A stretch of 53,027 nt of DNA. Origin: Elusimicrobiales bacterium (GTDB taxonomy: Bacteria; Elusimicrobiota; Elusimicrobia; Elusimicrobiales; UBA9959). Below are positions 1 to 53,027 of the stretch, piece by piece. Positions within the stretch are counted from its first letter, which is position 1, and the number at the start of each line of letters is the position of its first letter. The stretch covers positions 3,736 through 56,762 of the forward strand of contig JAVHPG010000019.1 of assembly GCA_036170455.1 (NCBI GenBank), read 5' to 3'. A program made the translations under genes and the position numbers. Below the pieces are notes generated by a model. It did not search any database. It was not told where the DNA came from and saw only the letters and a list, made by a program, of their open reading frames with translations.

Positions 1-594
1 TACCTCGACGACGTGCAGTTCGAGAAGCGGGAGTTCCAGAACCGGAACCGCATCCGCACCGCGCGCGGCTGGCAGTACCTGACGGCGCCGGTGATCTCGA
101 AGGGCAGGTTTTCGCAGAAGATAAACGAAGTGGAGATGGATAATACCGGCGCGTGGAGGGAAGAGCATCTGCGCGCCATAAAGATAAATTACGCGCGCGC
201 CCCTTTCTTTAAGGAGCATCTGCCGGGGCTGGAGGAGCTTTACTCCCGCGATTACCGCGTGCTGGCGGACCTGGCGCTCGCCACCATGGAGTTCCTGAAG
301 GACGCTTTCGCCATTAAGACCCCGGTGAAGTACTCGTCGGAGTTCAATATAGCGGAAACGTCCAGCGCGCGCCTGGCCCGCCTTTGCGCCGCCGCCGGCG
401 CGGACGAGTATCTCTCCGGCGCGGGGGCCAGGGCTTACCTGGACCCGGGCGTTTTCAGCTTCGCGGGCGTAAAGCTTTCCTGGCAGGAGTTCAAGCCGCG
501 CGAGTATAAACAGGCTTTCCCCGGCTTCGAGCCGGATATGTCGGCGCTGGACCTGCTTCTGAACTGCGGTCCGGCCTCACTGGATTACTTATGA
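1..594 (+). CDS. wbqC: WbqC-like family protein (5' end truncated by window)
   Basis: Frame is open from base 1 (YLDDVQFEKREFQNRNRI). The motifs LTAPV, NYARAPFF, YLSGAGARAY and MSALDLLLNCG are typical of the WbqC family. Confidence 0.9.
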   Translation, partial: YLDDVQFEKREFQNRNRIRTARGWQYLTAPVISKGRFSQKINEVEMDNTGAWREEHLRAIKINYARAPFFKEHLPGLEELYSRDYRVLADLALATMEFLKDAFAIKTPVKYSSEFNIAETSSARLARLCAAAGADEYLSGAGARAYLDPGVFSFAGVKLSWQEFKPREYKQAFPGFEPDMSALDLLLNCGPASLDYL

Positions 595-1328
595 ACCCTT
601 ATATAGCTGCAGCCATCGCCGCGATGGACAAGGTTCCTCTCTCGAGGTACGAGCATCCCGGCTCCTGGGCCATGGACCCCGCTTCCTGCCGCTTCCTCGC
701 CGGTTTCGTCCGCGCGCTCGGAGCGAAAAAAATAATAGAGTTCGGCTCGGGCTTCTCCACCCTTATGATGGCGAGGGAGATCGCCCCTATCGAAGGGAAC
801 TACCTGCTTTCCATAGACTCTTCCCCGCAGTATTCAGCGATGGCCAAAGAGGCTTATGAGTCTTCCGGCTGCCAGGCTAAAGTGGATTTTCGCGTGGCGC
901 CCCTGCGGCCTAAATTATACGGCACACGCCTCCTGCTTTCCTACAGCCTGCCCAAAGGCCTGCTCGAGGCCCTCGGCCCTTTCGACCTGGCGCTCATAGA
1001 CGCCCCTCACCATGATTACGGCCGCGAATCGGTTTTTTACGATGTCTTCAATGCCCTGGCGCCGGGAGGCTATGTCGTCCTTGACGACGCCAACCGCGAG
1101 GATATGGAGAGAGTTTATGTCCGCACCTGGCAGTCCGCTTACGAGGGCTCCATCGACCCGATACTGCTTGAGGGCATAGGCAACGGTATCGGCGTTATCG
1201 AAAAGATAGACGACGATACACCTTTATATCCGAAGGCCGGCGCCTTGTCGGCTTCGATCAAGACCCTGCGCAATTACGGCCGCCTGCTTTTTGGTTCGGA
1301 GGCGCAGGTTAAAGACAGTGATGAATAG
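591..1328 (+). CDS. Class I SAM-dependent methyltransferase (Methyltransf_24-like)
   Basis: IIEFGSGFST motif I, FDLALIDAP and LAPGGYVVLDDA; ATGA overlap with wbqC. Confidence 0.85.
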   Translation: MNPYIAAAIAAMDKVPLSRYEHPGSWAMDPASCRFLAGFVRALGAKKIIEFGSGFSTLMMAREIAPIEGNYLLSIDSSPQYSAMAKEAYESSGCQAKVDFRVAPLRPKLYGTRLLLSYSLPKGLLEALGPFDLALIDAPHHDYGRESVFYDVFNALAPGGYVVLDDANREDMERVYVRTWQSAYEGSIDPILLEGIGNGIGVIEKIDDDTPLYPKAGALSASIKTLRNYGRLLFGSEAQVKDSDE

Positions 1329-1414
1329 TAAGTTTTAGTCTCTCCTTTCTCATCCTCCGCCTTTTCCTCCTGGGCCTTTTGTCCTGCCGGCTGGGCCTTT
1401 TTATTTAATTTACA

Positions 1415-1457
1415 GGTACTTATGGCCCTATTGCGCGGGCGTATTTAAGGCTAAACT
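1415..1457 (+). promoter_or_regulatory. Palindromic site GGTAC-TTAT-GGCCC plus -10 box TAAACT
   Basis: Site at 1415-1428 and -10 at 1452-1457 (23 nt gap). A second copy, GGGCC-TTTT-GTCCT, lies at 1372-1385. Confidence 0.55.
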
Positions 1458-1489
1458 ATTATTACAAGACAGCCTTAAAGGAAAAAATC

Positions 1490-1603
1490 ATGCTGCAGAG
1501 AACCTACACCTACGAACTTAAAATTTTCAACGCTATCTTCTTCTCCTGTTTCGCCATGTTCCTGGTCTGCTTCACCGACCTGACCTACGGCTGGCTGAAA
1601 TAG
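1490..1603 (+). CDS. Small 37-aa putative single-pass membrane protein (not in ORF track)
   Basis: MLQRTYTYELKIFNAIFFSCFAMFLVCFTDLTYGWLK*. It has an AAGGA SD upstream, C-ending codon bias like its neighbours, a promoter upstream and a hairpin downstream. Confidence 0.7.
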   Translation: MLQRTYTYELKIFNAIFFSCFAMFLVCFTDLTYGWLK

Positions 1604-1608
1604 AAAAT

Positions 1609-1659
1609 AAAAAGGGGACAGGCTACTTTTTCCAGGAAAAAGTAGCCTGTCCCCTTTTT
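1609..1659. repeat. Perfect 25-bp inverted repeat (REP-like element or terminator)
   Basis: AAAAAGGGGACAGGCTACTTTTTCC-A-GGAAAAAGTAGCCTGTCCCCTTTTT. Confidence 0.85.
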
Positions 1660-1749
1660 GCATTCTGGCGGCGCTTTAATTTGATAAAATATATGTGTAG
1701 GGGTAAATTTTACCGACATATTGAAAAATACACGGAGATAATAAATAAA

Positions 1750-2439
1750 ATGAACAAGAAACTTATATTGGCGTTAGCTTGCCTCGGCTTTGCCGCCGGA
1801 GCCAATGCCGCGGTGAAGTTCGACCAGGGCGTGGATGTTAAGAGCGCCGTTAAAGAAGCGGTCTCTTCCGATGTGAAGCTTCCCGAAGCCAAATTCGGGC
1901 AGCTTATCGACCTTACCCGCGACTGCAAGAAGATCACCTTCACGGCCGCCGACGCGCTCACCTCTCCCGAGGTCGCGCTGACCAGCAGGGAAACCACCCA
2001 GGACTGCCAGAACATGGGCTACCCGGTCGGCCAGATCTGCTTCCCCAGCACCCGCGTCTACAATGAGAACGTGAAAGTCGTCATCACGGCGCCCAGGGAA
2101 CTCAAGCCGGACCAGAAAGAAGTTTTCGAAGTCTGCCTGTGGGGCGCTTTCTTGAGCCTGAAGCAGGTTTCCCCGGCCTATAAATACGCGGTCCGCCAGG
2201 TCCTTAGCAATTTCGAGCTGACGCCCCCCTCGGCCGTAAAGAGTGCACCTACGGGTGATTTCTGCAGCCTTGTGATGGACGGCAATACCTGCGTTTATAA
2301 GTGCAAGGACGGCAGCTATGTTTCTAAGCCGAACCCTTTCCCTTACATCCCGGCCCCCAATCCGTGGGTCGGCCCCATCTCTACCCCGTGCATGGGCTCC
2401 ATCCCCAACCCGGGCCCGCTCATAACGATACTTAAGTAA
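1750..2439 (+). CDS. Secreted Cys-containing hypothetical protein
   Basis: Signal peptide MNKKLILALACLGFAAGANA; GGAG upstream of ATG 1750; 8 Cys in the mature part. Confidence 0.8.
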   Translation: MNKKLILALACLGFAAGANAAVKFDQGVDVKSAVKEAVSSDVKLPEAKFGQLIDLTRDCKKITFTAADALTSPEVALTSRETTQDCQNMGYPVGQICFPSTRVYNENVKVVITAPRELKPDQKEVFEVCLWGAFLSLKQVSPAYKYAVRQVLSNFELTPPSAVKSAPTGDFCSLVMDGNTCVYKCKDGSYVSKPNPFPYIPAPNPWVGPISTPCMGSIPNPGPLITILK

Positions 2440-2455
2440 AGCGCGCCGTTAAAAT

Positions 2456-2491
2456 AAAACAGCCGGCTGTAAAAAGCCGGCTGTTTTTTTT
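2456..2491. terminator. Bidirectional intrinsic terminator
   Basis: AAAACAGCCGGCT-loop-AGCCGGCTGTTTT plus a T-run, between convergent genes. Confidence 0.8.
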
Positions 2492-2506
2492 GTTGGCGGG
2501 TCGGGC

Positions 2507-3766
2507 TCAGTTCATCGTCAGCGCTACCCGGGTGTCGTTCGCGGGGATGTCGTCGGCGTTGACTTCCCCGGGGACGGTGTTCCCGTCGGTGTCGGTGGCG
2601 CGTACTTCCAGGATATAGTTCCCGGGAGCCAGGTCGGAAAGGTCCAGCGTCGTCTTAACTTCGCCTTTAAGCATCAGTTCCGGGGAGGCGGGGTCGCTGA
2701 GGTCGACTTTGCCTGCCTGGGGGTTGCCGCGCTCCTCTCCGTCGCGGTATAGGGTCAGCGAATAGACAGCATAGCGGGAACGGTTATCCAGGACGGTGAA
2801 CTTCACCGCCGCGCTCTTCCCCGAGGCGGTCACGGTAAGACCGGACACCAGCGGCGGCAGCCTTCTGGAAGCGGATTTAAGAACGCCCGCCGTAGCGGCG
2901 CCGGCCATGGCCAGCTGTCTCGCGCGTATTTCCGGGCTGTCGGTGACCTGCGTATTGCTGTTTCCGCCGTCGGCGTTAGCGGAGTCGGTGTGGGTATACG
3001 CGTCCCCGTCCTTGCCGTAGCTGCCCCAGGGGCCGAAAGTGGCGTCCTCCCCGAGCCGGGGGGCGTTAGCGGCGGGAACCCAGTAGGGCTTGCCTGTCCT
3101 GGGGTTCACCCAGGAGGCGAGGTGCCTGCGCGTATCGTCCTGGAGGTCCTGGTAATATTCGTAAGGGGCCATTTCTCCGTCGTCGCGGGAAGCCGTTATC
3201 TTTACCTTATTGCCGTCGGCGGCGTAACCTTCGAAACCGTCGTTGGTGGAGTGGCGGATATTTGCGGCGTGGGTCGGGACGGCCTGGTCCTGGGTGAGAT
3301 GGCAGATGGTCCCAAGCTTGGCGTAGGCTTCGGGGAACTTGAAATGCTCGTAGTTCCAGAGCACCCCGCCGAGGGTGTACGGGGCCTTGCCGGCCCAAAG
3401 CTCTTCGGGTTTGCCGCCGTTATTTATTTTGGCGTCCGGCAGATGGGCGCTTTCGTCATTGGAGCCGGTTAAAAGCATATCCCGGGCCCGCGCTATGTCG
3501 GGGAGCGCCGCACCGTTTATATAAGCCAGGGAGGCTTTCATGACGGCTTTATGCGCCGAGCCGAAAAAAGAGACGCTCCACCACCTGTCGTTCCCGGCGG
3601 CCTGGGCGGGCCCCGGCTCGGGGGCGGCGACAGCCGCGTTTGCGGCATTACCCGCCCGGAGCCGGCTCTCGACGTTCTTTATGTCGCTGCCGAAATCGCC
3701 GGCGGAAAGATTGCCCGCTGCGAGAGACGCCGCAAGCGCTATAAAAACTTTAGCTGTTTTGTTCAT
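2507..3766 (-). CDS. Secreted Zn-dependent phospholipase C / P1 nuclease-like protein with C-terminal Ig-like domain
   Basis: Signal peptide. W...H (WWSVSFFGSAH), LGTICHLTQDQAVPTH and DGFE resemble the PLC/P1 metal ligands. The C-terminus is beta-rich (LAPGNYILEVRATD). Confidence 0.6.
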   Translation of the reverse strand: MNKTAKVFIALAASLAAGNLSAGDFGSDIKNVESRLRAGNAANAAVAAPEPGPAQAAGNDRWWSVSFFGSAHKAVMKASLAYINGAALPDIARARDMLLTGSNDESAHLPDAKINNGGKPEELWAGKAPYTLGGVLWNYEHFKFPEAYAKLGTICHLTQDQAVPTHAANIRHSTNDGFEGYAADGNKVKITASRDDGEMAPYEYYQDLQDDTRRHLASWVNPRTGKPYWVPAANAPRLGEDATFGPWGSYGKDGDAYTHTDSANADGGNSNTQVTDSPEIRARQLAMAGAATAGVLKSASRRLPPLVSGLTVTASGKSAAVKFTVLDNRSRYAVYSLTLYRDGEERGNPQAGKVDLSDPASPELMLKGEVKTTLDLSDLAPGNYILEVRATDTDGNTVPGEVNADDIPANDTRVALTMN

Positions 3767-3796
3767 CGAGCCTCCTGACTTAGTCGTACAGTCCTT

Positions 3797-3840
3797 ATTG
3801 TAGCTATGTTCGCCGGGCGGCCGGTACAGGCTACAGACCC
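3797..3840 (-). promoter_or_regulatory. Partial palindromic site (GGGTC-TGTA-GCCTG on minus strand) plus -10 TACAAT
   Basis: Site at 3827-3840 and -10 at 3802-3797 (24 nt gap). Confidence 0.45.
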
Positions 3841-3937
3841 CTTTATTTTTGCTTAATGGCCTATCGAAAAATGGGCACTCTGGTCCTCTTTGCCCTTTAG
3901 GCCTATTTTAAGATAGGCCCTTTGAGTCGATAAAAAA

Positions 3938-3981
3938 AGGACCTTGGCCCCTCGTGGGGCTTCAGGTCAAATTCATACACT
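3938..3981 (+). promoter_or_regulatory. Palindromic site AGGAC-CTTG-GCCCC plus -10 TACACT
   Basis: Site at 3938-3951 and -10 at 3976-3981 (24 nt gap). Further GGNCC-type half-sites lie at 3873-3921. Confidence 0.55.
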
Positions 3982-4015
3982 GGTTATGGAGTTAAGCAAC
4001 CGGAGGAAAATATAA

Positions 4016-4684
4016 ATGAAAAGATCAACACTTATAGCGATGTCGTCAATACTACTTCTTTCCGCCAGCAGCATCTTCGCCGCGGCCCCCAGGGCCGTGG
4101 ACCAGCTGGCTCTTCAGGCCCCCAAACAGGAGGCCGCGATAGCGCCCGAACCCAAAGAGGGTGAAGTGGCGGTAGTGATCACCGAGAAAGGCCAGCCCGT
4201 CAGGACCATCTACTTCGAAGCCGACAAAGGAAACCCCTGGGTCGACGCGATCTTCGGCGGCGGCAACAATAACGGGAATAATGGTTGGAACAACAATGGC
4301 AACAACGGCGGTTACGGCGGCTACGGCCGCGTTAACTGCGTCGCTTCCGATACCGGTTGGGAAGAGCATTGGGGCGGCCACGGCGGCGGGCCCAGCGAGA
4401 TCCGCGCCTGCCAGGAATGTATAGCGATACACGGCAACTGCCGCTACAACTGCTCCATGGACCAGTTCCGCTGCACCGCTCAGTTCACCCCGGCGGCCCA
4501 GCCCGGCCAGCCCCAGGCGCCTACTTCCACTTATCCCGGCGACCTGCGCCAGGACGAGGGTTCCGCCCGCGACAGCGCTACGCTGCGCTGCATGCAGTCC
4601 ACCCAGGGCCAGTTGGGCTACTGCTCCATCCAGGCCTGCAACAGGGAAAGCCAGGTCGTGAACAGCGGCCGCTGCAGGAAATAG
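4016..4684 (+). CDS. Secreted Cys-rich protein with Gly/Asn low-complexity linker
   Basis: GGAGG SD, signal peptide, a GGGNNNGNNGWNNNG tract, 10 Cys and a WEEHWGGH motif. Confidence 0.8.
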   Translation: MKRSTLIAMSSILLLSASSIFAAAPRAVDQLALQAPKQEAAIAPEPKEGEVAVVITEKGQPVRTIYFEADKGNPWVDAIFGGGNNNGNNGWNNNGNNGGYGGYGRVNCVASDTGWEEHWGGHGGGPSEIRACQECIAIHGNCRYNCSMDQFRCTAQFTPAAQPGQPQAPTSTYPGDLRQDEGSARDSATLRCMQSTQGQLGYCSIQACNRESQVVNSGRCRK

Positions 4685-4706
4685 TTCTCCACTTGATGGT
4701 TGCGCG

Positions 4707-4744
4707 GCGAAGGGCGGGAAAATATTTCCCGCCCTTCGCTTTTT
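4707..4744 (+). terminator. Intrinsic terminator
   Basis: GCGAAGGGCGGGAAA-ATA-TTTCCCGCCCTTCGC followed by a T-run. Confidence 0.8.
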
Positions 4745-4750
4745 CCAGGA

Positions 4751-4790
4751 AATAAAAAAGCCGTCCGCTTATCCGGACGGATTTTTTATT
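4751..4790 (-). terminator. Intrinsic terminator (likely for the minus-strand gene)
   Basis: A-run, CCGTCCG-loop-CGGACGG, T-run. Confidence 0.7.
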
Positions 4791-4799
4791 TACGGCCGC

Positions 4800-5732
4800 T
4801 TATTCTAGCTTTAATATTTCAAGCGTATTCCCCGCTATCCTGAAGCCGAAATCGGGTTCTATTTCAGGATAGGCCACCCCGGCCGCGGTTATGTCCGCAT
4901 GGTTAAGGAAATGGAACCCGGGCACGCCGACGGGCGAGAGTATTATTACCAGCTTGTCGGAGAACCTGGCCCCGCTTTTCCCCTGGAGAAGCTCGTTGCC
5001 GTAGGCCATCTTATAGGTTTTGCCCAGCTTCAGGTCGGCGCCCTTGGCCCCTATCGCGTCGCCCAGCTTCTTAAGCGTGACGACGAAAACTTTCGCGCCG
5101 CCGCAGGTGATCTCCACCTTGCTGGAAGGGATATCCGAAAGAACGGCGTGGAGCTTGACGGTAAGTTCGTCGCCGCCTATATTAAGCGCCCTGGAACCGC
5201 TCATGAACATTGCGTTGACGATATCGTTCGCCCTGATAAAATGAGTTTCTTTCCCGCTCACGTAAAGTAGCAGGAAGAACCTTTCTTTGTCGGCGCAGGA
5301 CTGGCCGCCGTCGGGGCAGTTCGCGGCGGTGTAGGCGCTGAATTTCACCTCGGTTCCGTGCGGGGTGCGGAAAGACAGTCCGGAGTCTTTATGGGCGTTG
5401 AGCAGGGCGTTCAGTTTGAAAGAATAAGCGACGGGCCCCAGGCGCCCGGGCGGAATTGCCGTGGCTGATTTGTCCCCGTCCCCGCGCAGCGGCTTGTACT
5501 TCGGGGCGTCGATAATGGAGCCGAGATATTTGAAGAACTTGTCCATTTTGGCGGCCTGCGCGCCGTTAGCATCGGCGGCCGGGGAAGGGGCGGGAACAGC
5601 GGCGCTCCCGGCCTTGAGTGGATCAAGAGAAGATGATTTCGCCGCTTCGCTTTCAAGCCCGGCGGCGGTCAATACTCCGCAGGAAAACGCAGAAAAAACG
5701 GCCAAAGCCAGTATCCTGTAGGTGAATTTCAT
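4800..5732 (-). CDS. Secreted hypothetical protein
   Basis: GGAG SD, signal peptide MKFTYRILALAVFSAFSCGVLTA and an Ala/Pro linker. No family recognised. Confidence 0.8.
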   Translation of the reverse strand: MKFTYRILALAVFSAFSCGVLTAAGLESEAAKSSSLDPLKAGSAAVPAPSPAADANGAQAAKMDKFFKYLGSIIDAPKYKPLRGDGDKSATAIPPGRLGPVAYSFKLNALLNAHKDSGLSFRTPHGTEVKFSAYTAANCPDGGQSCADKERFFLLLYVSGKETHFIRANDIVNAMFMSGSRALNIGGDELTVKLHAVLSDIPSSKVEITCGGAKVFVVTLKKLGDAIGAKGADLKLGKTYKMAYGNELLQGKSGARFSDKLVIILSPVGVPGFHFLNHADITAAGVAYPEIEPDFGFRIAGNTLEILKLE

Positions 5733-5877
5733 AATGACTCCGTTGCAAATCTACGCTCAAAGTTGTCCCGCGCCGCGGGGCGCACGCGCCTGTATATTGT
5801 ATAGCAGACAAAATCCGGAAGCGCAACCCTCGGGCACGCCCTGCCCGGGGTCTGCCGGTAACGGGAAAAATTGCGGA

Positions 5878-6993
5878 CTAGGGAGTTCTAACCAGCGTAA
5901 TTACAGGTACTTCCGCGGGCGCCAGCCAGCGCAGGGGAGGGCCCCAGGTTCCGGCGCCGGAAGTTACATAGAAAACGCTGTCGTTTATCCGGTACAGGCC
6001 GTAAAAATAGTTGTAGAACAATTTAGTGAAGATATGGAAAGGGAAGATCTGGCCTTTATGCGTATGCCCGGAAAGGACCAGGTATTTCCCGGCGGCGGCT
6101 ATAGCCGGGTAGAAGACGGGCTGGTGGGACATCACTATGGTGAATTCGCCGTTGCTGTTCCTTATCAGCTGTTCCTTTACGTCGGTCTCGGTAAGGTGCT
6201 CGGTATGGATGTCCCCCAGGCCTATCAGGCGGAGCTTACCCATTACCTGGGCCTCGTTCCTGAGCAGCTTTATCCCGAAGGCTTTGTAGCAGTCCATCGA
6301 CCGCTCCAGGCCGTAATAATATTCGTGGTTGCCCAGGGAGCCGAAAAGGCCGAGCCGGCTTTTAATTTTACCGGTGAGCCCGGCGAGGCCCGCGGCGCAG
6401 GCTATGCCGGGGTCTATCAGGTCGCCGGTCACCAGGACCAGGTCCGGCCTGGCCGCGTTGATCTCGTCCACTATCCCGGAGAACTGGCGCAGCTTCCAGT
6501 TCGAGTCGATATGCATATCGGAGATCTGGGCTATTTTAAAGCCCTCAAGCTCCGGCGGCAGGTCTTTGAACGGGATAGTCATTTCTTTTATGACCGGGAC
6601 TTTCTGGCCGCCGTAAACTCCCCAGGCGGTTATGAGCGCGAGCAGGGCGAGCGTGGTATTTGCGAGCAGCTGCGGCTGGAACCAGGGCAGGCGGCGCAGG
6701 GCGAGGGCCGCCAGGTCGGAGCAGGCGAAGATGAAGGCGGCCAGCATTATCAGGCCCATCCAGGCATAGCCTGCCGCGTAGAGGCCCTCGAGCAGCGGGC
6801 CGTGGTGATAGCGCTTGAGGAACATGGTGAAAGGGGAAAGGAAAGCTATGGCCAGGAGCGACAGGCGCAGCCAGTGCGCGGCGGGCTGGCCCAGGGATAA
6901 ACTTCTTGCCAGCCACCGGGCCGAGTAAAAATGCAGGCCGATATAGGAAAAGATGAGGACCAGTAAAACAGGGAAGAAGTGATAGGTTTTCAT
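5878..6993 (-). CDS. Membrane-anchored metallophosphoesterase (YkuE/YaeI-like)
   Basis: N-terminal TM helices. The motifs ISDMH, TGDLID, LGNHEYY, SHQP and LSGHTHKGQ are calcineurin-like. Start is 6993 or 7008. Confidence 0.9.
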   Translation of the reverse strand: MKTYHFFPVLLVLIFSYIGLHFYSARWLARSLSLGQPAAHWLRLSLLAIAFLSPFTMFLKRYHHGPLLEGLYAAGYAWMGLIMLAAFIFACSDLAALALRRLPWFQPQLLANTTLALLALITAWGVYGGQKVPVIKEMTIPFKDLPPELEGFKIAQISDMHIDSNWKLRQFSGIVDEINAARPDLVLVTGDLIDPGIACAAGLAGLTGKIKSRLGLFGSLGNHEYYYGLERSMDCYKAFGIKLLRNEAQVMGKLRLIGLGDIHTEHLTETDVKEQLIRNSNGEFTIVMSHQPVFYPAIAAAGKYLVLSGHTHKGQIFPFHIFTKLFYNYFYGLYRINDSVFYVTSGAGTWGPPLRWLAPAEVPVITLVRTP

Positions 6994-7008
6994 GTTGAGT
7001 GCCGGCAT

Positions 7009-7020
7009 AATTATATAATT
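7009..7020. promoter_or_regulatory. Palindromic AATTATATAATT giving overlapping TATAAT boxes on both strands
   Basis: + strand TATAAT at 7014-7019, 7 nt before ATG 7027; - strand TATAAT at 7015-7010. Confidence 0.6.
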
Positions 7021-7026
7021 TAGCCG

Positions 7027-7926
7027 ATGAACATTACCCCGCTGGACGCTATCTGGCTGAACGTCTGCATAAATTCTTTCATGCCGATACTCGGCTATTT
7101 CGCGGCCGGCAGGATCTCCCCGCCGCTCTTCGCGCTGGCCGGTTCGGCGCTGGGCTTCGCCTGTTTCTTGCCCTGGGCGCTTAAGAACAAGGCCTTCGCG
7201 CTGTATTTCAGGCGGGACCTGTGGCCGCGGCTTTTCGCGGTCGGGTTTTTTGGGAGCGCGCTGCCGATAGCGGCGCTGGTCACGGCGCTCAGGTATACGA
7301 CGCCGGCGAACGCGGCTATCCTCGGCCAGGTGGAAGCGGTGTACACGGTCGTCTTATCCCGGCTTTTCCTGAAGGAAAAAATTTCTTTAAGCCAGCTTTT
7401 CGGCACCGGCCTGGTGCTCGCCGGAACCCTTCTTATAGCTTTCAGGGAAAGGTTCACGCTCAGGTGGACCGGCGACCTTATCGTGCTGGCCGTCCCGCTT
7501 TTCTACCAGGTTTCGCATCTCTTCAGCAAGAAACTCCCTAAGGAGCTGTCCCACGTTTTTGTGGCTTCGGCGCGCACGCTGTTCGCCACGCTCGGGATAC
7601 TGCCGGTCTTTTTCCTGGGCTTTATAATGCCGGTGGCTTCTTTTACTCCCAGCCTTGAACTGCTCGGGATAGTCCTGGCCTGGGGGCTGGTCCTGACGGC
7701 CCTGAACAATATACTCTGGTACAAGGCCATACTTAATATGGACCTTTCGAAAGCTACCGCCATAGTGCTTTCCTACCCGGTGCTGACGGCGCTGTTCTCG
7801 CATCTTTTCGGCATAGAAAAAATACAGGCCTACCAGCTGATAGGCCTGGCTCTGGCCCTGGCCGGAGCTTACTGGGTCACGCTCCTGGTCCGGAAGCAGG
7901 CGCCGCCCGGCTCTTTGCGGGCATAG
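7027..7926 (+). CDS. DMT/EamA family transporter
   Basis: About 10 TM helices in two EamA repeats (ALRYTTPANAAIL, LFLKEKIS, LFGIEKI). Confidence 0.9.
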   Translation: MNITPLDAIWLNVCINSFMPILGYFAAGRISPPLFALAGSALGFACFLPWALKNKAFALYFRRDLWPRLFAVGFFGSALPIAALVTALRYTTPANAAILGQVEAVYTVVLSRLFLKEKISLSQLFGTGLVLAGTLLIAFRERFTLRWTGDLIVLAVPLFYQVSHLFSKKLPKELSHVFVASARTLFATLGILPVFFLGFIMPVASFTPSLELLGIVLAWGLVLTALNNILWYKAILNMDLSKATAIVLSYPVLTALFSHLFGIEKIQAYQLIGLALALAGAYWVTLLVRKQAPPGSLRA

Positions 7927-8011
7927 CGCGGCAGCGGGCGCCGCTGTATCCCCTGCCTTTGCCGCCAGTGGTGCGCCCCGGCGAGGGCGGTTTCGTGTCC
8001 GCGCTTTTGAC

Positions 8012-8581
8012 CTACGGGCCTGGTGGCTCGGCGGGCCCGGGCCCGTCAGGGTTGGACGGCGCGAGGCCGGCTTTGACAGCCGCCGGCTGCTCTTCCGGGG
8101 CGCTTTCCAGGAGAGGCCTGACCTCGGGGTCGGTCATTACCTCCGCCATTAGTCTGATGAATTGCGGGCGAAAAGCGTATTTAACTTTCAGCTTATCGAG
8201 ACAGCCGGCTCTTCGGGCCGCCGACAGGGCCCCGAACATATCCGTGATCTTTTCTTCCTCTATGACCTTCGCGGTGCAGGGGTCCTTTTTCAGGTCCTCC
8301 ATGAATTCCAGGACCACGGGCCGGGAGCCGTATTTGGCGACGGCGGCGGCGATCCGCCGCTCGCGCTCCGCCAGCGCCGCGGAGACCGGGTCCGTAGAGC
8401 CGGCCAGGCTGTAGCCGGGGCCGACCGCCGGGGCGCCGGGCGCGGTTGTCTTAATAAAATCGAATCTCTTCGGCTGAGTATTGGCTGAAGGTCCCGTCGG
8501 CGCAAGGTCCCTGTAGACGATGAACGACAGGATAAGAAGAACGGCGAAAAGCAGCGCGGTAGCGCTCCAGGTCTCTTTCAT
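8012..8581 (-). CDS. Hypothetical protein with N-terminal TM anchor
   Basis: MKETWSATALLFAVLLILSFIVY followed by a helical domain; start taken at ATG 8581. Confidence 0.65.
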   Translation of the reverse strand: MKETWSATALLFAVLLILSFIVYRDLAPTGPSANTQPKRFDFIKTTAPGAPAVGPGYSLAGSTDPVSAALAERERRIAAAVAKYGSRPVVLEFMEDLKKDPCTAKVIEEEKITDMFGALSAARRAGCLDKLKVKYAFRPQFIRLMAEVMTDPEVRPLLESAPEEQPAAVKAGLAPSNPDGPGPAEPPGP

Positions 8582-8633
8582 AAATTCCCCGCTGACCTCC
8601 GGCTCTGCTAATGATATCAAAAAGACGTTCGCC

Positions 8634-10913
8634 TTATATTTTCTTAAGGGTATAGTTTTCCCCGGTTAAATTAGTCCAGAGGGCGCGCGGGATATTGATG
8701 TAGTCGTCGGACCAGGCGCGCCCTGCCGGCGCTTCTATAAAGGACCACTCCGTCATGGCCGCGAGGGGGAGCTGCGCCAGCACCTGCGGGGATTTTACCA
8801 CGATCATCGCGCCCGTGCCCAAAGCGCCGAAGTAGGAAGCGTAGGGGTGGTTGAAAGCCTTGCTCTCGCGGAAAAGCGCCGGCGCGCCGAGATCGCGGGC
8901 CAGCCGGGCCGCTTCCGAAACCAGCGCCAGGCTGCTGTTGGAAAGGTGAAGCACCACTATCCCGCGGCTGCCGGCCTTGCGCAGGTAAAGCTCCAAAGCC
9001 TCGCGGGTCAGAAGATGCGCCGGTATCGCGTCCGAAGAAAACGCGTCCACCACTATCACGTCGAAGGCCCCGTCAGGCTCGTCGGCGATCTTCAGGCGCG
9101 CGTCGCCCAGGACTATGCGGGCGCCCGGTTTACATTCCCGCACATAGGTAAAATCCCCTCCGGGCTCTGCGGCCAGCCGGACTACCGCGGGGTCTATCTC
9201 GAATATAGTGAGCTTGTCGGCCGGGCGCAGCAGGCACGCGGTAGCGCCGGTGCCCAGGCCGATGAGAGCCACGCGGCCCGGTTCCCCGGTACTGAGCCCG
9301 ACGAGCACGGCCTCCCCCAGCGCCGTCCGCGGATTGTAATAGGTCAGCGGCTGCCGGGTAAGCCCCGGGCGCGTCAGCTGCGCGCCGTGGACCACGTTGA
9401 AATGCGAAAGGATGCGGAGTATCGCCACCCGCCGGTCCGCGGGATCGTAGATCTCGCGCGTGCGCAGGATGCCGAAGAAGCCGCGCTCCTGGGTAATGAT
9501 CCGGCCCGCCCTGTCCTCCTTAAGGAAGAATATCACGAAAGACGCAAGTATCAGGGCCGCAAGCGCCGCGGGCCTGGCGCGGTTGAGAAAGATGGCGGCC
9601 AGGCAGACTCCCAGGCCGGCGCGCACCAGATTGTCCTGTCCCAGCCGGGCGGCGGCGGCGACGATTGCGCCGCCCGGATCGAGATGCCTGAGCAGGATCA
9701 TCAGCAGCGCCAGCGCCGCGGCGGCGGCGGCCGAATAGCCGGCCAGTTTCGGCAGGCCCGCTTTTCCGCGCGGCAGGAAAAAGGCCGCGGCGGCCAGGGC
9801 GAGCGGGTACTCGTAGACATTATTGAAGACGAGCGGCGCCAGCAGGGCGGCGGCGGAACCGCCGAGCACGCCGCCGAGAGAAATAAAAAAATAAAATTCC
9901 GTCAGCCGGTCCGCTTTCGGGCGCTCGCGGGCGAGCGCCAGGCTGCAGAGCAGCGCGCTGATAAAGAAACCAAAAAGGTTGGCAAGGACCACGGGTACCC
10001 AGCGTCCCTGCAGCAGGTAAGATACTATCAGGAAAAAGAGCGCGAACGGGTAGATAAAGCGGGTGGCGGGGGCGATCTTTTCCGCGCCGCGCGAGAAAGC
10101 GATGATGAAAGTGGCGAGATAAAGCGCCAGCGGCACCACCCAGAACAGAGGCGTCGAGCCGATATTCGCGGAGATGTGCAGCGTCACGCCGGGAACCAGC
10201 GCCGCCCCGGCTGCCGACGCCCCCAGCCAGTAAAGGCGCTTTCTCCAGTTCGGAGGAGCCGAGGCCGCCCGCTCTTTGGCGGCGCCGGCGGGGGGCTCTT
10301 CGGCCAGAAGAGCGGCGGCGGCCGCAGCCAGGATAAGCGCGGCCACGGCCGCGTAGCCCCACTGCCAGGCCGCGCTCTGGGCCTTTGTGCCGAGCAGCGG
10401 CTCTATCAGCGCGGGATAAGCCAGGAGGCCGGTGAGGCTGCCGAAATTGCTGGCGGCGTAAAGATAATAGGGGTCCTGGGCGTCGGCCCGCCCCGAGCGC
10501 GCGTACCAGGCCTGCAGGAGCGGGGCCGTCGCCGAGGCGGCGGCGAAAGGCGCGCCGACCGAGACGGCAAGGACGCCGAGCAGCCAGAGAGCCGGGTGTT
10601 CGTAGTTCGGCGGCCCGAAGACGCCGCTGACGCGCAGCGGAAGCGCCAGGGCGGCTAGCGCCAGCACTGCCGCGTGCAGTCCGGCCTGGAGCCGCAGGTC
10701 TTTCAGGCGTGCCAGCAAATGCGCGTAAAAATAGCCCAGGAGCAGCGCGGCCTGGAAGAAGGCCATCGAAGCGTTCCAGACCGCCGGCGAGCCGCCCAGC
10801 AGCGGCGTGGTCAGGCGCGTGAAAAGCGGCTGCAGCGCGAAGATGAGCGCCGCGCTGGAGAACAGCGCAAGCGCAAAGACTGCCGGCGCCAGGCGCCGCG
10901 CGGTGAGGTTCAT
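8634..10913 (-). CDS. Fused multi-TM / spermidine synthase-like SAM-binding protein
   Basis: Many TM helices (LLGGSPAVWN, DPYYLYAASN), then IGLGTG, FEIDP, GDARL and VDAFSSDAIPAHLLTREA. Confidence 0.85.
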   Translation of the reverse strand: MNLTARRLAPAVFALALFSSAALIFALQPLFTRLTTPLLGGSPAVWNASMAFFQAALLLGYFYAHLLARLKDLRLQAGLHAAVLALAALALPLRVSGVFGPPNYEHPALWLLGVLAVSVGAPFAAASATAPLLQAWYARSGRADAQDPYYLYAASNFGSLTGLLAYPALIEPLLGTKAQSAAWQWGYAAVAALILAAAAAALLAEEPPAGAAKERAASAPPNWRKRLYWLGASAAGAALVPGVTLHISANIGSTPLFWVVPLALYLATFIIAFSRGAEKIAPATRFIYPFALFFLIVSYLLQGRWVPVVLANLFGFFISALLCSLALARERPKADRLTEFYFFISLGGVLGGSAAALLAPLVFNNVYEYPLALAAAAFFLPRGKAGLPKLAGYSAAAAAALALLMILLRHLDPGGAIVAAAARLGQDNLVRAGLGVCLAAIFLNRARPAALAALILASFVIFFLKEDRAGRIITQERGFFGILRTREIYDPADRRVAILRILSHFNVVHGAQLTRPGLTRQPLTYYNPRTALGEAVLVGLSTGEPGRVALIGLGTGATACLLRPADKLTIFEIDPAVVRLAAEPGGDFTYVRECKPGARIVLGDARLKIADEPDGAFDVIVVDAFSSDAIPAHLLTREALELYLRKAGSRGIVVLHLSNSSLALVSEAARLARDLGAPALFRESKAFNHPYASYFGALGTGAMIVVKSPQVLAQLPLAAMTEWSFIEAPAGRAWSDDYINIPRALWTNLTGENYTLKKI

Positions 10914-10920
10914 CAGGGCC

Positions 10921-11061
10921 TTATCCTTTCATGACCGCCAGGGGTTTGAACCTGGCTATCTTTCGGGCCGGGCCCGCCCCGGCAACTATATTGACCACGG
11001 CCTCCGCTTCCTTGCAGGCTTCCGGCATTTCCTCGCCCAAGGTTAGGCGTCCAGGCGCTTT
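10921..11061 (-). pseudogene. rtcB: 3' remnant of rtcB (RNA ligase)
   Basis: The minus frame reads KAPGRLTLGEEMPEACKEAEAVVNIVAGAGPARKIARFKPLAVMKG*. This matches the conserved RtcB C-terminus (EEAPEAYK...VV...G.ARKVARL.PL.V.KG). There is an in-frame stop upstream and the rest of the gene is absent. Confidence 0.8.
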
Positions 11062-11098
11062 ATGTGAGGTGAGGACACGGACATTTCAAGAGCATAGT

Positions 11099-11533
11099 TT
11101 ATTGTACGTTCCAACTGTTGCCGTTCAGGTCCGGATGAGTGCAGTTTACCATGAAGGTCCCGTAGGCGGTAGATTCCGGGTCGTTAATATAGGCCCAGCC
11201 GCCTGCGTCCGTGAGCGCCGTCCCGGTGCTGGCCCCGACGCTTATGCTCCGGCTGTCCATATGGGGGGTGCCGGGGAGTTTCGCGTACGGTATCTGGCTG
11301 ATATAGCGCGCGTTCTGCGTCAGCGAAGAGAGCTCGTCGTAAGGGTAGATCATGTTATCCCCGAAGTAAATATGCAGGGTGGAGCGGACAGCGCCGAGAC
11401 CTTCGCGGGTGGAGCCCTCTTTGCTTTTATTCAGGAGCCCTGCGAAGCGCGGCATGGCTATCGCCGCGAGTATGGCTATAATGGCGACTACTATCATCAC
11501 TTCTATCAGCGTGAATCCTCTGGAGCGGTTCAT
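11099..11533 (-). CDS. Type IV pilin-like protein (prepilin N-terminal cleavage/methylation domain)
   Basis: RGFTLIEVMIVVAIIAILAAIAMPRF class III signal. Confidence 0.9.
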   Translation of the reverse strand: MNRSRGFTLIEVMIVVAIIAILAAIAMPRFAGLLNKSKEGSTREGLGAVRSTLHIYFGDNMIYPYDELSSLTQNARYISQIPYAKLPGTPHMDSRSISVGASTGTALTDAGGWAYINDPESTAYGTFMVNCTHPDLNGNSWNVQ

Positions 11534-11544
11534 GGCTATATCCT

Positions 11545-12231
11545 TTATTTGTTCCGTGATTTAACCGCGGGAGCGCTTACATTATTTCCCTCGATAAGCG
11601 CGGCGATCCCGAGGTATTTGCTTTGCCTCGCCACTTCGGCCGCGGTCTGCCCGGCCTTATTGGTCTTGCCCGGGTTGACGCCGAACTCCAGCATGTATTT
11701 TACCGTCGCGGTCCTGCCGCGGTTGGCGGCCATCATTAGCGCCGTATTGCCGTTGGTATCCTTGAATTCCATGTTCGCGCCGCTTTCCGCCAGGGCTTTT
11801 ACCACGTCGGTCCTGCCCTGCATCGCGGCCCACATCAGGGGCGGCCAGCCCAGCCGGTCAAGCGTCTCGGGCTCGGCTCCGATCGAGATAAGGTAGCGCA
11901 CCGTGTCGAGGCGGCTCCAGCGCGCGGCTATATGGAGGGCCGTTTCGCCTTTATAATTCCGGAGGTTGATGTCGGCCCCCCTGGAAACAAGCAGCTTCAG
12001 GGAGTCCAGGTTGTCCTTGGCTGCCGCCCACATCAGCGGCGTCCAGCCGGCCTGGTCCCTGATGTCGGGGTTCAGGCCGGAGTCCAGAAGCTTCCGCATA
12101 TTCCGCTCATAGTCGTTTTTGGCGGACTTAAACATCCGCTCTTCCGGGCTGCCGATGGGTATTTCGCAGCCCGCGGTAAAGACCGCGGCGAAAAAAACCG
12201 CAAGGATGAAGAAGCGCTTTTGACTCCGCAT
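11545..12231 (-). CDS. Ankyrin-repeat lipoprotein
   Basis: Lipobox FTAG-C; repeats GWTPLMWAA, GETALHIAA, GWPPLMWAA and GNTALMMAA. Confidence 0.9.
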   Translation of the reverse strand: MRSQKRFFILAVFFAAVFTAGCEIPIGSPEERMFKSAKNDYERNMRKLLDSGLNPDIRDQAGWTPLMWAAAKDNLDSLKLLVSRGADINLRNYKGETALHIAARWSRLDTVRYLISIGAEPETLDRLGWPPLMWAAMQGRTDVVKALAESGANMEFKDTNGNTALMMAANRGRTATVKYMLEFGVNPGKTNKAGQTAAEVARQSKYLGIAALIEGNNVSAPAVKSRNK

Positions 12232-12241
12232 AGGATTGCGG

Positions 12242-13861
12242 CTATTTTATCTGCTTGAAAAAATCCCCGCCCTTGTCGTCCACCAGCACGAAGGCCGGAA
12301 AATCCTCGACCTCTATGGCCCAGACCGCTTCCATGCCGAGCTCCGGGTAATCCAGCGTCTCGACTTTCCTTATGTTTTTTTCGGCCAGCAGCGCCGCGGG
12401 GCCGCCGGGGGAGCCGAGGTAGAAGCCGCCGTATTTTTTGCAGGAGTCGGTCACGGCCTGCGAGCGGTTGCCCTTGGCGATCATCACCATCGAGGCGCCG
12501 TGCGACTGGAGCAGGTCCACGTAGGAATCCATGCGGCCGGCCGTAGTGGGCCCGAAGGAGCCGGAGGGCTTTTCCTTCGGCTGCTTGGCGGGGCCGGCGT
12601 AATAAACCGGGTGCTTCTTTAAATATTCCGGCAGCTCTTTGCCGGCGTCCAGCAGCTCCTTGAATTTGGCGTGGGCCAGGTCGCGCGCCACCACGATGCG
12701 GCCGTTCAGGGAAAGTCGGGTGCCTATGGGGTGTTTTGAAAGTTCCGCAAGGATGCTCTTCATCGGCTGGTTCAGGTTTATGCTTACGCAGCCGGAGCGG
12801 GAGGAAAACTTAGCGCGCACTTCCCTGGTAATGAAACGGCCCGGGTCGCGGTCCAGCTCTTCCAGCCAGAGTCCGCCTTTGTCTATTCGGGCGAGGATAT
12901 TGCGGTCGGCGGAGCAGGAGAGTCCCATGCCGATCGGCGCCGAGGCCCCGTGGCGGGGCAGACGCACCACGCGCACGTCGTGCGCGAAATGCTTGCCGCC
13001 GAACTGCGCACCGAGGCCGAGCTTGCGGGCGGCTTCAAGGAGTTCGGCCTCCATTTTTTTATCGCGGAAAGCGCGGCCGGTCCCGCCTGGATTATCGGGC
13101 AGGCCGTCGAGGTAGCCGGTGGAGGCCAGCTTGACCGTCTTCAGGCACATCTCCGCCGAGGTCCCGCCGATCACGAAAGCCACGTGGTAGGGGGGGCAGG
13201 CCGCCGTGCCCAGCCACTTCATCTTCTCCACAAGGAAGGGCTTTAGTTTCTCCGGGGTGAGCGTGGCCTTCGTTTCCTGGTAAAGCATGGTCTTGTTTGC
13301 CGAACCGCCGCCCTTGGTAACGAAAAGAAAATCGTAGGACATGCCGGGCCTGGAGTAAATGTCTATCTGCGCGGGCAGGTTATTGCCGGAGTTCTTTTCC
13401 TTATACATATCCACGGCGAGCGTCTGCGAATAGCGCAGGTTCTCGCCGGTATAGGTCTCCCAGACGCCTTTCGAAATAGATTCTTCGTCGTTGGAGCGGG
13501 TCCAGACCTGCTCGCCTTTTTTAGCGACTACGGTGGCGGTGCCGGTGTCCTGGCAGAAAGGCAGTTCGAACCTGGCCGAGATAGCGGCGTTCTCCAGCAT
13601 ACAGAAAGCCACGAATTTATCATTCTCCGACGCTTCCGGGTCCTCAAGAATAGCCGCCACCTGCGCATTATGCGCCGGCCTCAGTAAAAAAGAAACGTCC
13701 TTGACCGCCTCGCGCGTCAGCGTAACCAAAGCTTCAGGCGCCACTTCCAGGATTTCCCTGTCCCCGGCCTTAACGACCGTCACGCCCTCTTTAGAAAGCA
13801 GGCGAAACTTGATCTCACGCTTGGTCAGCTCAAAAAGCTCGTTATATTTGAATTCAGCCAT
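12242..13861 (-). CDS. fumA: Class I (Fe-S) fumarate hydratase
   Basis: [33 protein letters not shown] and GPTTAGRMD motifs. Confidence 0.95.
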
Positions 13862-13891
13862 AGGATCAATCCTCGCAAAAAACTGGAGGGC

Positions 13892-14008
13892 GATGCGGGG
13901 GCAGAATAAGAAAAACCGTCGTTGAGCCTGCCGGTTGCATAGCCCGGCAGGCGAATACCGAGTGAGGCCACGGTGTGGCCGAACGCGTTTTTCGTTCCTG
14001 CCACCGCG
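13892..14008 (-). repeat. Structured intergenic element with GGCCAC-N3-GTGGCC hairpin (related copy at 52912-52968)
   Basis: An imperfect outer stem encloses the hairpins GGCCACACCGTGGCC and GCCTGCCGG..CCGGCAGGC. 13962-13982 matches the reverse complement of 52948-52968 at 20/21 nt. Confidence 0.6.
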
Positions 14009-14020
14009 CCGCCCGTTCCC

Positions 14021-14785
14021 TTATCGCTTCGAGAACAAATTCGCCAGCAGGAACTCCCTGTTCATCCTGGCTATATTCGATACCTTTATGTCTTTGGGAC
14101 AGACGGCTTCGCACTCGTACTCATTGGTGCAATTGCCGAAGCCCTGTTTGTCCATCGCGGCCACCATGTTAAGGGCCCGGGTGTTCCTTTCCTGGGCGCC
14201 CTGCGGGAGCAGCGCCAGCTGGGAAATTTTCGCGCCGGTGAAGAGCATAGCCGCGCCGTTCGGGCAGGAAGCCACGCAGGCCCCGCAGCCTATGCAGGCG
14301 GCGGAGTCCATGGCCTCTTCGGCTTTGTCCTTGTCCACGGGGATGGAATTTGCGTCGGGAGCCGCCCCGGTTGTTACGGAGATAAAGCCGCCGGCTTTAA
14401 TGATATTGTCCAGGGCCAGCCGGTCTACCACCAGGTCTTTTATGAGGGGGAAAGCTTTAACGCGCCAGGGCTCCACCGTGACCACGTCTCCGTCCTTGAA
14501 ACGCCTCATGTGCAGCTGGCAGACGGTGGAATGTTCGTCGGGGCCGTGGATCTCGCCGTTCACCACCAGCCCGCAGCAGCCGCAGATGCCCTCTCGGCAG
14601 TCGCTCTCGAAAGCTATGGGGTGCTCGTTCCTCTTTATCAGGCCCTCGTTAAGGACGTCAAGCATTTCAAGGAAGGACATGTCGGGGGAGATGTCTTCCG
14701 CTTTGTAGGAGACCATCCTTCCCGGTGCTTCCGGGCCGTCCTGGCGCCATACGCGCAGGGTGATGCTGAAGTGGTTTTTGCTCAT
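14021..14785 (-). CDS. sdhB: Succinate dehydrogenase/fumarate reductase Fe-S subunit
   Basis: DCREGICGCC, CIGCGACVASCP and CTNEYECEAVCP. Confidence 0.95.
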   Translation of the reverse strand: MSKNHFSITLRVWRQDGPEAPGRMVSYKAEDISPDMSFLEMLDVLNEGLIKRNEHPIAFESDCREGICGCCGLVVNGEIHGPDEHSTVCQLHMRRFKDGDVVTVEPWRVKAFPLIKDLVVDRLALDNIIKAGGFISVTTGAAPDANSIPVDKDKAEEAMDSAACIGCGACVASCPNGAAMLFTGAKISQLALLPQGAQERNTRALNMVAAMDKQGFGNCTNEYECEAVCPKDIKVSNIARMNREFLLANLFSKR

Positions 14786-14834
14786 GATAAATCCTCCGGT
14801 GTTCGCTGCTCGGCGGGGTAAAGCGCCCGCGGTC

Positions 14835-16748
14835 CTATTTGTAATTCCGTTCCGCTATCTTTATGTTCTCAAAGGTCAGCGGCTCTTTGTGCATTAAGGG
14901 CTCTTTTCCCTCGCCCTTGTACTCCCAGACGGCGGCGTGCGAGAAATTCGCGTCGTCGCGCTTCGCCTCGCCTTCCGGGGTGACGGATTCTTCCCTGAAG
15001 TGCGCGCCGCAGGATTCTTTGCGCTCAAGAGCGTCCCGCACCAGCAGTTCGGAGAACTCGAGGAAATCGGCCACTTTATGCGCTTTTTCCAGGGTCTGGT
15101 TCAGCTCCATGGCCGTGCCGGGCAGGGCGAGGTCTTTCCAGAATTCCTCCCTGATCTCGGGGATCTTCTTAAGCGATCTCTTCAGGCCGGCCTCGTTGCG
15201 GCCCATGCCGCAGTCGTTCCACAGCACATTGCCCAGCTGCCGGTGGAAATCGGTGGGCGTCTTCTTGCCTTTTATGGCCAGCAGCTTGTTGAACCTGTTC
15301 TTAAGCGCGGTCTGTCCTTCCCTGAACTCGGCCGCGTCCGCGCTTACCGCGTCGAACTTGGACGCGCCCAGGTAGCCGCCGATGGTGGCCGGGATCACGA
15401 AATAGCCGTCAGCCAGGCCCTGCATGAGCGCGCTAGCGCCAAGGCGGTTCGCGCCGTGGTCGGAGAAGTTCGCTTCGCCGAGCGCGAAAAGGCCCGGCAC
15501 CGTGGTCATAAGGTTGTAGTCCACCCAGAGCCCGCCCATGGAGTAATGCGAGGCGGGGTAGATGCGCATTGGAACCTTGTAGGCGTTCTCGTCGGTGATC
15601 TGCCGGTACATGTCGAAAAGGTTCCCGTATTTTTCGCGTATCCGGTCTTCGCTCTGCCGCTTTATCGAATCCCTGAAGTCCAGGTAAACGGACAAGCCGG
15701 TCGGGCCTACGCCGCGGCCCTCGTCTATAGTGGTCTTTGCGGCGCGGGAGGCTATGTCGCGGGGCACCAGGTTCCCGAAGGCCGGGTAGCGCCGCTCCAG
15801 GTAATAGTCCCGCTCTTCGTCCGGGATCTCGTTCGGGGGGCGCTTGTCGCCCTTGGTCTTGGGCACCCAGACCCTGCCGTCGTTGCGCAGGCTTTCGCTC
15901 ATCAGGGTGAGTTTCGACTGGTGTTCGCCGGAGCGGGGGATGCAGGTGGGGTGGATCTGCGTATAGCAGGGGTTGGCCAGCCCGGCGCCTTTTTTGAAGG
16001 CGGCCCATTCGGCGGAGACATTGCAGAGCGCGGCGTTGGTGGAGAGATAGAACACGTTTGCGTAGCCGCCCGTGCACAGGAGCACGGCGTGCCCCGTGTA
16101 ATTTTCAAGCTCGCCGGTCACCAGGTTCCTTACTATTATGCCGCGAGCGCGGCCGTCCGAAACGATGATGTCCGCCATTTCGCGGCGCGGGTAGATCTTG
16201 ACCGTGCCGGCCGCGGCCTGGCGCATCATGGCCGAGTAGGCGCCCAGGAGCAGCTGCTGGCCGGTCTGGCCGCGGGTGTAGAAAGTGCGGGAAACCTGAG
16301 CGCCGCCGAAAGAGCGGGTGGCCAGCAGGCCGCCGTATTCCCGGCCGAAGGGCACGCCTATGGCCGTGCAGTGGTCTATGATCTGGTTCGAGATCTGGGC
16401 CAGGCGGTAGACATTGGCTTCGCGGGCGCGGTAGTCGCCGCCTTTTATCGTGTCGTGGAAGAGTCTCCAGACCGAGTCTCCGTCGTTAGGGTAGTTCTTC
16501 GCGGCGTTGATGCCGCCCTGGGCCGCTATGGAGTGGGCGCGCCGGGGGGTATCCTGCAGGCAGAAAACCTTGACATTGTAGCCAAGTTCGCCCAGCGAGG
16601 CGGCCGCTGAGGCGCCGGCCAGGCCGGAGCCGACCACCAAAATGTCGAATTTTCTCTTATTATTGGGGTTTACAAGTTTTATGTTGAACTTATGCGAATC
16701 CCATTTCTTTTCTATCGGTCCCGCCGGAATATGAGCGTCAAGTTTCAT
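14835..16748 (-). CDS. sdhA: Succinate dehydrogenase/fumarate reductase flavoprotein subunit
   Basis: [28 protein letters not shown] and [11 protein letters not shown]. Confidence 0.95.
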
Positions 16749-16782
16749 TATTGCCTCCCAAAAATTTCCAACAATCCGCTGT

Positions 16783-17466
16783 TTACCTGATCACGACCAC
16801 ATTGTAGCCGGCCTGTGCCGCCCTGATGTCGATGCCCATCAGGAAATACAGCGAGATGAGAGCGAAACCTATCATCAGAACGGCCACGATAAGGCCGCCG
16901 ACCTTGATGAGGGGCGTATACTTGGCGTGGTTCAGGCCCAGTGTCTGGAAAGCGCTCTGCATCCCGTGGCTTAGGTGCAGGGCCAGCGCGGCTGAGCCGG
17001 CTATATAGACGGCCACGAACACGGGGTCGCGGAAAGCGTAGGTCACCATCTGGTAAAAGCCCATCGAGTGGTCCGTGAAGCGGAAGGTGAGCATGTGGTA
17101 GGCCAGGTAGGCCAGGACTGCGGCCGCGGTATAGAGCATGGTGGCTGAGCCGAGGGTGCGGCCGCCCTGCCATTTCCGCGATTCGTAGCCGGTAGGGGAG
17201 TTAAGGAAGTCCTCCACCCTTACCCAGACGCCGGTTATAATATGGGCAAGGAAGAGAAAAACCAGCCCCAGCTCGAGGAGCGGGGTGACGGGGTTGGAAA
17301 GCAGCATGTCCACCCAGCCGTTATATGCCGCCTCGCCCTTGAAAAGAAGGAGGTTCTCGGCCAGGTGCACCAGCATGAAGCCGCCGAGCAGCAGGCCGGA
17401 GACGGCCATTACGGCCTTCCTCCCTATCGAAGTCGTTATGAAGCGCTTGATGAAAGTTGTTTCCAT
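16783..17466 (-). CDS. sdhC: Succinate dehydrogenase cytochrome b558 subunit
   Basis: [13 protein letters not shown], about 5 TM helices with His ligands, [14 protein letters not shown]. Confidence 0.9.
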
Positions 17467-17737
17467 AAGATATATGAGCTCCAGTGTCTGTCAGTTGCCG
17501 GTGCGAGGTCTTAAGGCCAGGGCGGCGTAATATCAGTTGAATAATACAATCATAAAATATAAATATGAGCCATGGCAAGTGCGATCCCCAAATCCGATGC
17601 ATAGATATAGTAATGCCTTAATTCAGAAGCTTGAAAAGCGGCGCTCAAAATTTATTATAATGTACAGCGAAGCGCTATTATGGCCGCTATGGCCGTCCGC
17701 GCAGGCTGGCGCAAGCACTATACGGGGAGGCAGTAAA

Positions 17738-20700
17738 ATGAACCGCATTATTTTTTCTCTTATATTTTTCGCATTGGCGTCCGTTTCATACGCTTATGAA
17801 ACTATCGATTTCAGGGGCATCATCCAGAACGCCGCGATGCAAAGGCCGACGGCGATCGCCGTAGCGGCCGGCAAGGTCTTCGTGACCGACTCCAAAGCCA
17901 ACGCGGTTTTTGTCTTTGACTCGGAAGGGAAGCTGCTAAAAAAGATAGAAGGCGGGCTCAAGTCGCCCGAGGCCGTAAGTTTCGGCGGCGGCAAGCTTTA
18001 CGTGGCCGACACCGACAATTCCCGCGTGGTAGTCTTTGACCCCGAGGGCAAGATGCTTTGGGCTTTTTCCAGCGAGGGCAGCGACCCCGGCCAGATCAAA
18101 TCTCCCGAGGGCATCGCTTACGGCCCCGACGCCAGGGTGTATGTTTCGAACACGGGCGGCTCCAGGATAGAGGTCTTTAACGCGGACGGCATCTATCTTT
18201 ACGGCTTCCCCGTGGCCACCGCGGCCGGGATCAAAATCAAGCCCGTAAAAATAGCGCTCAGCCCCTCCGGCGACATCCTGGTTTCCGATCCTGATAAGGC
18301 GGTGCTTCTGCGCTACGACAGGACCGGGAAACTCCTGAAAGAATTCCAGCTGGCCAACAACGGCGGCGCCTTCAACAAGTACGGTTATATCTACGTCATT
18401 AATTCAAAAGACGGCAAGGTGATGGAAATCTCCGAAGCGGGCGTGGCGGTGGGAACTTTCGGGACCAGGGGCAAGGGGAAGAGCGAGTTCAAGAACCTGC
18501 GCGATATAGCCATGGACAAGACCGGAATGATCTATCTCTGCGACGAGGAGAACAGGAAGGTTGTTTACCTTATGGTGGAAACGCCCTATTCCGGGCCCCG
18601 CCTTCCGGAGGCCGCCATCCTCGACCGCTTTACTTTAAAAGGACCCACGGCCAATTTGAAGTTCAAGGCCGAAGTTTTCGCCCTGACCAATGACGGCAAG
18701 ATCGTCGCCTGGCTGCCGGAATCCAGGGAAATAGCCCTTATCGACGGAACCGCCAGGAAGACGCTTGTAAAGGAAGGCAAGCTGCAGGGCCAGGTCCGTT
18801 CCCCTAAGAGCATTTTCATCGGCCCCAAGGGCGAGATGTATGTGGCCGATTCGGGCAATGACAGGGTTCAGATATTTAAAGCGGACTGGACCTACGACAA
18901 TATGTTCGGAGAGAGCGGTTCCGGCGAGGGGCAGTTCAGGAACCCTTCCGCCGTCGCAGTTAATTCAAGCGGCAATATCTACGTGGCCGACACCAGGAAC
19001 AAGAAACTGAAGGCGTTCAGCTCCGACGGCATGTTCCTTTTTGCCGTAGGGCCGGAGTTCGGCGGCATCACGCTCGCCAGCCCTGTCTCGGCGGTCTGCG
19101 ACGAGAACAAGAACGTATATATACTTGATTCGGTGCTCAAGAAGGTCATAGTCACCGACTCCATGGGCAAATTCCTTCGCGCCTGGGACGATTCCGGCAA
19201 CCTGCAGGACCCCGCTTCCCTGGTTTACGACGGGAAAGGCTTTTTCTATATACTGGACAGGGGAACCTATAACGTAAAGATCTTCGACAAAAACGGTATT
19301 TTTACCTCCAGTTTCTTCGCGAAGGGCCGCGGCGAGCGCGAGCTGTGGGATCCGCAGGACCTGGCCTTCAGGAACGACAAGATATACGTCTCCGACAGGG
19401 AGAACGCGCGCATTTTAGCGTTCGATATCAGCTACCTCCCCGAAGAACCCACCGGGGTGACGGCCAAGGCCGAAGAGAAGACCGTGAAACTGACCTGGAA
19501 GGCCAAGTCGAACGCCTGGACAAGGGGGTTCAAGGTCTTCCGCGCGGCGGGTTCCGGCGGCGACCTCGAAGAGGCCGGCTCGGCCAAGGAGATGTCCTTC
19601 GAGGACTCCGCGCTGGTCCCGGGCACCACTTATTACTACTATACGGCGGCGCTTTCAGTGAGCGGCATACAGGGCGGCCTTTCGCAGCCGGCGGAGGTTT
19701 ACTTCAAAGGTCCCGAGGCCCCCGTCCCTGCCCCGGCGGCAGCGCCCGCGGCGGAGGCTTCGGCGAACAAGAACGTCGCCCCGATGGAGATCCTGCCGTC
19801 GGCGTCTCTCAATTACATCTTCTCGGCCAACTATAAATATTACCAGAAGAACCCGGTCGGCAAGATCACGATCAAGAACAATACGGAGAACGATTTCACC
19901 AACGTAAAGCTCTCTTTCTTCTTCAAAGACTTCATGGACTTCCCGAGCGACACCATCGTAGAGGCGGTCAAGGCGGGGGAACAGACCGAAGTGCCCTTGG
20001 CCGCCACGCTTAACAACAGGATCCTCAATATCAACGAGGATACGCCCATCCAGTGCCAGCTCACGCTGACCTACTACATGGACGGGGCCGAGAAGACCGT
20101 CACCCTGAACAAACCCGTGAAGGTGCTTTCCAAGAACGCCATAGTCTGGGATAATTCCGCCAGGCTGGCCAACTTCATAACCATCAAAGACACGCCTATC
20201 ATGGCCTTCAGGGCTTTCGCCCTGGGCGAGAAGAAGAAGTTCGAAGGCGAAGCCGACCTGCTCGACGACAGCATCCTGACCGCGCTGATGGCGTGGGAGG
20301 CCCTGGGCGAGTACGGTATATCTTACCTGGCCGACCCGGCCAATCCTTATTCGGTGCTTAAATCCACCGAGAACCTGGTGCTGGACACCGTGCAGTTCCC
20401 GCGCAATACCCTGCAGCTCAAGAGCGGCGACTGCGACGACCTGACCGCGCTGTTCGCCAGCATTTTCGAGGCCTCCGGCCTGCACGTGGCGCTGCTCGAC
20501 TTCCCCGGCCACATCGCCCTGATGTTCGACACCGGCGAGACCGACGCGAACGCGGTGGGCCTGCCCGAGGACTACCTGATAAAATACAACAATACCTGGT
20601 GGGTGGGCGTAGAGACCACCATGGTTGGCAAGAGCTTCCAGGACTCGATACTGCACGTGGCCGACCTTTACAGGAAGATGGACAAGGACGTGAAGGTCAT

Positions 20701-21217
20701 AGACGTGCGGGCTTCCTGGAACGAATTCGAACCGGTCACTCTGCCCGAGACCCAGGCGGACACCTACGCTTCGGCGGCGCTGCCGGACCGCGTCAAGGGT
20801 GCTATCGAATCCCTTATGGCCGCCCGCTACGATTACCTGAAGAAATACTACGGCCGCATATTGCAGGAAATGCCGGAGGATATCGATACGAACCTCAGCC
20901 TGGGCATAGTGCACGCCGAGTATAAAGCCTATGACGCCGCGGCAGGCTGCTTCCAGAAGGTGCTCGACAAGGAACCGTTCAACTCCGGAGCGCTCAATAA
21001 TATGGGCAATCTGAGCTTCACGGGAGGCAAGTACGACGAGGCCAGGGATTATTATTTCAAAGCCTCCAAGGCCGATCCGTACGACGGCAATATCTGGCTC
21101 AACCTCGCCAGGGTTTCCGGGAAGCTGGGCAAAAAAGACGACGTGAAGACCTTCGCGGAGCGGGCGGCGAAAATAGAGCCCGAGCTCAAGAGCATCGGAG
21201 ATAAATTATCCAGGTGA
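17738..21217 (+). CDS. Secreted NHL-repeat / FN3 / transglutaminase-like / TPR protein
   Basis: GGGGAGG SD before ATG 17738 and a signal peptide. NHL repeats (LYVADTDNSRV, GQFRNPSAVAV), FN3 (LVPGTTYYYY), SGDCDDL...PGHIAL and C-terminal TPRs. Confidence 0.85.
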   Translation: MNRIIFSLIFFALASVSYAYETIDFRGIIQNAAMQRPTAIAVAAGKVFVTDSKANAVFVFDSEGKLLKKIEGGLKSPEAVSFGGGKLYVADTDNSRVVVFDPEGKMLWAFSSEGSDPGQIKSPEGIAYGPDARVYVSNTGGSRIEVFNADGIYLYGFPVATAAGIKIKPVKIALSPSGDILVSDPDKAVLLRYDRTGKLLKEFQLANNGGAFNKYGYIYVINSKDGKVMEISEAGVAVGTFGTRGKGKSEFKNLRDIAMDKTGMIYLCDEENRKVVYLMVETPYSGPRLPEAAILDRFTLKGPTANLKFKAEVFALTNDGKIVAWLPESREIALIDGTARKTLVKEGKLQGQVRSPKSIFIGPKGEMYVADSGNDRVQIFKADWTYDNMFGESGSGEGQFRNPSAVAVNSSGNIYVADTRNKKLKAFSSDGMFLFAVGPEFGGITLASPVSAVCDENKNVYILDSVLKKVIVTDSMGKFLRAWDDSGNLQDPASLVYDGKGFFYILDRGTYNVKIFDKNGIFTSSFFAKGRGERELWDPQDLAFRNDKIYVSDRENARILAFDISYLPEEPTGVTAKAEEKTVKLTWKAKSNAWTRGFKVFRAAGSGGDLEEAGSAKEMSFEDSALVPGTTYYYYTAALSVSGIQGGLSQPAEVYFKGPEAPVPAPAAAPAAEASANKNVAPMEILPSASLNYIFSANYKYYQKNPVGKITIKNNTENDFTNVKLSFFFKDFMDFPSDTIVEAVKAGEQTEVPLAATLNNRILNINEDTPIQCQLTLTYYMDGAEKTVTLNKPVKVLSKNAIVWDNSARLANFITIKDTPIMAFRAFALGEKKKFEGEADLLDDSILTALMAWEALGEYGISYLADPANPYSVLKSTENLVLDTVQFPRNTLQLKSGDCDDLTALFASIFEASGLHVALLDFPGHIALMFDTGETDANAVGLPEDYLIKYNNTWWVGVETTMVGKSFQDSILHVADLYRKMDKDVKVIDVRASWNEFEPVTLPETQADTYASAALPDRVKGAIESLMAARYDYLKKYYGRILQEMPEDIDTNLSLGIVHAEYKAYDAAAGCFQKVLDKEPFNSGALNNMGNLSFTGGKYDEARDYYFKASKADPYDGNIWLNLARVSGKLGKKDDVKTFAERAAKIEPELKSIGDKLSR

Positions 21218-21242
21218 GGAAATAGAACGGGAGGGTATTCTT

Positions 21243-21731
21243 ATGAAAAAAGCATTAATAGCGCTGGCGCTGATCTTCGCGGTGGGCGTGGTCCACGCGG
21301 AAAGCGGCAAGGACTGGAAGGGCTGGTACGGCAATATGCTCAAAGGCCTTAAGACCAAGATCAGCAAGAAACTCGAGTCCAAGACCCGCGTGAGCGCGGT
21401 CGCGGCCGTGCGCGGCGCGAAGCAGGGCGAGGACGCGAACGCCCTTTACTGGAAAGGCGGCGTCTCCGAGAAGGCCCAGAAGAAACTGGCCGACGAGAAG
21501 AAGCAGCTGACCGACGCCGTGGAGCTGGTGGTCGGAGGGGACGTGGAGGGCGGACGCGCGGCCCTGAAAAAGTTCATGAAGGACAACCCGGAGAGCTTCT
21601 TCGCGCAGGACGCGAAAGAGGCCCTGGATAACCTGCCGGCCGCCGAAGTCAAGCCCGAGGAGGGTAAGACGGAAGCTCCGGCCGAGGAGCCCGCCGCCGA
21701 GGAAAAGCCCGCCGCTAAAACCGGGAAATAG
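21243..21731 (+). CDS. Secreted helical hypothetical protein
   Basis: GGGAGG SD, signal peptide, an AVAAVRGA motif, a TPR-like helix pair and an Ala/Glu/Pro tail. Confidence 0.8.
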   Translation: MKKALIALALIFAVGVVHAESGKDWKGWYGNMLKGLKTKISKKLESKTRVSAVAAVRGAKQGEDANALYWKGGVSEKAQKKLADEKKQLTDAVELVVGGDVEGGRAALKKFMKDNPESFFAQDAKEALDNLPAAEVKPEEGKTEAPAEEPAAEEKPAAKTGK

Positions 21732-21742
21732 TTCCCGTTTCC

Positions 21743-21782
21743 GGCAATAAAAAACCCCGCTCCGGCGGGGTTTTTTATTGCC
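21743..21782. terminator. Bidirectional intrinsic terminator
   Basis: GGCAATAAAAAACCCCGC-TCCG-GCGGGGTTTTTTATTGCC. Confidence 0.85.
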
Positions 21783-21793
21783 TTCGATAATGC

Positions 21794-22729
21794 TCAATCG
21801 TCCAGCGGCTCGTCCCGGGCGGGGGCGGCTTTGGCTGGCTCCAGCGGGCCGGCGCCTGCCGGGGCGGCTGGAGGCTGCTGTACTGCCGGGGGCTGTTGCG
21901 GGGTTGTGGGAACCACCCAGGTCTGGTCGGGTTTCTCGGGGACGAGGGCGGGTTCGGAAGACAAGGGCGTTCCTTCCAATACCTGGCCTTCGGGGAGCCA
22001 GGTCCTGTCCGGCTGCACCGGCGGGCCGGACATGGCCGGCGTTTCCCTTTCCGGCTGCGCGGCTTTAGGCGGGAGGTCGCGCGGGGCCGCCCCCGCCGCT
22101 TTCAGCTTCGCGTAAACGTCGGTGGCGGAGCGCCAGAGCATCTGCCTCAGCAGGCCGCTCTCGCGGGCCCCCGGCGAGAAGAAGGGATAGAGCGGCGCCA
22201 TCAGGAGGTGGAAAGTCGTTTTGTGGCGCGCCTCGGTCTCGACGCGCAGGGTGCCGGTAGAAACGGCGAAGTCGGCGGTGAGATAATAGTTGACCCGCAG
22301 GGAAGAGGGAATAAGGAAGATAAAGCTGGTGTCCACCAGGTAGGAGCGGAAAAGGTCGCCGTAAGTCCAGCGCCCGAAGCTGGTGAGCTCCAGGCGCAGG
22401 GTCCCGCGGCCGCGCGCTTTGTCGTAAAGGCCGGCCTCCGAGAACACTCCCCTTGCTTTCCGGCCCAGGGCGGCGGCGTCGGCCGGCTCGACCGGCAGCG
22501 GCTTTATCTTTTTGGGCCTGGTAGAGCCCTCTCCGATGGAGTCGGTCGGGGCGCGGTAAGGGAAATTCTGCCAGTAAACCTGTATTTCAGAGAACGGGAC
22601 GATCTCTTTGTCTTCAAGCATGGCCCGCGCCGTGGAACGCTCTACGCGGATATCGCCGGAATTGAAAGAGGCGCAGCCGAAGAAAGCCGGGAGGGCCGCC
22701 AGGAGCAAAAGGAGTTTGATCGTTTTCAT
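21794..22729 (-). CDS. Hypothetical lipoprotein with Pro-rich C-terminus
   Basis: Lipobox AFFG-C; Pro/Gln/Ala-rich tail. Confidence 0.75.
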   Translation of the reverse strand: MKTIKLLLLLAALPAFFGCASFNSGDIRVERSTARAMLEDKEIVPFSEIQVYWQNFPYRAPTDSIGEGSTRPKKIKPLPVEPADAAALGRKARGVFSEAGLYDKARGRGTLRLELTSFGRWTYGDLFRSYLVDTSFIFLIPSSLRVNYYLTADFAVSTGTLRVETEARHKTTFHLLMAPLYPFFSPGARESGLLRQMLWRSATDVYAKLKAAGAAPRDLPPKAAQPERETPAMSGPPVQPDRTWLPEGQVLEGTPLSSEPALVPEKPDQTWVVPTTPQQPPAVQQPPAAPAGAGPLEPAKAAPARDEPLDD

Positions 22730-22831
22730 GTATAGTTAGGGAACGGCTTCTGATATCTGTCATTCGGAAAAGCCGTATCATTTTATATACTATATTATAC
22801 CGTTGTATTCATCAAGGGTTCAGGGGAGCAT

Positions 22832-24028
22832 ATGGCGCTTAAAAAAATAGAGAGGATCATAAAGACCGAGGGCAAGCCGGATATTATAATCAGGCTGGCC
22901 AGGGTGCATGACATGCGCCGCATCCAGATGCTTTACGCCGAGATCTACGGCGGCAGCTATTCCGTGCCGATCGTCACCGACAAAGAAAAGATGCGCCACG
23001 CCATAGAGGATAACGACTACTACTGGCTGGTGGCCGAATGCCAGGACCGCGTGGTGGGCAGCCTCGTCTACGCGCTGGACCTGACCTACAGGAACTCGAA
23101 AGCTTTCGGCGCGGTGGTCAGCCAGGAATTCAGGAAGCACAATCTGGCCTTCATGATGATGAAGCTGGTCCTCGACGACATTACCACCAGCAAAGACCTG
23201 GTGGACCTGGTCTACGCCACCACCCGCACCGCTAACCACGCCCCGCAGAAACTGACCGAGAGCCTGGGTTTCATAAAGCTGGGCATCTTCCCGAACACCC
23301 ACAAAGTTCAGGACAACGAGACGCATTGCCTTACCGCCTACCTTACCGAAAGGGCGCTGCAGCGCCGCCGCCGGAAGCCCCGCATCATCCCCGAAGTGGC
23401 GCCCTTCTATGATATCGTACGCAAGCAGATCGCCCTGGAGAGGCCGCAGATAAAGAACGTGAAAGGGGAGTACAGCGACCATACGCAGAAGATCCCGCTG
23501 CTAAATTTTGAGGCCATCACCGCCCCCGAGTTTATCAAGCACCGGTACAAAAAGATCAAGCAGACCAGCTTCTTCGCGCATACGGTGATGCCTTTCCACG
23601 ACCCCAACCTCCTGCTGATCACCCCGGACCAGGGGACCGAGGTCTACATGACCTATAACGCCAAGGACAAGTACAGCGTGGTGGTCGCCGGCATGACCAA
23701 TGAGAAAAGCTTCGCGGTGGTGCTTGAAAGCATAGCCCGCAAGGTCAGCGAACTGGGCATGGCCTACGTCGAGGTCATCATAGACGCCTACTCCCCGGCC
23801 ATCCAGCGCGACGCGCTGGACGCGCGCTTCATCCCCAGCGCCTATTTCCCCTGCGCCAAGCGGATGGGCGGCAAGCGCTACGACTGCGTGATCTTCTCCC
23901 GCACCTTCGAGGTCCTGGACTTCCGCAACGTCAAGATCATCTCGCTCTACAAGAACTTCCTGCGCGAATACCTCAAGCTCTGGCGCGAGAACTACATCGA
24001 GCTGGTCTTCAAGACCGACCAGAAATAG
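22832..24028 (+). CDS. GNAT-family N-acyltransferase (N-terminal GNAT plus a second, probably GNAT-like domain)
   Basis: IRLARVHD, WLVAECQDRVVG, AVVSQEFRKHNLA and QKLTESLGF; GGGGAG SD. Confidence 0.75.
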   Translation: MALKKIERIIKTEGKPDIIIRLARVHDMRRIQMLYAEIYGGSYSVPIVTDKEKMRHAIEDNDYYWLVAECQDRVVGSLVYALDLTYRNSKAFGAVVSQEFRKHNLAFMMMKLVLDDITTSKDLVDLVYATTRTANHAPQKLTESLGFIKLGIFPNTHKVQDNETHCLTAYLTERALQRRRRKPRIIPEVAPFYDIVRKQIALERPQIKNVKGEYSDHTQKIPLLNFEAITAPEFIKHRYKKIKQTSFFAHTVMPFHDPNLLLITPDQGTEVYMTYNAKDKYSVVVAGMTNEKSFAVVLESIARKVSELGMAYVEVIIDAYSPAIQRDALDARFIPSAYFPCAKRMGGKRYDCVIFSRTFEVLDFRNVKIISLYKNFLREYLKLWRENYIELVFKTDQK

Positions 24029-24076
24029 GACGGGACAATATAGTTTTAAATTGCCGCCGTTATAAGGAGACAAGCC

Positions 24077-25246
24077 GTGGCCGATCTTTCTGTCGAAGAC
24101 AAACTTCCGCCTTTTTACAAGCCGCTTAAGAGCCGGGCGGCCGTGGATGTTTTTTTTGAAACCCCGGCTTTCGAGTATTCGCCGCGCACCTCTAAGGCTT
24201 TCTGCGCCGCTATGCGCGCCGCGCTGGCTTTCCAGGGCGGGCGCGCCCCGGTGCTGAAAGCGATTTACAAGGCCGAAGGCTTCTCTCCCGCCTCGGTGAG
24301 AACGGAGCGGGATATAGCGAATATCCCTTTTATCTTCGTCGCCGCGCTTAAAGAGCGGGACCTGACCACCCTTCCGTATTCCAAAATAGTGCTAGAGCTC
24401 AAATCCAGCGGAACCTCCGGCCAGCGCAGCCGGATGCAGCTGGACAAAGGTTCGCTGATGCGGGTGCGCCGCATGGCCTGGCAGGTTTTCGCCGGGCTTG
24501 GGCTGACCGACCTGGAGCGCGCCCACGACTATATCTGCTTCACTTACGATCCCGAGGTGGCCAAAGACCTGGGGACGGCCTGGACGGACAAGCTGCTCAG
24601 CGGCTTCACTAAGAAAGGGGAGATCTTTTACACCTTCCGCTGGAGCAAAGAGAAGAAAGACTTTTATTTCGACATAGACGGCGCGGTGCTGGCCATGAAG
24701 AAATTCGAAGACGCCGGCTCGCTGGTGCGTTTGGTCGGCTTTCCTGCTTTCGCTTTGAAACTCACCGAAGAATTCAAGAAGCGCTACGGCCGCTACCCGA
24801 AACTTAACCCGGAGTCCAGCGTAGTTACCGGCGGCGGCTGGAAGACCCTGGCCGATGAGGCGATGGATAAAAAAGTTTACCGCCGGATATTAGCCGACAA
24901 TCTGGGCGTGCCGGTGGAGAACGTAAGGGACCTGTTCGGCATGGTAGAGCACGGCGTGCCTTACGTGGACTGCCGGCTCGGGAACTTCCATGTCCCGAAT
25001 TACGGCCGCATCATAGCGCGCCACCCGGGCACGCTGGAGCCGCTGGGGTATAACAAGGTCGGCCTGCTGCAGTTCATTACGCCTTACCTCACCAGCTATC
25101 CTTCGCTTTCCGTGCTCTCCTCTGATTTCGGCCTGCTGCGCCCGAAGTGCGCCTGCGGCCTGCCCGGCCCTGTGCTTGAAATAAAAGGCCGCGCCGGAGT
25201 GACTAAATTAAAGGGCTGCGCTATTTCCGCGGCGACGATGCTATGA
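24077..25246 (+). CDS. luxE: LuxE-like acyl-protein synthetase
   Basis: KSSGTSGQRS loop, TGGGWK, VRDLFGMVEHG and C-terminal GRAGVTKLKGCA with the conserved Cys; AAGGAG SD and GTG start. Confidence 0.85.
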   Translation: MADLSVEDKLPPFYKPLKSRAAVDVFFETPAFEYSPRTSKAFCAAMRAALAFQGGRAPVLKAIYKAEGFSPASVRTERDIANIPFIFVAALKERDLTTLPYSKIVLELKSSGTSGQRSRMQLDKGSLMRVRRMAWQVFAGLGLTDLERAHDYICFTYDPEVAKDLGTAWTDKLLSGFTKKGEIFYTFRWSKEKKDFYFDIDGAVLAMKKFEDAGSLVRLVGFPAFALKLTEEFKKRYGRYPKLNPESSVVTGGGWKTLADEAMDKKVYRRILADNLGVPVENVRDLFGMVEHGVPYVDCRLGNFHVPNYGRIIARHPGTLEPLGYNKVGLLQFITPYLTSYPSLSVLSSDFGLLRPKCACGLPGPVLEIKGRAGVTKLKGCAISAATML

Positions 25247-27885
25247 AGATACACAACACTTATTTATTCGGGAAAGTCCTGGACAAAACCGCCTGGACGC
25301 CGGACGAGCTGGAAAAGATAGGCCTGCGGGCGCAGGCGGCCCGCGAAGCTATGCGCGGCGCTTCCCGCGAGTATATTATCGGGACCCTGGTGAAAGCGGG
25401 GAAGCTGTTCGAGAAGGGCGGAAAGTACCGCAAGGCCGCCCTGGCGCATCTTAAAGAACACATAACCTTTTCCGAGCCGGTCATAGACAAAAGCCTGGAC
25501 GTGATACCGGAACTCCTGGATAAGCAGGGGATGAACAAGCGGATGAGCATGGAGCTCTTCCTCCCTTACGCGCTTGAAACCACCGTGGAGCGCCGCGGTT
25601 ACTCCGGGCTGATAAGGGCGATGCCGAAGGGCGTGGTCCTGCATGTGGGCGCGGGGAACGTTTTCCTCGGCATCCTGGACTCCCTGGTGATAGGCTTCCT
25701 GACGAAGAACGTGAATATAGTCAAGCTTTCCTCTTCGGGCTCAAACTTCATCAATATTTTCATGGACGCGCTGAAAGAGGTGGACGAGGAAGGGATACTT
25801 TCAAAGTCCGCCGCGATCATCAGCTGGAAAGGCGGCAGCCAGGGCCTGGAAGAGGCCGCGCTGAAGAACGTGAACGCCGTTTTCGTCTGGGGCGGGTACG
25901 AAGCGGTGCAGTCCTACCGCAAAATAGCCCCGATAGACGTGAGGGTGGAGGGCTTCGGCCCGAAGACCAGCGTGGGCGTGGTCTTTGAAAGCTGCGTCGA
26001 GAACGAGGGCATGGACGCCGTCGCGCTGCGCGCCGCCACGGACGCCTCGCTGTGGGACCAGGCCGCCTGCTCCTCGCTGCATACGCTTTACTTTATAGCG
26101 CCCGCTAAAAGGCATAAAGCCCTGGCGGCGGATTTCCTGAAGGCGGCAAAAAAACACTTCTCCCGGCTTGCTAAAGACCTGCCGCCCGGGAAGCTCTCCC
26201 CCGACGAGATGGTGGAGATAAATAAAGCCCGCCAGCTCGCCCGCGTGGACTCCGCTCTTGGCAACGCTTCTTACGAGAGCTCCGCTCCGGAGACCGATTG
26301 GACGGTGATCTACGAGAAGGACCCAGTCTACCGCGTCTCGCCGCTTAACCGCGTGCTTTACGTGAAGACCGTGGAGAGCATCGAGGAAGTAAGGGACCGG
26401 CTGCTGCCGATGCGCGGCTATATCCAGACCGTCGGAGTGGGTGGCTCCATAGAGCGCAAGAAAGTGATGGAAGTCCTGGGACCGGCCGGCATAGCCCGCA
26501 TAGTGAGGCTGGGCAAGATGCTCGAGGAGTCCAACGGCTCGCCGCACGACGGGATCTTCCCGATGATGTCGCTGGTGAACTGGCTGCCGATCGAGGAGAA
26601 ACCGACGCCGTTGGACCGCCTGAGCGAGCTGGTGGACCACGCCAGGAGCCGCAGCGCTTTCTACGGCCGGCATTTCAAAGGCGTGCCGAAGATAACCAGC
26701 ATGGAGGATTTCGCCAAGGTTCCCTTCCTCGAGAAGAACCATGTGCTGGACAATACCCCGCCGGACAGCTCCGACCTGCTTACCTCCCGGGTGCAGCGCG
26801 GCATTTATTTCGCCAGCGGCGGCTCCACGGGCCAGCCCAAGTATATTTTTTACGACCAGAAAGAGTACGACCATACCTGCCGTATGCTCGCTTTCACCAT
26901 GGAGGCGGCTGGCCTGGGCGAAAAGGATACGATAGCGAACCTGTTCATCGCCGGGAATCTGTGGTCCAGCTGGCTCTCCGTGGAAAAAGCCATCTCCTAC
27001 ACCAAGGCCATCTCGGTGCCCGTCGGCAGCAATCTCCCGCTGGAGAATATAGTGGGCTACCTGGAGGACTTCAGCGTGACCGCCGTGATAGGCCTGCCCT
27101 CTTTCCTGGTGAAGCTGGCGGAATACGTGAAGTCGAACCCGAAGAAGCACAGGCTCCGCGTCAACAAGATCTTTTACGGCGGCGAGTACGTGGGCGAAGA
27201 GATGGTCAAGTTCTTCAAAAGCGTCTTTCCCGGAGTGGACGTGCGCTCGGCCGGCTACGCCACCGCCGACGCCGGCGTCGTGGGCTTCCAGTGCCCGGTC
27301 TGCGTTAAAGGGCAGCACCATATTTTCTCTTCCAGCCAGTTCATAGAGTTCGTGGACCAGGACACTATGGCCCCGGTGAAAGAGGGGGCGGTCGGCGAGC
27401 TGGTGGTGACCTGCCTTTCGAAAAAGAGCATGCCTATCATCCGCTACCGGGTGGGGGACCTCGGGCGCTGGATCATGAAGCCCTGCGCCTGCGGCAGGAA
27501 GGAGCATTTGTTCGAGATCCTGGGCCGCTGCGACGACCGCATCCATGTCGGGGGGGCGCACCTGTTCGTGAACGACATCCAGAACGCGCTGGGCAAAGTG
27601 CCGGAGCTCAGCTTTAATTTCCAGGCCGTGATAGACAAAAAAGGCCATAGGGACACGCTGAAAGTACGCGTCGAGGTGAAGGCCGCGGCTTCGCTGCCGC
27701 GCTCCGCCGCGCTGGCGAATTTGCTCTGGCTGCAGATCCAGAGCCATTGCGAAGACCTGCACGAGAGCGTGCGCCTGAAATGGCTGGACGCCCCCGTCAT
27801 AGAGGTCCTGAAGCCGAACACTATAGAGCGCATCCAGCGCACCGGCAAGATCCGCAAGGTCATAGACAAAAGGGTCAAGGGCTGA
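25243..27885 (+). CDS. luxC: Fusion of LuxC-like acyl-CoA reductase and phenylacetate-CoA ligase (PaaK)-like adenylation domain
   Basis: N-terminal part: PKGVVLHVGAGNV, VKLSS, WGGYEAV, FGPKTS, WDQAACSS and PHDG. C-terminal part: FASGGSTGQPK, YGGE, GYATAD, RYRVGDLG, GRCDD and RTGKIRKVIDKR. ATGA overlap with luxE. Confidence 0.85.
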   Translation: MKIHNTYLFGKVLDKTAWTPDELEKIGLRAQAAREAMRGASREYIIGTLVKAGKLFEKGGKYRKAALAHLKEHITFSEPVIDKSLDVIPELLDKQGMNKRMSMELFLPYALETTVERRGYSGLIRAMPKGVVLHVGAGNVFLGILDSLVIGFLTKNVNIVKLSSSGSNFINIFMDALKEVDEEGILSKSAAIISWKGGSQGLEEAALKNVNAVFVWGGYEAVQSYRKIAPIDVRVEGFGPKTSVGVVFESCVENEGMDAVALRAATDASLWDQAACSSLHTLYFIAPAKRHKALAADFLKAAKKHFSRLAKDLPPGKLSPDEMVEINKARQLARVDSALGNASYESSAPETDWTVIYEKDPVYRVSPLNRVLYVKTVESIEEVRDRLLPMRGYIQTVGVGGSIERKKVMEVLGPAGIARIVRLGKMLEESNGSPHDGIFPMMSLVNWLPIEEKPTPLDRLSELVDHARSRSAFYGRHFKGVPKITSMEDFAKVPFLEKNHVLDNTPPDSSDLLTSRVQRGIYFASGGSTGQPKYIFYDQKEYDHTCRMLAFTMEAAGLGEKDTIANLFIAGNLWSSWLSVEKAISYTKAISVPVGSNLPLENIVGYLEDFSVTAVIGLPSFLVKLAEYVKSNPKKHRLRVNKIFYGGEYVGEEMVKFFKSVFPGVDVRSAGYATADAGVVGFQCPVCVKGQHHIFSSSQFIEFVDQDTMAPVKEGAVGELVVTCLSKKSMPIIRYRVGDLGRWIMKPCACGRKEHLFEILGRCDDRIHVGGAHLFVNDIQNALGKVPELSFNFQAVIDKKGHRDTLKVRVEVKAAASLPRSAALANLLWLQIQSHCEDLHESVRLKWLDAPVIEVLKPNTIERIQRTGKIRKVIDKRVKG

Positions 27886-28163
27886 AGAAGTCCAGATATC
27901 TTTTAATCCCCGGAGAGATTGGACGAACTGTAGTAAAAAGAAAAGCCTTATCCTGGTTTTTGCGGCGGCGGGCAGCCGAAGATCTACCCGGGGGTAGAAC
28001 CTGTACAGACGGTGATTATCGGCCTCCGCCACCAGGGGAAGGAATACCACTTCCGGCCTGAAACCTGATATCGGAACTTCCGGAGAGGTCAGCTTTGGCG
28101 GCCTGTTCTCGGGCGAAAACCATTTACAGTAGCAGCGGCCGGGTCTTTTTTCATTTCTGCACT

Positions 28164-28206
28164 GGGTCTTTGTACCCATGCCCGCCAGGGTTCTCCATGT
28201 TATCCT
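28164..28206 (+). promoter_or_regulatory. Palindromic site GGGTC-TTTG-TACCC plus -10 TATCCT
   Basis: Site at 28164-28177 and -10 at 28201-28206 (23 nt gap). Confidence 0.55.
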
Positions 28207-28260
28207 TTATACAGCAGGTTCCCTTATTATCTTAAGACCTTAAGGAACCCAAGGAAAACT

Positions 28261-29532
28261 GTGAATACATCAAGCTATCTTCTTACCTTCCTCTTCCTGG
28301 CCCAGGCGGGCCTTCTCTCCGCCCAAACCGGCGCTTCAGCCCCCAGCCCCGCCAGGGAGCGGCTGCTTACGGCCACAGACCATACCAAGGATTCCCGGTC
28401 CCGCTGCGAAGCGATGCAGGCACTGGGCAACAGCAAGGACGAAACTGCCCGCTATATATTGACCAAAGCCATAATGGACCCCGATGCGGGGGTCCAGAGC
28501 TGCTCCGCCATGATAGCCGGTGAAACCAGGAATCCCCAGGCTGTCGATATGCTTTTAAAGAACGTTAAAGGATACCTGGCCTCAGGCCCTGGTGAAAAAG
28601 CCGCTAAGTCCCGCCTGGCCGCTATAAATTCTATCTGGGCCCTCGGTGAAATAGGCAGCAAGGGGATAGCTCTTGAACTCCGCGAGTTTTACCGGACGCC
28701 GGATACCACTCTCAAGATAAACAACCTGATCAGCATGGGCAAGCAGCACGGGGACGCCGCAGCCGCAGCTTTCATAAAGAGCGTGGCCGCCTCTCCCAAA
28801 GAAGCCGGCGCCGTGCGCGCCGCTGCCTTTGAAATGCTGGAGGAGATGGGGAAAAGCCTGGCTATCCCCGGCCTGGCCCTCTCCGCAGATATCGGAATAC
28901 CTCCCGGCGATATTATTTATTCCGGCGGCCTTACCGGGGAGATAAACCAGTGGGTAAGCCCCGACCTGCCTGTGGGCCACTCAGGGATCTTTGTCGGCAC
29001 CGAGGCCCGGAACGGGCGGCTATACGTCCTGATCGGCGACTGCGTGCCCGGCTTTTTTACCCCGCCCGACGTGCGCAATATAAAAGCCTGGAAGAATTTC
29101 ACCCACCAGTTCAAGTACCCGTACTACGGCAATAAAACTACCAGCCCGGCCCCCACGGCGGAGCAGCGGGCGAAGATCGTCGCTTTATCGCTGGAGCTGG
29201 GAACGAAAGGGTATAAATACGACTATACGCATATCTCCCAGAAGGGCCCCGTCAAATTCGACTGCGTCGGGTACTCCGAATATATTTATGAGTCCGTTGG
29301 CCTGAACCCCACCGACAACAGCTACGAATCCGGCCTGGGCTGGCCGCTGACGCCCTGGGAGCAGTATTCTTCCCTGGCCCCCGGCAAGTCGCAGACGGTC
29401 GTCGCTTCCCCTTTCCCCCCGGCTTCCGGGGTCCCGGCGGCCCCCGCCGAAATGCTGAAAAAAGGCCTGTTCGGCACGGCCATTGTGCCTGTTAAAGCAG
29501 ACGCCGTTGCAGAACCGGAGCCGGCCAGGTAA
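28261..29532 (+). CDS. Secreted HEAT-repeat protein with circularly permuted NlpC/P60 (YaeF/YiiX-like) domain
   Basis: Signal peptide and HEAT-like repeats (SRCEAMQALG, AAINSIWALGEIG, VRAAAFEML). PGDIIY...GHSGIFVG...YKYDY...FDCVGYSEYIY places His before Cys. Confidence 0.7.
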   Translation: MNTSSYLLTFLFLAQAGLLSAQTGASAPSPARERLLTATDHTKDSRSRCEAMQALGNSKDETARYILTKAIMDPDAGVQSCSAMIAGETRNPQAVDMLLKNVKGYLASGPGEKAAKSRLAAINSIWALGEIGSKGIALELREFYRTPDTTLKINNLISMGKQHGDAAAAAFIKSVAASPKEAGAVRAAAFEMLEEMGKSLAIPGLALSADIGIPPGDIIYSGGLTGEINQWVSPDLPVGHSGIFVGTEARNGRLYVLIGDCVPGFFTPPDVRNIKAWKNFTHQFKYPYYGNKTTSPAPTAEQRAKIVALSLELGTKGYKYDYTHISQKGPVKFDCVGYSEYIYESVGLNPTDNSYESGLGWPLTPWEQYSSLAPGKSQTVVASPFPPASGVPAAPAEMLKKGLFGTAIVPVKADAVAEPEPAR

Positions 29533-29750
29533 ACCGCCGGCACGCTGGCCGATATGAAAGCTCGCGGGGGATTCCGCCGCGGGAGCGACGCGGAAGGCGG
29601 AGGGCCCGCCCCTTTCAAAATAGAGCGCGGTGAAAGCGGCCCCAAGCCAGAGCGCCGCACGGAGGCCAGGGGGCAGGGAACCGGGAAATTCTCAGGCGGC
29701 CCGGAAGCGCACCCTTATTTTTATAAGGTTCATCATTCGCGCCGGGGTCC

Positions 29751-31028
29751 TTACTTAGCGGCTGCGGACTGGCCGGCCAGGTAGCCGGTGGAGAAAGCTT
29801 CCTGCAGGTTATAGCCGCCGGTTATCCCGTCCAGGTCCAGCACCTCGCCGCAAAAATACAGCCCGGGAATAATTTTCGATTCCATGGTCTGCGGGTTTAT
29901 CTCCGTTAAATTCACGCCCCCGCGGGTAACGGTGGCCTCCTGCAGCGGGCGCGGCCTGGTCAGGCGTATGCGGAAGTCTCCGAAAAGCTCCGCGAGTTTC
30001 TTCCTCTCGGGCCCGGTGATGGTGGCGCACTGCCTGGCGCGGTCGATCCCGCAGAGCTTCTCGAATACCGGCGCGAGAGAGTGCGGCAAAGATTCCTTAA
30101 GATAGCTTGAAAGCATGCGGGCGCCGTTGGCGGAGAAATATCCCTGTATAGCCGCGGTCAGCTCTTCCGGGGCCAGTTCCGGCTTCAGGTTTATGGAAAG
30201 CTCGACCTTGTTGCCGGGCTCCAGGAGCGCGTCCACTGCAGGCCCGCTCATGATCAGCAGCTTCGGGCCCGAGACGCCGAAATGGGTGAACAGCAAGTCG
30301 CCTTTTTCGGCTGCCGCCATTTTGCCGTTCACTAAAACGGAGAGCTTTACGTTCCGGAGGGTCAGGCCCTGCAGGTCCTTTATGAACGGGTCGCCGGATT
30401 CGAGGGCCGTGAGGCCGGGCCTGAGCGGCACGATGGCGTGCCCGCAGCTTTTCGCCCAGGCATAGCCGTCGCCGGTCGAGCCCGTTCCGGGATAGGACAT
30501 GCCGCCGGTGGCGACGATAACTTTTTTAGAACTCAGGACGGAGCCGTCCGGGAGTTTGACGCCTTCTATTGCCCTGCCGTCTTTAAGCAGGAGGCCGGCG
30601 GCCCCCGTACCGCAAGCCACCCCGACCTTGCTGTGCCGGAGGTAGCCGCTGAGCGCGGCTAAAACGCTTTGAGCCTTGTCGTCCGCAGGAAATATTTTCC
30701 CGTCCGGGTCCGTCCGGGTGGGAACGCCGTGGGAATTCAAAAAACCTGTCAGGCTCCGGCCCGGGAAGACGGCCAGGGCCCGGTACAGGAATTTTCCGTT
30801 CTTCCCGAAAGCCTCTATAAAGCCCTTGGTCCCGGCGCTGTTCGTGATATTGCACCTGCCGCCGCCGGTGATCAGCAGCTTCGTCCCCAGGCGCGGGTTT
30901 TTTTCGAGGAGCGTCACGCGCGCGCCCAGCTCGCCGGCGCGGCCCGCCGCCATGATCCCCGCGGGGCCGCCCCCGACGACGACAATATCGGCGCAGCTGT
31001 TCCCGGAATGAAGTGTTTTACCGCTCAT
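29751..31028 (-). CDS. HI0933/YhiN/BaiN family NAD(P)/FAD-dependent oxidoreductase
   Basis: VVGGGPAG, KLLITGGGRCNITN, ATGGMSYPGTGSTGDG, LLFTHFGVSGP and ITGGYNLQ. Confidence 0.92.
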   Translation of the reverse strand: MSGKTLHSGNSCADIVVVGGGPAGIMAAGRAGELGARVTLLEKNPRLGTKLLITGGGRCNITNSAGTKGFIEAFGKNGKFLYRALAVFPGRSLTGFLNSHGVPTRTDPDGKIFPADDKAQSVLAALSGYLRHSKVGVACGTGAAGLLLKDGRAIEGVKLPDGSVLSSKKVIVATGGMSYPGTGSTGDGYAWAKSCGHAIVPLRPGLTALESGDPFIKDLQGLTLRNVKLSVLVNGKMAAAEKGDLLFTHFGVSGPKLLIMSGPAVDALLEPGNKVELSINLKPELAPEELTAAIQGYFSANGARMLSSYLKESLPHSLAPVFEKLCGIDRARQCATITGPERKKLAELFGDFRIRLTRPRPLQEATVTRGGVNLTEINPQTMESKIIPGLYFCGEVLDLDGITGGYNLQEAFSTGYLAGQSAAAK

Positions 31029-31150
31029 TACACCTATTGTATTATATTGGAGCGCCGGCTAACCCGGGGCCGCGTTTATATAATATAATCTTCTTAACAA
31101 CCGCGCGTTTGCGCAGCCCGTTATAGCCGGCGGGGGGAAAGGGAGCCTTT

Positions 31151-31504
31151 ATGAAAGTGCTGATCGTGGACGACAATGCCCTGACAAGGGACATGATAAA
31201 AGATATTCTGCTTGAAATGTCCCACCAGGTGGTGGGCGAGGCCGAGAACGGCGACCTGGCTATAGCGGCCTATAAACAGCTTAAGCCCGAACTGGTGCTG
31301 CTGGACCTGATAATGCCGGGAAAAACCGGGCTCGATGTCCTCGAGATACTCAGGGGCATAGACCCCCTGGCTAAAGTGGTCATGGTGACGGCCGTCCAGC
31401 AGGACGAGATAAACAAGAAACTTTTCGAGAAAGGCGCGACAGCCATCCTGCATAAGCCTTTCTCCTACTCCGAACTTGAAGAAGTCCTCAAGCAGGTTTC
31501 CTGA
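31151..31504 (+). CDS. cheY: Single-domain response regulator (CheY-like)
   Basis: VLIVDD, LLDLIMP (phospho-Asp), MVTA and KPF. Confidence 0.85.
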   Translation: MKVLIVDDNALTRDMIKDILLEMSHQVVGEAENGDLAIAAYKQLKPELVLLDLIMPGKTGLDVLEILRGIDPLAKVVMVTAVQQDEINKKLFEKGATAILHKPFSYSELEEVLKQVS

Positions 31505-31510
31505 AGCCAT

Positions 31511-32104
31511 ATGACAGAAAACCCGGGAGCATTGCTGCGATTGACCGAGGCGAGCCTTAAGAAGTGCCTGGCCCGGCTTTCCGGCGTTTCCGCGGGAACC
31601 TGGGAGCTTTTGGGCATCAGCGCCTCGCAGGGGACCATAGAGGACGCCGTGAAACTTCACGATTTCGTGAACCCGGCCGCCTCGGCCGTCTATTTTAATC
31701 TCGGCGGCGGGCTCCCTTTCACCACTATTATGCTCTTCGACCCGGGCGAGATGGAATGCATCTCCAAATGCTTTATGGGCTACTCCTACCCCAGGGGGGC
31801 GGCCACCACCCAGGCCGAGGAAGTCATGCTGCTTGAGCTGGGCAATATCGTCCTCAATTCCTTGATAAATTCTGCGATGAACGCGCTGAAGCTTAGCCTC
31901 ATGCCTTCCGTCCCGGCTTATCTGGAAGGCGATTACCGCATTCTTGTGAACGGGCTGGCCCCGGGCGTAGAAGTGAAGAACAAGTTCCACATAATAGCAG
32001 CGACGCTGGGCATAAAGTCCGACAAGCGTGTCGCCAGGAGCGAAGTCATCGCCCTGATCCCGGAAGACCTGGCCCTGCAGTTCGAGCGCCTCCCGGCGCC
32101 CTGA
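31511..32104 (+). CDS. cheC: CheC-like phosphatase
   Basis: LLELGNIVLN...MPSVP, an E-x2-N...P motif; adjacent to the cheY-like gene. Confidence 0.7.
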   Translation: MTENPGALLRLTEASLKKCLARLSGVSAGTWELLGISASQGTIEDAVKLHDFVNPAASAVYFNLGGGLPFTTIMLFDPGEMECISKCFMGYSYPRGAATTQAEEVMLLELGNIVLNSLINSAMNALKLSLMPSVPAYLEGDYRILVNGLAPGVEVKNKFHIIAATLGIKSDKRVARSEVIALIPEDLALQFERLPAP

Positions 32105-32131
32105 CCGGTTTTCCCGCGTTCCAGTGCGAAA

Positions 32132-32164
32132 AAAAGGCCGTCCGCTTCAAGCGGACGGCCTTTT
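32132..32164. terminator. Bidirectional intrinsic terminator
   Basis: AAAAGGCCGTCCGCTT-C-AAGCGGACGGCCTTTT. Confidence 0.85.
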
Positions 32165-32177
32165 GATTTTCCGGCTC

Positions 32178-32600
32178 TTATTCCGGCAGTTCGGAGGATT
32201 CCTTCTGTTCATTCCGCAGCGCGGTAAGGGCGGCCAGGTAGCCTTTTTCTTTGGTAATAGTTTCTTTTATGAGCTCCCGGGACTCGAGATTGTCCAGCAG
32301 CTTCAGCAGGGCGCGGTAGAGCAGCACCCTTTTTTTCGCGCGGTCCTCGTGGATCCGCAGGGACGCCTGGATGGAACAGGCGCCCGGGATCTTCCGCTGG
32401 CGGAAGCCGACGCCCTCCTTCGAGATCTTGCTGAGCGCTTTAAGCCTGGTTTTCTTATCGTGGGCGATACCGGTATAGAGGTTCCAGAGTTTGTCGCCTA
32501 CCTTCTCGTCCGAGCCGTAGAGCTTGACGTCCGCGGTGTAAACCGTAACGTCCATCATCTCTTCGGTTATGATCACCCTGATAAGTTCTTTTAGTCTCAT
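32178..32600 (-). CDS. Probable ferritin/rubrerythrin-like four-helix protein (degenerate)
   Basis: Two repeats of a helix-E...Y-helix pattern (EEMMDVTVY / EDRAKKRVLLY). Canonical ExxH motifs are absent. Confidence 0.5.
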   Translation of the reverse strand: MRLKELIRVIITEEMMDVTVYTADVKLYGSDEKVGDKLWNLYTGIAHDKKTRLKALSKISKEGVGFRQRKIPGACSIQASLRIHEDRAKKRVLLYRALLKLLDNLESRELIKETITKEKGYLAALTALRNEQKESSELPE

Positions 32601-32670
32601 AGCTATATTCTAGCAATCTGCGGGGGGTAATAATAGAAAGCCCGGAGACAATTTGATACTATTGCCTATC

Positions 32671-34140
32671 ATGAAAAAGAATTTCAAAATTAAGATCCTG
32701 GGCGCGCTGCTCCTGTTCTGCGCGGCTTTCGCCGCCGGCGTCTATTTTACCCTGCCGGTCAACCGGGTGAACATGCGCTCGGGGCTGGTAATGCTGGGAG
32801 ACCTGAACTCGGACAATAAGTGGGACGGGCAGGATGGCGCGCTGCTGGAAGGCCTTATCTCCGACCCTTTTTCCGCGTCTCCCGAAACGGCCTATAAAGC
32901 CGACGTGAACCACGACGGCCTGCTGGACGAGGAAGATATCTCCTTCCTTAAAGCTCTCTATGCCGGCGGCGACCCGTACAAGGTCAGGGAGGAATTCCTG
33001 CGGGCAGGAAAAACCTTCCCCTATCCGCGCGAGTTTTTCAGGTACGTGCCGGAAAGCGAATATCTGCAGCGCCCCGTCCTGGCCCTCCGTCACAAGGCGG
33101 AGGAAGCTTCGCCGCTGAAGTTCCTGTCCCAGGTCCGCGCCCGGGCGGCCGCCGGCTACGCGGGCCGGCTGCGGCATGAGATCTACAGCGAAGGGATCCG
33201 GTTTTCCCTGGCTTACGCGAGAAGGAAGGCCGGCCTCGCGCCCAAAGAGGCTGTTTACTCGAGGGGGAAAATAGACCGCTGCGCCGCTTTATGGGCCGCC
33301 GGGAAAGAATACGGGCTACTCCTTGAGCTCATGGGCCTTACGGAGGACGCCGAGACCCTTACTATGGCCGGGCAGCCGGTCTTTGTCGGCAAGGTCCTGT
33401 ATTTCAGGGAGCATTTGAAAGCCCTGCTTGAATCGGCGGACTACGGGCAATACCTCGCCGGGAAAATTCCGGCCGAAGACATCCTGCGCCTGATGCAGCG
33501 GTACGCCAGGGAGGACCTGGGTATAGAGGTCGACCTCGTCAACCTGCCGCCCGCGCGCAACTTCCTTGACCTGAATAATTACGTGCAGCGCGCAAAGTGG
33601 CAGTATTATAAATCCTCGGCGACGCGCCGCGACTTCCGGAAATTCCTTCTTTTCGCGCAGTACGACCGGCGCTACCTGAGGGCGGCGGCGAAGACCAACC
33701 GCAAGCTCGAAGACCTCCCGCTGGAAAATCATAATCTGCCCATGGTGCTTCTGTTCCGCGAGGCCCTGGCAATAAAGGGCGGCGATAAACTGGCCGCGGT
33801 GGGGATGATAGACGAGGCTGTGCGGATCCCCTTCGCCTGGGTCAAGTCTATCCCCCGGGAGAAGCTTCCCACTTCGGTAGCGCTCGAGAATTTCCTGCTG
33901 CCCGGAAACAAAGAAGACGGCTCGGACAAGAGCCGCCACTGGAACGTGTTCGGAGGGCTGAGCCTTTACAAGTCGCCCGAAGAATCGCTGCGCCTCGCGC
34001 TGGCGCGCGAGGTGGACGACTTCCGCAAAGAGGGCCGCAGCGCGCAGTCCATGCGGGAATTCATCCGCGACGCCATGGCGGATATCAACGGGATCTATTA
34101 CGTGATAAGCATGGACCCGGGGCTGCTGAAGCGGAATTGA
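32671..34140 (+). CDS. Membrane-anchored or secreted protein with dockerin-like Ca-binding pair
   Basis: N-terminal hydrophobic helix; GDLNSDNKWDGQD and ADVNHDGLLDEED; large helical remainder with DKSRH. Confidence 0.7.
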   Translation: MKKNFKIKILGALLLFCAAFAAGVYFTLPVNRVNMRSGLVMLGDLNSDNKWDGQDGALLEGLISDPFSASPETAYKADVNHDGLLDEEDISFLKALYAGGDPYKVREEFLRAGKTFPYPREFFRYVPESEYLQRPVLALRHKAEEASPLKFLSQVRARAAAGYAGRLRHEIYSEGIRFSLAYARRKAGLAPKEAVYSRGKIDRCAALWAAGKEYGLLLELMGLTEDAETLTMAGQPVFVGKVLYFREHLKALLESADYGQYLAGKIPAEDILRLMQRYAREDLGIEVDLVNLPPARNFLDLNNYVQRAKWQYYKSSATRRDFRKFLLFAQYDRRYLRAAAKTNRKLEDLPLENHNLPMVLLFREALAIKGGDKLAAVGMIDEAVRIPFAWVKSIPREKLPTSVALENFLLPGNKEDGSDKSRHWNVFGGLSLYKSPEESLRLALAREVDDFRKEGRSAQSMREFIRDAMADINGIYYVISMDPGLLKRN

Positions 34141-34161
34141 ACCGCGCCCGGGCGGCAGCGG

Positions 34162-34389
34162 CTATTCTTTGACCGTAAAGCCTTTGGCGCGCAGCGCGGC
34201 GGCGACTTCGGCCAAGTCGATGCCGAGGTGCCCGCAGCCGGACCTGACCGTCATCTGTTTGCCGTGGCTTTCGCGCATCACGGGGCTCTTCACCCCCATG
34301 AAACCTATCTCGAACAATATGTCTATAAGCTCGGGATATTCCGTGGTCAGGTCGTAAAGCGTCTTGTCCAGGTCAATTGTTTTTGTCAT
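34162..34389 (-). CDS. DUF1858 domain protein
   Basis: IDLDKTLYDLTTEYPELIDILFEIGF...GIDLAEV...GFTV pattern; usual neighbour of DUF438. Confidence 0.8.
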   Translation of the reverse strand: MTKTIDLDKTLYDLTTEYPELIDILFEIGFMGVKSPVMRESHGKQMTVRSGCGHLGIDLAEVAAALRAKGFTVKE

Positions 34390-34390
34390 A

Positions 34391-35545
34391 TTAAGCCAGC
34401 CTCTTTTCGCCTTTTATCTTCTGTATGTCGGTTATGTCCTGCGTCACTTCCAGCGAGCCCTGGTATTTTCCGCCTTCGCCGCGCAGCGCGAAATACCGGA
34501 TGTGGATCACCCTGCCTTTCATGTTTATCCAGAATTCGGCGGAGTTCTTCGAGCCGTCCCTGAAAGACTTTATTATCGTCTCCACCGCGCCCAGGCTCTG
34601 GGGCGGGTGGCAGTTCTGCACTTTGCGCCCTATGATGGCCCGCGCCCGCAGGAAGATCCTCTCCCTGCCCTCCGAGAAGTAGCGCACCGTATCTTCGGCG
34701 TCAACGAAGGTCAGGTCCACCGGCAGGGCGTTGAGTAGCGAAGTCAGTTCCGGAAGCGAGAAATTCCCGCTGGGCAGGTTTATCGCGGCGCCGGAAGGGG
34801 CGGCGGTGTTCAGGCTGATATCCAGCGCTTCGGCCGAGGCGGCCGGCGGCTCGATAAAAATATAGCCTTCGCGGGCGCTCTGCCGGAAGATCTCGGCCCA
34901 GTCGGCGGGCTTGAGCTTCTCCAGCGAAGTCGGAAAGAGGATGTTCTCCTCCTTGAAGATCATCCCGTCCACCTCTTCCAGCAGGTCCGCAGCGGCCGCG
35001 GGGAATTCGGCGGGGCCTGCCGCCAGGGCTTTCTTGAAAAGCTCCCTTACCTCGTTGTGCTTGCCCCACATCACCTTTGAGGGGCCGGAGAAGCCGGCTT
35101 TCTCGAGGAAGGGGAAGAGCATATGCTCTTTGCGCTCATAGTGCTTTTCCACTCCGCGCAGCTCGATGACCAGGTTCTTTACCCAGTCCGCGCCTTTACC
35201 CTCCCTGAGGGAAGGCAGCAGCGCTTTGGCCGCCTCGACGCGGCGCTTTATCTCGGCGTTCTCGGCCTTGAACAGGGCCACCGGGTGGGAAGGGTCGGAC
35301 GGGTCCTGCATGCTCTTTTCAAGCGAGCTGCTGAACAGCAGGGCGTGGACATTGCAGAACTTCTTTATTTCCTCGGCCGGCACGCCGTCGTCCAGCAGCG
35401 ACTGCTCCAGCTCGAAGATCTCCTTGGAGGTGACCGGCCCTATTTCGGCCTCGAACCGCTTCTTCGCCTCCTCCAGCGGCAGCCCGCCGTGCAGCTGAGC
35501 GAGTATCTCTTTTAAAACTTTTTTCCTATCAGGGTATCCGCCCAT
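34391..35545 (-). CDS. DUF438 / hemerythrin-like / PAS domain protein
   Basis: EIKKFCNVHA, HPVALFKAEN, HYERKEHMLFP, VMWGKH, MIFKEENILFP and IIGRKVQNCHPP. Confidence 0.9.
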   Translation of the reverse strand: MGGYPDRKKVLKEILAQLHGGLPLEEAKKRFEAEIGPVTSKEIFELEQSLLDDGVPAEEIKKFCNVHALLFSSSLEKSMQDPSDPSHPVALFKAENAEIKRRVEAAKALLPSLREGKGADWVKNLVIELRGVEKHYERKEHMLFPFLEKAGFSGPSKVMWGKHNEVRELFKKALAAGPAEFPAAAADLLEEVDGMIFKEENILFPTSLEKLKPADWAEIFRQSAREGYIFIEPPAASAEALDISLNTAAPSGAAINLPSGNFSLPELTSLLNALPVDLTFVDAEDTVRYFSEGRERIFLRARAIIGRKVQNCHPPQSLGAVETIIKSFRDGSKNSAEFWINMKGRVIHIRYFALRGEGGKYQGSLEVTQDITDIQKIKGEKRLA

Positions 35546-35658
35546 AGTGCCTCCTGTCAGCTCTTTCCCTCATCATACTAAAAAAGGTCTTTTGCGGGCA
35601 TGGGCAATTACATATAATTTAAGGGTCGCACCATCTGCAAGACCACGGAGGACCTACC

Positions 35659-36864
35659 ATGAGCGTGCTTTCTAAAATCCAGCTTGAAAAATACGCGGAT
35701 ACCCTTATCTGGGGGCTTACCACCGCCCGCCGCAACGCTTTCGAAAAATACGACAATATCCTGCTGCGCTGCGACCTGGAGGCCCGCGAACTGGGCGAGA
35801 TAGTTTACCGCAAGCTGGTGCAGCGCAAGTTCAACGTCACCTTCAATTTCCTGTCCAGCCCCGCGCTCGAGCGGAGCTTCTATGAATTCTCCGACGACAA
35901 GCAGCGCGCCTTCCTCCCCTCCTGGGACAAGGAGCTCTATAATAACCTCAACGGCTATGTGTTCATCCACGCCCCCGCTTCGCTGACCCACCTGAAGGGG
36001 ATAGACACCAAACGGCAGTCCCAGGTGGCCATCGCCCGCAAGCCGCTGTTCAGGATCCGCGACGAGCGCGAAGAAAAAGGCAAGTTCTCCTGGACCCTCT
36101 GTACCTACCCCACAGAAGAGCTGGCGAAGCAGGCCAAGCTCTCCGTAAAGGAATACGCCGCCCAGATAGCCAAAGCCTGCTACCTTAACGAACCGAACCC
36201 GGCTAAAAAATGGGGCCAGATCTATAAAGACACTATGCAGATAAAGAAGTGGATCAGCGGTCTCGGTATAGACACCATCCGCACCGAGTCCAAGTCCATG
36301 GACTTCGAAATAAAGCTGGGGGAGCAGCGCAAGTTCCTCGGCGTCAGCGGCCACAATATCCCCAGCTTCGAGATCTTCACCTCGCCCGACTGGCGCGGAA
36401 CCCGCGGCCGCTACTTCGCCAACCTCCCCGCTTTCCGCGGCGGCAATTACGTCGAAGAGATCAGCCTCGAATTCAAGGAAGGCCGCGCCGTGAAGATCTC
36501 CGCCAAAAAAGGCGGAGAGTATGTTAAAAAGATCATGGCCACCGACAAAGGCGCCTCCCAGCTCGGCGAGTACTCCCTCACCGACCGCCGCTTCTCCCGC
36601 ATCGACAAGTTCATGGCCGACACCCTGTTCGACGAGAACCACGGCGGCAAGCACGGCAACTGCCACGTCGCCATCGGCAACTCCTATACCGACACCTACA
36701 CCGGCAATGTCGCCAGGCTCGATAAAGCGAAAAAAACCGCCCTCGGCTACAACGACTCCGCCGTGCACTGGGACCTGATCAACACCGAAGACAAAAAAGT
36801 CACCGCCACCCTCAAGACCGGTAAAAAAGTCACGATCTACGAGAAAGGCCAGTTTAAATACTAA
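35659..36864 (+). CDS. Aminopeptidase, peptidase family M29 (AmpS/PepS-like)
   Basis: HNIPSFEIFTSP, LGEYSL, TLFDENHGG, HVAIGNSY and NDSAVHWD. Confidence 0.9.
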   Translation: MSVLSKIQLEKYADTLIWGLTTARRNAFEKYDNILLRCDLEARELGEIVYRKLVQRKFNVTFNFLSSPALERSFYEFSDDKQRAFLPSWDKELYNNLNGYVFIHAPASLTHLKGIDTKRQSQVAIARKPLFRIRDEREEKGKFSWTLCTYPTEELAKQAKLSVKEYAAQIAKACYLNEPNPAKKWGQIYKDTMQIKKWISGLGIDTIRTESKSMDFEIKLGEQRKFLGVSGHNIPSFEIFTSPDWRGTRGRYFANLPAFRGGNYVEEISLEFKEGRAVKISAKKGGEYVKKIMATDKGASQLGEYSLTDRRFSRIDKFMADTLFDENHGGKHGNCHVAIGNSYTDTYTGNVARLDKAKKTALGYNDSAVHWDLINTEDKKVTATLKTGKKVTIYEKGQFKY

Positions 36865-36943
36865 GTCTTACCGTTAGATGTCGAGCGGCTGTTGAGCGGC
36901 TTTTGATTTGTGGCATTCAGCGGTATTTGGGATAATACCTACT

Positions 36944-38206
36944 ATGCCTACACTCCTTGCCGCGCTCAAAACCGAAAGAGGCCGACATGTCGCCGGGGCC
37001 GTTTTCCTGGCCGGCATCTCCGCCATGTTCCTCTTCTGCGGCTACGAGTTCATCCGCTCGCCCGCCGAGTCCATCTTCATAGACCAGTTCGGAGCCGCCA
37101 GGAAACCCTACGCGATAGCCTGCGTCCCTTTCATGATGGCCGCCATGATCTACGGCTACGCCCGCCTGCTCTCCGCCGTCGGCGCAAAAAAAGCCATGGC
37201 CGTCTCCATGCTCTCCAGCGCCGCCTTCTTCCTGCTCGCCTGGTTCCTGCTCGGCCGCGCCGGGAAGTGGCTGGCTTTCCTCCTCCTGGTCTTCAAAGAA
37301 TCCTACGTCGTGATAATTTCCGAGCAGTATTGGTCTTTCGTAAACAGCGTCCTCAAGGACGAAGAAGGCAAGATCTTCAACGGCCCCGTCGCCGGCCTCG
37401 GCGCGCTCGGCTCGCTCATCGGCGGCTGGCTGCTGGGCCATTTCGCCGTAGGCCTCGGCACCGATAAATTCGTCCTCTTCGCAGCCCTGATAATAATTCC
37501 CGCCGCCGCTTTCTTCTGGGCCGGCTATAATAACGCCGGCGAGCCCAAGCCTTCGGCGGACGAGGCGGGGGGGAGAAAAGGCCACCTGCACCTGAGCATA
37601 CTTAAAGAGAACCGCACCGTCCTCTTCATAGCTTTCATAATCTTCTCCGCGCAGGTCGTGGCCACCACGCTGGATTTCCGCTGGACCCAGCTGGTGCAGG
37701 ATTTCATCCCGCTCAAGGACGAGCGCACCGCCTATTTCGGGCGCTTCTGGATGAACGTTAACATCTTCTCCTTCTCGATGCAGTTCCTGCTCACCCCTCT
37801 CCTGATGCGCTATATCCCGCGGCGCGGCATACTGGCCACTATACCGGCAGTTCATGTAGTCACCTGCCTGCTGCTGCTCCTGTATCCCTCGCTCGGAGTG
37901 GCCACCACGGCCTTGTTGCTTTTCAAGGGCATGGATTATTCGATTTTCCGCGCGGCCAAGGAAACGCTCTACATCCCGTTCTCCTACGACACCCGCTACC
38001 GCGCCAAGCAGATAGCCGACGCCTTCACCTACCGCTTCGCCAAGGGCCTCACCGCCACCGGCGTGTCCGCCCTTAAAGCCATGGGCTCAATCGCTCCCGG
38101 TTTCTACCCCGCCCTGGGCGCGATTTTCTCCGCCGCCTGGCTTGCCATGTCCTTCCCGCTCACGGCAAAACGCGCGGACGCGGCGCCCGTGAACACGAAA
38201 GCATGA
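36944..38206 (+). CDS. NTT (Npt1/Npt2, TLC-like) nucleotide transporter family MFS protein
   Basis: About 12 TM helices. YEFIRSPAESIF, EQYWSFVNSV, YSIFRAAKETLYIP and YRAKQIADAFTYRFAK are typical of the NTT/AAA family. Confidence 0.75.
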   Translation: MPTLLAALKTERGRHVAGAVFLAGISAMFLFCGYEFIRSPAESIFIDQFGAARKPYAIACVPFMMAAMIYGYARLLSAVGAKKAMAVSMLSSAAFFLLAWFLLGRAGKWLAFLLLVFKESYVVIISEQYWSFVNSVLKDEEGKIFNGPVAGLGALGSLIGGWLLGHFAVGLGTDKFVLFAALIIIPAAAFFWAGYNNAGEPKPSADEAGGRKGHLHLSILKENRTVLFIAFIIFSAQVVATTLDFRWTQLVQDFIPLKDERTAYFGRFWMNVNIFSFSMQFLLTPLLMRYIPRRGILATIPAVHVVTCLLLLLYPSLGVATTALLLFKGMDYSIFRAAKETLYIPFSYDTRYRAKQIADAFTYRFAKGLTATGVSALKAMGSIAPGFYPALGAIFSAAWLAMSFPLTAKRADAAPVNTKA

Positions 38207-38247
38207 CGCCGGCCTGAAATATTTTTAAGTAGGGGAACTGGATGAAA

Positions 38248-38282
38248 CGGGCCGCCTCAAGAGAGAGGCGGCCCGCTTTTTT
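38248..38282. terminator. Intrinsic terminator between convergent genes
   Basis: CGGGCCGCCTC-loop-GAGGCGGCCCG plus a T-run. Confidence 0.75.
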
Positions 38283-39456
38283 ATTTAAGCCCGTTCCAGT
38301 CCAGGGCGGTTATCCTGCGCAGGGCTTCCTTCAGCTTGGCTTCCGGTTCGGTGAGCGAGAACCGTATGTAGCCCTCCCCGAATTTGCCGAAGCCGGAGCC
38401 GGGCGCGGTGAGCACCGCGGCTTTTTCAAGCATGAAAAGGACGGCGTCGAGCGAGGCGCACTTTACGGGCGGCCTGGCCCAGATGAAGCAACTGCCGCCG
38501 GGCCTGGAGAACTTCCAGCCGCTTTCGGTCAGGGCAGCGCAAAAGGAGTCCGCTCTTTTTCTGAACACTTCCCTGATAGGCGGAACTATCGTCTCGTGGT
38601 GCTTAAGCGCGAAAGCGACGGCGTTCTGCACCGCGTTAAAGGGGCCGGAATCGATGTTCTCCTTGAGCTGGTTAAGAGCGCAGACAAGCTTGGAGTTGCC
38701 GACCACCCAACCGATGCGCCAGCCGGCCATGCAGTAGGTCTTGGAGGCGGAATAAAATTCCACGGCCAGGTCCCTGGCTCCCGGAACCTCCAGGAGGCTG
38801 GGCGCGGGCTTGCCGAAATAGATATCGCAGTAAGCCGCGTCCTGCGCTATGATGATCCCGTTCTTCCTTGCCCACTTCACCAGGTCCTTGTAGAAATAGA
38901 GCGAGGCTCCCGCGCCGGTGGGGTTATTGGGGTAATTAAGGAAGAATAGCTTGGTTTTGGCGACCACTTTCTGCGGAATTTTTCCCAGGTCCGGCAGGAA
39001 GGCGTTCTTTTCCTCGAGCGGGACGCCATGGATGCGCCCGCCGGAAAGCAGCACGCCGGTCCGGTAGGTGGGATAGGTCGGGTCCGGGATAAGGCAGTGA
39101 TCGCCCGGGTTCATCACCACGAAGGGCAGGTGCGCTATGCCTTCCTTCGAGCCGATAAGTATCGAAACCTCGTCGTTATAATGAAAATCCAGGCCGTGCC
39201 TTCTTTTGTGCCAGGCGGAGATCTCGCGCCGCAGGTTCTCGTTTCCCTTCGTGTTCGGATACCTGTGGTTCAGGCCCTTGCGCACTTCGCTCACGGCGCA
39301 GTCCACGATGCCGCGCGCGGTGGGGATGTCGGGGTCGCCCACGGCCAGGCTGATGATGTCCCTGCCCTTCGCCCGCTCGGCGCGCTCCTTGCGGTAAAGT
39401 TCCTCGAACAGGAAGGGCTTGAATAATTTAAGTTTTTTGCTGAGTTCTATTTTCAT
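38281..39456 (-). CDS. PLP-dependent aminotransferase class I/II (DapL/AlaC-like)
   Basis: SLAVGDPD, IGSKEGIAH, LNYPNNPTG, QDAAY, SASKTYCMAGWRIG and GEGYIRFSL. Confidence 0.9.
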   Translation of the reverse strand: MKIELSKKLKLFKPFLFEELYRKERAERAKGRDIISLAVGDPDIPTARGIVDCAVSEVRKGLNHRYPNTKGNENLRREISAWHKRRHGLDFHYNDEVSILIGSKEGIAHLPFVVMNPGDHCLIPDPTYPTYRTGVLLSGGRIHGVPLEEKNAFLPDLGKIPQKVVAKTKLFFLNYPNNPTGAGASLYFYKDLVKWARKNGIIIAQDAAYCDIYFGKPAPSLLEVPGARDLAVEFYSASKTYCMAGWRIGWVVGNSKLVCALNQLKENIDSGPFNAVQNAVAFALKHHETIVPPIREVFRKRADSFCAALTESGWKFSRPGGSCFIWARPPVKCASLDAVLFMLEKAAVLTAPGSGFGKFGEGYIRFSLTEPEAKLKEALRRITALDWNGLK

Positions 39457-39497
39457 AAATCGTAGCGGAGCGACGCAGGTCCCGGCGGCGCCGTAAG

Positions 39498-40484
39498 TTA
39501 GAAGGTCATCAGGATAGAGAGGCGGTGCACGGAGCCCAGGTCGCCGAAGGGCGAGAAGGCGTAATCGAACTGGTAGGTCTTATAGCGCAGGCCGCCGCCG
39601 AAGCTCACGTTGCGGGCGCCGCTCACGTCGCTGATCGCGCGCGTGTTGAAGCCGGCCCTCAGCAAGGTGTCCATGTCCTCGTAGACCGGAAGCCTCGCCT
39701 CGCCGCCCATGGCCAGGTAGGGCAGGTTATCGCGCGCCGCCGCGATGTCTCCGGTCAGGTTGAAATAATCCGAAAATTTAGTGACGGTGCCCAGCCGCAC
39801 CATCAGCGGCAGGTTGGCCTGCTCCTTGTCATAGCGCAGCGTGCCCATTATGTTCTGGGCCGTCAGGCTCATGCGGAAGCGGTTATCGAACATGAAGGGC
39901 ATGTTCAGGCCTATGTCGGCGGAAACGGTATTGTCCTCGGAAAGGATCTTCGATTTTATGAACTTGCCGGTGGCGCCCAGCACGAAGCGCTCCTCGGGGG
40001 CTTTGTTGAAGCCGGTTATGTAGCAGGCGAAGCCCACGCTGACGGCTACGTCGTACGGGGTGAAGCTTCCCAGCACCAGGCCGCTCGAGTCGGTCCGGTT
40101 TATCTTGCCGTAATTCATGTATTTGAAAGCCAGGCCCCAGGCGCCCATATCCCCGGCGGTTTCGGCGTAGGCGAAATAATCCGCGAAGGTTCCGGCCAGG
40201 TAGGGAGCGTGCATGACGGCCATGGAATTTTTCTTTATGTAGATGAGCCCCGCCGGATTCCAGTCCAGCGCGAAGGCGTCGTCGGCCAGGGCGGAATAGG
40301 CCTCGCCCAGGCCCGCGCCGCGCGCCCCGGCGGCGATCTTGAGGAACTGCCCGGAGGCGGTGCCGGCCGAGCCGGAGCTGAAGCCGGCGGCGGACAGCGG
40401 CGCCGGCAGGAACAGGGCGCAGAGCAGCAGCACCGGCAATAAAGCCGCGGCAAAAACGCTGTTTTTAACGCCCTGCTTCTTCAT
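39498..40484 (-). CDS. PorV/PorQ-like (UPF0164) outer-membrane beta-barrel
   Basis: QFLKIAAGARGAGLGEAY..ADDAFALDWNPAGL; amphipathic strands; C-terminal DYAFSPFGDLGSVHRLSILMTF. Confidence 0.85.
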   Translation of the reverse strand: MKKQGVKNSVFAAALLPVLLLCALFLPAPLSAAGFSSGSAGTASGQFLKIAAGARGAGLGEAYSALADDAFALDWNPAGLIYIKKNSMAVMHAPYLAGTFADYFAYAETAGDMGAWGLAFKYMNYGKINRTDSSGLVLGSFTPYDVAVSVGFACYITGFNKAPEERFVLGATGKFIKSKILSEDNTVSADIGLNMPFMFDNRFRMSLTAQNIMGTLRYDKEQANLPLMVRLGTVTKFSDYFNLTGDIAAARDNLPYLAMGGEARLPVYEDMDTLLRAGFNTRAISDVSGARNVSFGGGLRYKTYQFDYAFSPFGDLGSVHRLSILMTF

Positions 40485-40495
40485 AAATCCAGCTT

Positions 40496-43400
40496 TTATC
40501 TTTCCACCGCCACCTTCAGGCTCTTCGAAGATTTCTTGTCTTTCGACTGTATGAAAGCGATATAGACGCCGCTGGCCGTATTGCGGCCGTCCCTGTTAAG
40601 CCCGTCCCAGTGCGCCATGCCGTTGACGTCCGCTTTGATCTCGCGCACCAGCTCGCCCAGGAAAGTGTAGATCCTGACTTTGGCGTAAGGGGGCATATTG
40701 GTGAAATGCATCACGTCCGAGACGGAGTTGGGCCTGTAGGGGTTGGGATAGACCTTGACGTCGGAAAGGCCGGCCTCCGGCGACGCCTGCATAAGCTGGA
40801 AGGTGGACAAATGCCAGGTCTGGGCGATCACGCGGTTATTTGCGGTGTCGGACACCGAGGACAGCGGTATCCAGATAGCGTTGGCCTCGTCGAAGAGCGC
40901 CAGGATGAGATTGGTCCGGTCCGTCCCCGGCGGCAGGTCGGCTACCCTGTAGGGCATGGTTATCGTCAAAGGCTTCAGCACCAGCGTGGGGGGGGAATGG
41001 GTTATGACCAGCCCGATGCCGGTCGGGGTAAGCCTGGCCACGGCCGAAAGGGGCGCCGCGAAAGAGGAAGTGGAGGGCTTCAGCGTGAGGACCGTGGAAC
41101 TGCCGATCGAGCCGGGCGGCAGCTGTATGGATATCCGGCCGTAGGAAGTTTCAAGCGACACGAGAGTGTCCTGGCCCGCCACCGCGTTCATCCTGGTTGA
41201 GATCACGGTCCGGGTAGAGCCCGCATATTCATACGTTGAAAGCAGACCGCTCTGGCCCCGGGCCTGGACCTGGACCCAGTATTCGGCGTCTATCAGCAGG
41301 CTGGAAAAAGTGCAGGTCTCAGCTCTTACGGACTGCGAAGAGCTTATCTCCGAAAAATCCGGGTGCGTAGAGACCTGCACATTGTAGACCGTGAAAGAAG
41401 AATTGCCGTTGGGGGTCCAGCTGACCGAGAAGCCGTCCGTCATCAGGTTGGAAAAAGTCTGCAGGGCGGGCAGTATATAGGCGGTCGCGGGCAGGGTAAG
41501 GGCGGTGCCCATCGATACCGGCTCGGCCGGCACGCCGGAGAGGTTGAGCGCTGAAACCTGCAGGTAGTAGCTGGCGTTGGAGACCAGGCCTCCGAAATAA
41601 GCGGTGAAGCCGGTGGTAACCGAAGAAAGCACCGTGCCTGAAAAATACGGGCTGGAAGAAACCTGGGCGCGGTACTGCGTGCCGGGCGGGTTTTTCGGAT
41701 CAAGTACATCGGCCCAGTTCACGGTTACCGAAGAAACCCCGAGGCCGGAGTAGGCCTGGATTTCCGGGTCGTAGGCTCCTGTGGACATGGTAGAGAACGT
41801 CACAACCGGCGAGGTACGGTTGAGGCGGTTGTAAGGGGTTAATTCCGGGTAGTAGGTGGTGTTCGGCTGCAGCGAAGAGAAAGTGGCGTAATTGTTCTTC
41901 GTAGCGGAGGAGTACACCGGCGCCGAGTAGTCGGAATTAGAGGAGATCCGCACCAGGTAGAGAGTGTCGTTCGGGTTGGAGCTGGGCAGCCAGTTCAGGG
42001 TCAGGGTAAGCGGCGTGATCCCTGTATAGTCCGTTTGGACCGGCTGGTTGGCCAGGGTCGCCGTGGCCGGAGTAAAAACATAATTAACGGCGCCTTCATG
42101 GTTCAGCGTCCCCGCGCGGAAGTAGTAGCTGGTATTAGGCTGCAGGCCGTTTATGGTCAGGCGGTCCAGGCCGAGAGCGGCCGTATCCGAAGAGAGCAGC
42201 ACCGGGCCGGGGAAGGACGGCGAGGTAGACGCTTCGAGCAGGTAGCTCTCGGCCGAGGTGCTCTGGCCGCTGTTAGCGAGCGGCGTCCAGGCGACCGTCA
42301 CGCTGGACTGGAAAACCCCCGGGAAGTTGGGGGCGGTGAGAGGCAAGGGCAGGGTCTGTCTGAATTCCGGGACGGTGCGGGTATAGATGGTCGTGCCGTT
42401 ATACAGCGCTCCCTCCCTGAAATAGTAAGTGGTATTGGGGTCGAGCCCGCCGATGATAAGGTTCGAGACCGACGCGCCGGGGGTGGCCGAGCTTTTATAT
42501 ATAACGTCGAAAAAGCGGTAAATGGAGGCTTCCGCCACGTGGGCGTCCGCGTAGGGGTCGGGCGTAAAACTTATTCCGGCGGAGGAGCTTGAGTTCCAGG
42601 CATCCAGTGTAACACCGGCGGGCGGAGCGGGAAAGCCGGTCTTTGTAGAGGGCAGCACCGTATAGTTAGGCGTGTGTTCCCAGTTAAGGGTGCCGAGGCG
42701 CAGGTAATAGGCGGTATTGGCGGCCAGGTTCCCGAGCGTCAGCGTTCTTAACTGGTTCTGGTAAGTGTAAGTGACGGAAGAGACCACGGCTTCGCCGGGG
42801 CCGAAGGGGGAAGTCGAGCCCTCCAGCCTGTAGCCTTCGCAGGCGAAGGCCTGCCAGAAATCCTGGAACGGCGTAAAGCTTACCGTCACTTCGCGGACGG
42901 CCGCGCTTACATCGGCCAGGTCGGGAGAAAGAGGCAGCGCCAGCGTGACCGAAGATTGCGCGGCGCCGTAATTCGCGGCGTAGGCGCTGTTTATCGAGGC
43001 GACCCTGAAATAATATGTCGTGTTAGGGTCGAGCGTCGTTATTGTCAGCGTGCTGAGGTCTGTCCGGTAGGAAGTCGAGGACTGCGGAATTGTGTCTGCG
43101 GTAAAGTTACTGGTTGAAGCCTCCAGCCGGTAGCCCAGCGCGGCCCCGGCGGAGAGGGCCGTCCAGCCAAGCGTGGCCCGGTAGTCGGCCACGGAAATAC
43201 GCGATAAACTTTGCGGTATGGCGGCCAGCGTGGTAAAAGAGCGCGGCGTGGCCAGGTTAGGCGTTCCCGGCAGGTTAAGAGCTCCGGCCCGATAATAGTA
43301 GGTGGTATTTCTCTGCAGGCCGGTGAGCGTGGCGGAAGACGCTGCCGCCGACGCCGTGTTCCAGGCCGAAACAAGGGAGGAAAGGGACGGGTTGTCGTAA

Positions 43401-44140
43401 AGGTTCAGGTTATAGCCCTTTGATTGGAGGGCCTGTATGGAGGCGTCGTTGATAGCCGTCCAGGATACAGTGGCGCTGGTTTCATAGACGGCGTCCGAAA
43501 GACCGGAGAGTTTTACGGCGAGGGTCGCGGTCGAGATCGGGGAGGTATAAGGGGTGATGGTTCCCGATATCCCGCGCGCCCTGACCTTGAAATAATAAGT
43601 GGTGTTGGCGTTCAGGCCGCCAACTATTATCGGGGGGTACCCGTTAAGCGAAGTGGAGGAGAGCGTAAATGCGGCGCTTGTGGAATACTGCAGGTCGTAT
43701 GTGGTCCATTCCGGGTTGGAATTGGTGTCCCAGCCTATGCTGGCCCCGGCGGTGAACGAGGACTCGGCGGTGAAATAGGAGGAGATAGAATAGATCCCGC
43801 CGGGCGTGGCTACCCAGGTGGCGGTAGCCGGGAGGACTTGGGCATAAGCCGATTCCGGTTCGGCGGTTATTTTAACTTTGAAATAGTAAGTGGTGTTAGG
43901 CGCCAGCGAGGGATAGTTGGCCGTGGAAACGGCTATTGAGGCGCTCGAGACGAGCGTAGCGAACGAGGAGGAGGTCGAGAGTACGGCGGTGTAATTTCCG
44001 CCTGGATTAGCCCAAGTGAAATTTATGCTCCCCGTGCTGGCCTGATAAACATAGGGCGCAAGGTTAGTGGCGCGCGCGGGAACAGCCGCTGCCAAAAGGC
44101 AGGCGGCGGCCGCGAGAAGCGTTTTCGCCTTATAAAACAT
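40496..44140 (-). CDS. Large secreted FN3-repeat protein with C-terminal T9SS-CTD/FlgD-like domain
   Basis: Signal peptide and about 10 repeats of L.PNTTYYF.V. C-terminus reads VKVYPNPYRP...VRIYTFLGELVR...WDGLN..G...ASGVYIAFI. Confidence 0.85.
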   Translation of the reverse strand: MFYKAKTLLAAAACLLAAAVPARATNLAPYVYQASTGSINFTWANPGGNYTAVLSTSSSFATLVSSASIAVSTANYPSLAPNTTYYFKVKITAEPESAYAQVLPATATWVATPGGIYSISSYFTAESSFTAGASIGWDTNSNPEWTTYDLQYSTSAAFTLSSTSLNGYPPIIVGGLNANTTYYFKVRARGISGTITPYTSPISTATLAVKLSGLSDAVYETSATVSWTAINDASIQALQSKGYNLNLYDNPSLSSLVSAWNTASAAASSATLTGLQRNTTYYYRAGALNLPGTPNLATPRSFTTLAAIPQSLSRISVADYRATLGWTALSAGAALGYRLEASTSNFTADTIPQSSTSYRTDLSTLTITTLDPNTTYYFRVASINSAYAANYGAAQSSVTLALPLSPDLADVSAAVREVTVSFTPFQDFWQAFACEGYRLEGSTSPFGPGEAVVSSVTYTYQNQLRTLTLGNLAANTAYYLRLGTLNWEHTPNYTVLPSTKTGFPAPPAGVTLDAWNSSSSAGISFTPDPYADAHVAEASIYRFFDVIYKSSATPGASVSNLIIGGLDPNTTYYFREGALYNGTTIYTRTVPEFRQTLPLPLTAPNFPGVFQSSVTVAWTPLANSGQSTSAESYLLEASTSPSFPGPVLLSSDTAALGLDRLTINGLQPNTSYYFRAGTLNHEGAVNYVFTPATATLANQPVQTDYTGITPLTLTLNWLPSSNPNDTLYLVRISSNSDYSAPVYSSATKNNYATFSSLQPNTTYYPELTPYNRLNRTSPVVTFSTMSTGAYDPEIQAYSGLGVSSVTVNWADVLDPKNPPGTQYRAQVSSSPYFSGTVLSSVTTGFTAYFGGLVSNASYYLQVSALNLSGVPAEPVSMGTALTLPATAYILPALQTFSNLMTDGFSVSWTPNGNSSFTVYNVQVSTHPDFSEISSSQSVRAETCTFSSLLIDAEYWVQVQARGQSGLLSTYEYAGSTRTVISTRMNAVAGQDTLVSLETSYGRISIQLPPGSIGSSTVLTLKPSTSSFAAPLSAVARLTPTGIGLVITHSPPTLVLKPLTITMPYRVADLPPGTDRTNLILALFDEANAIWIPLSSVSDTANNRVIAQTWHLSTFQLMQASPEAGLSDVKVYPNPYRPNSVSDVMHFTNMPPYAKVRIYTFLGELVREIKADVNGMAHWDGLNRDGRNTASGVYIAFIQSKDKKSSKSLKVAVER

Positions 44141-44268
44141 ATCTATAGTCTAACAGACTCCGGTTAAAATTCAATGACTAATATGTTACAAGAAACGGCG
44201 GTTCCCCTGACAAGTTGCACGGGGCGCGGTTTCTATTATATTATAAATAGAAATCCAGAGGCCTAAAA

Positions 44269-45405
44269 ATGCTAATGACCGCGGCGCTGAAACTCTTGAA
44301 AAGGGATAGACCTGCAATCCGCGGTATCGAGGCTTTTTTAGCATTGCTCGTCCTGGCCCTTCCGTCCGCCGCCCAGCAGAAAAACACCTTTCCTTCTTTC
44401 TCCGTCTCCAGCGGCACCCCGCTGCTGGCCCAGTCGCCGTCCACGGGAGCGGTAGTGGCCCAGGGCGGTAATTTCGCCGTGCCGCTGCCCGACGGCCGCA
44501 CGCTCTGGCTGCTCAATAATATCTGGGCCGGGGAGCGGAAAGCCGACGGCCAGGCGGCGGTTTGGGGGATGATCGACGGCGCGGCGGCTTTCTCTCCCAG
44601 CACTTCCCCCTACGCGCAGGCGGGAGCGCTGGCCTACGTTTCCGACGAGAACAGGTGGCCGCTGCCGCTGCTCTCCGGCGACCTCGGGGAGTACAGCCAG
44701 GTGCGCAAGTTCTGGCCGCGTTCGGGGCTTTGCGCCGGCGGCAAATGCTACGTTTTCTACTCCATAATGAACAATTACGGGCCCGAACCCTACGATTATT
44801 TCAGGGTGGGCCAGGGCGTGGCCGCGGCGGAAAATCCGGCGGGGCCGTATGTCAAGGCGCGCCTGGGAGATCGCTACTCGCTCTGGAAAGACATCGAGCC
44901 CGCATTCGGTTCCGCGGTTTGTCCCGACGAGGACGGCTGGGTCTACGTCTACGGCCGTTCGATGCAGGTCCCGGGGGAGTACGGCGCGGAGCTGGCCCGC
45001 GTGAAACCGGAAGACCTGGCCTCGCGGGCAAAATATTCTTACTACAGCCTTGAAACCGCCTCCGGTTCCTGGACGGAGGATATCTCCGAGGCCTCCATCG
45101 TGCTGGAAGGCATGCCTGACGAATTTTCGGTCTCCTATAACGCTCGCCTTAAAAGCTATTTAGCCGTTTATTATGAGGCCGAGGGCGGCCGCGTATTGGC
45201 CCGCCGGGCCGCTTACCCCTGGGGCCCGTGGAGCGCTCCGGAGGCGCTGCTCTCCTGCGGCAAGGAAGAATACTGCTACGGCGCCAAGGAGCTCCCGGGC
45301 TTCGCGTCCGGCGGCGGCGGTAAAATTTTTGTTATGCTCGAGAAGAAGAACGCGCCCTACCTGTACGAAGTGACCTTCGAAGGAGGAGAACATGGCGGAC
45401 TATAA
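44269..45405 (+). CDS. DUF4185/DUF5005-like secreted beta-propeller protein
   Basis: LPDGRTLWL, FWPRSG, DGWVYVYG, LARV, FSVSY and PWGPWS motifs; start codon uncertain. Confidence 0.65.
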   Translation: MLMTAALKLLKRDRPAIRGIEAFLALLVLALPSAAQQKNTFPSFSVSSGTPLLAQSPSTGAVVAQGGNFAVPLPDGRTLWLLNNIWAGERKADGQAAVWGMIDGAAAFSPSTSPYAQAGALAYVSDENRWPLPLLSGDLGEYSQVRKFWPRSGLCAGGKCYVFYSIMNNYGPEPYDYFRVGQGVAAAENPAGPYVKARLGDRYSLWKDIEPAFGSAVCPDEDGWVYVYGRSMQVPGEYGAELARVKPEDLASRAKYSYYSLETASGSWTEDISEASIVLEGMPDEFSVSYNARLKSYLAVYYEAEGGRVLARRAAYPWGPWSAPEALLSCGKEEYCYGAKELPGFASGGGGKIFVMLEKKNAPYLYEVTFEGGEHGGL

Positions 45406-46540
45406 CATACTGGTAATAAACCCCGGCTCCACCTCGGACGAGGTCAGCTATTTCCGCGGCGCCGGCGAAGTATTCCACAAGACCGTCCGTTACAGCCCCG
45501 AAGACCTCCGGCCTTACGAGCGCCGGAAGATCACCTCGCAGTTCGACCTTCGCCGGCGCATGGCGCTGGAGGCGCTTAAAGAGCACGGCGTAGACCTGCA
45601 GGAGGTGCAGGCCGTGATAGGCCGCGGCGGCCTGGTGCGGCCCATCGAGGGCGGGGTTTACGAGGTTGACGAAGCGATGACGGAAGACCTGAGAGATGGC
45701 GTCATGGGGGACCATCCTTCCAACCTGGGAGGGATAATCGCCAGGGATATAGCCGCCGTCAACGGCGTAAAAGCTTTCATAGCCGACCCGGTCGTAGTGG
45801 ACGAAATGCAGCCGCTCGCCCGCTATTCCGGCATGCCTGAAAATCCGCGCATCTCGATCTTCCACGCCCTGAACCAGAAGCGCGTCGGCCGCCACGCGGC
45901 GCGCCAGGTGGGCAAGCCTTACGACGAGTGCCGCCTGATAATAATGCACGGCGGCGGCGGCATCACGGTAGGGGCGCACGCCGCCGGCAAGGTAATAGAC
46001 GTGAACAACGGCCTCGACGGGGACGGCCCTTTCACCCCGCAGCGTTCGGGCGGAGTCCCTTCGGGCGGCCTGGTGAAGATGTGCTTCAGCGGGAAATATA
46101 CGCTGCCCGAGATGAAGCTGAAACTAAAGGGGCGCGGCGGCCTGGTGGCCTACACCGGTACCTCCGACTGCCTGGCCCTGGAAAAATATATACTCACCGG
46201 AGAGGTCAGGCCCGGCAGCGGCCTTGACCCGGCCAAAGTTTCGCGCGAGCAGGCCAAAGAGGCCGTGCTGGCCATGGCGTACCAGATCTCAAAGGAGATA
46301 GGGGCCATGGCGGCGGTGCTGGAGGGCAAGGTGGACGCCGTGGTCCTTACCGGCGGGCTGGCGTATAGCAAGTTGGTAGTGCCGGAGATTAAGCGCCGCG
46401 TGAGCTGGATAGCCATGGTTTTAACCTATCCCGGCGGAGATGAAATGACGGCGCTGCGCAGGTCGGCGGAAATCGCGCTGGAGTATCCTGTCAGGGTTAA
46501 AAAATATTCCGCCAGCCGCCCCCGGCTCGCGTCCGTGTGA
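45392..46540 (+). CDS. buk: Butyrate kinase
   Basis: ILVINPGSTS, GRGGLVRPIEGG, HPSNLGG, IFHALNQK, HGGGGITVGAH and LTGGLA. Confidence 0.95.
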   Translation: MADYNILVINPGSTSDEVSYFRGAGEVFHKTVRYSPEDLRPYERRKITSQFDLRRRMALEALKEHGVDLQEVQAVIGRGGLVRPIEGGVYEVDEAMTEDLRDGVMGDHPSNLGGIIARDIAAVNGVKAFIADPVVVDEMQPLARYSGMPENPRISIFHALNQKRVGRHAARQVGKPYDECRLIIMHGGGGITVGAHAAGKVIDVNNGLDGDGPFTPQRSGGVPSGGLVKMCFSGKYTLPEMKLKLKGRGGLVAYTGTSDCLALEKYILTGEVRPGSGLDPAKVSREQAKEAVLAMAYQISKEIGAMAAVLEGKVDAVVLTGGLAYSKLVVPEIKRRVSWIAMVLTYPGGDEMTALRRSAEIALEYPVRVKKYSASRPRLASV

Positions 46541-46572
46541 AAATTTACCAATTCTGCCGCTCTGGAGGAAAC

Positions 46573-47499
46573 ATGAAATTCAGGAACTTCGACGAACTGC
46601 TGGGAATGGTGAAGGGAAAGACCAACCGCATAGTCGTGCCCGGCGCGAATAACGACGAGGTGCTCACCGCATGCAAGATGGGCGTTGACCACAGGATAAT
46701 TTCCGGCGGCATTTTGATCGGACCTGCAGACCAGGTCAGGGCGATGGCCGCTAAAGTCGGGCTGAAGCTGGATATTTTCGAACAGATAGACCTGAGCGAC
46801 CACGCCGGGATGTGCAATAAGGCCGTGGACCTGGTGAAAGCGGGCAAAGGGGACTTCCTCGTGAAGGGCCTGGTGGAGACCAAGTTCTACATGAAGGCCA
46901 TCCTGCGCAAGGAAGTCGGCGCCGTCGCCGAGGGCACCGTGCTCAGCCACTTCGTGCTGTTCGAACTGTCCAACTATCACAAGCTCTTCGCCGTGACCGA
47001 CGCGGCCATCATGATAAGCCCGACGCTGGACCAGAAGGCCAAGATCACCCGCAACGCCGTGGAGATGATGCGCATGCTGGGCGTAGAGACGCCTAAAGTG
47101 TCCGTGATCTGCCCGGTGGAAAAAGTGAATCCCGGCATCCCCAGCACGCTGGACGCCGACGCGCTCGTGAAGATGAACAGGGCCGGCGACCTGAAGAACT
47201 GCGTGGTGGAAGGCCCTTACGACATCTATATCGCCTTCTCCAAAGAGCTGGCCGCCGAGAAAGGCATAAAGGGCCTCGTGCCCGGCGAGACCGACATCGC
47301 CCTGTTCCCGACGCTGGACTCAGGCAACCCCGTGTATAAGTGCCTTTCTTTCTTCGGCGCCGGCATGAAGTCCGCCACGCTGCTGGCGGGCTCCAACATG
47401 CCCGTGATCCTGCCGTCCCGGACGGACACCCCGATGACAAAGCTGCATTCCATCGCGCTGGCTTGTTTTCTGAAAGACGCGGCTAAAGTGACGGCGTAA
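46573..47499 (+). CDS. ptb: Phosphate butyryltransferase
   Basis: GGAGG SD before ATG 46573; LVKGLVET, LSH, TDAA, VEGP and PVILPSRTD; follows buk. Confidence 0.9.
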   Translation: MKFRNFDELLGMVKGKTNRIVVPGANNDEVLTACKMGVDHRIISGGILIGPADQVRAMAAKVGLKLDIFEQIDLSDHAGMCNKAVDLVKAGKGDFLVKGLVETKFYMKAILRKEVGAVAEGTVLSHFVLFELSNYHKLFAVTDAAIMISPTLDQKAKITRNAVEMMRMLGVETPKVSVICPVEKVNPGIPSTLDADALVKMNRAGDLKNCVVEGPYDIYIAFSKELAAEKGIKGLVPGETDIALFPTLDSGNPVYKCLSFFGAGMKSATLLAGSNMPVILPSRTDTPMTKLHSIALACFLKDAAKVTA

Positions 47500-47532
47500 A
47501 TCAACGAAGTGACGACTTAAGGAGAAAAAACT

Positions 47533-48021
47533 ATGGCTTGGGATTTTTTAAAGAAGATAGTCGGTAAAAAAGAAGAGGAGAAGAGCGCCCCGGTGATACC
47601 GGTGCAGAGGCACAACCACCTCCCGCCGGAGAAGTCGGCGGCCCCGGCCGCTGAAAAGACGGCCCCCGCGGCCAAAGCCCCGGCCGCGCCCGTCAAGGAG
47701 AAAGCGCCTTCCGAAAAAACAGACGCCGAGCTGGCGGCTGAACTGGATAAAATGTCGCCGCAGATCCTCGCGCAGGCCAAGGACCCCCGGATGCGCGCCC
47801 TGATCATAGGCATTTACCGCAAGATGCTTGTCGACGGCGTGAACATCAACGACGACAAAGAAGTAAAGAAGTGGATGAAGAAGCATCCCGAGGTCCTCCA
47901 GGGCGGGGAAGCGGTGAAGGTGGAAACCGTACGCCGCGAGGAGCCCAAGGTGGGCAGGAACGATCCCTGCTCCTGCGGCTCGGGCAAAAAATACAAGAAG
48001 TGCTGCGGGCAGGGGAAATAA
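47533..48021 (+). CDS. SEC-C metal-binding motif protein
   Basis: C-terminal [21 protein letters not shown]. Confidence 0.85.
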
Positions 48022-48050
48022 TCGGGAATCTAAAACCGGGAATCGGGAAT
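48020..48050 (+). repeat. Short heptamer tandem repeat (AATCGGG-like, 4 units)
   Basis: AATCGGG AATCTAA AACCGGG AATCGGG AAT. Confidence 0.55.
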
Positions 48051-48055
48051 AAAAA

Positions 48056-48089
48056 ACAGGAAACCCCGGGGCGGCCCGGGGTTTCTTGT
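48056..48089. terminator. Intrinsic terminator between convergent genes
   Basis: ACAGGAAACCCCGGG-GCGG-CCCGGGGTTTCTTGT, preceded by an A-run. Confidence 0.8.
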
Positions 48090-48103
48090 CGTCAGGGGAG
48101 AGT

Positions 48104-48928
48104 TCAGTTCCAGGAAACTGCGGGGGTTTCGGAGAGCTGGACCGGGGGGATCTCGCCGGTCAGCTCTTTCTCCTGCGGAGTAAGGTCCTTGAAATTACCG
48201 AGGCCGTCTACGTTGTAGGTCAGGGTCCCGCCGTCAGTCGAGAAAGGGGTCGAGCGGATCCAGTTGAGCGAGGCCTGCAGGGCGGCCACAGGCGCCTGCT
48301 TGGTCCCTATGTTCATAGGGTCGGACATCCTGACCGCCAGGTCGAACTTCCAGCCCCATTTCACGTTCACCGTCACCGGCTGCACGGTGAAATTGGTTAT
48401 GTAGCGGCCGTGCACTTTGTTGTCCTTCGGAGTATTGCTGCCGGTGGCCTGGGAAACGTAGTCGTCCAGCCGGACGCCCTCCCCGCTGTAATCCTCGGTG
48501 CCCCCGTAGAAGAAAGAAATCTTGTATTTAACGTCGATGACGTCTATCCCCATCAAATTGGTTACCTTGTAGCCGTAAACCATTTCTTTCGGTCCTTTCC
48601 AACCGGTGATATTGCCCCAGTTGAAAGAGAAGCCTGGGATGGCGCTGGCGTAGGCCGAGGCGTAGGCGGCGCTGGGCGCCCCGCTGGTGATCACGCTCCA
48701 GGCAGCGAGCCCGGCATTGGCCAAGCCGCCTTCGGCTCCTTTATTCCCTTTAAAGGATGAAAAGCCGGCGGGTTCGGGGGGGGCGGCGTTTTTCCCGGGT
48801 TCGACGGAGGTGAGGGTCACGGCCTCTCCGGCTACGGTGAAATAGTCTTTATTTTCCTGCGCCGAAAGAAAAGGGGAAACTGTTGAAAGTATCGCGGCAA
48901 GGGTCAAAGTTGATTTAAGGTTTTTCAT
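48104..48928 (-). CDS. Secreted beta-rich hypothetical protein
   Basis: GGAGG SD before ATG 48928; signal peptide MKNLKSTLTLAAILSTVSPFLSA; beta-strand-rich core. Confidence 0.8.
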   Translation of the reverse strand: MKNLKSTLTLAAILSTVSPFLSAQENKDYFTVAGEAVTLTSVEPGKNAAPPEPAGFSSFKGNKGAEGGLANAGLAAWSVITSGAPSAAYASAYASAIPGFSFNWGNITGWKGPKEMVYGYKVTNLMGIDVIDVKYKISFFYGGTEDYSGEGVRLDDYVSQATGSNTPKDNKVHGRYITNFTVQPVTVNVKWGWKFDLAVRMSDPMNIGTKQAPVAALQASLNWIRSTPFSTDGGTLTYNVDGLGNFKDLTPQEKELTGEIPPVQLSETPAVSWN

Positions 48929-48950
48929 CGTTCCTCCGTTAGCTGTATAG

Positions 48951-49016
48951 AGTATAGCCTGCCTATAAAATACAACAAGGGCGGTAAGGCCCAGGCCGGC
49001 CTGGGACAAAGGGCCC
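48951..49016 (-). promoter_or_regulatory. Palindromic site (GGGCC-TTAC-CGCCC on minus strand) abutting TTGTTG-N16-TATACT; second site GGGAC-AAAG-GGCCC
   Basis: Sites at 48979-48992 and 49003-49016; -10 at 48956-48951. Confidence 0.6.
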
Positions 49017-49086
49017 AGGGAAAGGGCGCCTGATTATCCCGCTTTCAGGGTACGGGGCTTTGCGGGGCCTGCACGGGGTAAAATTC

Positions 49087-49129
49087 AGGCCTCTGGGCCC
49101 TTGACAAATCAATGGCTGGCCCTTATCCT
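49087..49129 (+). promoter_or_regulatory. Palindromic site AGGCC-TCTG-GGCCC directly abutting sigma70 promoter TTGACA-N17-TATCCT
   Basis: Site at 49087-49100, -35 at 49101-49106 and -10 at 49124-49129. Confidence 0.75.
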
Positions 49130-49181
49130 ATTTGATAGATGATAGATAAACGCATCCTGTGAGCGCGGCAGTGATTTATTT

Positions 49182-51650
49182 ATGAGGAAGATACTTTCCG
49201 CTTTCTTTTGCTTAAGCTTCCTGGCGGCGGCGCCGTTTTACTGCATGGCGGCCGAAGGGACGTCCGATGCGGGCGTCTCCACGGGCGTCGAACTTCTGCC
49301 GGCGGAGCTGCCCGGCCCGGCCGAGAGCTCTGTGCAGGGGAGCTGCGATCTCGATGTTTTCCGGCTTAATGCGGCGGATAAACCCGTCGACTCGGCCGGG
49401 GCCCTGCTGCGCCTTCTCCAGCCGAAATCAAAAGAAGAAGTCGCCGCTTTCAGAACGCAGTATTCCGGCAAGATCGCGGAGATGATGTTCTCGCTCCACA
49501 AGGCGGCCCGGGACAACACCATAAGCAGGGACGAGTACCATGCCATTACCGTAGGCCTGGCCCCTTACGAGCTGCGCACCGTGGAGGCGAGGGGCCCCAA
49601 CGGCCCGGGCGGCCCCGGCGGCCACCACCCCGGCGGCCCCCCGGGCGCGCGCTCTCAGCGCAACCAGGTAGACGCCCTGGTGGACGTAAAGATGGCCTCC
49701 GATTCCGGCGACAAAAAGAAAGCGGAGCAGGCCGTAAACTCTGCCGTGCAGGATTATCCCCAGGACCATTCAGTGCAGACCGCGGCGGCTTCCTATTACA
49801 ACGAGGCGCGCAATTTCCCCATGGCCGAAAAGACCGCCACGACCGCCATAGCGCTGGACTCAAAAGACCCGGACGCCTATAAGGCGCGCGCGCTGGCCAG
49901 GGCCTCGCTCGAGGACCGCAAAGGCGCCATAGAAGATATCAGGAAGGCCATGAGCATCGACCCGCAGGACGAATCCGCGAGGGTGCTCGCCGCGCTGCTT
50001 GAAAGCCGCAAGGTCGTTCCCACTCTCAGGTCTATTTCTTCAGTGGACGAGATAAAGCGCGCTATGGGCGCTTATGACGATGCCCCCGACGCGGTAAAGG
50101 GCGGAGCCGGCGGCGGGATGGGAGTTCTTGCGGGCGAGCAGCCGGCCGCCCCCGATTTTTCCAGGTCCAAGGCCTACCTCAAGACGGCCGTCGCGAAGAA
50201 CCGGCTCGGAGACTACGAGAACGCCGCCCGCTACGCCGGCCAGGCCATAGAAAAAGACCCGGCCAATTACGAGGCTTATCTCGAGCGCGCCAACGCCTAT
50301 AATTTCCTGGGCCGCTACGACGACGCCGTGAGGGACGCGGGCTACGTGATAGAGAAAGACCCCTCTAACATGCAGGCCCTGAATATGCGCGCCTGGTCGC
50401 TTAACCGCAAGGGGCAGGCCAGGGACGCGGAAGCCGACGCCAGCCGCGCCATCGGCCTCAGCCCCGGCTACGCCGACGCCTGGTTCAACCGGGCCCTGTC
50501 CTACGAGAAGCAGGGCGACTACAAGCGCATGCTCGAGGATTTCAAGCAGGCGGCGGCGCTTAGCGGCGCCTATTCGACCCGCTACCAGGACGCGGTGGCG
50601 CAGTACGGGCCGCGCGTGCCGGGCTTTAACGGCGGCCTCGCGGCGCGCCGGGACGCCTCCGCCGGCGGCGGGGCGCAGCGCGGAGAAGGGCGCGCACCCG
50701 TCAAGCGGTTCCTGATACTCATGTTCTTCACCCTCACCGGAGGCGGGCTGGTGGCGGCCGGCCTTATGCATATAATGTCCTCCAGGCGCGACGGGGAGGC
50801 CTCCGCCGCCCGCATCACGCATCCCGACGTGCTCTCACCTTCCGTCTTCTACGAGGGCGTAGCCACCGGGAAGTACAAGATCGACCGCAAGCTCGGAGAG
50901 GGCGCGATGGGCGTGGTCTACGAGGCCACCGATCAGTCGCTCGGCCGCAAAGTGGCCATAAAGAAGATGAGCGAGGAAATAAAGATGAACGAGCGCGAGA
51001 AGCAGCGCTTCCTCGACGAGGCCCGCACCGTGGCCCTGCTGCACCATCCCGGGATCGTGGAGATCTATACCATCTTCGAAGAGGAAGAGAATATCTACCT
51101 CGTGTTCGAGCACGTGGCCGGGCAGACCCTGGACGTGGTGCTGAACAAGGAGGCCCGCCTGCCGTTCGAAAGGGCCCTGCCGATGTTCGGCGAGACCGCC
51201 GGGGCGCTGGCCTACGCCCATTCCAAGAACGTGGTGCACAGGGACCTGAAGCTTTCCAATATCATGCTTTCTTCGGAGGGAACAATAAAGGTAATGGACT
51301 TCGGACTGGCCAGGCGCGCCCAGGAGTCCCTGGCCCGCGCCTCCAAGAGCGAAGTCGTGGGCTCGCCGGCCTATATGGCCCCGGAGCAGGAGCTCGGGGT
51401 TTCCTCGGTGGAATCCGACATCTATTCCCTCGGCGTGTGCCTCTACGAGGCCCTCAGCGGGGTGCTGCCTTTCCCGGGGCCTGATTTCCATTACCAGAAA
51501 ACCCGTAAAACCTGGCAGCGGCTCTCCGATATGATGCCCGGCCTCCCCAAAGGGGTGGACGCGCTGGTGGAGCGCTGCCTGTCCCCGCTCCCCGAGGAGC
51601 GCTTCCACAGCGCCGACGACTTCCGCCGGGCCTTGAACGAAATAGTCTAA
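49182..51650 (+). CDS. Receptor-like Ser/Thr protein kinase (signal peptide - TPR repeats - TM - Hanks kinase)
   Basis: Signal peptide, TPRs and a TM segment (FLILMFFTLTGGGLVAAGLM). Kinase motifs: LGEGAMGVVY, VAIKK, HRDLKLSN, DFGLA, YMAPE and DIYSLG. Confidence 0.92.
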   Translation: MRKILSAFFCLSFLAAAPFYCMAAEGTSDAGVSTGVELLPAELPGPAESSVQGSCDLDVFRLNAADKPVDSAGALLRLLQPKSKEEVAAFRTQYSGKIAEMMFSLHKAARDNTISRDEYHAITVGLAPYELRTVEARGPNGPGGPGGHHPGGPPGARSQRNQVDALVDVKMASDSGDKKKAEQAVNSAVQDYPQDHSVQTAAASYYNEARNFPMAEKTATTAIALDSKDPDAYKARALARASLEDRKGAIEDIRKAMSIDPQDESARVLAALLESRKVVPTLRSISSVDEIKRAMGAYDDAPDAVKGGAGGGMGVLAGEQPAAPDFSRSKAYLKTAVAKNRLGDYENAARYAGQAIEKDPANYEAYLERANAYNFLGRYDDAVRDAGYVIEKDPSNMQALNMRAWSLNRKGQARDAEADASRAIGLSPGYADAWFNRALSYEKQGDYKRMLEDFKQAAALSGAYSTRYQDAVAQYGPRVPGFNGGLAARRDASAGGGAQRGEGRAPVKRFLILMFFTLTGGGLVAAGLMHIMSSRRDGEASAARITHPDVLSPSVFYEGVATGKYKIDRKLGEGAMGVVYEATDQSLGRKVAIKKMSEEIKMNEREKQRFLDEARTVALLHHPGIVEIYTIFEEEENIYLVFEHVAGQTLDVVLNKEARLPFERALPMFGETAGALAYAHSKNVVHRDLKLSNIMLSSEGTIKVMDFGLARRAQESLARASKSEVVGSPAYMAPEQELGVSSVESDIYSLGVCLYEALSGVLPFPGPDFHYQKTRKTWQRLSDMMPGLPKGVDALVERCLSPLPEERFHSADDFRRALNEIV

Positions 51651-51837
51651 AAAGACAGTCAGCCGCTGACCTTTTTGCCGGCGCCCGGCAGGATGAGAGG
51701 CGGCTCTCTCTTTTTTATCTTTATATCCCGGATTATGGAAAAGCCTTGTCGCTTATAACCCGGTTCAAGGCATTTTAGTTTTATATAATCTTTTTGGCAG
51801 CCCGAGCCGGGCGCCTTGAATTTCAGGAGGACCTACC

Positions 51838-52872
51838 ATGATAGCTCTTGTTAAAGCTAAAGCCGAGAAAGGCCTGTGGCTGCAGGACGTGCCGAAGCCG
51901 GTAATAGGGGATAACGACGTCCTTATAAAAATAAAGAAGACCGCCATCTGCGGCACCGACATCCATATTTACCAGTGGGACGACTGGGCGCAGAAGACTA
52001 TCCCGGTGCCGATGCACGTGGGCCACGAGTTCGTGGGGGAGATAGCCGCGCTTGGCAAGTTCGTGCAGGGGCACTTCGTAGGGGAGCGGGTCTCGGGCGA
52101 GGGGCACCTGGTCTGCGGGCACTGCCGCAACTGCAAGGCGGGGCACCGGCATCTCTGCATAAACACCAAGGGGGTGGGGGTGAACCGGCCCGGCTGTTTC
52201 GCCGAGTACCTGGCCATACCGGCGGAGAACGTCTTTTCCATCCCGGAGGGGGTTTCGGACGAGGAGGCTTCGATCCTGGACCCGCTGGGGAACGCGGTGC
52301 ATACGGCGCTTTCTTTCGACCTGATAGGGGAGGACGTGCTGATCACGGGCGCGGGGCCGATCGGGATCATGGCGGGCGCGATAGCGAACCACGTGGGGGC
52401 GCGGCACACGGTGATCACCGACGTGAACGAGTACCGGATGGACCTGGCCCGGAAGCTGGGGCTGAAGGTCGTGGTGGATTCGCGCAGCGAGAAATTGCCC
52501 GAAGTTATGAAGAAGCTGGGGATGACGGAGGGATTCGACGTGGGGCTGGAGATGAGCGGCAACCCGCAGGCTTTTAACGATATGATAGCTTCGGTGAAGA
52601 TGGGGGCTAAGATCGGGCTGCTGGGGATCCTGCCGCCGGATACTACGATCCCGTGGAGCAACGTCATTTTCAAGGCGCTGACGCTGAAGTGCATCTACGG
52701 GCGGGAGATGTTCGAGACCTGGTACAAGATGTGCGCGATGCTGACGAGCGGCCTGGACATCAAGCCGGTGATCACGCACCGTTTCCCGGCGAAGGATTTC
52801 AAGGAAGGGTTCGAGATCATGTCCTCGGGAAAATCCGGCAAGATCATTCTGGATTGGACCGGGATCAATTGA
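51838..52872 (+). CDS. tdh: L-threonine 3-dehydrogenase
   Basis: [54 protein letters not shown] and [13 protein letters not shown]. Confidence 0.95.
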
Positions 52873-52911
52873 GACGCGGTTTCGTTCTAACTCACGTCAT
52901 AGAAGCGTAGT

Positions 52912-52968
52912 CGGGGTGGCAGCGGTATGGGCCCGTCGGGCACGGTGTCGGCCACACCGTGGCCGCAC
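52912..52968 (+). repeat. Second copy of the GGCCACACCGTGGCC intergenic element
   Basis: GGGGTGGCAG...TCGGCCACACCGTGGCCGCAC, similar to the element upstream of fumA; may continue beyond the window end. Confidence 0.55.
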
Positions 52969-53027
52969 CTCCTCTCTCGGCCTCCGCTCTTACGTAAGCT
53001 CCGGCCTCCGAGAAGGCCCGCCGAACC

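Follow-up and report, generated by a model that had tools for sequence, protein, structure and literature searches.

What would a LuxE-LuxC pair make in a bacterium that has no recognizable luciferase? This question is raised by three adjoining, co-oriented genes on the + strand of an uncultured groundwater Elusimicrobia bacterium (22832-24028, 24077-25246, and 25243-27885 of the 53,027-nt window, the whole stretch of DNA that we analyzed). They encode a GNAT acyltransferase, a LuxE-like acyl-protein synthetase, and a LuxC domain fused to a PaaK-like adenylate-forming domain. A first-pass annotation had proposed that these genes form a compact non-NRPS system for acid activation, reduction, and acyl transfer, unrelated to light emission, which makes a product such as an N-acyl amino aldehyde by a new type of pathway. 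Our analysis supports the existence of such a system, and by analogy an N-acyl amino aldehyde-type product is still the best guess. The pathway type, however, is already known, as the same set of enzymes, including the LuxC::PaaK fusion, forms the characterized leupABCD operon. Judged by homology, the cassette is a stripped-down version of the leupeptin enzyme set.

Organization of the cassette and its proteins

The first gene ends with a TAG (24026-24028), 48 nt before the GTG start of the second gene at 24077, and this gap contains a Shine-Dalgarno-like AAGGAG on the + strand (24064-24069), 7 nt 5′ of the GTG. The second and third genes share an ATGA overlap at 25243-25246. Thus, the three genes are translationally linked, with the orientation, gap, and overlap that had been described. 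GGGGAG lies immediately 5′ of the ATG of the first gene at 22832. From reading the sequence, a divergent intergenic region (22730-22831) separates the GNAT gene from an upstream lipoprotein gene on the minus strand. This region probably contains the operon promoter; a consensus scan of its + strand detected no sigma-70-like site. Pfam searches of ten neighboring ORFs (14.8-34.1 kb) revealed no MFS match.

The bacterium's own genome (2.98 Mb in 387 contigs, 95.6% complete) contains a single LuxC and a single LuxE. We found no matches in this genome to bacterial luciferase (Bac_luciferase, PF00296) or LuxD (PF02273), so that no luxAB or luxD lies elsewhere, which supports the proposal that the cassette is unrelated to light emission. 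For such genes, the annotation "acyl-CoA reductase / bioluminescence" is misleading. Just one other PaaK-like gene is present, on a different contig, between genes for a methylmalonyl-CoA-mutase-like protein and a 3-hydroxyacyl-CoA dehydrogenase.

The first gene (22832-24028, + strand) encodes a 398-aa acyltransferase (P0001), in which Pfam recognized GNAT (PF00583) at residues 38-147 (E 2e-6). The AlphaFold2 model (pLDDT 85.9) consists of two halves, both of which are kept in 15 aligned homologs with identities as low as 43%. The N-terminal GNAT domain (residues 11-185; 22862-23386, + strand), defined by the PF00583 match and by fold comparison, aligned in VIA-align with N-alpha-acetyltransferases and other GNATs (Z 12.0-12.7, rmsd 2.0-2.5 Å over 143-148 residues) and is a probable catalytic acyl-CoA-dependent N-acyltransferase. 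The C-terminal domain (residues about 224-363; 23501-23920, + strand) had no Pfam match. When this domain was modeled alone (pLDDT 77.2) and used in an unbiased structure search of 48,161 chains, all 50 of the matches listed were titled as GNAT-superfamily proteins (Z 8.1-11.2). A sequence profile comparison between the two halves was not significant. Since no Q/RxxGxG/A-like motif was seen by eye in the C-terminal domain, it may be non-catalytic. The tandem nature of this protein, with a GNAT fold in both residues 11-185 and about 224-363, had been overlooked in the first-pass annotation.

The second gene (24077-25246, + strand; 389 aa, P0002) encodes a LuxE-like protein (PF04443, E 3e-33) with a P-loop SSGTSG at residues 110-115, Lys256 within GGGWK, Arg372, and KGCA at 379. 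Lys256, Arg372, and Cys381, which lies within TKLKGCAIS, aligned respectively with the GGGWK lysine, Arg355, and the KGC cysteine (Cys364) of LuxE (7xc6_E, E 6e-18). The roles of the P-loop, lysine, arginine, and swinging cysteine arm are as described in the available text of the LuxC-LuxE cryo-EM paper (PMC9157457). P0002 matched the acyl-protein synthase of a leup-like cassette from Salmonella with 35% identity (E 8e-60) and true LuxE with 68 bits. Its score with the NCBIfam LuxE equivalog was 85.1 bits, compared to a cut-off of 550.

The third gene (25243-27885, + strand; P0003) encodes both remaining domains in a single 880-aa ORF, with Pfam matches to LuxC (PF05893, residues 44-447, E 6e-67), AMP-binding (525-722), and AMP-binding_C_2 (771-877). 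The LuxC-type thioester reductase domain (residues 1-455; 25243-26607, + strand) has DQAAC at 272, and its catalytic Cys276 (codon 26068-26070) aligned with the cysteine of DQQAC in Photobacterium LuxC (7xc6_A, E 4e-24). In the PaaK-like domain (residues 456-880; 26608-27885, + strand), we identified SGGSTG at 525, VGDLGR at 737 (GD at 738-739), GRCDD at 761, and GKIRK at 868, in which Lys869 is the catalytic-type lysine. Every LuxE, LuxC, and adenylation motif named in the annotation is therefore present. In 12 aligned fusions, D272, Q273, A275, and C276 of the LuxC domain were invariant, as were S525-G530, G738, D739, G761, R762, D764, D765, G868, and K869 of the PaaK-like domain. The NCBIfam scores were low for both domains: 124.7 bits for the LuxC equivalog (cut-off 750) and 145-151 bits for PaaK-like models at residues 458-877, far under the equivalog cut-offs of 646-700. 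Among solved structures, the PaaK-like domain is closest to phenylacetate-CoA ligases (4r1l, E 6e-35). The same fusion is found in 132 of the top 150 representatives in a library of 1.84 billion proteins and is thus not an assembly artifact.

Together, the proteins resemble LuxC-LuxE of Photobacterium phosphoreum (PDB 7xc6) in the TxxKGC C-terminal arm, arginine, and GGGWK lysine of LuxE and the DQxAC cysteine of LuxC. They differ from the luminous pair in that the genome lacks LuxA, LuxB, and LuxD, in that LuxC carries an additional, fused adenylating domain, and in that their scores fall far under the equivalog cut-offs. The substrate of the LuxE/LuxC pair in the cassette is probably not a fatty acid.

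Comparison with the leupeptin operon and other cassettes

Leupeptin, a protease inhibitor produced by Klebsiella, is the tripeptide aldehyde acetyl-Leu-Leu-argininal. Its operon was reportedly characterized by Li et al. (2020, Angew Chem). It consists of an MFS transporter and leupABCD and occurs in Klebsiella michiganensis/oxytoca, and also in Photorhabdus and Xenorhabdus (as cited in the available text of PMC8283571, PMC11480411, and bioRxiv 10.64898/2026.08.25.747093). The products are described, in the accessible part of the last of these, as an MFS protein, a LuxE/PaaK-family protein, an acyl-CoA reductase, a PaaK-family ligase, and a GNAT. Locus tags and primers appear in the portion of PMC8283571 available to us. 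The published leupB_r primer, when reverse-complemented, encodes EQLKDH, which is found at residue 47 of P0343, an 801-aa Klebsiella protein with LuxC and AMP-binding domains. This peptide was present in 66 of the 416 proteins compared, and the 60 among the matches listed all fell in one block (P0310-P0373) of Klebsiella-labeled proteins and close relatives. The primer match thus identifies LeupB, at the level of sequence, as a LuxC::PaaK-like fusion of the same kind. P0003 is colinear with P0343 (26% identity, E 3e-59) and with its Salmonella plasmid homolog (E 8e-61). The GNAT of the Salmonella leup-like cassette matched the N-terminal domain of P0001, and only that domain, with an hhalign probability of 90%; BLASTP of P0001 against this GNAT was not significant (E 0.09).

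The cassette and the leup operon both combine a LeupA-type, LuxE-like synthetase, a LeupB-type LuxC::PaaK-like fusion, and a LeupD-type GNAT in one operon, with neither an NRPS nor a carrier protein. They differ in that the cassette lacks both the separate PaaK-family ligase (LeupC-type) and the adjoining MFS exporter of the leup operon, and in that the GNAT gene is first in the cassette but last in the leup operon. The cassette GNAT, a tandem protein, has 398 aa, compared to 294 aa for that of the Salmonella leup-like cassette. Further, the cassette is core-genome-like in one family, while leup is an accessory island in Klebsiella. As identity to the leup proteins is just 26%-35%, the cassette substrates may be completely different. 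A quick, midpoint-rooted IQ-TREE of 33 fusions also did not group the cassette fusion with LeupB: the Klebsiella, Salmonella, Erwinia, Pseudomonas, and Chromobacterium proteins formed a clade (SH-aLRT 100), and the clade of Elusimicrobia triads (SH-aLRT 100) sat in the major clade opposite the Klebsiella and Salmonella fusions.

Extended leup-like cassettes, each with one or more extra stand-alone PaaK-like ligases, contain the same three proteins; they are found on plasmids of Kitasatospora (NZ_CP108248) and Salmonella enterica (CP054717) and as second copies in Elusimicrobia genomes. Among these, an MFS gene was found only in Kitasatospora and in one Elusimicrobia locus (L083). The Kitasatospora cassette (AMP-binding, MFS, GNAT, LuxE-like, fusion) shares the tandem-type GNAT and the GNAT-LuxE-fusion order with ours, and the two whole GNATs are 27% identical over 379 aa (E 5e-42). 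A luciferase-less LuxE and LuxC pair beside an AMP-dependent synthetase is also described, in the available text of PMC7874193, for polar-flagellin glycosylation islands of Aeromonas. These islands also carry an ACP, a 3-oxoacyl-ACP reductase, and glycosyltransferases, none of which adjoin the cassette, and the same text does not report LuxC as a fusion.

Conservation of the three-gene form

Co-conservation of the GNAT with luxE and luxC, a check proposed in the annotation, was evident, as 73 of the 79 genome loci from Elusimicrobia had the order GNAT-LuxE-fusion; contig edges cut four of the six others. A tblastn search of the 79 loci, with the full-length fusion (PaaK half included) as query and the best match per locus retained, identified the fusion itself in 79/79. 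Of 47 genomes sampled from the family, 44 kept the three-gene form, in synteny. The form was also recovered from 22 of 33 evaluable distant metagenomic loci (34%-67% GC) but from none of the 107 small-genome relatives that we sampled. The minimal form with a tandem GNAT was the commonest layout among relatives of the window. Longer cassettes with an extra PaaK ligase are carried by genomes of the same family and class, which suggests that leup-like cassettes are a modular family. The fusion family has 489 cluster representatives at E ≤ 1e-30, with named members in Elusimicrobiota, Armatimonadota, Kapabacteria, Clostridium, Streptomycetaceae, and Enterobacterales. Thus, while studies of the leupeptin-type, NRPS-free synthesis of peptide aldehydes have so far been confined to a few Gammaproteobacteria, its signature fusion belongs to a large family.

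A proposed route to a capped aldehyde and its alternatives

A model that we favor, with a probability of about 55%, is that the three genes form a self-contained, NRPS-independent route, the shortest version of the leupABCD type. It would yield a short aldehyde, either of an N-acylated amino acid or of an N-acylated dipeptide, with one ligation fewer than leupeptin. This model draws on the intact domains with all catalytic residues, the gene order and translational linkage, the conservation of that order in 73/79 loci, the homology to the leup set including the rare fusion, and the lack of luciferase and LuxD. By analogy with leupABCD, we infer the order of steps, substrates, product, and biological role. 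The N-terminal GNAT domain would use acyl-CoA to cap a first amino acid on its amino group, probably with acetyl. The PaaK-like domain would then adenylate a carboxylate and couple it, through a single amide bond, to a second amino acid. Next, the LuxE-like enzyme would adenylate the terminal carboxylate of the capped product and load it as a thioester on its own Cys381, and its flexible arm would transfer this acyl group to Cys276 in the LuxC domain, where reduction by NAD(P)H would release the aldehyde. We expect the product to be a small dipeptide aldehyde with an N-acyl cap or, should the ligase act otherwise, an N-acyl amino aldehyde; in either case, it is probably a small capped aldehyde that has nothing to do with light emission. 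Counting against the leup-type model are the missing stand-alone ligase and MFS gene, the placement of the fusion in a different clade, and the BLASTP result for the GNAT. By our reading, leup-type pathways may use one PaaK-type unit per peptide bond. The cassette offers a way to test whether the number of these ligases sets product length. It is also a compact, easily expressed three-gene target for new small aldehyde protease inhibitors or signals.

The PaaK-like domain could instead make an acyl-CoA (or acyl-adenylate) from which the GNAT transfers the acyl group to one amino acid, with LuxE and LuxC reducing the result to an N-acyl amino aldehyde that has no peptide bond. We regard this as unlikely. 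Acyl-CoA is the donor used by GNATs, every part is accounted for with just one ligase, and the solved structures nearest to the domain are those of true CoA ligases (PaaK 4r1l, 2y4o, and 2y27; 2-hydroxyisobutyryl-CoA synthetase 6hdw). However, the domain misses every NCBIfam PaaK and CoA-ligase equivalog cut-off by a wide margin, and the leup operon, as described in the available sources, has the same fusion in a tripeptide-aldehyde pathway with one further PaaK-family ligase. By this analogy, it is more likely that the domain forms an amide than that it supplies the GNAT with acyl-CoA. It is less probable still that the cassette is a lux-type fatty acid reductase whose product, a fatty aldehyde or fatty alcohol, goes into an envelope lipid, a wax, or an ether lipid, with the PaaK-like domain and GNAT handling a second acyl group. 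Of the homologs of the reductase pair, only LuxC and LuxE have been defined biochemically, and their catalytic residues are all kept. Against this, the equivalog scores are far too low (125 compared to 750 bits for LuxC; 85 compared to 550 for LuxE), the genome lacks LuxD, Pfam found no ACP or lipid gene in the ten neighboring ORFs, and the nearest characterized relatives are leup enzymes.

The Aeromonas islands, whose luxC/luxE homologs and AMP-dependent synthetase are noted in the accessible text of PMC7874193, bring up a surface-glycan or envelope decoration module that would attach an unusual acyl substituent to a sugar or lipoprotein. The lipoprotein and secreted-protein genes upstream are syntenic in 58/79 and 43/79 loci, respectively, as this idea might lead one to expect, but the synteny weakens in distant loci and may reflect mere shared descent. 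Since no glycosyltransferase, sugar-nucleotide, ACP, or ketoreductase gene adjoins the triad (ten neighboring ORFs, Pfam) or occurs among the scanned insertions in relatives' loci, we consider decoration very improbable. An amino acid bypass, in which the GNAT acts as ArgA and LuxE/LuxC as ArgB/ArgC (or ProB/ProA) to give N-acetylglutamate semialdehyde for ornithine, arginine, or proline, involves formally the same chemistry of capping, activation, and reduction. The genome lacks ArgC, ArgB, and ProA above cut-off and has ornithine carbamoyltransferase, ArgG, and an ArgD-like aminotransferase (387 bits). However, ArgC is absent across the order with or without the cassette (0/47 in f1; 3/118 in f2, where just 4/118 carry the fusion), and it is present in fusion-bearing genomes of other families (G355, G315, G342, G399, G178, and others). 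ArgG was above cut-off in just 13 of 51 family genomes and ArgJ in 0/51, and the PaaK-like domain would be left with no role. The phyletic pattern of ArgC and the fusion thus largely refutes the bypass, which we give hardly any weight.

Within the leup-type model, the biological role of the aldehyde is a separate question. A near-universal, syntenic presence in one family (44/47) with no exporter is unusual for an accessory secreted inhibitor. It is conceivable, though we would not bet on it, that the three-gene form is instead a housekeeping module, passed on vertically in free-living Elusimicrobia and many other lineages, and that its capped aldehyde acts intracellularly or in the periplasm, either to regulate the bacterium's own proteases or as a signal. 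If so, leup-type chemistry would have a new physiological role.

The three genes of the cassette

The cassette consists of three + strand genes: gene 1, a GNAT acyltransferase (22832-24028, 398-aa ORF); gene 2, which is LuxE-like (24077-25246, 389-aa ORF with a GTG start); and gene 3, a LuxC::PaaK fusion (25243-27885, 880-aa ORF). The ORF coordinates bear out the arrangement described in the first-pass annotation, in which three co-oriented genes are separated by a 48-nt gap and then an ATGA overlap. The gap contains AAGGAG 7 nt upstream of the GTG. Pfam detected GNAT in residues 38-147 of gene 1, LuxE in gene 2 (E 3e-33), and LuxC (residues 44-447, E 6e-67) followed by AMP-binding and AMP-binding_C_2 in gene 3. 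For residues 458-877 of gene 3, the nearest NCBIfam models were PaaK-type ligases. None of the triad proteins reached the NCBIfam equivalog cut-offs for LuxC, LuxE or PaaK, and each shortfall was wide.

All previously listed motifs were present at their places in the translated ORFs. Cys276 of the fusion aligned to the cysteine in the DQQAC motif of Photobacterium LuxC. In gene 2, Cys381 aligned to the cysteine of the LuxE KGC motif, and Arg372 and the lysine of GGGWK aligned to LuxE residues named as catalytic in a LuxC-LuxE cryo-EM paper (PMC9157457). The genome from which the window derives (2.98 Mb, 387 contigs, 95.6% complete) encodes one LuxC and one LuxE, and searches of it for luciferase and LuxD families returned zero matches. 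The possibility that a luxAB or luxD set elsewhere in the genome uses this reductase thus found no support. A look-up of datasets that contain the stretch listed four full DNA datasets, which may be the source sample, and no RNA dataset.

By modelled fold alone, gene 1 is a tandem GNAT, which the first-pass annotation overlooked. In an AlphaFold2 model built from an alignment of 15 homologues (pLDDT 85.9), structure comparison assigned residues 11-185 to the GNAT fold, with Z scores of 12.0-12.7 against N-alpha-acetyltransferases and other GNATs. The C-terminal half, for which Pfam gave no match, was modelled alone (pLDDT 77.2) and compared with 48,161 solved chains without Foldseek pre-filtering; judged by their titles, all 50 matches listed were GNAT-superfamily entries (Z 8.1-11.2). 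For this C-terminal half, the ESM Atlas supplied leads only, namely GNAT clusters of roughly 400 aa from several phyla (scores 0.84-0.85). Since comparison of the two halves by sequence profile did not detect a significant repeat (probability 2%), the repeat is ancient. Inspection by eye did not reveal the usual acetyl-CoA loop motif in the second half, which may therefore be non-catalytic.

Conservation within and beyond Elusimicrobia

The fusion was found in at least 120 clusters (90% identity clustering) at 52-96% identity, and those clusters with an organism name were all from Elusimicrobia, save one labelled only "bacterium". In a genome collection, we recovered 79 fusion loci, every one labelled Elusimicrobia or plain "bacterium", and tblastn upstream of the fusion revealed the order GNAT, LuxE, fusion in 73. 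The GNAT, which the first-pass annotation had grouped with luxE and luxC, is thus co-conserved with them in other genomes. Four of the six loci lacking a full triad are cut by a contig edge (L011, L041, L063 and L067). Locus L028 has different ORFs upstream of the fusion, and L052, apparently a partial second copy within one assembly, has LuxE and no GNAT. In an even sample of the phylum, 67 of 401 genomes carried the fusion. It was present in 44 of 47 genomes of the window's own family and in 4 of 118 genomes of the order's sister family; within that sister family, two large genera with 1.2-1.7-Mb genomes accounted for 0 of 107. Two further families had it in 12 of 47 and 4 of 10 genomes.

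Some family members carry more elaborate forms. One genome of the window's family has the triad plus a second, longer cassette (L083; G086:C20:72000-87000) that encodes, in order, an unknown protein of 339 aa, a PaaK-like ligase, an unknown protein of 517 aa, a LuxE-like protein, a fusion, an MFS protein and a tandem GNAT. A second fusion, at 31-35% identity, also occurs in five other genomes of the family. At L085:7969-11373, the LuxE-like and fusion frames are continuous as one 1134-aa ORF, possibly a triple fusion. Protein P0183 (1276 aa) is longer by about 430 residues at its N-terminus and P0127 (1244 aa) by about 370 at its C-terminus, and the 1274-aa ORF at L028:1306-5130 begins with 390 residues that match neither LuxE nor Pfam.

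To survey relatives outside the phylum, we used a full HMMER search of 1.84 billion cluster representatives, which yielded 489 fusion-family proteins at E <= 1e-30. Among the best 150 of these, 132 had LuxC followed by PaaK. As so many relatives share both domains, the fusion is real and not the assembly artefact against which the first-pass annotation had cautioned. Named members came from Armatimonadota, Kapabacteria and Clostridium ihumii, and plasmid-borne members from Streptomycetaceae and Salmonella enterica. The Salmonella plasmid cassette encodes, in order, an acyl-protein synthase, a fusion (802 aa), a PaaK-family ligase and a GNAT; that of the Kitasatospora plasmid encodes an AMP-binding protein, an MFS protein, a GNAT (378 aa), an acyl-protein synthase and a fusion.

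A quick tree of 33 fusions (careful search incomplete; midpoint root for drawing only) split into two major clades. Clade one contained proteobacterial LeupB-like proteins, Kitasatospora and the second cassettes of Elusimicrobia genomes, with an extra ligase in all five members whose gene context was readable. Clade two contained the Elusimicrobia triad clade, the triad of another Elusimicrobia family, Armatimonadota, Kapabacteria and C. ihumii. A metagenome scan using an alignment of clade two as the query returned 80 loci. Of 31 close loci (LuxC domain at least 48% identical to that of the window), 29 were plain triads, one was cut by a contig edge and one, L134, had the same order with GNAT and LuxE overlapping. 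Among the 49 distant loci, 16 had too little upstream sequence; the 33 evaluable loci comprised 22 plain GNAT-LuxE-fusion triads (contig GC 34-67%), eight with an extra PaaK ligase (five of these also with MFS) and three other layouts. The plain triad is thus a widespread layout rather than a peculiarity of Elusimicrobia.

Relationship to the leupeptin operon and a proposed pathway

Comparison with the leupeptin operon leupABCD of Klebsiella placed the cassette within a known kind of pathway. As described in a 2026 preprint (bioRxiv 10.64898/2026.08.25.747093), the K. oxytoca leup locus encodes an MFS transporter, a LuxE/PaaK-family protein, an acyl-CoA reductase, a PaaK-family ligase and a GNAT. 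An 801-aa protein labelled "acyl-CoA reductase", abundant in K. michiganensis, contains LuxC and AMP-binding domains and shares 66% identity with the Salmonella fusion. Locus tags for leupABCD and the sequences of two primers, leupA_f and leupB_r, came from PMC8283571. Translated as its reverse complement, leupB_r gives EQLKDH, which is present at residue 47 of the 801-aa Klebsiella protein. EQLKDH occurred in 66 of 416 proteins compared, and the 60 identifiers listed all fell within P0310-P0373, which are Klebsiella-labelled proteins and close relatives. This match of a leupB primer to a LuxC + AMP-binding protein identifies LeupB as a LuxC::PaaK fusion. Sites for leupA_f and leupB_r were absent from the Salmonella plasmid locus at up to three mismatches.

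All three window proteins resemble counterparts in such cassettes. The window fusion aligned end to end with the Klebsiella protein (26% identity, E 3e-59), and the LuxE-like protein was 35% identical to the synthase of the leup-like Salmonella cassette (E 8e-60). For the GNAT N-domain and the leup-like GNAT, hhalign gave a probability of 90%, while BLASTP was not significant; the tandem GNAT matched the Kitasatospora GNAT over its whole length (379 residues, E 5e-42). However, leup has a separate PaaK-type ligase and an MFS exporter, whereas the window has neither, and the window fusion falls in the other major clade from the proteobacterial LeupB-like proteins in the 33-fusion tree (midpoint root for drawing). 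The only other PaaK-like gene in the genome (AMP-binding, 496 aa; contig C237, L088:1330-2820, minus strand) lies in an unrelated acyl-CoA context, between methylmalonyl-CoA-mutase-like and 3-hydroxyacyl-CoA dehydrogenase genes. This context is reminiscent of 2-hydroxyisobutyryl-CoA ligase/mutase clusters, and 6hdw is among the PDB matches of the window's PaaK-like domain. A suspected parallel with LuxC/LuxE-like tetronate genes of Vibrio cholerae O1 was dropped, as the accessible parts of related literature contain no such statement.

From the parts list and the analogy with leup, we propose a four-step route to a capped aldehyde, to which we assign a probability of about 0.55. The GNAT would cap an amino acid and the PaaK-like domain would form one amide bond. 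LuxE would then adenylate the carboxylate of that product and hold the product on Cys381, from which the LuxC domain would accept the acyl group on Cys276 for NAD(P)H-dependent reduction to the aldehyde. Since leup has one more ligase, the product of this cassette would be one residue shorter. Older enzymology of leupeptin in Streptomyces described an acetyltransferase, an ATP-dependent "leupeptin acid" synthetase and an ATP/NADPH-dependent reductase, which follow the same logic. A literature search that did not extend to the primary leupeptin paper yielded no assignment of individual steps to the LeupA-D enzymes.

We weighed two other readings. The variant in the first-pass annotation would have the ligase supply the GNAT, without any peptide bond being made; we give it a low probability. 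An ArgA/B/C-like bypass for arginine/proline would share the cap-activate-reduce logic of the cassette, and the window's genome has no ArgC, ArgB or ProA above cut-off while encoding ornithine carbamoyltransferase and ArgG (ArgD-like and ArgE-like matches were below cut-off). The phyletic pattern makes this bypass unlikely, however: ArgC is missing throughout the order, in genomes with and without the cassette alike (0 of 51 genomes in the window's family, 3 of 118 in the sister family), yet present in fusion-bearing genomes of other families. Of the 51 family genomes (the window's own plus 50), just 13 have ArgG above cut-off and none has ArgJ. Ornithine carbamoyltransferase is nevertheless above cut-off in 46 of these 51 genomes, and the pattern as a whole looks like arginine auxotrophy with an arginine-deiminase-type catabolic route.

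Returning to the capped-aldehyde route, the cassette is real, well conserved and uncharacterised. The suggestion of a new pathway type was not supported, as the same set of enzymes, LuxC::PaaK fusion included, makes up the leupeptin operon. What is new is the variant: it has only three genes, among them a tandem GNAT, lacks both the additional ligase and the exporter, and falls in a different clade. Its near-universal, syntenic occurrence in a single free-living family and the lack of an exporter would also be compatible with a housekeeping or signalling function instead of a secreted inhibitor.

Inserted and neighbouring genes

In some loci, unrelated genes are inserted between the triad genes. 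One subclade (L050, L053, L055 and L065) has a DUF1007 and NicO-type nickel/cobalt transporter pair between the LuxE and fusion genes, confirmed by Pfam in L053 and L065 and inferred from matching ORF sizes in L050 and L055. Other insertions were a DNA methylase, a phosphonate-binding protein and an AAA ATPase. None of these gives a clue to cassette function. Upstream of the triad, window positions 17537-22729 encode an NHL-repeat/TPR protein (1226 aa), a secreted protein (162 aa) and a proline-rich lipoprotein (311 aa, lipobox FFGC); Pfam matched neither of the latter two. These genes are syntenic with the triad (lipoprotein in 58 of 79 loci, the other two in 43 each), yet we saw no evident link that would make them functional partners.

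Elsewhere in the window, a 495-aa ORF (32653-34140) contains a dockerin type I domain (E 8e-5), which is unusual outside cellulosome-forming bacteria. Between 36000 and 44000, in the region of a 1214-aa ORF on the minus strand (40496-44140), GC skew changes sign, from -0.15 at 36-38 kb to +0.22 at 42-44 kb.
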